Shown: positions 1 to 35,941 of the stretch, in pieces
How positions within the stretch are numbered: position 1 is the first letter of the stretch
Layout: the number at the start of each line of letters is the position of its first letter
NCBI GenBank assembly: GCA_029933115.1
Contig: JAOZOT010000004.1
Coordinates: forward strand, 1-35,941
DNA from: Anaerolineae bacterium
Lineage (GTDB): Bacteria; Chloroflexota; Anaerolineae; E26-bin7
Reading direction: 5' to 3'
Length of the DNA: 35,941 nucleotides
Program-made: the position numbers and the translations under genes
Notes under the pieces: model-generated
Database searches by the model: none
Told to the model about the DNA's origin: nothing
What the model saw: the letters and a program-made list of their open reading frames with translations, nothing else

Positions 1-15
1 CACTACGAGCATTTT

Positions 16-1098
16 TCAGACACGCTGTTTGACGTAAATGGGATTGGTAAAGACCCAGCCCCGTTCCCTGAAGAAACAGCGGCGATGGGCCTCGACTCTG
101 TAGACTCCTGGTTCCCTGGCCGTATAACGTAACTCCTTTCCCCTTGTGCGAGCTACGACTGTTCCATTTTTGAGCAAACGGATGTGAGCCCGCTGTGGCG
201 AAGAGACCTCAAACACAATCTGACTTTGAAGGGTAATGGCATCGCCCATGATGGCTTCGGCTACGCTGCTTCTGGCCTTGAAGCGGAAACCCCGCGCATT
301 GCCCAGCAAACCATATACTATGAAACAGCGCCCTCTTCTCAATGCTCCATAGATCACCTCTTTGTCGTGCTCCAACTCCCCGTTGAAGGTCTCTTCGCTC
401 AGAATGTGCAGATTGCTGGCCTGGAACAGGTGTCTATAAGAGAACACCTTCCTACTCAGGGGCCCCAGACGATAGGTTTTAGCATGGGCATCGGAACCGC
501 AGATGGCCACGACTCTTTTGGTTCGCAGAAGCTCGTCCCATCGGGCCAAGGTCTCTGGAAAAGGTCCGCACATGGCTATCTGAGGGAAATAGACCAGCAG
601 GATGGCCTGGAGCATGTTAGGGAGGTGAGCCTTGAACTCGGACATATAGTTCCAGAGCTCCAGGCCCGTGTAGCCTGTCACCGACCAGTCAACCCAGGGA
701 AGCGCCGCTTCATTGGCCAGCGGTGCGCTGCGCTCGAAGGGATGAGCGATGAAACCGAACCCACCCTGAGCATTGACCGCATCAATGACAGCCTGGGGGT
801 CTTTGGCGTAAGAGGCCACATCTTCGGTAATATCGAAAGCCAGATAGTGGTTGACCTCGGGCACCCGTTGGGTGTCGTGAACCTCTTCGCCTACCAGGAG
901 GAGGGTGTTCCCGTACCAGCCTTCTTTTCCTTTGACCAAGACGTTGTGGTCGGTGGGGATGACAAAATCCAGCCCCACGCTCTGAGCGATGCGGACGATT
1001 TCCTCATGGGTGGCGGTGCCGTCAGAAAAAGTGGTGTGAAGGTGGACGTTGCCTACATATTCGTTGCAATTCACGTATACGGCCTCAAAATGCCTCAA
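16..1098 (-). CDS. PHP-domain metal-dependent phosphoesterase (CehA/McbA-like)
   Basis: 360-aa ORF. The N-terminus carries the PHP metal-binding signature VHLHTTFSDG, followed by IPTDHN and later GSDAH. The start is ambiguous: TTG at 1098, or in-frame GTG at 1074 preceded by GAGG. Confidence 0.75.
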   Translation of the reverse strand: MRHFEAVYVNCNEYVGNVHLHTTFSDGTATHEEIVRIAQSVGLDFVIPTDHNVLVKGKEGWYGNTLLLVGEEVHDTQRVPEVNHYLAFDITEDVASYAKDPQAVIDAVNAQGGFGFIAHPFERSAPLANEAALPWVDWSVTGYTGLELWNYMSEFKAHLPNMLQAILLVYFPQIAMCGPFPETLARWDELLRTKRVVAICGSDAHAKTYRLGPLSRKVFSYRHLFQASNLHILSEETFNGELEHDKEVIYGALRRGRCFIVYGLLGNARGFRFKARSSVAEAIMGDAITLQSQIVFEVSSPQRAHIRLLKNGTVVARTRGKELRYTAREPGVYRVEAHRRCFFRERGWVFTNPIYVKQRV

Positions 1099-1131
1099 CC
1101 GAATCTCAACTGAATCTCCACTGAATCTCTA
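1099..1131. promoter_or_regulatory. Three tandem 11-bp direct repeats (CCGAATCTCAA / CTGAATCTCCA / CTGAATCTCTA); candidate transcription-factor site
   Basis: Read directly from the sequence: the GAATCTC core starts at 1101, 1112 and 1123, an exact 11-bp (one helical turn) spacing. The repeats lie in the divergent intergenic region between the PHP gene (-) and the REC gene (+), just upstream of an extended -10 element. The repeat itself is certain; the regulatory role is inferred. Confidence 0.4.
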
Positions 1132-1151
1132 CCCACAAAAAGGGGCAGCAA

Positions 1152-1160
1152 TGGTATAAT
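1152..1160 (+). promoter_or_regulatory. Extended -10 promoter element TGgTATAAT (no good -35)
   Basis: Sequence aTGgTATAATc at 1151-1161. The -35 position is occupied by the end of the 11-bp repeat array. It would drive the REC gene at 1310 with a leader of about 145 nt. Confidence 0.3.
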
Positions 1161-1309
1161 CATGGCAGACCCGCTTTAGCGGCAAACGCAGACAGGAATT
1201 CAAAAGCGCGCTTAATTGCTGGGGCATAGAAGCAGCTTGGCCGCTCCGCGCTCAAGCTCAGGGCTAAACGGCTATGTAGTGCGCTTTGAGGAACGATAGG
1301 AGTCGGGAA

Positions 1310-1774
1310 ATGACGGGCCCAGGGGAGGACAGCGGGCGCATTTTGGTAATTGACGAAAGGAAAGCCACCGGCGACTCCCTGGGCCTTATCCTGCGAAACA
1401 GTGGGTACAATGTCAGCGTGGTCTATAGTATGGACAAAGCACTGACAGAGACGCAGACCGGGGGCTTTGACCTGGTCATTGCCGACGTAAAGGTGCCAAC
1501 TTTGGATAGCCTGGAGATTCTGCGCCAGATAAAACAACACGATGCTGACATCGTCATCATCATGACCACCGACTACCCCACCCTGGAGACGGTCATAAAA
1601 GCTATCCGCTACAACGCTTACGATTATCTGATCAAACCCTTGGACAAAACCGATGAAGTGCTGGCCGTTGTCGGACAGGGGTTGCGCAAACGGCGATCCT
1701 TGTTGGCGAACCGGCAGGCTGACAGAAGTTTATCGTCCGGTAAAGTGCCATCGGCTCAGATTCACCCCACCTGA
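1310..1774 (+). CDS. Single-domain response regulator (REC) with a C-terminal tail of about 40 aa and no recognisable output domain
   Basis: REC hallmarks: ILVIDE acidic pocket, phospho-acceptor context DLVIADVKVP, conserved Thr in IIMTT and Lys in DYLIKP. ATG at 1310 is preceded by AGGAG (1298-1302). The ORF track begins at an upstream TTG (1286). Confidence 0.85.
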   Translation: MTGPGEDSGRILVIDERKATGDSLGLILRNSGYNVSVVYSMDKALTETQTGGFDLVIADVKVPTLDSLEILRQIKQHDADIVIIMTTDYPTLETVIKAIRYNAYDYLIKPLDKTDEVLAVVGQGLRKRRSLLANRQADRSLSSGKVPSAQIHPT

Positions 1775-2982
1775 TTGGTACTACCAAAGAGCAGCCGAGA
1801 GTCGGAGAAGAGCCACCTGCCAGATTGCAGGTGGCTCTCTTCTTGCCCCCCTATCTCGATTTCGAAATCGAGGGGCACTAGTTGCACCCATGTGTTGCCG
1901 GGTTTGAGGGGGAAGGGCCTCCCTTCACTATCTACGTAACGCAGCATGTCTGGCCGCCGGCGTCGTATCCACCTGACCTCGTAGGCTCGCCCATCGCGCA
2001 GAATGATAGCGCGCCCCTCTCCCCAGAGTTGGATTTCAATCGAATGAGCTCCCAACTCATCCTCAACGATGTCGGTCTCAACGTGATTGACGTAGAGCAC
2101 GACGACGTTCCGGACGGCAATCTGCTCCCCGGTCACCTCGTCAAGATGAGGCTCACCCAACACCGAGCGCAAATAGACCTGGCGCTCAGGGTCATATTGA
2201 TATTCAGCCGTGGCATACTGAGCGTTATAAACTATGGAAAGGTGAGTGGCCGGGCTTCCCCCATCCGGTGGTTCCTCAGCAAAGACCAGTCCCGTCAAGT
2301 CCTGACGGCTGTCCCATCCCCTTCTCTCCGCAGCCTGCCACAATGTTTCGGTATCGGTGAAGAGAGTGTTCTCATAAGCTTTGCCTTCTGCCGGGACTCG
2401 ATAGATGATCTCATCCGAGTCCGGGTCTCTGAACAGAGGGTCGGGAGACAGCAGCCGGTCGCTGAAATCACATTTTTGAAAGCGTGGTACAAGGCCGGGG
2501 CTGACTCCGGAGAAGATGAGGATGGCTTTATACATGGCTGGAATTTCCAGATCAATGAGGCGCGCACTGCGGATGCAGCCTATCTTCTCGGCCTTCTGGC
2601 AGAGGTAAATAGCTGTGAAACGGGTCAGGTTGGCTTCTGTCAGATGCTCAAATACAATGTCGGCTCGGTTGAGGCCGGCTTGAGGGCGGACAGCATTCGG
2701 GAAGTTGGAGATCTTCACGGCCAAAGGCCGGCGCTCCAGAACGCGGGGGTCGCTGACCTTCTCACCTGTGAGGGGGCAGATGTCAGGGGGCAGCGTGGGC
2801 AAAGCCTCTGGGGTAGGGGACTCTGTTGGGGTCGGGGCCAGGGTGGGCGTGGAGGTAGGCGTAGCCGTTGACTGCAATTGAGCGATTAACTCGGGAGTAT
2901 CGGTCGGTGTGGACGTTGCAGAAGAGCCGCCGGATGAGGAGCAGCCGCTGACGCCAGATGACAGCAATACCAACCAAGCCAT
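1762..2982 (-). CDS. DUF3048-family secreted lipoprotein (YerB-like) with a Pro/Thr-rich linker
   Basis: Signal peptide plus lipobox (MAWLVLLSSGVSGC), then a PT-rich linker. The conserved DUF3048 core follows: CPLTGEK...RRPLAVKISNFPNAVRPQAGLNRADIVFEHLTEANLTRFTAIY. I chose the ATG at 2982 (start of the signal peptide) over the ORF-track ATG at 3099. No strong SD precedes either. Confidence 0.75.
   Translation of the reverse strand: MAWLVLLSSGVSGCSSSGGSSATSTPTDTPELIAQLQSTATPTSTPTLAPTPTESPTPEALPTLPPDICPLTGEKVSDPRVLERRPLAVKISNFPNAVRPQAGLNRADIVFEHLTEANLTRFTAIYLCQKAEKIGCIRSARLIDLEIPAMYKAILIFSGVSPGLVPRFQKCDFSDRLLSPDPLFRDPDSDEIIYRVPAEGKAYENTLFTDTETLWQAAERRGWDSRQDLTGLVFAEEPPDGGSPATHLSIVYNAQYATAEYQYDPERQVYLRSVLGEPHLDEVTGEQIAVRNVVVLYVNHVETDIVEDELGAHSIEIQLWGEGRAIILRDGRAYEVRWIRRRRPDMLRYVDSEGRPFPLKPGNTWVQLVPLDFEIEIGGQEESHLQSGRWLFSDSRLLFGSTNQVG
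1810..1837. terminator. Perfect 11-bp stem hairpin GAGCCACCTGC-cagatt-GCAGGTGGCTC; possible terminator for the REC gene
   Basis: The inverted repeat was read directly. It is followed by CTCTTCTTG on the + strand (a weak U-tract). It lies 36 nt after the REC stop codon but inside the C-terminal tail of the convergent DUF3048 ORF. Confidence 0.3.
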
Positions 2983-3101
2983 TAAAATGTAAAGCGGAAA
3001 GCGAGCTCTGGACACGGTGGATGGACACCTCCGAAAACTATGGTATCCTGAGAATTTCACCCGTGACCTTCCGCGCGGGTGACAGTGCTTCGGCGACATT
3101 A

Positions 3102-3110
3102 ATTATAGCA
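3102..3110 (-). promoter_or_regulatory. Extended -10 element TGcTATAAT on the minus strand, upstream of the DUF3048 gene
   Basis: The reverse complement of 3102-3110 reads TGCTATAAT. It sits immediately upstream of the ATG at 3099, which argues that transcription starts downstream of that ATG and supports the 2982 start. Confidence 0.35.
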
Positions 3111-3150
3111 CATCTAGACGAATTAGGCTACTTCTGGTACCTCTTTCCCA

Positions 3151-3178
3151 TTGACTTTCACAGGGGTTATGGTATGTT
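3151..3178 (+). promoter_or_regulatory. Candidate sigma-70-like promoter TTGACT-16 nt-TATGTT
   Basis: Hexamers were read directly. The promoter lies about 20 nt upstream of a GGGAGG SD and the ATG at 3198. Confidence 0.2.
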
Positions 3179-3197
3179 AAAAGGGAGGCTTTGGATA

Positions 3198-3329
3198 ATG
3201 GCCTGCGGAGCGGGCTCCGGGGGCTTGACTGAACTCGGCCAGAGTCCTTACGTCAAGGGCTTGAGGCCCTTAGTCGAGCACTTTGAAACGGTGCCTTCTA
3301 ACAGCCTCCCCTTCAAACAGTTGACTTAA
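3198..3329 (+). CDS. Candidate 43-codon small ORF (MACGAGSGGLTELGQSPYVKGLRPLVEHFETVPSNSLPFKQLT)
   Basis: GGGAGG at 3183-3188 lies 9 nt before the ATG. Third-codon-position G+C is 30/42 by manual count, similar to neighbouring genes. I recognise no family, so it could be spurious. Confidence 0.2.
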   Translation: MACGAGSGGLTELGQSPYVKGLRPLVEHFETVPSNSLPFKQLT

Positions 3330-3349
3330 AGCAAGAGTGAGGGTATAAT
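3321..3349 (+). promoter_or_regulatory. Near-consensus sigma-70-like promoter TTGACT-17 nt-TATAAT
   Basis: Hexamers and the 17-nt spacer were counted directly. The promoter lies about 70 nt upstream of the DUF4388 start, at the head of the 24-gene plus-strand block. Confidence 0.5.
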
Positions 3350-3422
3350 TTAAACGTACATTTTTTTCAAATAGCACTGTCCAGAAACGGTGGTTCACTA
3401 CTAAAGCGAAGGTGGAAAGAAG

Positions 3423-4250
3423 ATGGCACTTAAGGGAAACCTGAGGGACTTTAGCACCACACAACTGCTCAATCTCATCAATCTGGCGCGCAAGACGGGC
3501 GCTTTGACCATTGAAGCGCAGGGGACTTCGGCCAAGTTGTTCTTCAAGGAGGGGAAGCTAATCCATGCCTCTCTGGGTGATCAGGATGGGCACCTAGCTA
3601 ACATGTTGCTTAAGGCGGGCAAGCTCAGCGCCGAGCAAACCAGAGCCATCCAGGCCCATTCCGAGGTTGATTCTGATAAGGAGCTTGGGCTTCTTTTGAT
3701 TAACGCCGGCTATGTTACCCAGAACGACATTGTGCAGAGCGTCAAGGCTTACATTTTGGATGTGGTCTACACGCTCTTTACCTGGGTGGAGGGCCTGTTC
3801 TATTTCGAGCCCAATATCCTTCCCTCAGAAGACAAGATTACCGTACCTATCAACCTCGAAAACGTTATTATGGAGGGGAGTCGTCGGCTCAAGGAGTGGG
3901 AGAGATTGCAAGATGAACTCCCTGATTTGAACAGGGCCTTGCGGTTCACAGACCGGCCTGATACTAAACTCCGTGACATTAACCTGAGCGTAGAGGAATG
4001 GCGAGTTATTTCGTTCATAAATCCGCGCAACACCATCAAACAGATAGCCCAGTCTAACAACATGGACGACTTCCAAATTCGGAAAATCGTCTATGGTATG
4101 CTCCAGGCTGGTTTGGTGGAGTTGGTGACACCGGAAGGGGGTGAGGCAAAACCGGGAATGCCACCTGGACGCCCAAGGACTGCGGCACCGCCGCCGGCGG
4201 TGAAGCGGGGGGTGATCCTGCGTCTGATTGATAGGATTAAAAAGATATAG
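3423..4250 (+). CDS. PATAN/DUF4388-domain protein with a C-terminal wHTH-like (DUF742/CvnC-like) region
   Basis: The N-terminus, MALKGNLRDFSTTQLLNLINLARKTGALTIEAQGTSAKLFFKEGKLIHASLG, matches the DUF4388 (PATAN) pattern. The C-terminal segment LSVEEWRVISFINPRNTIKQIAQSNNMDDFQIRKIVYGMLQAGLVELV resembles the DUF742-type winged-helix pattern; that second call is tentative. Confidence 0.7.
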   Translation: MALKGNLRDFSTTQLLNLINLARKTGALTIEAQGTSAKLFFKEGKLIHASLGDQDGHLANMLLKAGKLSAEQTRAIQAHSEVDSDKELGLLLINAGYVTQNDIVQSVKAYILDVVYTLFTWVEGLFYFEPNILPSEDKITVPINLENVIMEGSRRLKEWERLQDELPDLNRALRFTDRPDTKLRDINLSVEEWRVISFINPRNTIKQIAQSNNMDDFQIRKIVYGMLQAGLVELVTPEGGEAKPGMPPGRPRTAAPPPAVKRGVILRLIDRIKKI

Positions 4251-4506
4251 GCACACTCTTGAGGAGAGGGCTTGCGCAGCCGGTCGGGGTGTGGGGGGTG
4301 TCCCTCCACCACTCTTCTTTTCCCTCACCAAGTGGGAGAACGGCCCACCTAGTCTGCTTTCGGGGCCGGGAAAGTGGGGTTGGGGAGGTACCCCTCAAGC
4401 TCCCCAGGCTTTGCAAGCCCAGAGGCGGAGAGCCGGGAAGAGGCAAGGAAAGGTTTCTCGTTGCCCTTCCAAATCTTATCTGAAAGAGAAGGGGTAGATA
4501 GTCAAA

Positions 4507-5043
4507 ATGCAAACGGTAAAAATGGTCGTCACAGGCCCTTTCAGTGCTGGCAAAACAGAATTCATCAGAACCATCAGTGAGATTGACGTCGTTTCAACCG
4601 AGCGCAAAATCACTGATGAAACCAAGAGCATCAAAGAAGAAACAACAGTGGCCATGGATTTCGGGCGTATCACTGTTGATGAGGATTTGGTCTTATATCT
4701 TTTTGGCACACCCGGGCAGAAGCGCTTCGACTTTATGTGGGAGATTCTGTCTGAGGGGATGCTAGGCTTCATCGTGCTCGTAGACAGTGTTCGCCCCGAG
4801 ACCTTCCGCGAGGCGAGACGTATACTCGATGTCTTCAGCAGTTACGGCGCCGCCACGCCCTACATCGTGGCCGCCAACAAACAGGATCTGCCTGATGCAT
4901 GGCCGCCTGAAGACCTGCGCATCGCCTTGAAAATAGACCGGAATGTAAAAGTTCTACCTTGTGTGGCCACCGACAAAGAGAGCGTCAAGAATGTCCTTCT
5001 GGAGCTCCTGTACTCTATCTTGGAGGGGACCGAAGAGGAATAG
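4507..5043 (+). CDS. Small Ras-like GTPase of the prokaryotic CvnD/MglA-related (COG2229-type) group
   Basis: P-loop GPFSAGKT, switch-II FGTPGQ and G4 NKQD are all present. 178 aa. Confidence 0.85.
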   Translation: MQTVKMVVTGPFSAGKTEFIRTISEIDVVSTERKITDETKSIKEETTVAMDFGRITVDEDLVLYLFGTPGQKRFDFMWEILSEGMLGFIVLVDSVRPETFREARRILDVFSSYGAATPYIVAANKQDLPDAWPPEDLRIALKIDRNVKVLPCVATDKESVKNVLLELLYSILEGTEEE

Positions 5044-5148
5044 CTGGCCTCTGAAAGGGAGGGGAGGTTATCACGACTCGGCGATTGGGTTGCAACCGGC
5101 CGGCCGCCTGACTATCCAAACCCGGCCACCTGCAATGGAGGGGATAGG

Positions 5149-5943
5149 TTGAGTTCCATAGTTACGGATAAAGGCATCGTTCATTACGAAGTAGATGGAC
5201 GTGGCAAACCCCTCGTTTTCCTGCATGGTTGGTTGGGTTCATGGGGTGTCTGGCGCGAAATCATGTTGACTATCTCTAGTCTGCGCCGATATAAAATCTA
5301 CGCACTGGATTTCTGGGGCTTTGGGGATTCGGCGAAAAAGAGCGCACCTTTCTTCACCGTCCCCTCATACGTGTTTATGGTGGATCAGTTCATGGAGATA
5401 ATGGGAATCGCTCAGGCCCCAGTGATCGGCCACTCGATGGGAGGAACAGTGGCCATGAATCTCGCTTTGGAACACCCCTCCCGGGTCGAGAAAGTGGTCG
5501 TCATAGGTTCTCCTATGGTAGGCAGCTCCCTTAACATTTTGCTCAAGCTCGCCGGCCATCAATTCATCGCTTCTCTCGTCTGGAGTAACCTTGGCCTGTT
5601 GCGCCTGGGCCTGAGACTGTTCTCCTCCAGGCTGGCCAAAGATGGCCCCAAGCTTTACAGGATGATCGAAAAAGACCTCTCTCAGACAACAGTAGAAGCG
5701 TTCTGGTGGAGCATAGCCTCGTTGCGAGACATCAACTTGCAGCCGTATCTTAACCAAGTGCAAGTGCCGACCTTGGCCATTTACGGCCGGAAAGATAACA
5801 TTGTCCACCCATCTCAGGCGGGGATTATTGGTGAAGAGATAAGGGACGCTCGAGTGGAGTGGATGAATGATTCCAAACATTTTCCCATGCTCGATGAGCC
5901 GGAACGATTTACCAGCGTTCTGCTGGATTTCCTGGCCTCCTAG
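5149..5943 (+). CDS. Alpha/beta-fold hydrolase (copy 1)
   Basis: Oxyanion region FLHGW, nucleophile elbow GHSMGG, acid in GRKDNIV and His in SKHFPMLDEP. The TTG start at 5149 is supported by N-terminal alignment with the paralog at 27648 (MSSIVTDKGIVHYE vs MSAIVIDGGLIHYE) and by GGAGGGG upstream. Confidence 0.85.
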   Translation: MSSIVTDKGIVHYEVDGRGKPLVFLHGWLGSWGVWREIMLTISSLRRYKIYALDFWGFGDSAKKSAPFFTVPSYVFMVDQFMEIMGIAQAPVIGHSMGGTVAMNLALEHPSRVEKVVVIGSPMVGSSLNILLKLAGHQFIASLVWSNLGLLRLGLRLFSSRLAKDGPKLYRMIEKDLSQTTVEAFWWSIASLRDINLQPYLNQVQVPTLAIYGRKDNIVHPSQAGIIGEEIRDARVEWMNDSKHFPMLDEPERFTSVLLDFLAS

Positions 5944-6154
5944 TTGCATGGTCAGAAACCCCTCGCTCAGTTCGGGCGCGTGGGGTAGAGAGATGGGGAT
6001 GTCACCCCAACCCTCGTCCCTCCACAGAAATGAGGGACTGCCCCTGATTGGAGACAAGAGGCCGTTTGGGAATCTGAACTGCTCCTCGGACCTTCGCTAC
6101 GCAAGCCAACTTCCGGTCGCCTGCGCTTTGATATGCCACGAGGAGGTACAAGGC

Positions 6155-6805
6155 ATGACAGAAGGCAAGGCTGAAACCCCTGCCACTGAAGTGAAGTACT
6201 ACTGGCCTAATAAAATGGGGCGCATTGCCCTCCTGGCCTTAGAGGACGTAATGGGCAGAAATGGAGTAAATGCCGTCCTCAACCTGGCCAAGCTAAGGCA
6301 TCTGGTCAACAACTATCCGCCTAACAACCTCGACTTGCAATTCAGCTTTGACGAGTTTAGCGCCATCCAACAAGCTCTTGAAGATATGTATGGTCCACGA
6401 GGTGGCAAAGGGTTGGCCTTGCGCCAGGGCCGAGCCGCTTTCAAGTACGCCCTCAGGGAGTTTGGAGCAGTATTGGGTATCACCGACCTAGCCTTCCGAC
6501 TGTTGCCTCTGGGATTGAAGATGAAAGTGGGCTTGAACGCCATCGCTGAGACTTTTAATAAATTCACCGATCACAAAGTTCACATCGAAGAGGAAGCCGA
6601 TCGTTTCATCTGGGTCATTGAACGATGCATCGTGTGTTGGAACAGGAAATCTGATGTGCCGTGCTGCCACGCCGCAGTGGGCATTTTACAGGAGGGCGCC
6701 CACTGGGTGAGTGGGGGGAAAAACTTTCGCATTGAAGAGATAACCTGCATCGCTATGGGTGATCCTACCTGCAATATTATTATTGATAAAAAGCCACTGG
6801 ATTAG
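6155..6805 (+). CDS. V4R (4-vinyl-reductase-type) small-molecule-binding domain protein (copy 1)
   Basis: The C-terminal V4R Cys pattern is present: ERCIVCWNRKSDVPCCHAAVGILQEGAHWVSGGKNFRIEEITCIAMGDPTCNIII. ATG at 6155 is preceded by AGGAGG (6141-6146). The ORF-track extension back to 5867 overlaps the hydrolase gene and was not used. Confidence 0.8.
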   Translation: MTEGKAETPATEVKYYWPNKMGRIALLALEDVMGRNGVNAVLNLAKLRHLVNNYPPNNLDLQFSFDEFSAIQQALEDMYGPRGGKGLALRQGRAAFKYALREFGAVLGITDLAFRLLPLGLKMKVGLNAIAETFNKFTDHKVHIEEEADRFIWVIERCIVCWNRKSDVPCCHAAVGILQEGAHWVSGGKNFRIEEITCIAMGDPTCNIIIDKKPLD

Positions 6806-6864
6806 ACAATTAGATCACCAGCAGGGGCCGGCCTAACAGACTCAGTAAGCCCCCAACTCTTGCT

Positions 6865-6913
6865 CGTAGTGGGCGCTTCGGCGCCTCAAAAACGCACCGA
6901 AGGGCGCACTACG
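6865..6913. repeat. REP-like imperfect palindrome CGTAGTGGGCGCTTCGG-15 nt-CCGAAGGGCGCACTACG
   Basis: 15 of 17 arm positions pair by manual check. The outer arm CTCGTAGT/CACTACGA recurs at window position 1-10 (CACTACGAGC) and at 35881-35888. Confidence 0.6.
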
Positions 6914-6978
6914 AATCCCAATTGCAGTCTGCTGAGACTCGGCTCCGACGGGCGAAGGGAAGCGCGAGTTGCATAGCT

Positions 6979-8226
6979 ATGAAAAAGGTCATCATTCGCG
7001 ATAAGACAAAGATACCACCTTTCAACGAGCCGGCCAGGGGACTGCGTGTGCTAAACAAGCCTCTCTGGCTCTACCAGCGTGATGTCCTGGCCAAATATTG
7101 TACTATGGAAGTCGAGGTGAACTCTTTTGACGAGATCGCCGTTGACGATGAAGAAGTGCTTGTCTACCGTGACAATCTCTTCTTCGACGGCCCCTTCATT
7201 GATGCTTTCATCTCCGCAGCCCGCGCTTCAGGTAAGGCTTGCCGGGTGGCCTTCGCCCCTGATGATAAAGCTATCGTCGCTCATGCTCTTCCTCTGCAAA
7301 GTGGTATCAGAAGAGAGGGAGACGTTTTCGTCGCTGACCTCTGGTACTTTCCCCGAGGCATTGATGAAAAGCCCATGCCTCTAGTTATTGACACCCAAGC
7401 CACCGAGATTGGCTTCTACAATATTCCGGCCTACATGGCCGCCGACGCCAAAGACCTCGTCTATCACGTTCCTCTCAGAGCTTTTCTCTCGATAGAGAAT
7501 TGGGTGCACATCCTGATGGCCAATTCTCCTTTTGGCATCCTGGCCGAGGGCGCGCGCATGGAGAGGGAATTGACCAAGCCCTCCGTCCAACTGAAGATAT
7601 TGGCCCGCTCTCTCTTGGAGCGCAAGCAGCTTCTCTCCTGCTCGGCTCTGGTCAAAGTAGGCAAAGACACCCAGATTGACCCTACAGCCATCATCCAGGG
7701 GCCGACTCTCATTGGAGATAACGTCAAAATCCACGCCGGGGCGGTGATCGTCAATTCCATCATTGGCAACAACGTCAATGTGATGCAAGGGACCCAATTG
7801 TGCCTTAGCGTAGTCAGCGATGGCTGTTACATGCTTTTTCGTTCGGCCCTTTTCATGAGCGTCCTGATGGAGCGTTCGACGGTGGCCCAGAACGCTTGCT
7901 TGCATTTGTGCGTCATCGGGCGCGACTCCTTTGTCGGTGCCGGTACCACCTTCACCGACTTTAACCTGATCCCCAAACCGCTGCGGACGATGCATCAAGG
8001 AGAGCTCCGCCCGGTGGGGCGCACGGTGATGGGGGGATGTGTAGGCCATAACTGCCGCATCGGCGCCGACCTGACCATCTACCCCTGCCGTACCATAGAA
8101 TCCGACAGCGTGCTGGTCCGCTCTGACGAGCGGGCGGTGATTGTCAAAAACGTCAGCTACGAAGATAGCGATCATCATCGCCTGCGGGAGGGGCATCGCC
8201 ATCCTCGTCTATATCCCAGGGACTAG
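6979..8226 (+). CDS. Left-handed beta-helix (hexapeptide-repeat) protein with a nucleotidyl/acyl-transferase-like fold; function unknown
   Basis: The C-terminal half shows hexapeptide periodicity (IIQGPTLIGDNVKIHAGAVIVNSIIGNNVNVMQGTQL ... VIGRDSFVGAGTTF ... GGCVGHNCRIGADLTIYP). The N-terminal half lacks a canonical GxGTR nucleotidyltransferase motif. I chose the ATG at 6979 (MKKVIIRD) over the upstream TTG at 6922. Confidence 0.55.
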   Translation: MKKVIIRDKTKIPPFNEPARGLRVLNKPLWLYQRDVLAKYCTMEVEVNSFDEIAVDDEEVLVYRDNLFFDGPFIDAFISAARASGKACRVAFAPDDKAIVAHALPLQSGIRREGDVFVADLWYFPRGIDEKPMPLVIDTQATEIGFYNIPAYMAADAKDLVYHVPLRAFLSIENWVHILMANSPFGILAEGARMERELTKPSVQLKILARSLLERKQLLSCSALVKVGKDTQIDPTAIIQGPTLIGDNVKIHAGAVIVNSIIGNNVNVMQGTQLCLSVVSDGCYMLFRSALFMSVLMERSTVAQNACLHLCVIGRDSFVGAGTTFTDFNLIPKPLRTMHQGELRPVGRTVMGGCVGHNCRIGADLTIYPCRTIESDSVLVRSDERAVIVKNVSYEDSDHHRLREGHRHPRLYPRD

Positions 8227-8243
8227 TCAAGTGCTACCCGGCA

Positions 8244-9326
8244 ATGGACAACTTTGCTTTCATCATCCATCCCATTGAGCCCAAGAAGGACGTGGCCCGC
8301 AAGTTCAAGCTCTTTGGCTATCTGCCGACCGGCGTCATTGACTACTTCTGTCTTTTTTACCCGCCGGTGTACATCTCTCACATCACGGGCATCCGTTCCA
8401 TCACCGGGCGCGAGATTGAAGGTTGGTTCGTGGCCTGTCCTCTCACCCCAACGCGGATGATGCAGGTGCCAACCGAAGTAGCCTACCGCAAAATTGTGCA
8501 GACGGGCAAGCTCGCGGAAAAGCTGGGGGCAAAGATCCTGGGGTTAGGGGCTTTCACCTCAGTGGTTGGCGACGCCGGCCTCACCATATCCAAGCGCCTC
8601 TCCATCCCGGTGACCACCGGCAACAGCTACACTGTGGCCGTAGCCATCGAGGCCATACGCGAAGCGGCCAGACAAATGGAGATAACTCTGAGCGAGGCAA
8701 AAGCGGCCGTGGTTGGGGCCACAGGTGCGGTGGGAAGCGTCTGCGCTCAACTGCTGGCCCGGGACGTGGCAGAGATAGCCCTGGTGGGAAGGCGGCTGCC
8801 TCGCCTGGAGGAAATCAAAGCCCACGTCCAGGCCATGGGAGACGCCCATGTGAGCCTGGCCACTGAGATAGAAGCTATCAAAGACGCCGATTTGATCATC
8901 ACGGTGACCAGCGCCATCGAAACCATCATCGAGCCCCATCACCTCAAACCGGGAGCTGTGGTCCTCGATGTAGCTCGCCCTCGCGATGTCTCCCGCCGGG
9001 TGGTGGAAGAGCGGGATGACGTGCTGGTCATCGAGGGGGGGATGGTGGAGGTGCCCGGCCCTGTGGATTTTGGCTTCGATTTCGGTTTTCCCCCCAAGAT
9101 GGCTTACGCCTGCATGGCCGAGGTCATGATCCTGGCCCTGGAAGGGCGTTACGAAAGCTACACCCTGGGGCGGAATATAACGGTGGAGCAAGTGGAGGAG
9201 ATAGCGTCACTGGCCGTGAAGCACGGTTTCAGACTGGGCGGCTTTCGCTCATTTGAACGCGCCGTGACAGGGGAGGAGGTGGAATCAGTCAAAGAGAACG
9301 CCCGTAGAAGAAGGATGAGGCCCTAG
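8244..9326 (+). CDS. COG5322-type NAD(P)-dependent oxidoreductase related to cyanobacterial acyl-ACP reductase (AAR)
   Basis: Collinear motif matches to AAR as I recall it: LGLGAFTSVVGD, TTGNSYTVA, the Rossmann motif VVGATGAVGS, and MAYACMAEVMILALEGRYESYTLGRNITVEQVEEI. The last includes the Cys aligned with the AAR acyl-enzyme Cys. Confidence 0.7.
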   Translation: MDNFAFIIHPIEPKKDVARKFKLFGYLPTGVIDYFCLFYPPVYISHITGIRSITGREIEGWFVACPLTPTRMMQVPTEVAYRKIVQTGKLAEKLGAKILGLGAFTSVVGDAGLTISKRLSIPVTTGNSYTVAVAIEAIREAARQMEITLSEAKAAVVGATGAVGSVCAQLLARDVAEIALVGRRLPRLEEIKAHVQAMGDAHVSLATEIEAIKDADLIITVTSAIETIIEPHHLKPGAVVLDVARPRDVSRRVVEERDDVLVIEGGMVEVPGPVDFGFDFGFPPKMAYACMAEVMILALEGRYESYTLGRNITVEQVEEIASLAVKHGFRLGGFRSFERAVTGEEVESVKENARRRRMRP

Positions 9327-9844
9327 CACGTTACTTGCAGCGCCTCGCTCCTCGTGAGGGCAACCCAAGCTGAATAGAGCCTGCGCCTGACAAAGAGCCT
9401 GCGCAGCAAAGCCCGGCGAATCTGAGCGGGGGCAGGTCTGCTGGGCAGGCTCAAAAGGCAAATCTGCATGTAAACGGGGTTTGCGCAAACAGGTCGGGGG
9501 GCGTAGGGGCCTGCGGCCTGAGCGACTCGACCGAACTCACCGCAGTCTCAGGCCGAGGGCTTGGCCGAACGGTGCCTCCCCGAATTCCTCTCCCTCTCCT
9601 TTCGTTGTGTGAGGCATTACACCCTCTGGGGTGGGGCGACCTGTCCAACCACGGTTAGATGCAGGGCTTCAAAGATGAATCGGCAAGGAGGAAAGAGCGC
9701 CGGATTTGGCGGTAGCAGGGGGCATTTGCAGAGGGCTGACTGGGAATCGGGGGCCGAAGTGTTTTCCCCTGGCCTCGCGAAGGCCCCTTGCTGTTTCAGG
9801 GGGTTTAATGAGAACTCTGCCACAAAAAGTGGAGGTAAGGGACA

Positions 9845-10732
9845 ATGAATAAAGGCAGGATCCTGGTCGTGGAAGATGACCTCGATATCTCCAACATGCT
9901 GCGTATCTATTTCGACTCGCAAGGATATGAGGTCCTCGTGGCCGGACGGGGTGGCGATGCTCTGGAGCTTTGCCGCAAAAAACTGCCCCATGTGGTGGTT
10001 CTGGACATCATGTTGCCCGATATGGATGGCTATGAGGTCTGTAAAAAACTACGCAGCAACCTGCGCACCAGCCACATCCCCATCATGTTTCTGACGCAGA
10101 GGGATGAGCGGACAGACAAGATCGCCGGCCTGGAGCTAGGCGCCGATGATTACATCACCAAGCCCTTCGACATTGAGGAGCTGAAATTCCGCATCCAGAA
10201 CGCGGTTGCACGGACCACCCGTGAGAGCCTGACCAATCCTGTCACGGGGTTGCCCAGCGGCAAATTAATTGAAGAACAACTCAGACTCCTCATGCGGCGG
10301 GAAGGCTGGGCCATCCTGTACATCGGCCTCAGAGATTTTGGGCCTTTCAACGAGGTCTACGGTTTCGTGGCCGGTGACGACGTCCTCCGCTTCACAGCTA
10401 TGGTCATAGGAGATGCCGTTGACGAACTGGGAACGCCCAATGACTTTATTGGGCATACAGCAGCCAACGACTTTGTCGTCATCACAGCGACCGAACGTGC
10501 ACAAGCGATCAAAGAAAAGATCACGGAGCGTTTCGCCACCGAGGTGGGCACCTTTTACAACTTCAAGCATCGGGAACAAGGCTACATCATTGTTCAGGAC
10601 CCCGATGGCCGGGAGAAGCAGGTGCCTCTGATGACTCTGGCGGTGGGCGTCATAGCCTATGACGATGGCCCTTTCGCCGACATAAGAGAGATCACAGAGA
10701 GGGCCGCCGAAGCCAGACGCGAAAGCAAATGA
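9845..10732 (+). CDS. Response regulator: REC + degenerate (probably catalytically inactive) GGDEF domain
   Basis: REC: ILVVEDD, VVVLDIMLPDMDG, DYITKPF. GGDEF-like fold markers are present (NPVTGLPSGK, NEVYGFVAGDDVL). However, the signature reads GHTAANDFVVI instead of RxGG(D/E)EF, and the metal-binding Asp positions read YIGLRDF. GGAGG lies 9 nt before the ATG. Confidence 0.85.
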   Translation: MNKGRILVVEDDLDISNMLRIYFDSQGYEVLVAGRGGDALELCRKKLPHVVVLDIMLPDMDGYEVCKKLRSNLRTSHIPIMFLTQRDERTDKIAGLELGADDYITKPFDIEELKFRIQNAVARTTRESLTNPVTGLPSGKLIEEQLRLLMRREGWAILYIGLRDFGPFNEVYGFVAGDDVLRFTAMVIGDAVDELGTPNDFIGHTAANDFVVITATERAQAIKEKITERFATEVGTFYNFKHREQGYIIVQDPDGREKQVPLMTLAVGVIAYDDGPFADIREITERAAEARRESK

Positions 10733-10768
10733 AAATGCCTCGCGAGGGCATCGGCTCTGTCCGAGATA

Positions 10769-13700
10769 ATGGATGGCGAGCAGCACGTTGCTTTCAGGGA
10801 GTATTCAAAGGTGAAGGTGACCCCTAATAGCAGCACTACTAATAGAATAGACCAGGCCAGGTTAGCCAAATTGTCCTCGCTTAACTTCTCCATTCGAGAG
10901 GGACTGGAAAACCTGTATCAGACCATTGCCCGGGCTGCGGCAGAGATTTTTGAGATGCAAATTTCGGCCGTGATGGTGCTCTCAGAAGACAATCGCTACC
11001 TGGAGATGGCAGCGGCCGTAGGACTGCCAGAGGATACCTCGTCTGGAAAAATCTTCTGCGGGCAGGGGATCTCTGGCAAGGTGGCCGATTCGGGCCGGCC
11101 TTTCGTCACCGATGACATTACCAGATACCTGTCTGAACAGGGCATCGAGGTGGAAAGACACTATCGGGCCGCTTTCGCCTCCGTGCCGATGATGGCGGGC
11201 GGGCGCATCATTGGCGTTCTCAACGTCTGCGACCCCCAAAATGGCGCGGCGATCACTGAGCACGACCTGAGCCTCCTCACCATAATGGCCAACCAGGCAG
11301 CCACCGCCATCAACAACGCTCGTCTTTACACCAACCTCCAGCGCCGTGTTGATAACCTGGCTGTGATCAACGAAATAGGGCGGGCCATCAGTGCCATGCT
11401 CGAACCAGAAACACTCCTGAGTACTATCGTCGAGACCAGCGCTCAGCTTCTGGATTGTGATTACGCGACCATCTTCCTGCCTGACCAACATGATGGGTAC
11501 TTTGTCCCCCGGATGAGCTACAGATATGAACTGGAGGAGGCAAAGCGCCTTCACTTTGCCCCTGGTGAGGGACTAGTCGGTCACGTGGCTGCAACGGGTG
11601 AGGCGTTGATTGTGCCCGATACCAGCACCGACCCACGCTTCTCGCCTGGGCCCGTCGAGGTGGGTTCCATGCTGGTGGTTCCCCTGTCTACCAGGGACAA
11701 GGTGATAGGAGTATTGACGGCCGAAAAGAAGGAAAAAGAGGGGTTTGACGTCACCGATCAACTCCTCCTATCCACCCTGGCCGATCAAGCGGCTATCGCT
11801 ATCGAGAACGCTCGCCTCTACGATTCTGAGCAGGCCCGGCGGCGTTTGGCCGATACTTTACGCCAGGTGTCGGAGGTGGTGAGCTCCACTCTGGAACTCA
11901 GCGAGGTTCTGGAATTGATCCTGGACCAACTGCGAAGGGTGGTGGACTATGACAGTGCCTCCATCCAACTCCTGGTGGGAGATCGCCTGGAGATTATCGC
12001 CGGCCGGGGCTTTGCCGATGTGGATAAGGTGATTGGGCTTTCCTTCCCCCTCGATGGCCATAACCCCAATCGCCACGTCATCGCTGAAAAGAAATCCCTG
12101 ATCATACCCGATGCTCCGGCTGTTTATGAAGCCTTCCGTCAAGAACCTCACTCCCACATCCGCTCCTGGTTGGGGGTGCCCCTGCTGTTCAAGGACAAAG
12201 TGATAGGCATGATCGCGCTGGACAAGACGACGGTGAATTACTACACCGAAGAAGATGCGCGCTTGGCTATGACTTTTGCCCTTCAAGCTGCTGTAGCCCT
12301 GGAGAACGCCCGTCTTTATAAAGAAGTACGTCAACGAGCGGCTCAACTGGAGGCCACGAGCGAAGTTGGCCGACGTATCATCTCCATCCTCGACCTCGAT
12401 GAATTGCTCCACCAGGTAGTCGAACTTATCCGGCAGATTTTGGGCTACTATCACGTCCACATCTTCCTCGTTGATTCCGCGGCCAACGAGGCTGTTTTCC
12501 AGGCGGGCGCCGGCAAGATCGGACGGCTCATCGCAGAACAAGGCGGGGTGCGCCTTAAGATCGGCGAGCAGGGCATCATCGGCTGGGTGGCCGGTGCCGG
12601 CCAGCCTTTGCTGGTGAACGACGTCTCGCAAGAGCCAAGATATGTGCCTAACAAAGCCCTGCCTGACACCAAATCCGAACTGGCAGTGCCATTGAAGATC
12701 GGAGAGCGAGTCATTGGCGTCCTGGACGTACAAAGTGATGAACTGGGGGCTTTTAACGCCGAGGACATAGCTATATTGCAGACCTTGGGCGATCAGGTAG
12801 CCATCGCCATCGAGAACGCACGCCTGTACAAAGAGCTCACTCGCTCTGCCCAAGAGTTGGAACAAAAGGTTGAGGAGCGAACTGAGGAGCTGGCCCAGGC
12901 CCTCAGAGACCTCACTGCGGAACGCGACCATGTTGAGACCCTTTACCGCATCACCAGAGACCTGGGAATCAGCCTGGACCTCGATCGGGTTTTGATTCAG
13001 GCTCTGGCTCTGATTAATGAGGCCGTGGGAGTGGAGCACGGCTCCATCATGCTGCTCGATCACGAATCGGGTAACCTCATCTACCGTGCGGCTCTGGGCC
13101 GTGATAAGCCTCTGCCGCGCGGAGGCAAGATGACGGACTTTAGAAAAGGTGTGGGACTGGCCGGCTGGGTCCTGGAGCACCAGGAACCGGTCATCATCGA
13201 GGATGTATCCAAAGATGAGCGCTGGCTGGTGCGCCCCGGCCAGGAGCGGGTGAGCAAAGCGACTCTGGCTGTGCCCCTGGTGACGGACGGAGATGTTCTG
13301 GGGGTCCTTCTCCTCCACCATCCTCAGCCGGGCTATTTCAACGAGACCCATCTCAAGCTGGTCTCGGCGGCGGCCAGTCAGGTTGCCGCATCCATCAACA
13401 ATGCCGAACTCTACCGCATGATCAGAGAGTCGGCCGAGAGGCTAGGGGGCATGTTGCGTGCCCAGCAAGAGGAAGCCTCAAAGAGCCGCGCCATCCTGGA
13501 AGGCATCGCCGACGGGGTAATGGTCGCCGATGCCCGGGGCGACATTATCCTGCTTAACGCGGCGGCCGAAGAGATCCTGGGTGTTTCGCGGGAGGAAATT
13601 ACCGGCCGACCGATATATGAACTGAGCGGCCTCTACGGGGCAGAAGGCGACACCTGGCTCGCCCTGGTAAGGGAATGGGCCCAGGCCCTGCCGGCAGAAG

Positions 13701-15316
13701 GCGAGCCCGCGACCTTCGAGAGCCGCTTTGAAACCGAGGAAAAGGTAGTCAATGTGCACATGGCGCCGGTGTTGATGGGAGATGAATTCCTGGGCACAGT
13801 CTCTGTCTTCCGGGACATCACCAAAGAAGTAGCCATTGACCGCATGAAAAGCGAACTTATTTCCACCGTCTCTCACCAACTGCGCACTCCCATGACCTCC
13901 ATCAAAGGCTACACCGACCTGCTTTACCTGGAAACAGTGGGAGAAATCAACGAAGCTCAAAGGCGGTTCCTGAGCATCATCAAGTCCAACGCCGACCGCC
14001 TGGCCCTCCTGGCCAATGACTTGCTGGACATCTCGCGGATTGAAACCGGGCGGATCAGACTCAACCCCGAATTCCTCCACATAAGCGACATCATCGAAGA
14101 AATCGCTGCCTCCCTCCGAGGGCAAATTGAAGAGAAGGGCCTCAGCCTGAAGCTGGATATACCAGAAGGGCTGCCCCCGGTGTACGGGGATCGTGGCCGG
14201 GTGACTCAGATTTTGACCAACCTGGTTGACAACGCCCGCCAGTATACCCCATCTGGTGGTCAGATTACCGTCTCTGCCCAACTCAAAGACGGCCTCTTGC
14301 AGGTGAGCGTGGCGGATACGGGCATCGGCATCGCTCCTGAAGAGCAGGAGAAAATCTTTGATCGCTTCTACCGGGCCGATCACCCCCTTGTACAAGAGGT
14401 AGCCGGGACGGGCCTGGGCTTGCCTATCGCCAAGGCCTTCGTGGAAATGCACGGTGGCGAGATTTGGGTCGAGAGTGAGCCCGGCCAGGGAAGCACCTTC
14501 AGCTTTACCCTGCCTCTTGCAGAGAGGAAGAGGGAAGAGGAACTCACCCCCTTGCCTGTGTCCCTGGCTCCCTCCAAACAAATTCTGGTCGTGGAAGATG
14601 AGCCGGACATCGCAGAGTTGATTCGCTATCACCTGGAAGGCAACGGGTACAGAGTGACAACTGTCGCTCGGGGCGAAGAAGCCCTGGCCAAGGCCCACCA
14701 GGACAGACCAGACCTGATCACTTTGGACATCCGTCTCCCCGACATGGACGGCTTCGAAGTGCTGCAACAATTGAAATCCGATGAGGAAACGGCCGATATT
14801 CCGGTGGTGATCCTATCCATCGTGCCAGACCAGGGGGATGGTTTCCGCCTCGGAGCCGTTGATTACGTGACCAAGCCCGTTGACGAGGGAAGGCTGCTCT
14901 CGGCCATCGGCGCTATCCTGTCCAAGGAAGACTTGATCCTGGTGGTTGACGATGACCGAGACACCACAAGATTGGTACAGGAAGTGCTGGTCAGAGCCGG
15001 TTTTACAGTGAGGACAGCCAACAATGGATTTGAGGCCCTGGTCATAGCTCGGCGGGAGCAGCCCGGGTTGATCCTTCTGGATCTGAAGATGCCCGGCCTG
15101 GATGGCTACGAGGTCCTCAGACGCCTGAAGCAAGACAGGACCACACAAAACATACCCGTCGTGGTCGTGACCGGCAGCGTCACCGATGAAGAGGTAAAGC
15201 GCCAAAAAGTTTTGGCCCTGGGGGCAGCCCAGTTCTTAACCAAACCCTTTGCTATTGATGACTTTGTCGAGGAGATAAGGCGGGTTATGAGCGCTCCCGG
15301 CCCGATAGTCAGCTAA
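10769..15316 (+). CDS. Giant hybrid sensor histidine kinase: 5 x GAF - PAS - HisKA - HATPase_c - REC - REC
   Basis: Five GAF modules each end in an xENARLY-type helix (AINNARLY, AIENARLY, ALENARLY, AIENARLY, SINNAELY). PAS starts at ILEGIADGVMVAD. H-box SHQLRTPMTSIKGY, N-box NLVDNARQY, G-boxes DTGIGI / GTGLGL. Two receivers are present (ITLDIRLPDMDG; ILLDLKMPGLDG). The start is uncertain: ATG 10769 has no SD, and in-frame GTG 10811 is preceded by AGGGAG. Confidence 0.9.
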   Translation: MDGEQHVAFREYSKVKVTPNSSTTNRIDQARLAKLSSLNFSIREGLENLYQTIARAAAEIFEMQISAVMVLSEDNRYLEMAAAVGLPEDTSSGKIFCGQGISGKVADSGRPFVTDDITRYLSEQGIEVERHYRAAFASVPMMAGGRIIGVLNVCDPQNGAAITEHDLSLLTIMANQAATAINNARLYTNLQRRVDNLAVINEIGRAISAMLEPETLLSTIVETSAQLLDCDYATIFLPDQHDGYFVPRMSYRYELEEAKRLHFAPGEGLVGHVAATGEALIVPDTSTDPRFSPGPVEVGSMLVVPLSTRDKVIGVLTAEKKEKEGFDVTDQLLLSTLADQAAIAIENARLYDSEQARRRLADTLRQVSEVVSSTLELSEVLELILDQLRRVVDYDSASIQLLVGDRLEIIAGRGFADVDKVIGLSFPLDGHNPNRHVIAEKKSLIIPDAPAVYEAFRQEPHSHIRSWLGVPLLFKDKVIGMIALDKTTVNYYTEEDARLAMTFALQAAVALENARLYKEVRQRAAQLEATSEVGRRIISILDLDELLHQVVELIRQILGYYHVHIFLVDSAANEAVFQAGAGKIGRLIAEQGGVRLKIGEQGIIGWVAGAGQPLLVNDVSQEPRYVPNKALPDTKSELAVPLKIGERVIGVLDVQSDELGAFNAEDIAILQTLGDQVAIAIENARLYKELTRSAQELEQKVEERTEELAQALRDLTAERDHVETLYRITRDLGISLDLDRVLIQALALINEAVGVEHGSIMLLDHESGNLIYRAALGRDKPLPRGGKMTDFRKGVGLAGWVLEHQEPVIIEDVSKDERWLVRPGQERVSKATLAVPLVTDGDVLGVLLLHHPQPGYFNETHLKLVSAAASQVAASINNAELYRMIRESAERLGGMLRAQQEEASKSRAILEGIADGVMVADARGDIILLNAAAEEILGVSREEITGRPIYELSGLYGAEGDTWLALVREWAQALPAEGEPATFESRFETEEKVVNVHMAPVLMGDEFLGTVSVFRDITKEVAIDRMKSELISTVSHQLRTPMTSIKGYTDLLYLETVGEINEAQRRFLSIIKSNADRLALLANDLLDISRIETGRIRLNPEFLHISDIIEEIAASLRGQIEEKGLSLKLDIPEGLPPVYGDRGRVTQILTNLVDNARQYTPSGGQITVSAQLKDGLLQVSVADTGIGIAPEEQEKIFDRFYRADHPLVQEVAGTGLGLPIAKAFVEMHGGEIWVESEPGQGSTFSFTLPLAERKREEELTPLPVSLAPSKQILVVEDEPDIAELIRYHLEGNGYRVTTVARGEEALAKAHQDRPDLITLDIRLPDMDGFEVLQQLKSDEETADIPVVILSIVPDQGDGFRLGAVDYVTKPVDEGRLLSAIGAILSKEDLILVVDDDRDTTRLVQEVLVRAGFTVRTANNGFEALVIARREQPGLILLDLKMPGLDGYEVLRRLKQDRTTQNIPVVVVTGSVTDEEVKRQKVLALGAAQFLTKPFAIDDFVEEIRRVMSAPGPIVS

Positions 15317-15332
15317 ATGGGCCGGGCGGTAT

Positions 15333-15342
15333 GACTTCAGTC
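15333..15342. repeat. Short copy of the GACTTCAGTC hairpin core of the REP-like family
   Basis: tatGACTTCAGTCgct lies in the 75-nt gap between two kinase genes. It shares the core with the elements at 30850-30870 and 35882-35902. Confidence 0.4.
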
Positions 15343-15391
15343 GCTCCAACGGCTAGGGCTGTCGCACCAACTGACAAATTGAGGTGAAGCC

Positions 15392-17605
15392 GTGTTTCGC
15401 CCAATTGACCCAGCGAAATTGAGCCCCGAGGAACGCTACGAATACGAGCAACTATTGCAGCGAGCCAAGTCCTTCATCAAGGTCAAGGCCATCATCAACG
15501 GGGTGATCTGTCTTCTCTTCCTGGCCACTTTTCGGCCCTCCATCAAAATGGCCATGACTCTTATCGCCCTGGTTGACGGCCTCCTGTTGATTCCCTATTG
15601 GCTGCTGGTGCGACGCTATCCCGTCCTGTCTACTTTTATGAGCCTGGGCTGCACCGCCATAGCTATATCGGCCGGTGATTGGGTGGGTGGCTATCAAACC
15701 GGGGCCTCAGGCATCATGTACGCCCTGCTGATAACGGTAGCCAACTTGATCCTGATCCACTCCTGGAGCACTTATCTGGCGGCAGGGATCATCTCTGCCA
15801 TCTACATGGGCACCATCATTTTGGAAGTGAAGGGGATCGTGCCTATCGTCTTCCCCCATACCATGGCCAACCTGGCGCGGGTGGTGACGATAAATGTTAT
15901 TTGCTTCTATGGGCTGGCTGCCTTGTCCAACGTGGTGACGAAACTTTATCGCGAGATGCTCTACGCTCGCACCCACGCCGAGGAGATTGCCGAGCAACGT
16001 ACTGCGGAACTGCGGAAGAGCCACGCCGAATTGAAGCGCACCACGGCTCACCTGAGCGCCCTCCAGCGCCTCAGCGAAGCCCTGCGCCGGGCAAGGGGCT
16101 TGGAAGCGACGTTGCAAACAGTGGTCGAAGAGATGGACCGCCTGGGTTTCAGGAGCGTCATCATTAGTCTGCTGGATAAGGAAAGCCACAGCCTCGTCGT
16201 CAGAGCGGCCTCTGGGAAAGGCGAACTCTACGAACAGGTTCAGCAGGTGCTAAAAGTCCCCCTGATCGGTCTCACCGTCTCTCTGGAAGAGACGGCCAAC
16301 ATCACCGTCAGAGTGGCCCGCAGCGGGGAGATGGAAAGTACCGATGACGTCAGAGAAATGATCGTGGGCATAAAGCCGGCCGTGGATCCCGCTCTGGTGC
16401 AAGCGGCCATGCGCCTGATAAAGGCGGATTCTATGACCGTCTTTCCCCTCTGGGCGGAGGAAGAGGTGGTGGGAGTGGTGAGCATCTACCATCCGCAAGG
16501 CAAGCTCTCTGCGGAGGATATTCATCTCATGCAGGCCATTGCCGACCAGGCGGGCCTGGCCATCGAGAACGCTCGTCTCTTCGCCGAGACCGTCAGCGAG
16601 CGGGCCAAGCTGGCGGCCGTCATCGCCAGCACCGAAGACGCCATCATAGTGACCGACGAAACAGACCATATCCTCCTGCTCAATCCTGCAGCAAGGCGGG
16701 CCTTCAGGCTAGACGGGGAAGACTGGGGAGGTCAACCGCTGGCTGAGGTGGTGGAGAACCAGGCCCTGCACGATCTCTTCAACAGGCTGGCCGCAGAAGG
16801 CGTAGCCCAGAACGCTGAAATCCCTGTGGACGGGCGCACCTTCTACGCCAATCTGGCCCCCATCCCCGGGGTGGGCAAGGTGTTAGCCATGCAAGACATC
16901 ACCTACCTCAAAGAACTGGACCAGATGAAATCCGATTTCGTGGCTACCGTCTCCCACGACCTGCGTTCGCCCTTGAGCATAATTGACGGCTACACAGACT
17001 TGTTGCAAGAGGTGGGTAGCCTCAACGAACAGCAGCACCAATTTGTAGAAAGGATCAAAGTGGCAACGACGAACATGGTCCGGCTTGTCACCGACCTGCT
17101 GGACCTGGGCAAGATTGAGGCCGGCCTGGAGATGGAGATGACACCTTGTGACCTGGAAGACATCATTGACCCGGTCGTCACCAACTTGCAAGGGTGGGCC
17201 GAGCGCAAAGGAATCGAGTTGCGGGTCGAGTTGCCGGAAAACGTCCCTCCGATCCGGGGAGACTCCATCCGGCTTCGCCAAGTTCTGACCAACCTGGTGG
17301 ATAATGCCCTGAAGTACACTCACGAGGGGGGGACGGTGGCCGTTCAAATGTCGGTGGACAACGGCACTGTGACCGTGCGGGTCAGGGACACAGGTATTGG
17401 CATCGGCCCTGACGATCTTCCCCACGTTTTCGACAAATTTTATCGCGTGGAAGGGGAGGAAACACGCGATATTGCCGGTACAGGACTGGGATTGGCTATC
17501 GCCAAGTCTATCGTTGAAGCGCACGGCGGGCGCATCTGGGCGGAGAGCGAGCCAGGGGCAGGTAGCGTTTTCAGCTTTACTCTACCCGTTCTGGAAAAAG
17601 GCTGA
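15392..17605 (+). CDS. Membrane-anchored sensor histidine kinase: about 6 TM - coiled coil - GAF - PAS - HisKA - HATPase_c
   Basis: The N-terminal 190 aa or so form successive hydrophobic helices. The GAF ends in LAIENARLF. H-box SHDLRSPLSIIDGY, N-box NLVDNALKY, DTGIGI, GTGLGL. The GTG start is preceded by GAGGTGA. Confidence 0.9.
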   Translation: MFRPIDPAKLSPEERYEYEQLLQRAKSFIKVKAIINGVICLLFLATFRPSIKMAMTLIALVDGLLLIPYWLLVRRYPVLSTFMSLGCTAIAISAGDWVGGYQTGASGIMYALLITVANLILIHSWSTYLAAGIISAIYMGTIILEVKGIVPIVFPHTMANLARVVTINVICFYGLAALSNVVTKLYREMLYARTHAEEIAEQRTAELRKSHAELKRTTAHLSALQRLSEALRRARGLEATLQTVVEEMDRLGFRSVIISLLDKESHSLVVRAASGKGELYEQVQQVLKVPLIGLTVSLEETANITVRVARSGEMESTDDVREMIVGIKPAVDPALVQAAMRLIKADSMTVFPLWAEEEVVGVVSIYHPQGKLSAEDIHLMQAIADQAGLAIENARLFAETVSERAKLAAVIASTEDAIIVTDETDHILLLNPAARRAFRLDGEDWGGQPLAEVVENQALHDLFNRLAAEGVAQNAEIPVDGRTFYANLAPIPGVGKVLAMQDITYLKELDQMKSDFVATVSHDLRSPLSIIDGYTDLLQEVGSLNEQQHQFVERIKVATTNMVRLVTDLLDLGKIEAGLEMEMTPCDLEDIIDPVVTNLQGWAERKGIELRVELPENVPPIRGDSIRLRQVLTNLVDNALKYTHEGGTVAVQMSVDNGTVTVRVRDTGIGIGPDDLPHVFDKFYRVEGEETRDIAGTGLGLAIAKSIVEAHGGRIWAESEPGAGSVFSFTLPVLEKG

Positions 17606-17657
17606 TTTGGGAAATCCCTCCGTTCCCTCAGCCCTGTGAGTCTTTTGAGGAGATTTG

Positions 17658-18068
17658 ATGACAGAGACCATTCAACTCAGAGTGACCACAGAGGCTGACG
17701 TTTACGTGGCTGCTCATCAAGTCAAGGCCCTGGCCCGACAGATGGGTTTCAACGAAGCCGATCAGACACGTGTTGAAACCGTCACCTCCGAGTTGGCTCG
17801 CAACATCGTCCTTTACGCCGGCGAGGGGACCGTCAAAGCCCAGCCCGTGACCAGGGGCAGGCGGCGAGGGCTTGAGATTCAGGCCCTCGACCACGGACCT
17901 GGCATTGCAGACATAGAACTGGCTATGAAGGATGGCTATACCACCTCAGGAGGGTTGGGCTCGGGCCTCGGCGGGGCAAAACGCATGATGGACGAGTTTC
18001 ACATTGAATCGGCACCCGGCCAGGGCACCAAAGTCACGGCCACCAAGTGGCTGAACACACAACACTGA
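17658..18068 (+). CDS. RsbT-like serine kinase (GHKL/HATPase_c_2), divergent paralog 1
   Basis: About 136 aa. N-box ELARNIVLYAGEG, DHGPGI, G-rich lid SGGLGSGLGGAKRMMDEF. ATG at 17658 is preceded by GAGGAG. Confidence 0.8.
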   Translation: MTETIQLRVTTEADVYVAAHQVKALARQMGFNEADQTRVETVTSELARNIVLYAGEGTVKAQPVTRGRRRGLEIQALDHGPGIADIELAMKDGYTTSGGLGSGLGGAKRMMDEFHIESAPGQGTKVTATKWLNTQH

Positions 18069-18100
18069 ACACGAAAGCACGAAACACGGAGAAGAGTAAC

Positions 18101-18754
18101 ATGACTGAAAAGACCGACCTCGATCAATACAAAGAGTTCGTGAGAGAGCGCCTCAAATCCCTGCTCGATGTGGTGCAAAGCGTAGCCTCCGGTGATTTCT
18201 CCGTGAGAGTACAGATTCCCGAAGAGGAGGACGAGTTCACCGCTTTGTCCATCGAGTTGGAGAGAATGATAGATAAGCTGATTGAGGCCAACAAGGTGAG
18301 CGAGGAGAGGATGGCCAGACTGCAAGCGGCCGTGGAAGAAAAGGAGCGTCTGTTAAAAACAGTAGGGGAGCTCTCCTCACCGGTCATCCAGGTCTGGGAG
18401 AATGTGTTGGTTATGCCCCTCGTCGGAGCCATTGATTCGGCCCGGGCCGCGCGCATCATGGAAGACCTGCTGACCGGTATCACCAAATATCAGGCCGAAA
18501 TAGTTATCATTGACATCACCGGCGTGCCCGTGGTAGACACCGGCGTGGCTAACCACCTCATCCAAACTATCAAGGCCGCATCCCTTTTGGGAGCCAAATG
18601 TGTGGTGGTGGGCATCAGCGGTGAAGTAGCCCAGTCCTTGGTCAGCCTGGGTGTGGACCTTTCGGGGGTGGTTACCCGCAGCAACCTGCAAGCAGGCATC
18701 CGCTATGCCATGGAGACGATGGGGTTAGAGGTAGTGCCCAAGAGGGAGGAGTAG
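18101..18754 (+). CDS. RsbR-like STAS-domain protein with a short HAMP-like/coiled-coil N-terminus
   Basis: The C-terminal STAS closely follows the RsbR pattern: SSPVIQVWENVLVMPLVGAIDSARA ... IVIIDITGVPVVDTGVANHLIQ ... VVVGISGEVAQSLVSLGV. The N-terminal ASGDFSVRVQIPEEEDEFTALSIELERMIDKL resembles the HAMP connector plus AS2. I chose the ATG at 18101 (GGAGAAG upstream) over the overlapping GTG at 18047. Confidence 0.8.
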   Translation: MTEKTDLDQYKEFVRERLKSLLDVVQSVASGDFSVRVQIPEEEDEFTALSIELERMIDKLIEANKVSEERMARLQAAVEEKERLLKTVGELSSPVIQVWENVLVMPLVGAIDSARAARIMEDLLTGITKYQAEIVIIDITGVPVVDTGVANHLIQTIKAASLLGAKCVVVGISGEVAQSLVSLGVDLSGVVTRSNLQAGIRYAMETMGLEVVPKREE

Positions 18755-18761
18755 ACCAATC

Positions 18762-19151
18762 ATGGAAGTTACCCGTATTCCCATCCTGCAAATCGAAAAC
18801 TACCTGGTAGCTTCGATACAAACGGCTTTGCACGACAGGGCTGCTACCCAGTTCAGGGACGATCTACTGGAGCGCATCTACGAAACCAAAGCCCAAGGGC
18901 TGATCCTGGACCTGACGGCTGTGGATGTGGTGGATAGCTTCCTGGCCCGACTCACCGGCGATATTGCCGAGATGGCGGGCCTGATGGGTACGACCGTCGT
19001 CATCACCGGCCTGCAGCCAGAGGTGGCCATAACCCTGGTGGAGTTGGGAGTCGAACTGAAAGGGGTAACTACAGCCCTGAACCTGGAGAAGGGCATCGCC
19101 GCTTTGCGCAAAATGGTGGGGAAGGAAGGCGCTAATGGCACCACCGGCTAA
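18762..19151 (+). CDS. rsbS: RsbS-type single STAS-domain protein (stressosome scaffold / antagonist)
   Basis: It is collinear with B. subtilis RsbS as I recall it: IPILQIENYLVASIQ, FRDDLLERIYETKAQGLILDLTAVDVVDSF (conserved phospho-Ser context), VVITGLQPEVAITLVELGV. Confidence 0.85.
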   Translation: MEVTRIPILQIENYLVASIQTALHDRAATQFRDDLLERIYETKAQGLILDLTAVDVVDSFLARLTGDIAEMAGLMGTTVVITGLQPEVAITLVELGVELKGVTTALNLEKGIAALRKMVGKEGANGTTG

Positions 19152-19548
19152 AGAGCGGCGTATCCCTGTCAAAACCGAACTGGACATCGTCACAGCCCGG
19201 GTAGAGGGGCGAAACCTGGCCAGAGAACTGGGTTTTGGCACCATTGACCAGGCCCGTATCGCCACGGCCATTTCCGAACTGACACGCAACGTTGTCTTGT
19301 ACGCCCCAGAGGGCGAGGTGAGAGTCAGAGCCATCGTCTCAGACGACGGCAGGCGCGGAATAGAGGTGGTGTGCGAGGACAATGGCCCCGGGATAGCCGA
19401 TGTGGATCTGGTGATGCAGGACGGTTACAGCACGAGCTCCGGCCTGGGGATGGGCTTGCCCGGCACAAAGCGGTTGATGGATGAATTTAAAATCGAGACC
19501 GAATTGGGCGTAGGCACCAGGGTAACAGTGAGAAAGTGGCTAAGATGA
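19135..19548 (+). CDS. rsbT: RsbT-type serine kinase, canonical-position paralog 2
   Basis: ELGFGTIDQARIATAISELTRNVVLYA, DNGPGI, SSGLGMGLPGTKRLMDEF and VRKWLR are very close to Bacillus RsbT. It overlaps rsbS by 17 nt. Confidence 0.85.
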   Translation: MAPPAKERRIPVKTELDIVTARVEGRNLARELGFGTIDQARIATAISELTRNVVLYAPEGEVRVRAIVSDDGRRGIEVVCEDNGPGIADVDLVMQDGYSTSSGLGMGLPGTKRLMDEFKIETELGVGTRVTVRKWLR

Positions 19549-20123
19549 GGCGGATGGAGTTCGGCATAGTGCATCGCCCCAAACTTGGTCGTCATATCTC
19601 CGGCGATGCCTATCTGATCAAAGAAGGAGAAGAGGCTACCTTAATCTGCCTGGCCGACGGGTTGGGCAGCGGTGAGAAGGCAGCGGAAGCGGCTCAAACC
19701 GCCATCCGCTGCGTGGAGGTCAACAGCGCCCTGCCCTTGAGCGACATCATGACCCGTTGCCATCGGGCACTCAAGGGGACGCGGGGGGCAGTGATGGCTC
19801 TGATGCGCATCAGCTTTACCCAGAGTACGATGACCTTCGTAGGCGTGGGCAACATCGGCATCCATGTCCGTAGCACCGCGCCTATCAAGCCCATTTCGAG
19901 GAACGGCATCGTGGGGTATCGCCTGCCGCATCTGCGGGAATTCACCTTTCCCTACACCCCCGGCGACCTCTTCGTGCTTCACACCGATGGGATTTCAAAT
20001 CGCTTCATATTGGATAGCACTATATGGATGACAGGGACACAAGACGTGCAAATTCTGGCAGATGACATAGCCCGCAATTTCGGCAAGGAGGACGATGACG
20101 TCACCGTACTTGTAGCAAGGTAG
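19545..20123 (+). CDS. rsbX: RsbX-type small PP2C (SpoIIE-family) phosphatase
   Basis: ISGDAYL...LICLADGLGSGEKAAEAA, TRGAVMALMRISF...FVGVGNIG and LHTDGIS parallel B. subtilis RsbX. The ATG at 19545 forms an ATGA overlap with the rsbT stop codon. Confidence 0.8.
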   Translation: MRRMEFGIVHRPKLGRHISGDAYLIKEGEEATLICLADGLGSGEKAAEAAQTAIRCVEVNSALPLSDIMTRCHRALKGTRGAVMALMRISFTQSTMTFVGVGNIGIHVRSTAPIKPISRNGIVGYRLPHLREFTFPYTPGDLFVLHTDGISNRFILDSTIWMTGTQDVQILADDIARNFGKEDDDVTVLVAR

Positions 20124-20197
20124 GAGGCTAACCAAAGCCCGGGGAACCTTCGACTAAACTCGGAGCTTCCCACAGGGACTTGGTTGAAACAGGCGAG

Positions 20198-22831
20198 ATG
20201 GTAGATTTGAGAGATTGGTTGAGGGAAAATGAAGAAGCGGTCGTGGGACGCTGGCTGAGAGCGATACAAGACAAAGCTATATCCCATTACGAAGGGTTAA
20301 CCGTAGATCAGTTGAAGGAGGAGTTGATCCCTCTATACTGCTGTCTGGTCAGCACGACCACTCTGGACAGCGTAGACATTGACACAGACACCACGGCCGC
20401 CTTAAGCGACTGGATGTTGGATCAACGGCTTAGCCGTTCCTGCACCCTGTCGGAGTTGCTGGAAATAACCTTTCAACTCCGGTCAACCATAGGCCAGGTC
20501 CTGGCAGAGTCTGGCGACCCTGCCTGGAGCATGACCATCTGGCAAAAATTGATCCCTTTCTTCGACCACGCAGCCACCACTCTGGCCGAACTCTTCACTC
20601 AGGCTATTGAAGACAACCTGATGGAACGCCTGAGAGAAGCAGAGATTGTGGCCAAAAGGTTGACTCTGGCCACCGAAGAAATTCGGGCGCTCAACCTGGA
20701 ACTGGAAGACCGCATAGAAGAGCGGACCAGAGAGTTGGCTAAAGAAAGGGACCACATGGAGGCCCTGTACAACATTGTCCGCGAGGTGAGTACCAGCCTC
20801 GACTTGGATACAGTGTTGCACAAGACCCTGAGCGTGGTCAGCGCCGCCGTGGGGGCCGAGCACGGTTCTGTCATGCTGTTGGATCCGCTCTCAGATGCTC
20901 TCGTCTACCGAGCTGTGCTAGGCCATGAGCAACCGCTGCCCAGAGAAGGCATCCCTTCAGCCTTTCGGCGGGGAGTGGGGTTGGTTGGCTGGGTGCTGGA
21001 ACACGGTCAGGCCGTCATTGTGAACGACGTCACCAAAGACGAACGCTGGCTGACCATGCCCGGCCTGGAAACCGAAGCCCGGTCAGTCATCGCTGCCCCC
21101 CTCGTCATAGGCAGCGACGTGCAGGGCGTACTCGTCGTCTCCGACACCCACCCCGACCACTTCACCGACGCCCATCTGAGATTGGTTTCGGCCGCAGCCA
21201 GTCAGATAGCTGCTGCGGTGGACAACGCTCAGTTGTACAGTTATGTCACCGATCAGGCCCAGCAATTGGGGCAAATGCTGCGTACCCAGCAGGAGGAGGC
21301 CAGCAAGAGCCAGGCCATCCTGGAATCCATCGCCGATGGAGTGATTGTCAACGATGTCCACGGGCGGATCTTGCTGATGAATCCCGCTGCCGAGCGCATC
21401 GTCGGCGTCCAGGGCAGCTCAGTCCTTGGGCAAGACGTGCGCACCGTCTTTGACGCCTTCACGCCAGATGGTCGAGAAAAAGCCCTGGCCGCCATGGAGT
21501 CCCTCATGGCTGGACTTTTACCCACGAACGCTGAACCACAGGTCGTCGAAACCATCTTGGAATTGGGCATGGGGAATCGAGTGGTCAACGCTCACCTGGC
21601 CCCGGTCATAACCAGAGGAGAAGAACTGCTGGGGGTTGTGACCGTCTTTCGAGACATCACGAAAGAGGTCGAAGCAGACCGGGCGAAATCAGAGTTTGTC
21701 TCCAACGTCTCCCACGAGCTACGCACACCCATGACCTCCATCAAAGGATATACCGACCTCCTGTACGCGGGTGTGGTGGGAGAGGTCAACGAGGAACAGA
21801 AAAGATTCCTCTCCATCATCAAGTCCAACGCCGACCGCCTGACTGCCCTCATCAATGACCTCCTGGATATTTCGCGCACGGAAGCGGGACGCACCGAACT
21901 GGAGCTCAAGCCCCTCCAGATGGGAGAAATTGTGCTGGAAGTGGCGAATTCTTTCCGCGAGCAGATAGAAAGCAAAGGACTCGAACTGATAGTGGACATC
22001 CCTGACAATCTGACCAAGGTGCGCGGCGACCGTGACCGAATCACCCAAATCCTGACCAATTTGATCGCCAACGCCTATCATTACACGCCGGCGGGCAGTA
22101 TAAAAATCTCTCTATCGCAGATGGACGACACCCTCAGAGTGGATGTCTCTGACACGGGCATCGGTATCGCCCCCGATGATCAGAGCAAAATATTTGACCG
22201 TTTCTACCGGGCTGATAACCCCGTAGTCCAAGACACCACCGGCACCGGTCTTGGCCTCTCCATCGTCAAGATGTTTGTGGAAATGCACGGAGGGCGTGTC
22301 TGGGTGGAAAGCGAACCCGGCAAAGGAAGCACCTTCACCTTTGTTCTGCCGACAATAGAAGAACCGGTAGAGGCCACATTGACTTTGCCGGCGGCTCACG
22401 AGCGAGAGGAAACAGAGGCCATCCTCCCCAAGAAGGGCAGCGTTCTCGTCGCCGAAGACGACGCTGATACAGCCCGCCTGCTAAAGAAAGTGCTGAGTCA
22501 GGATGGATTCGAGGTAGCAGTAGCTATGGATGGCTACGAGGTGGTAGCAACAGCCTGTCGGCAGAAGCCAGAGCTGATTCTGCTGGACTTGAAACTGCCT
22601 GGTATGGACGGCTATGAGACCATCACCCGACTGCGAAACGAGGCCGAAACCCGAGAAATACCGGTTATCGCCATGTCATCTCACCTTGAGGAAATAGAGA
22701 GAGTTCAGACCTTGGGCATAGAGAATATCCTGGTCAAACCCTTCACTGTAGATGAGTTGATAACCAAATTGGACGGGGTTCTAGAAAGCACGCGGCAGAG
22801 AGTCCGAGAGCGTTATGGTGCATCTTCTTGA
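20198..22831 (+). CDS. Hybrid sensor histidine kinase: novel N-terminal helical domain - coiled coil - GAF - PAS - HisKA - HATPase_c - REC
   Basis: The GAF ends in AVDNAQLY. PAS starts at ILESIADGVIVND. H-box SHELRTPMTSIKGY, NLIANAYHY, DTGIGI, GTGLGL, receiver ILLDLKLPGMDG. The first 150 aa or so match none of these domains. The start is either ATG 20198 or the upstream TTG 20180. Confidence 0.9.
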   Translation: MVDLRDWLRENEEAVVGRWLRAIQDKAISHYEGLTVDQLKEELIPLYCCLVSTTTLDSVDIDTDTTAALSDWMLDQRLSRSCTLSELLEITFQLRSTIGQVLAESGDPAWSMTIWQKLIPFFDHAATTLAELFTQAIEDNLMERLREAEIVAKRLTLATEEIRALNLELEDRIEERTRELAKERDHMEALYNIVREVSTSLDLDTVLHKTLSVVSAAVGAEHGSVMLLDPLSDALVYRAVLGHEQPLPREGIPSAFRRGVGLVGWVLEHGQAVIVNDVTKDERWLTMPGLETEARSVIAAPLVIGSDVQGVLVVSDTHPDHFTDAHLRLVSAAASQIAAAVDNAQLYSYVTDQAQQLGQMLRTQQEEASKSQAILESIADGVIVNDVHGRILLMNPAAERIVGVQGSSVLGQDVRTVFDAFTPDGREKALAAMESLMAGLLPTNAEPQVVETILELGMGNRVVNAHLAPVITRGEELLGVVTVFRDITKEVEADRAKSEFVSNVSHELRTPMTSIKGYTDLLYAGVVGEVNEEQKRFLSIIKSNADRLTALINDLLDISRTEAGRTELELKPLQMGEIVLEVANSFREQIESKGLELIVDIPDNLTKVRGDRDRITQILTNLIANAYHYTPAGSIKISLSQMDDTLRVDVSDTGIGIAPDDQSKIFDRFYRADNPVVQDTTGTGLGLSIVKMFVEMHGGRVWVESEPGKGSTFTFVLPTIEEPVEATLTLPAAHEREETEAILPKKGSVLVAEDDADTARLLKKVLSQDGFEVAVAMDGYEVVATACRQKPELILLDLKLPGMDGYETITRLRNEAETREIPVIAMSSHLEEIERVQTLGIENILVKPFTVDELITKLDGVLESTRQRVRERYGASS

Positions 22832-25800
22832 GGCTCTGAAACTGGAACAGAATAAGGTGGAAGAGACAAAGCCGGCTCCGACTGCCGGTGAGCAACGGTT
22901 GCTGGCAGAACTGGCGGCCTTGCAGCGCATCGGCCAAAAGCTCAACTCGACCCTGGACCTGGAACAGATCTTGGAGGCGGTTTTGCAGGAGGCCGTCGGA
23001 GTTACACCGGCTACCTGTGCCGGCATTTACCTCATTGACCAGGACAGCGGGCAATTGCGCCTGCGCGCCTGGCGCGGCTACAACCCGGAACAAGTAGCGA
23101 CCACGGAGAACGCCGAGGCCGGGTCAGCAGATGGCGTCATCCGCCAGGTGATTGAAACAGGTCAGACGGCCTCTCTCCCTGACGTAAGCCGGTTCCCCGG
23201 CCGCTATTGCTTGAATTCAGACACCCGCTCCGTTTTGGCCGTGCCCATCTGCTACGCCGGAGAGATAGCGGGCGTCATTAACCTCGAAAGCCCGGAAGCG
23301 GCAGCCTTCAATCCAGACAACATCCGCTTCCTGGAAATTCTGGCGGATCATACAGCCATGGCCGTTGGCAACATCCAGCGTTACGAGGATCAGGTAAGGC
23401 AAGGAGAGGCCCTGAGCCGTCGGGTGGAACAACTGGCTACCCTTTTTGAGATCTCTGGCGCTCTACGTATGGACCTGGGCCTTGAGGACATCCTGGAGCG
23501 GATCGTCCACGCCATCCCCGATGTGGTCGGTTTCAACAGGGCTCTGCTCAGTTGGGTAGAAGGAGATCCACCTTATTTAAAGCGCGTGGCATCGGCCGGG
23601 ATACCCCTTGCCGTTTTCAAACAACTCCAACGTATACGTCAACCTCTGGCTAAATTTGAGGCAGTCATGCGTCCAGAGTACCGCATTAGCAACTCCTACT
23701 TTATCCCCCACTACTGTCAGGAAGATTGGGAGAAAGATCTGGCTGTCTACACCCCGCCGGAGGGAGAGGAAAAGTGGCCCGAAGGGAAGTGGCACCCCGA
23801 TGACATGTTGCTGGTGCCCCTCAGAAGCGTGGACGGAGCCATATTGGGCCTGCTGTCCGTAGATGATCCCCAAGATGGCCTGATACCCAACCGCAGGACC
23901 ATTGAGACCCTGGAACTCTTTGCCAATCAGGCCTCTGTAGCTATCGAGAACTCCCGGCTCTTCGAGGAGCGAGAACGTCGCATCACAGAGTTGGCTACTC
24001 TCACCATCATAGGCCGAATCATCAGTTCGGTCATGGATCTGGACGAACTGATGGACAAGATCTACCAACAGGTCAGCCTGGTGATGGACACCACCAACTT
24101 TTACATCGCCCTCTACGACGAGGAGAAAAATGAGGTAAGCTTCGAGATCGAGGTAGAGGGCGGAAAGCGCCGTCTCAAGAGGAGGCGGGAGGCAGAGATC
24201 GGCCTGACCGGTTATATTATCCGCACCCGCCAACCGGTTCTGATCAAGGAAAACGTGCTTCAGTTTCACGAGGAGATAGGGGTTAAGCCCTCTGGTGAGT
24301 TGGCTCGGTCGTGGCTGGGGGTACCCATGATTGCTGCTGAGCGGGTAGTGGGCGTGATAGCCGTACAAAGCTACGACGAGGAAGGTGCCTACGACGAGGA
24401 ACACCGTGACATCCTGTTCACCATTGCCAACCAAGCCGCCATCGCTATCGAGAACGCCCGCCTCTTCGAAGAAGCCCGCCAGAGAGCCGCCCAATTGGAG
24501 GCCACAGCCGAGGTTGGCCGGCGCATTACCTCCATCCTCGATCTAGATGAATTGCTCTCCCAGGTTGTGGAGCTCATCCATCACATCCTGGGGTACTATC
24601 ATGTCCACGTCTTCCTGGTTGATGAGGCATCCAACGAGGTCGTCTTCCGAGCCGGCTCTGGCGAGACCGGACGGTTGATTAAAGAACGGGGCGGCCTTCG
24701 CCTCAAGATTGGCGAGCAAGGCATCATTGGCTGGGTGGCCGGAGCCGATTCGCCGCTGTTGGTCAATGACGTGTCGCAGGACTCGCACTATGTGCCCGAT
24801 GATGCCTTGCCAGATACCCGATCAGAGTTGGCGGTCCCGCTGAAGATCGGCCGGCGAGTCATCGGCGTCCTGGATGTCCAGAGCGACGAGTTGAACGCCT
24901 TTGACCCGGATGACGTGGCCGTGTTGCAGATCCTGGGTGACCAGGTGGCCATCGCCATCGAAAACGCCCGTCTGTTTGAGGAGACCTTGGCGCGGACGCG
25001 TGAGGTGATGGCCCTGGCAGAGACCGGCCGGAAACTGGCTTCCACCCTCGAACTGGACGCAGTCCTGGATTCCATCATGGATGCCTGTCTCGAGTTGTTC
25101 CAGGTTCGCCAGGCCTGCTTCATCATGATGGACAAAGACGGCTACCTGCGGATGAGACGCCACCGAGGGCTTAGCGAAGAATTTGTCCGCAGCATTGTGG
25201 GCCGACCAGGCGAAGGATTCTTTGGAAAGGTCTACCAGAGCGGCCAGCCCATTCTGATCAGAGACGCCCGTGAGCAACTCGACCCAGACACGGCCGAAGC
25301 AGTGAAGCGGGAAGGGATCATATCCTTCGTCCATGTGCCGGTCAAGGTCAAAGGCGAAACAGTGGCGGTAATGAACCTGACCTCATCGCAAGAAGACCGC
25401 CGTTTCAGCGAAAAAGACCTGGAGAAGCTGAGTGCTTTCGCCGACCAGGCAGCCGTCGCCATCGAGAACGCCCGCCTTTTCGAGGAAATCCATCAAAGAG
25501 CCCTCCAGCTTGAGACTCTGGTTGGAGTCAGTCAGCGTATCACCTCTGCTCTGAGCTTGGATGAATTGCTGTATCAGGTGGTACACCTCATCCAGCAGAG
25601 CTTTGGCTATTACCACGTGCACATCTACCTGGCCGATACTGAAGCGGGCTACATGGTCCTGCACGAGGGGACAGGAGAACCCGGGCGCAGCATGAAAGAG
25701 CGCGGCCATCGCATCAGAATAGGCGAAGGGCTGGTGGGTCACGTGGGGCAAAAAGGCGAAGCAGTGCTGGTCACCGATGTCAGCCAAGAGCCCCGCTGGC

Positions 25801-27197
25801 TGCCCAACCCCCTGCTGCCCGATACCAAATCGGAGTTGACCGTGCCCCTCAAGCTGGGCAATGAATTGCTGGGCGTGTTGGATGTCCAGAGTGACCGGGT
25901 GGGGGGGCTGACCGAGGACGATATGGCCCTACTGGAAGGGTTGGCCGGGCAGATCGCCGTAGCTATTGCCAACACACGGCTGTTTGAGCAGATGCAGGCT
26001 TACGCCCGCCAGTTGGAAGAACACAAAGCCACCCTGGAAGAGCGAGTGCGAGAGCGTACCGAGGAACTGGCGGCCGCCCTCCGTCACCAAAAGCTCGAAG
26101 CCGACAAGACCAGGGCTATTGTAGAAGGCATCGCCGATGGAGTCATAGTCTTTGACGCTGACAACAGAGTGATCATGGTCAACCCTGCCGCCGAGCGGAT
26201 GCTGAACCTACCGGTGCCCATCGTCCTGGGGCGAGACATGCGTGATCTCATCGAGGAAGCCGACGAAGCCTTCGACCGCGAGGCGACCCTGACGGTCTTG
26301 ACGGTGTTGAGCGCCATGATAGGCAGCCGGGAAAGGTTAGAAGCCGGAGAATCATTGACTCAGACGCGCTTCCAGCTCGGAGAAAGGACCATCGCCGCCA
26401 GTTTCACCTCGGTGGCCTTGACAGATGAGGAGTCTTTCAACATCGTAGCCGTCTTCCGGGACATCACCAAAGAAGCCGAGATAGACCGGATGAAGAGCGA
26501 GTTCCTCTCGATGGCGGCCCACGAACTACGTGCTCCTATGACCTCCATCAAAGGATACAGCGATATGCTCCTCCTGGGGTTGGCCGGGGAGCACGATGAG
26601 AGACAGAAACAATTCCTGAATACCATCAAGGCCAACGTTGACCGGGTGCTGGAGATGGTCAACGAATTTTCAGAAATCTCCCGCCTCGAGACCGGGACCC
26701 TGAAGCTGGACCTCAAGCCTCTTCCCATGGGCGATTTGGTGTCAGAAGTAGTGGTCTCATTACGGCCCCAGATCGAGGCCAAAAAGCTGAACTTGACCGT
26801 AGAAGTGCCACCAGACCTGCCTGAGGTATGGGGTGATCGCACCCGTATCATCCAAGTCCTGACCAATCTGGTCACCAACGCCTACAAGTATACCCCAGAA
26901 GGGGGAGGGATAGCTATCACCGCTCAGTGGGTTGACGATAGTGTGCAGGTGGACGTCGCTGATACGGGGATAGGCATCGCTCCTCAGGATCAGGACAGGC
27001 TTTTCACCCGTTTCTTCCGCGCCGACCACCCCGAAGTCCGACGAGTTGCGGGCACAGGTCTTGGCCTGTCCATCGCCAAGTCCATCATTGAGATGCACGG
27101 CGGACGCATCTGGGTGGAAAGTAAATTGGGAGAAGGTAGCACCTTCAGCTTCACCCTGCCTTTGGCAAACCGTGTGCAAAGAGAGTGGGAAATATAA
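22815..27197 (+). CDS. Giant sensor histidine kinase: 6 x GAF - coiled coil - PAS - HisKA - HATPase_c (no receiver)
   Basis: Six GAF modules (terminal helices AVGNIQRY, AIENSRLF, AIENARLF x3, AIANTRLF). PAS at IVEGIADGVIVFD. H-box AHELRAPMTSIKGY, NLVTNAYKY, DTGIGI, GTGLGL. The start overlaps the preceding kinase gene by 17 nt. Confidence 0.9.
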   Translation: MVHLLEALKLEQNKVEETKPAPTAGEQRLLAELAALQRIGQKLNSTLDLEQILEAVLQEAVGVTPATCAGIYLIDQDSGQLRLRAWRGYNPEQVATTENAEAGSADGVIRQVIETGQTASLPDVSRFPGRYCLNSDTRSVLAVPICYAGEIAGVINLESPEAAAFNPDNIRFLEILADHTAMAVGNIQRYEDQVRQGEALSRRVEQLATLFEISGALRMDLGLEDILERIVHAIPDVVGFNRALLSWVEGDPPYLKRVASAGIPLAVFKQLQRIRQPLAKFEAVMRPEYRISNSYFIPHYCQEDWEKDLAVYTPPEGEEKWPEGKWHPDDMLLVPLRSVDGAILGLLSVDDPQDGLIPNRRTIETLELFANQASVAIENSRLFEERERRITELATLTIIGRIISSVMDLDELMDKIYQQVSLVMDTTNFYIALYDEEKNEVSFEIEVEGGKRRLKRRREAEIGLTGYIIRTRQPVLIKENVLQFHEEIGVKPSGELARSWLGVPMIAAERVVGVIAVQSYDEEGAYDEEHRDILFTIANQAAIAIENARLFEEARQRAAQLEATAEVGRRITSILDLDELLSQVVELIHHILGYYHVHVFLVDEASNEVVFRAGSGETGRLIKERGGLRLKIGEQGIIGWVAGADSPLLVNDVSQDSHYVPDDALPDTRSELAVPLKIGRRVIGVLDVQSDELNAFDPDDVAVLQILGDQVAIAIENARLFEETLARTREVMALAETGRKLASTLELDAVLDSIMDACLELFQVRQACFIMMDKDGYLRMRRHRGLSEEFVRSIVGRPGEGFFGKVYQSGQPILIRDAREQLDPDTAEAVKREGIISFVHVPVKVKGETVAVMNLTSSQEDRRFSEKDLEKLSAFADQAAVAIENARLFEEIHQRALQLETLVGVSQRITSALSLDELLYQVVHLIQQSFGYYHVHIYLADTEAGYMVLHEGTGEPGRSMKERGHRIRIGEGLVGHVGQKGEAVLVTDVSQEPRWLPNPLLPDTKSELTVPLKLGNELLGVLDVQSDRVGGLTEDDMALLEGLAGQIAVAIANTRLFEQMQAYARQLEEHKATLEERVRERTEELAAALRHQKLEADKTRAIVEGIADGVIVFDADNRVIMVNPAAERMLNLPVPIVLGRDMRDLIEEADEAFDREATLTVLTVLSAMIGSRERLEAGESLTQTRFQLGERTIAASFTSVALTDEESFNIVAVFRDITKEAEIDRMKSEFLSMAAHELRAPMTSIKGYSDMLLLGLAGEHDERQKQFLNTIKANVDRVLEMVNEFSEISRLETGTLKLDLKPLPMGDLVSEVVVSLRPQIEAKKLNLTVEVPPDLPEVWGDRTRIIQVLTNLVTNAYKYTPEGGGIAITAQWVDDSVQVDVADTGIGIAPQDQDRLFTRFFRADHPEVRRVAGTGLGLSIAKSIIEMHGGRIWVESKLGEGSTFSFTLPLANRVQREWEI

Positions 27198-27227
27198 CAT
27201 CTCGTTCATTCACAGATAGGAGCCAAA

Positions 27228-27608
27228 ATGACCACAATCCTAGTTGCTGAAGATGAAAGGGACATTCGAGAGTTAATCGCTTTCACCCTCCGCTTTGGCG
27301 GTTTCGAAGTGGAGGAAGCTATCAATGGGATAGAAGCGGTCGAAAAGGCGCGCAAACTCCGTCCGGACCTGATCCTCATGGACGTGCGGATGCCCAAGAA
27401 GACAGGCTACGAAGCCTGCCAGGAACTGAAAGCGGCGGACGAGACCAAAGACATCCCCATTGTCTTCCTCTCGGCCAAAGGACAGGAGGCAGAGATCAAA
27501 CAAGGTATGGAGTTGGGGGCTGTGGACTATATCCTCAAGCCCTTTGAAGCTGAACAGTTGCCCAAACGGATGACCGAAATCCTGGAGATGACCAAGCGCG
27601 GGAAGTGA
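27228..27608 (+). CDS. Single-domain CheY-like response regulator
   Basis: 126 aa. ILVAEDE, LILMDVRMPKKTG, FLSAKG and DYILKPF are present. GGAG lies 5 nt upstream of the ATG. Confidence 0.9.
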   Translation: MTTILVAEDERDIRELIAFTLRFGGFEVEEAINGIEAVEKARKLRPDLILMDVRMPKKTGYEACQELKAADETKDIPIVFLSAKGQEAEIKQGMELGAVDYILKPFEAEQLPKRMTEILEMTKRGK

Positions 27609-27647
27609 GCAACTGGACGCTTCCAATACCGAGTTCTGACGCAAGCG

Positions 27648-28433
27648 ATGAGCGCAATTGTTATTGACGGTGGATTAATTCATTACGAGAGCTGGGGACG
27701 GGGTAATCCCCTGATCCTGCTCCACGGCTGGCTGGGCTCCTGGCGCTATTGGATGCCCACCATGGAGGAGCTCTCTGAACAATATCGTACCTATGCCCTC
27801 GATCTATGGGGTTTTGGCGACTCTGATAAATCAACAGAGCGCCACGGTGTGGAGAAATATGTGAACCTCCTCAAAAACTTCATGGACGAGCTGGCTGTCG
27901 CTCCGGCCGCACTGGTGGGGCACTCACTAGGAGCCACTGTTGCCGTCAAATTCGCCGTGGCCAATCCCGATCGGGTAACCAGATTGATGGTGGTGAGTCT
28001 GCCGGTGATAGGCGAGGCCATCAACTGCCGTCTGCTTATCTGTGGCGGTACCTCCCCCTTCAGTCGCCTCTTAGGCGGTCGTCGGCCCGTTGACTACGAG
28101 GAAGTGTTGACAGAGACGGAAAAGGCCAGCGAAAGCGTCATCGCTCTAACTGTGCAAGATTGTGCAGCTTTGGATTTGCGAGAAGATTTGAGACAGATAG
28201 AGGTGCCATTGCTAGCAGTCTACGGAGAAAAAGATAACATTGTTGACCCTGCTCAAGCCAGGCTATTGGAAAACACGGCCAGGAACATCCGATCCATCAC
28301 TTTACCTGGATCACGTCACTTCCCCATGCTAGACGAAGCCAGCAAATTCCATCGGTTACTGAGGGATTTCCTGGTGACAGATGACTTGGGAAGCCTGACG
28401 TTGAGGGAAGAATGGCGGAGGCGAACTCACTAG
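27648..28433 (+). CDS. Alpha/beta-fold hydrolase (copy 2, paralog of 5149-5943)
   Basis: LLHGWLGSW, GHSLGA nucleophile elbow, GEKDNIV and SRHFPMLDEA are present. It is collinear with copy 1 over its whole length. Confidence 0.85.
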   Translation: MSAIVIDGGLIHYESWGRGNPLILLHGWLGSWRYWMPTMEELSEQYRTYALDLWGFGDSDKSTERHGVEKYVNLLKNFMDELAVAPAALVGHSLGATVAVKFAVANPDRVTRLMVVSLPVIGEAINCRLLICGGTSPFSRLLGGRRPVDYEEVLTETEKASESVIALTVQDCAALDLREDLRQIEVPLLAVYGEKDNIVDPAQARLLENTARNIRSITLPGSRHFPMLDEASKFHRLLRDFLVTDDLGSLTLREEWRRRTH

Positions 28434-28510
28434 AAGCAGCCGGCCCTCCGAGCTATGCACCGTTGGGGGGTCTGGCCACATCCCAAAAGAGAAGATCAGG
28501 AGGTAATCAA

Positions 28511-29131
28511 ATGGCTGAAGACAGACAGATGCCCAATGTGATGTTGCGAAACCTGCTGGAGGCCATTGCCGAAGTCCTGGGAGAGAATGGCCTGAAAGCT
28601 GTTTTGAATGCAGCGGGCTTGCAGCGATTCATTGACAATTATCCCCCCAACAACATGGATCGGAACGTCACTTTTGCCGAGTACGGTGCGGCCGAGCAAG
28701 CTGTCGAGGACGTGGTGGGGCCAAAAGGGGCCAAGATGATGCTGACACGCATTGGCCGGGCAACGTTCCGCTACGCTCTGGAAGAGCAGCCGGCCGTCTT
28801 GGGACTGGCAGGTGTGGCACTCAAGGCCCTGCCCATGAATACTCGGATGAAGATAGTCCTGGCCAGCTTGGCCAAAGCTGCTACCAAAGATGTCAACCAG
28901 CCAACCGACATCGAAGAACATGATGACCACTTCCTGTTTGTGGTGAGTGAGTGTCCCTGCCGTTGGCGAGGGAAAAAGGACAAGCCGGTCTGCTTCGTCA
29001 CGGTGGGTGTACTCCACGGAGCCCTGCATTGGGCTACAGGCAAGAACTTTAAAATAGAAGAAATAAACTGTATCGCTATGGGCGACGATGCCTGCCGCTA
29101 TCGAATTGACAAAGAGCCGCTGGAGGACTAG
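28511..29131 (+). CDS. V4R-domain protein (copy 2, paralog of 6155-6805)
   Basis: SECPCRWRGKKDKPVCFVTVGVLHGALHWATGKNFKIEEINCIAMGDDACRYRI. It shares the N-terminal helical region with copy 1 (NYPPNN, GPxGxK). ATG at 28511 is preceded by AGGAGG (28497-28502). The ORF-track start at 28412 overlaps the hydrolase. Confidence 0.8.
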   Translation: MAEDRQMPNVMLRNLLEAIAEVLGENGLKAVLNAAGLQRFIDNYPPNNMDRNVTFAEYGAAEQAVEDVVGPKGAKMMLTRIGRATFRYALEEQPAVLGLAGVALKALPMNTRMKIVLASLAKAATKDVNQPTDIEEHDDHFLFVVSECPCRWRGKKDKPVCFVTVGVLHGALHWATGKNFKIEEINCIAMGDDACRYRIDKEPLED

Positions 29132-29914
29132 ATGCGCACTCCCATCATCGCCGGCAACTGGAAAATGAACAAGACCATCACCGAGGCCGTGAATCTGGTC
29201 CGGGCGATGCGGTCGGAGCTAAACGAGGTGCCAGGCGTGGACAAAGTCCTCTGCCCCCCCTTCCCGGCCCTGGCTGCGGTGAAAGAATTGCTGGAGCCAA
29301 CTACCATCAAGCTGGGCGCTCAGAACATGCACTGGGAGGAGCAGGGAGCCTACACCGGGGAAATCTCGCCCCTGATGCTCAAGGAACTCTGTCAATACGT
29401 CATCCTGGGTCACTCGGAGCGGCGGCAATACTTTGGCGAAACGGACGAGGGGGTCAACAAGAAGATAAAAGCAGCTTTGGTCCACAGCCTGATTCCCATC
29501 ATCTGCGTGGGTGAGAACCTGGCCCAGAACGAAGCTGGACAGACGGAAACTGTGATCAGCGGTCAACTCAAGGGATGCCTGGCCGACTTGAGCGCTGAGC
29601 AGGTGCGCGGACTGATCATCGCTTACGAACCTATCTGGGCCATTGGCACCGGCCGGCCCGCCACCGGAGCGGGCGCTAACGCCGTCATCGGCCAGGTCAT
29701 CCGCGGCACCATCAGCGACCTCTACGACGAAGCCACAGCTCAAGCGGTCCGCATCCAATACGGCGGCAGCGTGAATCCGAAGAACATCGCCGAGTTCATG
29801 AGCCAGAGTGAGATTGACGGGGCATTGGTGGGCGGAGCCAGCCTCAGGGCAGCCGACTTTGTGGAAATTGTGCGCATCTCGGCTCAAGTGAAAGGCACCC
29901 TTGCAAGGGCCTAA
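29132..29914 (+). CDS. tpiA: Triosephosphate isomerase
   Basis: Canonical TIM motifs: IIAGNWKMN, ILGHSERR, AYEPIWAIGTG, IQYGGSV. The ATG directly abuts the V4R stop codon (TAG-ATG). Confidence 0.95.
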   Translation: MRTPIIAGNWKMNKTITEAVNLVRAMRSELNEVPGVDKVLCPPFPALAAVKELLEPTTIKLGAQNMHWEEQGAYTGEISPLMLKELCQYVILGHSERRQYFGETDEGVNKKIKAALVHSLIPIICVGENLAQNEAGQTETVISGQLKGCLADLSAEQVRGLIIAYEPIWAIGTGRPATGAGANAVIGQVIRGTISDLYDEATAQAVRIQYGGSVNPKNIAEFMSQSEIDGALVGGASLRAADFVEIVRISAQVKGTLARA

Positions 29915-30055
29915 CAGTTCACCGCCCGACATTTTGAGCAGTGACTCTCCTGCAGAAAGTCGCCTCAATCGCGGGGTCGAACCTCCTCGCCGAAGCGCGT
30001 AACGGCTTCAAATCGCCGCCCAACCTGCGGGAGAGAGTGAAGTGAAGGGAGCGTC

Positions 30056-30820
30056 ATGTTCGGTGATTGGAGCCCTTTCATCTGGCTGGCCATCACTCTG
30101 GTGCCCCTCCTTCTCCTCAAGCGTTGGATAAACCGGCATGTGCAGGGGCTCAGCTTGCTCCTGGTAGGAGACAACGACCTGGCTATGTTCCTGTATTTCG
30201 TACTGTTCCTGCCGGGCATCCTCCTGCACGAATTGAGCCACTGGCTGATGGCCAAGCTCCTGGGGGTGAGGACGGGCAAGATATCCATCTGGCCTTCCAA
30301 AAGAAAGTCGGGCCGTCAGATGCGTCTGGGGTCGGTGAAGGTGGGCCGCGCCGATCCCGTCCGTAACAGCCTCATCGGTCTGGCTCCCCTGCTGAGCGGT
30401 ATCATTGTCATCCTCCTCATTGGCGATTGGATTCTGGGCCTGAACACCATTGGAGACGTTTTCCTGAGCGGTGAATGGCCCGAACTCTGGCAAGGTCTGG
30501 TGACCTACGTCCAGGTGCCCGACTTTTGGCTGTGGCTTTATCTGATCTTTGCCGTGTCAAACGCCATGCTGCCCAGCGAGACCGACCGCCAGTCCTGGCG
30601 ACCTGTCCTCATTTTCTGGGGAGGGGTCGCCGTGCTTCTCTACTTCGTTGGTTGGGTCCCCCAGGTCCCTAGGGCTGTGGCCGACTGGTTCTTGACCGCT
30701 ATCAGCTACTTGGCCTATGTCTTCGGCCTGACCATAGGGGTGGACGTCATCTTTATCATCATCATAGCCATCCTGGAGAAGCTGCTGATGACCCTCAGAA
30801 GAGCGCGGGTGGAGTATTAG
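30056..30820 (+). CDS. Polytopic membrane protein with an intramembrane HExxH motif (M50/site-2-protease-like metalloprotease candidate)
   Basis: HELSHWLMAKLLG lies in a hydrophobic segment, with a downstream SNAMLPSETD (NxxxPxxxD-like) motif. There are several predicted TM helices. Confidence 0.5.
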   Translation: MFGDWSPFIWLAITLVPLLLLKRWINRHVQGLSLLLVGDNDLAMFLYFVLFLPGILLHELSHWLMAKLLGVRTGKISIWPSKRKSGRQMRLGSVKVGRADPVRNSLIGLAPLLSGIIVILLIGDWILGLNTIGDVFLSGEWPELWQGLVTYVQVPDFWLWLYLIFAVSNAMLPSETDRQSWRPVLIFWGGVAVLLYFVGWVPQVPRAVADWFLTAISYLAYVFGLTIGVDVIFIIIIAILEKLLMTLRRARVEY

Positions 30821-30823
30821 AGC

Positions 30824-33800
30824 GTGTCCAAAAATTCGGGAGGCGGCGTTCGTAGGAACGACTTCAGTCGCGGGGACGCGATAGATGAGGAGCGGGCCCC
30901 AAGCCGACAATTGAACAAGGAGGCCACCAGTTCATCTCGTGCGGCCAGAGCGGACCTTCTGGCTCTGCTGGGCTTTGGCCTGCTGACCCTGCTGATGATC
31001 TACCCTCTATCCTTACACTTGGCTGAGGCCCTTCAGGACACTTCCGATTCCCTGCTCAACTTGTGGATCACTAACTGGCAGGCCCATCAACTCCTCATCT
31101 CCCCCCTTCAGCTTTTTGACACCAATATCTTCTACCCTTATCCCAACACCCTGGCCTACTCGGAGATTCTCTTCCCCAACGTTCTGCTCGGCCTGCCCCT
31201 CTTCGTCTTCACCGATAACCACATCTTGACCTACAACTTGCTGTTCCTGCTCAGCTTCGTCCTGTCGGCCCTGGGCCTCTACCTGCTGGCCTACCGCCTG
31301 TCAGGAAGCCGTTATGCGGCCTTTATCGCCGGCCTGGTCTTTGCTTTCTCCCCCTATCGTGCCGGCCACCTCAGCCAGTTGCAACTGCTGACCATGCAGT
31401 GGATGCCATTGGCCCTGCTGTACCTGGACCGCTACCTTGGAAGGCGAAAAGCCAAAGACGGTCTGCTCTTTTGCGCTTTCTTCACTGCTCAATGTCTGTC
31501 ATCTTTTTACTACGCCTTCTACATGGGGCTGGCGGTGGGGCTGTACCTCCTGTACTATTTCATCCTTCGCCGGCAGAAGGTTTCACTTTCTTTGATCCTG
31601 AGACTAGCCCTTCTGGGCGGACTGATAGCGGTTCTCATTACCCCCTTCGCCTGGCCCTACTTTCAGGTCAACCGCGATCTGGGTGTGGAGAGAACGCTGC
31701 CTGAGTTGGTTGCCTTTTCCCCCAGGCTGCGCACTCTCCTGAAAGGCTACCTTTTACCCTGCTGGGCAGTTCTTGTCCTGGCCGTGCCGGGCTTTTTTCG
31801 GGCGGCAAAAGGACGGACTCCCAGCAGCCTCGGCCAGAAGGGAAACGCCGTTTTCTACCTTATCCTGGCTCTCTTTGGTCTGGTCATGGCCCTGGGGCCT
31901 ACACTGCGGGTCAGCAAGAACCTGGAGTGGCCCGCTTTTCCCATGCCCTATCGGTTCTTCTTCGCGTATTTTCCCGGCTTCAAGGCCATGCGTGCTCCCG
32001 GCCGCTTCTTCAGTCTCACCACCCTGAGCCTGGGAGTGCTGGCTGCTCTGGGAATCGCCAGTCTGGAGAAAGCGCTTGCCCTCCTGGTTCACCGTTCGCC
32101 GTTCGTCATTCGCCATTCGCTAATACGGACCGGCGTCTTCCTGCTGGTACTGTACCCTCTGCTGTTGAGAAGCTGGGCTCACGTGAGTGTCGCTTTCATC
32201 GAGGGGAGAGAGCGCCTACCCCCGGTCTATCGCTGGTTGGCCCGGCAATCGCCTACGGTGATTGTAGAACTACCTTTGGCTTTCCGCCTGGCCGATCCTC
32301 CGCCGGTGGAATCCATTGACCCCAGCCTGGTCTGGCCCACCTACAACCTCTTCCGCTATCAATATTTCTCCACCTACCACTGGCAGGAGAGCATTGACGG
32401 CTACAGCGGCTTTGTCCCCCCCCGACACGGGGAAATAGAATGGGAGATGGAGCATTTCCCTTCAGAGCGGGCCATCAGCCTCTTGCAGGGTCTGGATGTG
32501 GAATACGTTGTCCTCCACGAGGCATTGTACCAGGCTTACCGGCCGGAACGCTGGCCTGAGATCCAGGAAGCCCTGCCCGCCTTCAGAGAACTGACCCTGG
32601 TGGAACAATTCGGCCAAGATTACGTCTATCAGGTGCAACGCCGAACCCAGGCCAGGGAGAGCCTTGAAGTCAAAGGGTTCTTCCCCGCGCAGGCTGTCCC
32701 TGGCGAGAAGTACACAGCCTATCTGCTGATAGCCAACACCGGAGCGCGTAGCTACGCCATCAAGCCTATCGAGCGGCTGCCTGTGACAGCCACTTGGCGC
32801 GCCGATGGTGGCAAGGGCCCCGGCCAGCAACAACAAACCGTGCGGGTCGCAGTGGAAATGCCTCTCGTCATCTCCGGAGCCTCTGTGGTGCCGGTGAGCT
32901 TCCCGTCACCAATCACTCCCGGCGAATATCACCTCCTGCTCGAGGCCGCTGCCGGCCCCCTTCCTCCCTTCAGCCTAGAAGGGTCGGTGTCTGTGGGTGA
33001 GGGAGCGGAAAGGGCTGCGGAGCCGGTGCCGGTGCGACTCTACGACTACAGCCTCGACCAGGACAGATATGCCCCCGGCGACACCCTACGCCTCACCCTG
33101 CACTGGGAGGCTTTGGACAGGTTGATGGGAGACTGTAGCGCCTCCGTCAAGCTACTGGATGTGGACGGCGCAGTCCTGGCTCAGCAGGACAGCGCCTTGT
33201 ATCGGGCTTGGCAGCCAGTGTCCTGGCTGCCAGGGGATAGGATAGCCGACCGGCACGAACTCGAGATACCACCCAACACCCCGTTGGGACGCTACCGGCT
33301 TCAGATAAGCCTCTACCGGCCAGCAGACCTTTCCACGCTTCTCCCTCTGGGCGAGGAGACGACGCCTGTAGAGGACATCTCTACCTGGGTAAAAGTCAAG
33401 CCCCCTGGGTCTGAGCAGCTATCCATCCAACACCCCTTGCACGTCAACCTGGGCGACCGGGTAACCCTCCTGGGTTACGATGTGCGCCCCGAAGCAGTCC
33501 AGCCTGGCCAGCCCCTGGATTTGACCTTGTATTGGCAGGCTCGCCGGGAGATGACCGGCGATTACACCGTCTTCACCCACTTGGTCGCCGCCGAGGGCCG
33601 CATCGTGGCTCAACAGGACAACCGGCCGGCCGAAGGTCGCTACCCTACCTCCGCCTGGGATGCAGGGGAGATCGTGGTGGATCGGTATCACCTGACCATC
33701 CCCCCCGACGCTCCCGACGGTGAATACCATCTGGAGGTGGGGATGTACCTTCTCTCAACTCTGGAGCGGCTCAAAATCGTCGGTGGAAGTGAAGAGGGCC

Positions 33801-33847
33801 AGGACCGGATTTTGCTTGGTCTAGTCTTTGTGAGGCGAGGTTCATGA
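30824..33847 (+). CDS. Large membrane protein: N-terminal polytopic GT-C-like (PMT/ArnT-type) region + C-terminal repeated beta-rich modules
   Basis: The first 470 aa or so contain many TM helices with an early loop, DTSDSLLNLWITNW...NIFYPYPNTLAYSE. The C-terminus carries two related modules (TLRLTLHWEAL...YRLQISLY and LDLTLYWQAR...YHLEVGMY), which I recall from carrier-lipid-dependent glycosyltransferases. The start is uncertain: codons 9-16 after GTG 30824 are a REP-like element, and TTG 30911 is an alternative. Confidence 0.5.
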   Translation: MSKNSGGGVRRNDFSRGDAIDEERAPSRQLNKEATSSSRAARADLLALLGFGLLTLLMIYPLSLHLAEALQDTSDSLLNLWITNWQAHQLLISPLQLFDTNIFYPYPNTLAYSEILFPNVLLGLPLFVFTDNHILTYNLLFLLSFVLSALGLYLLAYRLSGSRYAAFIAGLVFAFSPYRAGHLSQLQLLTMQWMPLALLYLDRYLGRRKAKDGLLFCAFFTAQCLSSFYYAFYMGLAVGLYLLYYFILRRQKVSLSLILRLALLGGLIAVLITPFAWPYFQVNRDLGVERTLPELVAFSPRLRTLLKGYLLPCWAVLVLAVPGFFRAAKGRTPSSLGQKGNAVFYLILALFGLVMALGPTLRVSKNLEWPAFPMPYRFFFAYFPGFKAMRAPGRFFSLTTLSLGVLAALGIASLEKALALLVHRSPFVIRHSLIRTGVFLLVLYPLLLRSWAHVSVAFIEGRERLPPVYRWLARQSPTVIVELPLAFRLADPPPVESIDPSLVWPTYNLFRYQYFSTYHWQESIDGYSGFVPPRHGEIEWEMEHFPSERAISLLQGLDVEYVVLHEALYQAYRPERWPEIQEALPAFRELTLVEQFGQDYVYQVQRRTQARESLEVKGFFPAQAVPGEKYTAYLLIANTGARSYAIKPIERLPVTATWRADGGKGPGQQQQTVRVAVEMPLVISGASVVPVSFPSPITPGEYHLLLEAAAGPLPPFSLEGSVSVGEGAERAAEPVPVRLYDYSLDQDRYAPGDTLRLTLHWEALDRLMGDCSASVKLLDVDGAVLAQQDSALYRAWQPVSWLPGDRIADRHELEIPPNTPLGRYRLQISLYRPADLSTLLPLGEETTPVEDISTWVKVKPPGSEQLSIQHPLHVNLGDRVTLLGYDVRPEAVQPGQPLDLTLYWQARREMTGDYTVFTHLVAAEGRIVAQQDNRPAEGRYPTSAWDAGEIVVDRYHLTIPPDAPDGEYHLEVGMYLLSTLERLKIVGGSEEGQDRILLGLVFVRRGS
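30850..30870. repeat. REP-like element TCGTAGGAACGACTTCAGTCG
   Basis: It is identical at 20 of 21 positions to 35882-35902 (TCGTAGTAACGACTTCAGTCG). The core forms an ACGAC-ttca-GTCG(T) hairpin. Confidence 0.6.
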
Positions 33848-34419
33848 AAAGACTGATAATAGGCATATCCGGCGCTTCAGCCGTGATTTATGGGATAAGA
33901 CTGCTGAAAGTACTGAAGGAGGCCGAAGTCGAGACTCATCTGGTGATTACTCCGGCGGCCAAGGAAATCATCCTTCTGGAGACAGACCTGGCAGTGGAGG
34001 AGGTGGAAGCGATGGCCGACTGTGTCTACGACATAGATGACATTGGAGCAACTATCGCCAGTGGCTCCTTCCAGACCGATGGCATGGTCATCATACCTTG
34101 CTCCATCAAAAGCTTGTCGGGCATAGCCAACTCGTACAGTACTAACCTGTTGCTGCGGGCCGCCGACGTCACCTTGAAGGAAAGAAGAAGGTTGGTAGCT
34201 GTAGTGCGGGAGACCCCTCTGCACAGAGGGCACCTGCAACTGATGTTGAGAGCGACCGACATGGGAGCCATCATATTCCCTCCGCTGCCGGCCTTTTATC
34301 ACCGGCCCAAAACAATCGAGGACATCGTTGATCACACAGTGGGCCGGGTTCTCGACCTTTTTGGGATTGACCACGCCCTCTTCGCGAGATGGAGAGGCCA
34401 GCCCTTGCCAAGTAGCTAA
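33844..34419 (+). CDS. ubiX: Flavin prenyltransferase UbiX (prenyl-FMN synthase)
   Basis: It matches E. coli UbiX as recalled along its length: MKRLIIGISGASAVIYGIRLL, SGSFQTDGMVIIPCSIKSLSGIA, RAADVTLKERRRLV, RETPLH, PPLPAFYHRP. It has an ATGA overlap with the upstream gene. Confidence 0.9.
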   Translation: MKRLIIGISGASAVIYGIRLLKVLKEAEVETHLVITPAAKEIILLETDLAVEEVEAMADCVYDIDDIGATIASGSFQTDGMVIIPCSIKSLSGIANSYSTNLLLRAADVTLKERRRLVAVVRETPLHRGHLQLMLRATDMGAIIFPPLPAFYHRPKTIEDIVDHTVGRVLDLFGIDHALFARWRGQPLPSS

Positions 34420-34472
34420 CGCTCGGTCATCCCTATTCCACAAATTTTAACCATATTATGTCAATCAAGGTA

Positions 34473-34501
34473 TTGAAATCTGGCCCAATATGGTGTATAA
34501 T
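34473..34501 (+). promoter_or_regulatory. Near-consensus sigma-70-like promoter TTGAAA-17 nt-TATAAT
   Basis: Hexamers and spacer were counted directly. The promoter lies about 95 nt upstream of the LysM gene start. Confidence 0.45.
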
Positions 34502-34597
34502 GAAAGCACTGATAGGGATTCGTCCTGCTCTACATTCCCTGAGAGGCCAACGCATCACAAACACATTCGCCCTTGGCGAAGAAGGAGGACATCGGTT

Positions 34598-34987
34598 ATG
34601 AGGAAAGCAATGATTGTTTTGGCAACCGTTTTGATTCTAGGCTTGCTGACGACGGCCGTCAGCTACGCGGCCCCGCCCGCCTACGGGCCAATCTATCACT
34701 GCGTCAGGTATGGCGAGACCTTGTTCTCCATTGGACGTTTGTATGGGGTCAACCCCTACGCCATTGCCAGCGCCAACGGCATCTCGAACCCGAACCTCAT
34801 TTACGCCGGGCAGTGGCTTCTCATCCCCACCTGTTGCGCCTATTCTCGTATCCACGTTGTCGCCTATGGTGAGACCCTCTTGTCAATATCCAGGCTGTAT
34901 GGGGTGAGCCCCTGGTCCATCGCCCAGGCCAATGGCATCTGGAACCTCAACTACATCTACGCTGGCCAGCGCCTGGTCATCCCCTGA
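34598..34987 (+). CDS. Secreted protein with two LysM peptidoglycan-binding domains
   Basis: Signal peptide MRKAMIVLATVLILGLLTTAVSYA. Two LysM repeats: YHCVRYGETLFSIGRLYGVNPYAIASANGISNPNLIYAGQWLLIP and IHVVAYGETLLSISRLYGVSPWSIAQANGIWNLNYIYAGQRLVIP. ATG at 34598 is preceded by GAAGGAGGA. The ORF-track start at 34490 was not used. Confidence 0.85.
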   Translation: MRKAMIVLATVLILGLLTTAVSYAAPPAYGPIYHCVRYGETLFSIGRLYGVNPYAIASANGISNPNLIYAGQWLLIPTCCAYSRIHVVAYGETLLSISRLYGVSPWSIAQANGIWNLNYIYAGQRLVIP

Positions 34988-35188
34988 CCGAGCACTGAAC
35001 ACGAAGACACGAGAGGTGCGAAGGAACGAGGGGTACAAATTCGGTTCTAGACGGGTGGTTGGCGTTTGCGAGGTGTGCCTGTAGAGCCCAAGGCATAATG
35101 GGGCAGGGTTTGCATCTTCTTGAACAACCGAGACGCTCAGGATGACTCCACGCTGGAGGCCAGAAATGGAGTTGTTTTGAGCGAGTTC

Positions 35189-35851
35189 CTACAGCGTCTC
35201 CACCGTGGGGGTGGTGTCTGTCGGGGTCTCTGTGGCCGTCGGTGTATAGGTTGCTGTGGGCGTATCAGTGGGCGAGCTCGTAGCTGAGGGCGTGAGAGTA
35301 GGCGAGCTCGTAGCTGAGGGCGTGGGAGTGGAGGTAGCGGTCGGCGTGCTGGTTCCTGTAGGCGTGGCTGTGCCTGTGGGTGTGGCAGTGAACGAGGCCG
35401 TGGGAGTAGGCGAAGGTGTGACGGTGGCCGTGCCCGTGGCTGTAGACGTGGCAGTGGGAGACGGCGTACCTGTGGCTGTGGGCGTAGCGGTCGCTTCTGC
35501 GGTCGGTGTGACAGTAACAACTGGCGTCGCCGTGTTGGTAGGCGAAGGCAGAGGAGTGTAGGTAGCTGTGGGCTGTGGTGGTGGCAGTGTCGGTGAAGGC
35601 CACGACTGGGTTGGCGTGGGCCGCAAAGTGGGAGTTGGAGACTTGGTGGCCGGAGGTGAGAGAGGCAGCCAGGTAGGCACTGCTCTGGTAGGAGGCAGGG
35701 GGGTAGTAGGCACCGGGGGAGCGACGGCCAAAGCCGCCAGCCCCAGGCAATAGCAAGGCAGAGTCAAAACAATTATGGCACTGAGCAGTCCATAAGTTGT
35801 CCTCTGTTCATCTGACAGAGCGGCGTACCAGGCTACCAACTTTTTCAGCAC
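35189..35851 (-). CDS. N-terminally membrane-anchored Pro/Thr-rich low-complexity protein
   Basis: The GTG start is preceded by GGAGGAGGG. One hydrophobic helix ([22 protein letters not shown]) is followed by about 170 aa of (T/S/A)-P-T repeats. I recognise no globular domain. Confidence 0.55.
35271..35330. repeat. 2 x 30-nt tandem repeat inside the Pro/Thr-rich CDS
   Basis: GGCGAGCTCGTAGCTGAGGGCGTGAGAGTA and GGCGAGCTCGTAGCTGAGGGCGTGGGAGTG are identical at 28 of 30 positions by manual comparison. They encode the repeated ...PSATSSPT... units on the minus strand. Confidence 0.9.
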
Positions 35852-35881
35852 AATCCCTCCTCCGGGAAGCCCTCAGAGCGC

Positions 35882-35902
35882 TCGTAGTAACGACTTCAGT
35901 CG
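35882..35902. repeat. REP-like element TCGTAGTAACGACTTCAGTCG (AACGAC-ttca-GTCGTT hairpin)
   Basis: Matches 30850-30870 at 20 of 21 positions. It is preceded by GCTCGTAGT, shared with 6862-6870. A related GCGACTCAAGTC is truncated by the window end (35930-35941). Confidence 0.6.
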
Positions 35903-35941
35903 TTTTTAGCCGCAGAGCACCGGTCGTTAGCGACTCAAGTC

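Follow-up and report, generated by a model that had tools for sequence, protein, structure and literature searches.

Why does one stretch of an Anaerolineae genome carry, twice over, an alpha/beta-hydrolase gene followed by a gene for a stand-alone V4R protein, and what might such a pairing do? The stretch analysed here in full, hereafter the window, is 35,941 nt long. All four open reading frames were present on the forward strand where the initial annotation had placed them (Table 1), and its proposal that the two pairs are paralogous gene for gene was borne out, as the hydrolases ABH1 and ABH2 shared 38 % identity over their full length (E=4e-64) and the V4R proteins V4R1 and V4R2 shared 46 % identity over 199 aa (E=4e-66). 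A tblastn search of the window recovered two copies of each gene and none further. The motifs listed in that annotation were present in the sequences, with one amendment to the cysteine-rich element: the C-x2-C spacing holds for V4R1 (RCIVCW), whereas V4R2 has C-x-C (ECPCRW). A switch protein was indeed found 5′ of each pair, a small GTPase in the first case and a single-domain receiver in the second, and the pairs bracket a kinase island of four GAF/PAS histidine kinases and a partner-switching module.

Table 1. Positions, strand and supporting matches of the genes discussed in the text
Feature	Position in window	Strand	Supporting match
PATAN (PatA_N/DUF4388) protein, first array gene	3423-4250	+	Pfam DUF4388 E=9e-31
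MglA-family small GTPase	4507-5043	+	Pfam ATP_bind_1/Arf/Ras; PDB MglA 3t12 E=4e-9
ABH1, alpha/beta-hydrolase	5149-5943	+	Abhydrolase_1 E=1.4e-31
V4R1, stand-alone V4R/H-NOX-fold protein	6155-6805	+	Pfam V4R 30.4 bits
LbH (hexapeptide) transferase-like protein	6922-8226	+	Pfam Hexapep, LbH_EIF2B
AAR/PigE N-terminal family thioester reductase-like protein	8244-9326	+	NCBIfam, PDB 6jzq
REC-GGDEF response regulator, partial GGDEF match	9845-10732	+	Pfam
Kinase island	10769-27197	+	Pfam
GAF/PAS histidine kinases	10769-15316, 15392-17605, 20180-22831, 22815-27197	+	Pfam
Partner-switching module, inserted (two RsbW/T-like kinases, HAMP-STAS, STAS, PP2C)	17655-20123	+	Pfam
CheY-like single-domain receiver, 5′ of pair 2	27228-27608	+	Response_reg E=1.9e-29
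ABH2, alpha/beta-hydrolase paralogue	27648-28433	+	Abhydrolase_1 E=4e-27
V4R2, stand-alone V4R/MetOD1-like protein	28511-29131	+	Pfam V4R 49.4 bits; MetOD1 E=1.8e-6

The pairs were found to belong to a longer array, which runs PATAN, MglA-like GTPase, ABH1, V4R1, LbH transferase, acyl-ACP-reductase-like protein, REC-GGDEF, kinases, CheY, ABH2 and V4R2, and which recurs in Anaerolineae-class Chloroflexota. A promoter scan placed a sigma-70-like match (11/12) at 3321-3349, 5′ of the PATAN gene, and a PATAN orthologue preceded the GTPase gene in 51 loci. The GTPase has a P-loop (GPFSAGKT), a switch II of the MglA-type TPGQ form (FGTPGQ) and an NKQD motif, with Thr in place of Asp in the G3 motif (TxPGQ), and it matched T. 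thermophilus MglA in the PDB. The window contains no Roadblock-like ORF, and the Roadblock (MglB-type) proteins of related loci match nothing in it; an ORF at 4228-4497 was considered for this role, but it has no Pfam match and is regarded as spurious, the gap between PATAN and GTPase genes in relatives being 20-90 nt. Directly 3′ of V4R1, and found in 59 loci, is the LbH gene, the product of which gave GlmU-like matches in its LbH part alone, with the N-terminal ~210 aa left without assignment. The reductase-like gene was found in 42 loci. Its product scored below the NCBIfam cut-offs for PigE (E=2e-67) and acyl-ACP reductase (AAR, TIGR04058; E=6e-43), but aligned over its full length with the AAR structure 6jzq (E=3e-34) and retains the catalytic cysteine (AYACMAEVM against FACFAEAM). 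In most loci the REC-GGDEF gene follows the reductase or LbH gene, and in relatives the distance from REC-GGDEF to CheY is ~6 kb and includes a giant GAF kinase.

The hydrolase-V4R pairing was seen to extend well beyond this genome. ABH1 lies directly 5′ of V4R1 in 66/67 evaluable V4R1-type loci and CheY-ABH2 lies 5′ of V4R2 in 28 of the 42 V4R2-type loci, and the pair was recovered from more than 90 independent loci in genomes and metagenomes, all of which come from one class (Anaerolineae) of one phylum. Within the V4R2 clade the upstream gene was ABH2 in 28 cases, a GTPase in eight and a Roadblock gene in two, and a CheY orthologue (55-91 % identical) stood directly 5′ of ABH2 in ~27 genome loci. 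Three loci (L105, L122 and L125) carry both pairs on a single contig, 6-8 kb apart. Distant family representatives (profile E ~1e-42) showed the same array around V4R, and look-ups seeded with the hydrolase found it in two cases out of three. That the pairs are merely unrelated neighbours held together by the close kinship of the sampled genomes, or that the cluster is an anti-phage system, is therefore very improbable, as adjacency persists down to 46-55 % (hydrolase) and 52-60 % (V4R) identity in both paralogous lineages and in four distant loci with called genes the hydrolase and V4R ORFs share 1-8 nt. The restriction to one bacterial class would fit the former idea and the occurrence of V4R fused with TIR and CHAT domains in other proteins the latter; however, no PADLOC model matched any of eight cluster proteins, and the TIR-V4R gene is located in an unrelated neighbourhood. 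The conservation data have thus largely refuted both. The pairing is real and uncharacterised, and a full-text literature search found no description of a hydrolase-V4R signalling pair, in agreement with what the initial annotation had stated. Its suggestion that the cassette was recruited twice is better replaced by a single ancient duplication within a supra-operon that has been passed on vertically.

Is the hydrolase then the natural partner of V4R? Nine loci have V4R directly after the GTPase with no hydrolase, in PATAN-GTPase-V4R triads that are self-contained, flanked by housekeeping genes and free of enzyme genes, and in two further loci (L038 and L042) a Roadblock/LC7 gene lies directly 5′ of V4R, again with no hydrolase. 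The hydrolase is no obligate partner of V4R. Conversely, ABH1 persists without V4R1 in L037 and L133, so it has some V4R1-independent role. In the array as a whole the hydrolase is the fastest-evolving gene (median identity 52 %, compared with 67 % for V4R1), and the GTPase is the slowest (median 80 % in distant loci). A mirror-tree analysis of PATAN, GTPase, ABH1, V4R1 and LbH across 33 loci gave raw correlations that were all between 0.64 and 0.86 and no specific co-evolution of ABH1 with V4R1, for which the partial r of 0.17 was below that of several other gene pairs. What looks like the core is V4R together with the switch protein that partners it; the literature search likewise found no description of a GTPase-V4R module.

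The V4R proteins themselves were examined by profile and by fold. V4R2 passes the Pfam V4R gathering score of 31 and V4R1 falls marginally under it, despite its similarity to V4R2. In a PDB profile search the invariant C161, E184, C187 and C195 of V4R2 aligned with C155, E178, C181 and C189 of MopR; the corresponding residues of V4R1 are C171, E195, C198 and C206, with an extra CxxC at C158 and C161. On this alignment both proteins carry a predicted MopR-type zinc site. The AF2 model of V4R1 (pLDDT 91.3, pTM 0.87) had a Nostoc H-NOX as its top Foldseek match (TM 0.72, E=3e-6), with a probability of 1.00 to H-NOX, MopR/PoxR/DmpR and TRAPPC3, and the protein models as the two-layer alpha/beta fold common to H-NOX, MopR and TRAPPC3. 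A role as an H-NOX haem sensor was rejected, since there was no Pfam HNOB match and no invariant, potentially haem-ligating His in alignments A1-A3. Assignment as BchJ (TIGR02019) was also rejected, the cut-off being 74.3 bits and the scores 22.9 and 30.1, and the window lacking pigment genes. The stand-alone V4R family is large, with thousands of proteins, and 358 clusters at 50 % identity with E<=1e-30. The same V4R module also occurs elsewhere at its full length, as a C-terminal fusion to TIR, Ser/Thr kinase and CHAT-FHA domains. No hydrolase-V4R fusion was seen among the best 150 family representatives, with a domain scan of the 10 clearly over-length ones, and the over-length representatives scanned included no fusion of V4R with a GTPase or with Roadblock.

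The TRAPPC3 matches raise the possibility that V4R, alone or with a Roadblock/MglB-type protein, regulates the MglA-like GTPase as an exchange factor, GAP co-factor or effector, much as the TRAPP core acts on Rab GTPases, with the hydrolase adding or removing a lipid in the V4R pocket and with the device coupled instead to a CheY-type switch in pair 2. The hydrolase-free loci, in which the same GTPase (~80 % identity) is followed directly by V4R, favour this, as do the two Roadblock-V4R loci, a GTPase-Roadblock-ABH-V4R array in L134 and the TRAPPC3 matches themselves, which were significant (E ~1e-4) and included a structure within the TRAPPII-Rab11 complex. Known MglA regulators, however, are MglB (a GAP) and RomR/RomX (a GEF), and not V4R proteins; the TRAPPC3 similarity (TM 0.41-0.52) is weaker than that to H-NOX and MopR, fusions of V4R with a GTPase or Roadblock were absent from the over-length representatives scanned, and pair 2 has no GTPase nearby. 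V4R has been proposed as the ancestor of Bet3 (PMC2253512), and zinc sites and ligand cavities are present in V4R/TRAPPC3 proteins (PMC10933270). On balance we regard such GTPase regulation as unlikely. A bolder version, in which V4R is a ligand-gated regulator of the MglA-like GTPase with a hydrolase that loads or strips lipid, and the whole a prokaryotic TRAPP-type forerunner duplicated onto a CheY switch, is more doubtful still; under it the operon would link a Bet3-like V4R, a Roadblock/longin-type protein and a small Ras-superfamily GTPase, following TRAPP/Ragulator logic.

The two hydrolases differ in which residues are conserved. Both are confident family members (Abhydrolase_1 scores of 110 bits for ABH1 and 96 bits for ABH2, against a cut-off of 25.8). 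ABH1 has a full helical cap and a Ser96-Asp216-His244 triad that is kept in 65/65 orthologues from the loci, the Ser also being invariant among the 63 sequences of alignment A4. The initial annotation described Ser-Asp-His as intact in both proteins, which is correct for the copies in the window (ABH2 has Ser93) but fails for the ABH2 lineage, in which the nucleophile is Ala in 22/31 orthologues, Gly in 1/31 and Ser in 8/31. An intact triad is therefore not a conserved property of copy 2. Ser and Ala are interspersed on the ABH2 tree, with several switches between them, and the identity of the nucleophile showed no association with the V4R2 CxC motif. ‘Ligand-processing’, the function proposed for both copies, can thus not be upheld as the general role of copy 2. 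The ABH2 cap is ~23 aa shorter than that of ABH1, and Asp196 and His224 are invariant in all 31 orthologues, which could allow for Ser-independent catalysis instead of a non-catalytic role.

Furthermore, neither hydrolase could be placed in a well-characterised metabolic clade. The AF2 model of ABH1 (pLDDT 88) matched esterases with a TM of ~0.8, its nearest folds being an aryl esterase, an enol-lactonase and meta-cleavage hydrolases at ~21 % identity, and its scores were far under the NCBIfam equivalog cut-offs for BphD (58 against 462 bits), HsaD (61 against 400), PcaD (102 against 256) and BioH (80 against 207). ABH2 was likewise far under every one. Membership of the meta-cleavage, PcaD or BioH clades was rejected on these scores and on the signalling genes that neighbour the orthologues at all loci, and the JGI name ‘pimeloyl-ACP methyl ester carboxylesterase’ is not supported because no equivalog nears its cut-off. 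The parallel drawn earlier with RsbQ and KAI2 stands as an analogy only: RsbQ, KAI2 and D14 were all absent from the 60 PDB sequence matches listed and from the top 50 structural matches, and kinship with RsbQ, KAI2 or D14 was rejected on these grounds and because the neighbour is V4R and not a PAS-PP2C protein.

The genes downstream of pair 1 invite a metabolic explanation, in which a small lipid pathway, made up of ABH1, V4R1, the LbH transferase and the reductase-like enzyme, yields a fatty aldehyde, alcohol or hydrocarbon-type product. V4R would then carry or chaperone a hydrophobic intermediate, and the signalling genes would be neighbours, either controlling the pathway or controlled by what it makes, and not direct partners. 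These four genes are contiguous in most loci, the reductase is a full-length homologue of the cyanobacterial acyl-ACP reductase with its catalytic Cys retained, the ABH1 triad is invariant, and V4R aligns weakly with the full length of BchJ, which is thought to chaperone divinyl-protochlorophyllide as a hydrophobic-intermediate carrier rather than to act as a reductase (PMC7242693). Yet the reductase gene is missing from about ten loci that retain ABH1-V4R1-LbH-REC (e.g. L061, L062, L064, L074 and L075), no biosynthetic genes adjoin pair 2, whose hydrolase is mostly without the nucleophile, V4R occurs in the triads without enzyme genes, and it is fused to signalling or effector domains (TIR, kinase and CHAT) and not to enzymes. 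We consider this pathway an improbable account of the locus.

Taken together, we lean towards an explanation that may well prove wrong: that the array holds ancient paralogous hydrolase-V4R modules in one supra-operon, in which V4R is a ligand sensor linked to a switch protein and the hydrolase is an accessory. V4R is seen as coupled to signalling partners because of the PATAN-GTPase-V4R triads, the Roadblock-V4R pairs, the TIR, kinase and CHAT-FHA fusions and the methanogen REC-MetOD1 fusions, and the hydrolase is seen as accessory because it evolves fastest and because Ala or Gly takes the place of the ABH2 nucleophile in 23/31 orthologues. The supra-operon would have been inherited vertically in Anaerolineae-class Chloroflexota, with MglB/Roadblock included in some. 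V4R would be a zinc-stabilised sensor of the H-NOX/MopR type holding a small hydrophobic ligand, and it may dock onto the switch protein or its kinase, the partner of V4R1 being the MglA-like GTPase/PATAN module and that of V4R2 the CheY/histidine-kinase module. Such docking might make the output of the switch ligand-dependent, as with stand-alone H-NOX proteins and their adjacent kinases or diguanylate cyclases. In copy 1 the accessory subunit would be catalytic, and ABH1, whose gene has an acyl-thioester reductase-like and an acyltransferase-like enzyme encoded nearby, probably makes a ligand derived from lipid, trims it or removes it. In copy 2, with its shortened cap and dispensable nucleophile, the subunit would for the most part have no catalytic role, and ABH2 may serve mainly as a ligand-binding or adaptor subunit for V4R2. 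A ligand of the lipid type is suggested for module 1 because the AAR/PigE-like reductase keeps its catalytic Cys and the LbH transferase-like gene lies directly downstream. Instead of the input role that the initial annotation gave it, V4R might just as well have one on the output side, as a partner of the switch proteins or as their regulator.

To our knowledge, V4R is among the oldest predicted small-molecule-binding domains, and we know of no defined function or ligand for it outside the phenol-responsive activators. Here a stand-alone V4R occurs in a fixed and abundant gene context, with an MglA-type GTPase, PATAN, sometimes MglB, CheY and a dedicated hydrolase, and with these named partners its function becomes directly testable. 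The catalytic ABH1 beside an ABH2 lineage that has repeatedly lost its nucleophile provides a natural control, from which the path from enzyme to receptor or adaptor subunit can be traced, and the linkage of V4R, Roadblock and GTPase is relevant to the proposal that Bet3, a TRAPP subunit, arose from V4R. Anaerolineae have received little study and are plentiful in sediments, sludge and digesters, and they may have in this system a major sensory pathway that has gone unrecognised.

Several known systems resemble parts of this arrangement. In Bacillus subtilis the hydrolase RsbQ is encoded beside the sensor-domain signalling protein RsbP and works with it; as there, and as in the case of D14/KAI2, an alpha/beta-hydrolase next to a small-molecule-sensor protein brings to mind a hydrolase that serves as a co-sensor or receptor. 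The partner here, however, is a stand-alone V4R protein and not a PAS-PP2C phosphatase, and most members of the ABH2 lineage are without the nucleophile on which RsbQ and D14 depend. H-NOX sensors that occur as proteins of their own regulate kinases or diguanylate cyclases encoded beside them, and V4R is similarly a separate protein of ~200 aa beside kinases, receivers and a GGDEF protein, H-NOX also being the best fold match of V4R1; it differs in having the Cys/Glu zinc motif in place of an HNOB match and an invariant His. The V4R domains of MopR, DmpR and PoxR, phenol-responsive sigma-54 activators, bind small aromatic ligands. They share the fold, and their zinc-ligand motif C-x22-E-x2-C-x7-C aligns residue for residue, although sequence similarity is limited to the C-terminal ~50 residues and they are fused to AAA+ and DNA-binding domains, whereas V4R here is separate, with a hydrolase and a GTPase or receiver. 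BchJ has the same size and architecture, and its NCBIfam model aligns over nearly the whole length, weakly (23-30 bits), but it belongs to bacteriochlorophyll clusters, and no pigment-biosynthesis genes occur in the window or related loci.

The TRAPP core, in which Bet3/TRAPPC3 and longin-type subunits act on Rab GTPases and Bet3 holds a lipid (palmitate), has a parallel in the genomic linkage of V4R, Roadblock and small GTPase genes, although this system is bacterial, its GTPase is of the MglA type instead of Rab, and H-NOX and MopR match the V4R fold better than TRAPPC3 does. The association of a PATAN gene with an MglA-family GTPase has been described, in a survey that does not mention V4R or hydrolase partners (PMC4316618); the window resembles those MglA/MglB/PATAN modules in that PATAN adjoins a GTPase with the TPGQ motif, and differs in having no MglB. 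Finally, in the methanogen REC-MetOD1 response regulators a receiver is fused with an HNOB/V4R-like domain, in which three Cys are conserved (PMC5847659). Although the genes are separate here, with the hydrolase gene in between, V4R2 matches MetOD1, and the order of CheY and V4R2 parallels this coupling to a receiver domain.

The window encodes two hydrolase–V4R pairs, as the initial annotation had proposed: ABH1 with V4R1, and ABH2 with V4R2, are four forward-strand ORFs that are paralogous gene for gene. The alpha/beta-hydrolases shared 38 % identity over their full length (E=4e-64) and the stand-alone V4R-domain proteins 46 % (E=4e-66), and by tblastn the window holds two copies of either gene and no more. 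Pair 1 is preceded by a small GTPase and pair 2 by a single-domain receiver (CheY). The DNA separating the pairs encodes a REC-GGDEF protein, a partner-switching module and four GAF/PAS histidine kinases, of which the one adjoining CheY spans 22815-27197. The cysteine motif previously read as C-x2-C in both V4R proteins holds for V4R1, whereas V4R2 carries C-x-C. A triosephosphate isomerase gene begins at the base after the V4R2 stop codon (29131/29132), a neighbour common only to the closest relatives (L001 and L002).

Features of the window and of three related loci, with median identity to the window in diverged loci
Feature	Coordinates	Strand	Median identity	Remarks
DUF3048 gene	1762-3099	-		Divergent, upstream of PATAN gene
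Sigma-70-like promoter	3321-3349	+		Near-consensus (11/12), just upstream of PATAN gene
PATAN			64%	
ORF in PATAN-GTPase spacer	4228-4497			No family match; rejected as apparently spurious
Terminator-like hairpin	4291-4309	+		GC-rich; in PATAN-GTPase spacer, unusually long (256 nt)
GTPase			80%	MglA-type G3 motif FGTPGQ; PDB match MglA
ABH1	5149-5943	+	52%	TTG start; Abhydrolase_1 (Pfam)
V4R1	6155-6805	+	67%	V4R (Pfam), 0.6 bit short of gathering score
LbH (hexapeptide) protein	6922-8226	+	57%	LbH_EIF2B/GMPPB-type (Pfam); matches only via beta-helix
Reductase-like protein	8244-9326	+	66%	Shikimate_DH only (Pfam); catalytic Cys kept (AYACMAEVM)
REC-GGDEF protein	9845-10732	+		GGDEF matches positions 5-109 of 161-position model only (E=1e-7)
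Partner-switching set	17655-20123	+		RsbW/T-like kinase, HAMP-STAS, STAS, second kinase, SpoIIE/PP2C phosphatase; complete
CheY			65%	Receiver (Pfam)
ABH2	27648-28433	+	52%	Abhydrolase_1 (Pfam)
V4R2	28511-29131	+	59%	V4R (Pfam), clearly above gathering score; MetOD1 too
Roadblock/LC7 (MglB-like), L038	9495-9974			Directly upstream of V4R
Roadblock/LC7 (MglB-like), L042	9551-9937			Directly upstream of V4R
Roadblock/LC7 (MglB-like), L134	3492-3863			Between GTPase and hydrolase

All window proteins were mapped onto two sets of loci: 46 from genomes, found with V4R2-type patterns as seeds, and 80 from metagenomes, found with V4R1-type patterns. An ABH1 orthologue lay directly upstream in 66 of the 67 V4R1-type loci with evaluable upstream DNA (L113 being the exception), and nearly all V4R1-type loci showed the full order PATAN, GTPase, ABH1, V4R1, LbH transferase, (reductase), REC. 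The bracketing of the kinase island is itself conserved, since a CheY–ABH2 pair recurred 6–8 kb downstream of pair 1 in L105, L122 and L125; in L106 and L118 the sequence ends at the CheY gene. Among the 46 V4R2-type loci, CheY–ABH2 was upstream in 28, PATAN–GTPase was directly upstream in 8, with no hydrolase in the flanking DNA covered, and a Roadblock/LC7 gene was directly upstream in 2; the remainder had unrelated neighbours (4) or a contig end (4). Distant representatives (profile E ~1e-42) again carried PatA_N, GTPase, hydrolase, V4R, LbH, reductase-like, REC-GGDEF and GAF kinase genes, with the hydrolase and V4R ORFs overlapping by 1–8 nt. Because the pairing is kept across diverged loci, it goes far beyond chance and close relatedness; chance adjacency, or a defence system, for which PADLOC returned no matches with eight cluster proteins, we consider very improbable. 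These are two ancient paralogous pairs, close or overlapping, which belong to a supra-operon found across the class and are co-inherited there with a switch protein.

Hydrolase-seeded look-ups found V4R downstream in two of three cases, including L134, where the DUF3048 gene also occupies the same position and synteny thus extends beyond the signalling array. L133 and L037 keep PATAN–GTPase–ABH1–LbH and lack V4R1, and in L037 the system has shrunk to a single operon with ABH2–V4R2 at its end and no kinase between, so that a single V4R may serve both hydrolases. All named homologues came from Anaerolineae or Chloroflexota metagenome-assembled genomes. Matches numbered 2172 for V4R1-type proteins, 233 for V4R2-type proteins and 6623 for ABH1 (E<=1e-3; the best 120 were all orthologues), and a profile of both V4R types matched the representatives of 1618 clusters formed at 50% identity, of which 1023 reached E<=1e-10 and 358 reached E<=1e-30.

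An intact catalytic triad had been noted for both window hydrolases; for ABH2 it is not conserved among orthologues. When the 65 ABH1-type and 31 ABH2-type proteins of the loci were aligned, the triad Asp and His were invariant in both families and the nucleophile was Ser in all 65 ABH1-type sequences, but only 8 of the ABH2-type sequences had Ser at this position, against 22 with Ala and 1 with Gly. Ser and Ala forms were interspersed in the ABH2 tree, with Ala or Gly on the basal branches and Ser arising in four separate places, and this repeated switching argues that selection in that lineage maintains something other than Ser-nucleophile chemistry. On sequence grounds, the ABH1 lineage is catalytically competent and the ABH2 nucleophile appears dispensable. 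The earlier interpretation holds in part: the hydrolase–V4R cassette exists and is conserved, but 'processing' fits copy 1 only. The ABH2 cap is also ~23 residues shorter. Both families share HGWxxSWxxW, DxWGFG, HFPM and an N-terminal hairpin of unusual conservation (S2, H12-Y13-E14, G17, G19). Each of the two paralogues has the other as by far its nearest relative. Membership of a characterized metabolic clade was rejected, as the NCBIfam equivalogs (PcaD, AcoC-like, PHA depolymerase, BioH, BphD, HsaD and BchO) all scored well below cut-off. The best PDB sequence matches (E ~1e-17) and structural matches (~21% identity) were generic esterases, enol-lactonase, meta-cleavage hydrolases and PhaZ. 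RsbQ, KAI2 and D14 were absent from the 60 listed sequence matches and the best 50 structural matches, which reduces the earlier RsbQ/KAI2 comparison to analogy rather than kinship.

The LbH and reductase genes lie directly 3' of V4R1 in most loci, the hexapeptide gene immediately so in ~59; the N-terminal ~210 residues of its product gave no match. The label 'shikimate dehydrogenase-like' was discarded for the reductase, which is homologous over its full length to acyl-ACP reductase of cyanobacteria (PDB 6jzq, E=3e-34) and to the PigE N-terminal reductase domain; an aldehyde-forming thioester reductase-like gene was unexpected within a signalling operon. This adjacency, together with the invariant ABH1 triad, suggests that the module 1 ligand may be lipid-derived. 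The same stretch could instead be read as a lipid-metabolic sub-operon with V4R as a carrier, which seems to us unlikely; a mirror-tree analysis did not tell our main reading and its rivals apart. Judged by median identity, no other gene of the array evolves as fast as the hydrolase. The partner-switching module looks like a lineage-specific insertion, as REC-GGDEF to CheY spans only ~6 kb in most related loci. The L133 orthologue of the REC-GGDEF protein has the receiver domain only, and the window protein may be a degenerate cyclase.

The AF2 model of V4R1 (89-sequence alignment; pLDDT 91.3, pTM 0.87) matched H-NOX domains first when searched with Foldseek against the PDB (TM up to 0.72), then the V4R sensor domains of MopR/PoxR/DmpR, then TRAPPC3/Bet3. 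Neither an invariant His nor an HNOB signature was found in the V4R alignments or by Pfam, and V4R is thus no canonical haem sensor. When PDB sequences were searched by profile, the MopR zinc ligands aligned with the four invariant residues (C, E, C, C) in the C-terminal core, so the 'Cys-rich core' noted earlier is a predicted structural zinc site (compare PMC10933270); V4R1-type proteins have an extra invariant CxxC. The NCBIfam BchJ model aligned over the full length, with a score far below cut-off. V4R is predicted to adopt a fold of the sensor type and to bear a zinc site. Over-length members of the best 150 representatives carried V4R at the C-terminus of fusions (TIR-V4R, Ser/Thr kinase-V4R, kinase-TIR-V4R, CHAT-FHA-V4R and TPR-V4R), which is where sensory or regulatory modules typically sit. 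The fusion proteins P0384, P0413, P0425, P0402, P0476, P0465 and P0434 carry the same full-length V4R module; the TIR-V4R gene P0384 (L130) neighbours unrelated transporter and glycosyltransferase genes.

What stays constant is V4R plus a switch protein rather than hydrolase plus V4R. V4R also occurs with the GTPase or Roadblock and no hydrolase. The PATAN–GTPase–V4R triads have housekeeping flanks (ECF transporter; thiamine pyrophosphokinase, S1, Clp ATPase) and are self-contained, an arrangement that connects V4R in function with the GTPase module regardless of any hydrolase. PATAN adjoining MglA-family GTPases is a published association, in a survey that mentions neither V4R nor hydrolases (PMC4316618). 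V4R could instead regulate the MglA-type GTPase in the manner of TRAPP, which we regard as doubtful; the more specific form of this reading, in which V4R and Roadblock together would give a bacterial small GTPase a lipid-gated, TRAPP-like control, is more doubtful still. The reading we prefer, at a little under even confidence, is that V4R would be a ligand-binding sensor subunit docking onto switch or kinase machinery with the hydrolase as its accessory, ABH1 processing a probably lipid-derived ligand and ABH2 being mostly a non-catalytic co-receptor or adaptor.

In summary, we class the hydrolase–V4R cassette as an accessory small-molecule sensor module on two-component and small-GTPase signalling. 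A full-text literature search found no published description of a hydrolase–V4R or GTPase–V4R module. The linkage of CheY with V4R2 is likened to the REC-MetOD1 proteins of methanogens, which are fusions (PMC5847659), and the Roadblock genes of L038, L042 and L134, taken with the GTPase, bring three folds of the eukaryotic TRAPP/Ragulator machinery, Roadblock, V4R and GTPase, into one bacterial operon.

Follow-up and report, generated by a model that had tools for sequence, protein, structure and literature searches.

The window that was analysed, i.e., a stretch of 35,941 nt from an uncultured Chloroflexota (Anaerolineae) bacterium, carries five real genes between positions 17658 and 20123, all on the + strand, and their boundaries and overlaps are those proposed in the initial annotation. 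The first gene (T1, 17658..18068), with an ATG preceded by GAGGAG, encodes a GHKL serine kinase of the RsbT family that falls in a Chloroflexota-specific "upstream" subfamily (T1/Ta). It is followed by R (18101..18754), encoding a soluble RsbR-type co-antagonist composed of a HAMP domain, a coiled coil and a STAS domain, and by S (18762..19151), encoding an RsbS-type single-STAS scaffold with a conserved phospho-Ser. S overlaps by 17 nt with T2 (19135..19548), encoding a canonical RsbT switch kinase, which in turn overlaps via an ATGA with X (19545..20123), encoding an RsbX-type single-domain PP2C feedback phosphatase. Compared with five orthologous loci, dN/dS ranged from 0.04 to 0.18 over the five genes (e.g., 0.04–0.13 for S and 0.13–0.15 for T1), values that point to purifying selection on the whole module.

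Profile HMM searches with Pfam detected HATPase_c_2 in T1 (E of 3e-10), HATPase_c in T2 (6.6e-13), STAS in both R (1.1e-16) and S (7.4e-12), HAMP in R (8.1e-7) and SpoIIE in X (8.7e-11). S matched Bacillus subtilis RsbS over its full length (8.7e-36) and, among solved structures, the STAS protein 2VY9 (3.4e-31), which we take to be MtS of Moorella. The serine of its VDVVDSF motif aligned with the RsbS serine that is replaced by Ala in the mutant chain 9o4r_a, so that the earlier reading of a retained phospho-Ser context was correct. R matched Listeria monocytogenes RsbR (3.5e-33), with its IDITGVPVVDT stretch aligning with an identical IDITGVPVVDT and its EVAQS with EIAQT; as had also been claimed, the first phospho-Thr (Thr171-equivalent) is kept and the second (Thr205-equivalent) is a Ser. 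X was, among solved structures, most similar to 3ZT9 (3.4e-31), which is labelled "SpoIIE" and is presumably the RsbX of Moorella thermoacetica (MtX), and it also matched B. subtilis RsbX (3W40; 1.1e-20). R, S, T2 and X are orthologues of stressosome components whose structures have been solved experimentally, and they retain the phospho-acceptor residues and the catalytic motifs.

The HAMP domain of R (at approximately nt 18149–18283; 29.7 bits vs. a cut-off of 25 for PF00672) precedes the coiled coil and the STAS domain (at approximately nt 18380–18658). HAMP was detected in 10 of the 111 sampled RsbR proteins; their assignment to this clade relies on the orthologues with HAMP that it contains and not on an inspection member by member. 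The proposal that HAMP and coiled-coil sequence stands in R instead of the globin N-domain was thereby upheld, but a globin-like domain is not missing from the locus, as one is predicted on the histidine kinase that follows X (see below).

Both kinases retain their catalytic motifs, as initially noted: the N-box (E46, N50), the G1 and G2 residues (D79-x-G81-P-G83-I) and the lid glycines (G100/G102/G104) are invariant in T1 and T2. An RsbW/SpoIIAB-type identity for T1, i.e., an anti-sigma kinase with its sigma factor outside the window, could draw on the matches of both kinases to the NCBIfam SpoIIAB model, but these were sub-threshold (52–54 bits, with T1 at 52, vs. a cut-off of 135). Moreover, T1 was 52% identical (139 bits) to the bona fide RsbT of a Sporosarcina rsbRSTUVW-sigB-X operon vs. 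29% (27 bits) to the RsbW of that same operon, its nearest 8,000 database relatives were RsbT-type, and it lay inside the RsbT radiation when trees were rooted with RsbW. Together with the lack of sigma factors from both the window and the related loci, this makes an anti-sigma role for T1 scarcely credible. Both T1 and T2 can be assigned, by similarity and phylogeny, to the RsbT family and not to the RsbW/SpoIIAB family.

Searches across all 36 kb revealed no sigma factor, RsbU_N domain, RsbV or RsbW, and homologues of sigma70, RsbU_N, RsbV and RsbW were also absent from the related Anaerolineae loci examined. For RsbU_N, none of the window proteins gave a Pfam match, with thresholds of E <= 0.01 for the proteins of the module and both kinases that flank it and of E <= 0.001 for all others, and the window therefore lacks any known RsbT docking site. 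This does not exclude the locus from the RSTX modules, since most downstream modules are without RsbU_N (Heinz et al. 2022, PMC9237108). The initial annotation was right that the sigma-B arm is absent, but wrong to regard this as unusual, given that the widespread form of the module is an rsbRSTX that lacks sigB, and that only Bacillales have the eight-gene operon (Heinz et al. 2022, PMC9237108). The window has an RsbS-type STAS protein, an RsbR-type protein, an RsbT directly after rsbS and an RsbX next to rsbT. The locus thus encodes all parts of a minimal partner-switching module of the stressosome type (R, S, T2 and X), which is embedded in a conserved array of GAF-rich histidine kinases and not linked to a sigma factor.

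Similar modules are known from other bacteria. The MtR-MtS-MtT-MtX module of M. thermoacetica is likewise an R-S-T-X set without sigma-B cascade (Quin et al. 2012; 2VY9, 3ZT9, 3ZTA), and its output is a signalling enzyme and not a sigma factor, as is predicted for the window. However, the Moorella module has one kinase and the window two; its R carries a globin-like N-domain, whereas R of the window is HAMP-only and the globin-like domain (with 3ZTA as closest fold) sits on a histidine kinase; and its output protein MtG has an RsbU_N docking domain, which the window lacks. In Vibrio vulnificus and V. brasiliensis (Jia 2016, PMC4976288; Heinz 2022, PMC9237108), rsbRSTX is likewise followed by two-component proteins, with no sigB, rsbU, rsbV or rsbW and no RsbU_N on the downstream kinase, but RsbR is haem-globin-coupled and RsbT is single, whereas the window combines a HAMP-only R with an extra RsbT paralogue before rsbR. 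The rsbRSTUVW-sigB-rsbX operon of B. subtilis and Listeria encodes orthologous R, S, T and X (those of the window being 50–58% identical to the Sporosarcina proteins) with the same phospho-sites. There, X ends an eight-gene operon and several R paralogues exist, whereas the window has the order R-S-T-X and one R, lacks RsbU, RsbV, RsbW and sigma-B, and has a second kinase.

The relationship between both kinases was examined with neighbour-joining trees (approximately 134 columns, 200 bootstraps). T1 and T2 are of equal length and 52% identical, which might suggest that T1 is a redundant recent duplicate with the same role as T2, serving dosage or as a back-up copy. The phylogeny contradicts this, as T1 and T2 were never sisters (0/200 bootstraps), and the pair is consequently not a recent duplication. 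T2 was in fact closer to the Bacillales RsbT (58% identity to that of Sporosarcina) than to T1, and it formed a clade with the Tb kinases of the Chloroflexia-type loci L168, L169 and L171 in 191/200 bootstraps. T1 grouped in the main tree with the proteins of L008, L044 and L166 and with the Ta proteins (the exact T1+Ta set having a bootstrap of only 74/200), its orthologues occur in lineages without T2, and its subfamily has signature residues of its own. We consider recent duplication very improbable. Of the initial claim of a duplicated kinase, the presence of a second RsbT thus stands, but the duplication does not: T1 is an anciently diverged RsbT-family protein of a small, distinct T1/Ta subfamily, with intact catalytic motifs, which among the sampled loci occurs only in Chloroflexota. 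The overall description of the locus as a stressosome-type RSTX module with a second RsbT-family kinase among histidine kinases also stands.

The divergence of T1 extends to its predicted partner surface. T1 has a Tyr at RsbT position 16 (V16Y) and an Ala at position 19, whereas T2 keeps Arg19, Arg23 and Asn24, residues implicated in the binding of RsbT to RsbU (PMC12143880, citing Hardwick 2007), with Arg19 lying in the interface of these two proteins in B. subtilis. Position 19 is an Arg in none of the nine T1/Ta proteins, vs. 35 of the 40 canonical T proteins, all five T2/Tb proteins, 8/10 RsbT-like domains fused to PP2C and 8/8 fused to a histidine kinase. Such fused domains belong to a widespread but uncharacterised architecture, R-S-T-[RsbT-like + PP2C]-[RsbT-like + HisKA-HATPase-REC]-[REC-HK], present in Acidobacteriota, Bacteroidota, Proteobacteria, Nitrospirota and others, which, like the window, has at least two RsbT-like domains in a single locus as well as two-component neighbours. 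Its extra domains are located on the phosphatase and on the downstream hybrid kinase and form clades of their own, whereas the kinases of the window are free-standing and sit among canonical RsbTs in the neighbour-joining trees, so that T1 and T2 were rejected as split-off PP2C- or HK-fused domains; X of the window is also single-domain, unlike the RsbT-like + PP2C fusion. Against an RsbT profile, T1 and T2 scored 208–222 bits (inflated, as both are in the profile's alignment) vs. 70–120 bits for the fused domains.

The common occurrence of these fused domains in other phyla suggests that RsbT-like domains generally serve for docking to the STAS core. From this perspective, T1, as a full-length RsbT-fold protein with the motifs of a STAS kinase, could be a competitor or tuner that binds the STAS sites of T2 and sets its sequestration and release, without a target of its own. 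However, T1 is under purifying selection and has every motif for ATP binding and catalysis in place, and same-site competition between T1 and T2 is made less likely by the loss of Arg19 and by V16Y, which alter the partner surface of canonical RsbT. A purely tuning role for T1 is, in our estimation, quite unlikely.

The module lies within an array of two-component genes on the same strand, of which the conserved first gene (9845..10732) encodes a receiver with a degenerate GGDEF domain (motif AANDF). It is followed by a hybrid histidine kinase with five GAF domains, a PAS domain and two receiver domains (10769..15316), which belongs to the conserved upstream part of the array and is syntenic in L006, L086-L094 and L166, and by a histidine kinase with GAF, PAS, HisKA and HATPase domains (15392..17605), which ends 52 nt before T1 and whose N-terminal approximately 190 residues were judged by eye to contain several putative transmembrane helices. 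An orthologue of the latter (63% identity) precedes T1 in L092, and a histidine kinase ORF of matching size does so in L094; L008 and L044 have a differently built GAF-histidine kinase at this position, and a kinase of the 15392 type was missing upstream of T1 in L006 and L087. Directly after X lies a hybrid histidine kinase (20198..22831) in which an N-domain and a long helix precede GAF, PAS, HisKA, HATPase and REC domains. The next gene (22815..27197), a histidine kinase with six GAF domains and a PAS domain, is approximately 80% identical to the kinases that directly follow X in the closest relatives of the window (L004, L006 and L092), and a stand-alone receiver protein (27228..27608), present in all related loci, closes the array. 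The GAF, PAS, HisKA and HATPase assignments derive from Pfam.

The N-domain of the hybrid kinase after X (approximately nt 20198–20617, with the long helix extending to approximately nt 20734) resembles the non-haem globin or RsbRD_N domain of RsbR-type proteins. It scored 23.1 bits against Pfam RsbRD_N, just below the cut-off of 24.3, and hhalign yielded an E-value of 1.2e-4 and a probability of 55%; distant relatives of the domain, retrieved by exhaustive search, did exceed the cut-off (26.5–33.6 bits). Moreover, the AlphaFold2 model of the domain (pLDDT of 90.7) had as its top Foldseek matches in the PDB 3ZTA, presumably N-MtR, and 2BNL (N-RsbR), with a TM-score of 0.75 and a probability of 1.0, and E-values of only 0.02–0.16. 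This globin-domain kinase is retained, immediately downstream of X, in L008, L044 and L166, and is absent from the closest relatives of the window. It is a candidate output of the module, or a parallel sensor.

The T-R-S-T-X order was kept wherever the contig was long enough, i.e., in four genome loci, three of which are copies of one MAG sequence, and in ten metagenome loci. Two-component neighbours were found at most of the 160 loci surveyed, and L167 provides a case in which R-S-T adjoins an RsbU_N-HisKA-HATPase kinase. The two-kinase order itself (T-R(n)-S-T-X) was rare among the sampled loci, and no description of a second, diverged switch kinase ahead of the sensor gene was found in the searchable literature. 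It recurs in a second Chloroflexota lineage, in the uncharacterised operons of L168, L169 and L171 (Ta-R(2–4)-S-Tb-X), in which, like in the window, the STAS genes are flanked by a kinase on either side, and which share the T1/Ta signature residues. Identities to the window amount to 71–74% for Tb/T2, 73–74% for S, 73–78% for the R STAS domain (78% for that of a 289-aa RsbRD_N-STAS protein of L168) and 54–58% for Ta/T1, and the HAMP domain of R is approximately 33–35% identical to that of a sensor-HAMP-STAS protein in L168/L169. R is represented by two to four paralogues in these operons, with inputs of the GAF, membrane, sensor-HAMP and RsbRD_N types, and no histidine kinase gene adjoins them, whereas the window has a single HAMP-only R inside a kinase array.

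T1/Ta genes were located either upstream of an RsbR-type gene, which they adjoin or overlap in L008, L044, L168, L169 and L171, or upstream of rsbX alone. Sister lineages combine T1/Ta with X only, or with a GAF-STAS protein and X, in the absence of RsbS or T2. In L166, T1 and X have no STAS gene nearby, while the synteny of the kinase array is common to L166, L008/L044 and the window, with T1, X and the globin-domain kinase as the invariant parts. This distribution might indicate that two separate systems lie next to each other, in which T1 and X, as a kinase/phosphatase pair resident in the lineage, serve the histidine-kinase array, with either the globin-domain kinase or a STAS protein from another locus as their target, while a canonical R-S-T2 block was inserted between them and T1 stays outside the R:S complex. 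A different history of R, S and T2 would also fit their identity of 73–78% to L168/L171, vs. only 50–58% for T1 and X. However, T1 and X evolve approximately twofold faster within the clade (pN of 0.08–0.13 vs. 0.02–0.08 for the other genes), a difference in rate that can account for the gap in identity. Moreover, Ta abuts an R-type gene in the T...R(n)-S-T-X loci L168, L169 and L171, which argues that the upstream T belongs to the operon, and X needs a substrate, for which R and S are the sole ones in view. On balance, two adjacent systems seem unlikely.

The reading that we prefer, with about an even chance of being correct, is that a single R:S core would sequester both T1 and T2, and that the released kinases would act on different targets, most plausibly the co-transcribed histidine kinases. 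Stressosomes have a pseudo-icosahedral core of megadalton size, built from R and S, in which RsbT is sequestered. In this model, R and S would assemble the STAS core, in which S would hold T2 and R would hold T1, and the core would thereby sequester two different switch kinases. On signal, each kinase would phosphorylate its own STAS partner and be released, after which X would reset both. Different targets are proposed since T1 and T2 do not have the same helix-1 surface. The initial proposal that each kinase may address a different flanking histidine kinase has indirect support at most, from the lost Arg19 of T1. The leading candidate among them would be the hybrid kinase right after X, as its globin-like N-domain and the long coiled coil behind it are reminiscent of the N-domain and linker that RsbT rigidifies in RsbU. 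Precedents for RsbT acting on non-phosphatase effectors via an N-domain and linker come from Quin 2012 and Heinz 2022 (both cited in PMC12143880). This globin-domain kinase cannot be an obligatory target, since the closest relatives of the window lack it, and L168, L169 and L171, which have no adjacent histidine kinase, indicate that the output may be encoded away from the module. The T1-X pair of L166 weakens the pairing of T1 with R, as it shows that T1 can occur where no R is encoded in cis. While the sigma-free RSTX module itself is already known, the new element in this Chloroflexota locus is the second kinase before rsbR, through which one stressosome-type core may control two switch kinases with different targets.

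The five forward-strand ORFs that the initial annotation had read as a stressosome module were all present with the boundaries it assigned, i.e., T1 (an upstream RsbT-family kinase; 17658–18068), R (RsbR-type; 18101–18754), S (RsbS-type; 18762–19151), T2 (the canonical RsbT after rsbS; 19135–19548), and X (RsbX-type; 19545–20123). T1 begins at 17658 with an ATG that follows a GAGGAG ribosome-binding site, R begins at 18101, also with an ATG, S overlaps T2 by 17 nt, and the T2–X junction is an ATGA overlap. Pfam assigned HATPase_c_2/HATPase_c to both kinases, HAMP plus STAS to R, STAS to S, and SpoIIE/PP2C to X. Searches against solved structures matched R to Listeria RsbR (3.5e-33), S to B. 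subtilis RsbS (8.7e-36), and X to both B. subtilis RsbX (1.1e-20) and PDB 3ZT9 (3.4e-31), which we take to be Moorella RsbX (its database label is only "SpoIIE"). The functional residues singled out earlier also held up in alignment: the phospho-acceptor Ser of S aligns exactly with that of RsbS, the first phospho-Thr of R aligns exactly and its second site is Ser, and the N-box, DxGPGI motif, and glycine lid are all invariant in both kinases. Since dN/dS was 0.04–0.18 for all five genes (measured against five orthologous loci), both kinases are maintained by selection. The R-S-T-X set is complete and intact, and the second RsbT-family kinase, T1, is intact with a remodelled helix-1 surface.

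The module is tightly packed with four histidine kinases and one receiver, with which it is probably co-transcribed. Because a promoter/terminator scan returned nothing beyond shuffled expectation, operon boundaries were inferred from strand and spacing only. The first gene of this kinase array (9845–10732), which is kept in related loci, encodes a receiver and, fused to it, a degenerate GGDEF-like domain (motif AANDF), and its product is unlikely to have diguanylate cyclase activity. An alpha/beta-hydrolase gene with an overlapping V4R-domain gene after it occurs twice, once on each side of the array (5149–6805 and 27648–29131), and the second pair is kept in related loci (L004/L005). A DUF4388 protein gene followed by that of a small Ras/Arf-like GTPase lies at 3423–5043; such pairs are known from polarity or motility modules (MglA/MglB-like systems).

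Among the database relatives of T1 was the RsbT of a Sporosarcina rsbR-S-T-U-V-W-sigB-X operon, to which T1 and T2 are 52% and 58% identical, respectively, vs. 29% and 28% to the RsbW of the same operon. Judged by sequence, both are thus RsbT-family kinases rather than RsbW/SpoIIAB, and the clustering of T1 with the latter, which the initial annotation had named as an objection to its own reading, was not observed. The second RsbT-family kinase it described is real, but its picture of a duplicated kinase needs revision: T1 and T2 are 52% identical to each other and were sisters in 0/200 bootstraps of neighbour-joining trees (~134 columns). In these trees, T2 grouped with the downstream kinases (Tb) of L168 and L169, two loci of a second lineage, in 191/200 bootstraps. 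T1 grouped with the upstream kinases of the Anaerolineae loci L008, L044, and L166, the upstream kinases (Ta) of L168 and L169, and P0050, a protein from a "Chloroflexia bacterium" MAG, this exact set recurring in 74/200 bootstraps. We accordingly read T1 and T2 as two old lineages and not as recent duplicates, and the T1/Ta subfamily was seen only in Chloroflexota among the sampled loci.

The lineages also differ in putative partner-binding residues. PMC12143880 (citing Hardwick 2007) implicates the B. subtilis RsbT residues Arg19, Arg23, and Asn24 in the binding of RsbU and describes them as buried in the modelled RsbT–RsbU interface. Positions were numbered here on the Sporosarcina RsbT, whose N-terminal 'WDIVAARQLGRN' motif puts Arg, Arg, and Asn at 19, 23, and 24, numbers that coincide with the B. 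subtilis residues named in PMC12143880. The window's T2 has all three residues (its orthologues and Tb have Asp for Asn24), and T1 carries Ala, Lys, and Ala, respectively. Arg at position 19 was found in 35/40 canonical RsbTs, 5/5 T2/Tb, and 16/18 RsbT-like domains fused to other proteins, vs. 0/9 T1/Ta, and position 16 is Tyr in 9/9 T1/Ta vs. Val in 31/40 canonical RsbTs.

The order T1-R(HAMP-STAS)-S-T2-X was found throughout the window's clade wherever a locus was long enough, i.e., in 4 genome and 10 metagenome loci (three of the former being copies of one MAG sequence, and all 14 coming from Anaerolineae/Anaerolineales MAGs). Within this clade the module always sits in one array of REC-GGDEF, giant GAF kinases, module, GAF kinase(s), and small receiver. 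The sister Anaerolineae loci L008 and L044 share this synteny and have T1-(GAF-STAS)-X, with S and T2 absent, and in the syntenic Anaerolineae locus L166 a T1-type kinase is directly followed by an RsbX-type phosphatase (7001–8182), with no STAS gene found in 14 kb. In these three loci, as in the window, a hybrid kinase with the same N-domain directly follows X. The second lineage (L168, 1677–10230; L169, 1792–10215; L171, 9001–12867), whose Ta subfamily has a member in a MAG listed by NCBI as "Chloroflexia bacterium", has the order Ta-R-S-Tb-X, in which two RsbT-family kinases bracket two to four R paralogues (4xGAF-STAS of 998 aa, membrane-STAS, sensor-HAMP-STAS, and RsbRD_N-STAS). Pyruvate:ferredoxin oxidoreductase genes adjoin these operons, and no kinases were found near them.

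Between the window and the second lineage, identity is 73–74% for S, 71–74% for T2 to Tb, and 73–78% for the R STAS domain to that of the RsbRD_N-STAS paralogue, yet only 50–54% for X and 54–58% for T1 to Ta. Since T1 and X evolve about twice as fast within the window's clade, this gap fits either the entry of R-S-T2 as a block or an ancestral five-gene order. A kinase-first order is in itself not unique to Chloroflexota, as an Actinomycetota MAG (L073, 7326–9740) carries T-R-S, its one kinase gene lying upstream of rsbR. Roseiflexus castenholzii was considered as a cultured carrier and rejected, its PAS-STAS homologue being an orphan with no RsbS, RsbT, or RsbX nearby. Every carrier found is an uncultured MAG, confining tests to in vitro work or a heterologous host.

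The initial annotation had proposed that the RsbR sensor domain was replaced. R is indeed a soluble HAMP, coiled-coil, STAS protein, which resembles a shortened form of the sensor-TM-HAMP-STAS paralogue, but the locus does contain a putative RsbR-type sensor domain, carried by the hybrid kinase after X (kinase 20198, named by its start). The N-terminal ~140 residues of this kinase scored 23.1 bits for RsbRD_N (cut-off 24.3) and aligned to RsbR N-domains with an hhalign E of 1.2e-4. An exhaustive search of 1.84 billion representatives returned only 18 relatives, the distant ones being RsbRD_N-(GAF)-histidine kinases that pass the RsbRD_N cut-off. The predicted model (pLDDT 90.7) had as best PDB matches 2BNL (B. 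subtilis RsbR) and 3ZTA (presumably the N-terminal domain of Moorella MtR), each with a TM of 0.75 normalised to the target. The domain and the ~70-residue helix after it, which leads into GAF-PAS-HisKA, lie at 20198–20734. The model thus places the usual stressosome "turret" domain, a predicted non-haem globin fold, on the kinase and leaves RsbR with HAMP only. Among 111 sampled RsbR-type proteins, 87 had RsbRD_N, 10 HAMP, 3 protoglobin, 3 PAS, 2 GAF, and 1 Rsbr_N; these are counts only, and the 10 HAMP-bearing proteins are attributed to the window's clade because its orthologues elsewhere are HAMP-positive. A recent transfer of the globin-like domain from the RsbRD_N-STAS protein of L168 was rejected, as BLAST found no similarity and the relationship is only remote. 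Homology between the transmembrane region of kinase 15392 (before T1) and the membrane-bound RsbR paralogue of L168 was likewise rejected, as no similarity emerged at E < 1e-3.

In the 36 kb window, searches found neither a sigma factor nor RsbU_N, RsbV, or RsbW. The initial annotation was right about this missing sigma-B arm but not in calling it unusual, since the eight-gene operon is restricted to Bacillales, the widespread form being rsbRSTX modules that lack sigB and have various signalling proteins downstream (Heinz et al. 2022, PMC9237108). Two-component neighbours dominated among our 80 species-level loci from genomes and 80 loci from metagenomes, which, having been retrieved with T1 patterns, do not amount to an unbiased census (gene calls being longest ORFs and taxonomic labels those of the MAG depositors). 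In other phyla, the majority order was R-S-T-[RsbT-like + PP2C]-[RsbT-like + HisKA-HATPase-REC]-[REC-HK], with fused proteins of ~340 aa and ~720–760 aa, respectively, so that most rsbRST loci there (most of L009–L165) have three RsbT-like domains. In L070, Pfam confirmed an RsbT-like HATPase_c_2 domain both N-terminally on the phosphatase (8399–9427) and on the downstream hybrid kinase (9562–11796).

This architecture raised the possibility that T2 and X are a split RsbT-like/PP2C fusion and T1 the true RsbT moved upstream, or that T1 is a detached RsbT-like domain of hybrid kinases. However, T1 and T2 were placed among free-standing canonical RsbTs, the fused domains forming their own clades; T2's grouping with canonical RsbTs and Tb rules out the former, and the same trees together with profile scores the latter. 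In contrast to the other phyla, both kinases of the window are free-standing, and neither is a split fusion. The system is clearly of a known kind with two lineage-specific twists, i.e., the T1/Ta subfamily and a HAMP-only R whose putative globin sensor has moved to a kinase. A full-text literature search, not covering every journal, found no description of a second RsbT paralogue or of the T-R-S-T-X order.

In the mechanism we propose, R and S would form the STAS core, T2 would act on S as a canonical RsbT, and T1 would be partnered with R, because in five related loci the T1/Ta gene is adjacent to, or overlaps, a gene of RsbR type; X would reset both kinases, and the two released kinases might have different targets. 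In the published mechanism, as set out in PMC12143880, RsbT binds an N-terminal dimerisation domain and linker, rigidifying a coiled coil, and this is extended to GGDEF and histidine-kinase effectors with RsbU_N. A locus elsewhere (L167, 4543–7627) encodes PAS-PAS-STAS, RsbS, RsbT, and then a 348-aa RsbU_N-HisKA-HATPase kinase, by its predicted domains a clear case of a stressosome coupled to a histidine kinase via the known docking domain. Since the window has no RsbU_N, kinase 20198, which has a helical N-domain and a long linker, is only a candidate target. A fixed wiring is weakened by the lack of this kinase in the window's closest relatives, of adjacent kinases in L168-type operons, and of a STAS gene in L166. 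We regard as rather unlikely the full reading of a two-output stressosome in Chloroflexota, in which one STAS core would serve two non-interchangeable kinases, a canonical RsbT on RsbS and an Arg19-less T1/Ta on the RsbR-type subunit, with two different histidine kinases as targets here, one bearing the RsbR-type globin domain.

To our knowledge, studied stressosomes always rely on a single switch kinase with what amounts to a single output. As for signal transfer to non-sigma outputs such as two-component systems, no RsbT–kinase interaction could be detected in Vibrio (Heinz et al. 2022, PMC9237108). If the two-output reading were true, one sensing complex could release two differently gated signals to two targets. 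As extra RsbT-like domains fused to a phosphatase and a hybrid kinase are the rule outside Firmicutes in our survey, RsbT-fold modules may be a general means of docking effectors to the STAS core. Finally, two distinct RsbT lineages in one conserved operon, one of them with a remodelled partner-binding helix, constitute a natural experiment, and comparing T1 with T2 could reveal which RsbT surface selects the STAS partner and the downstream target.
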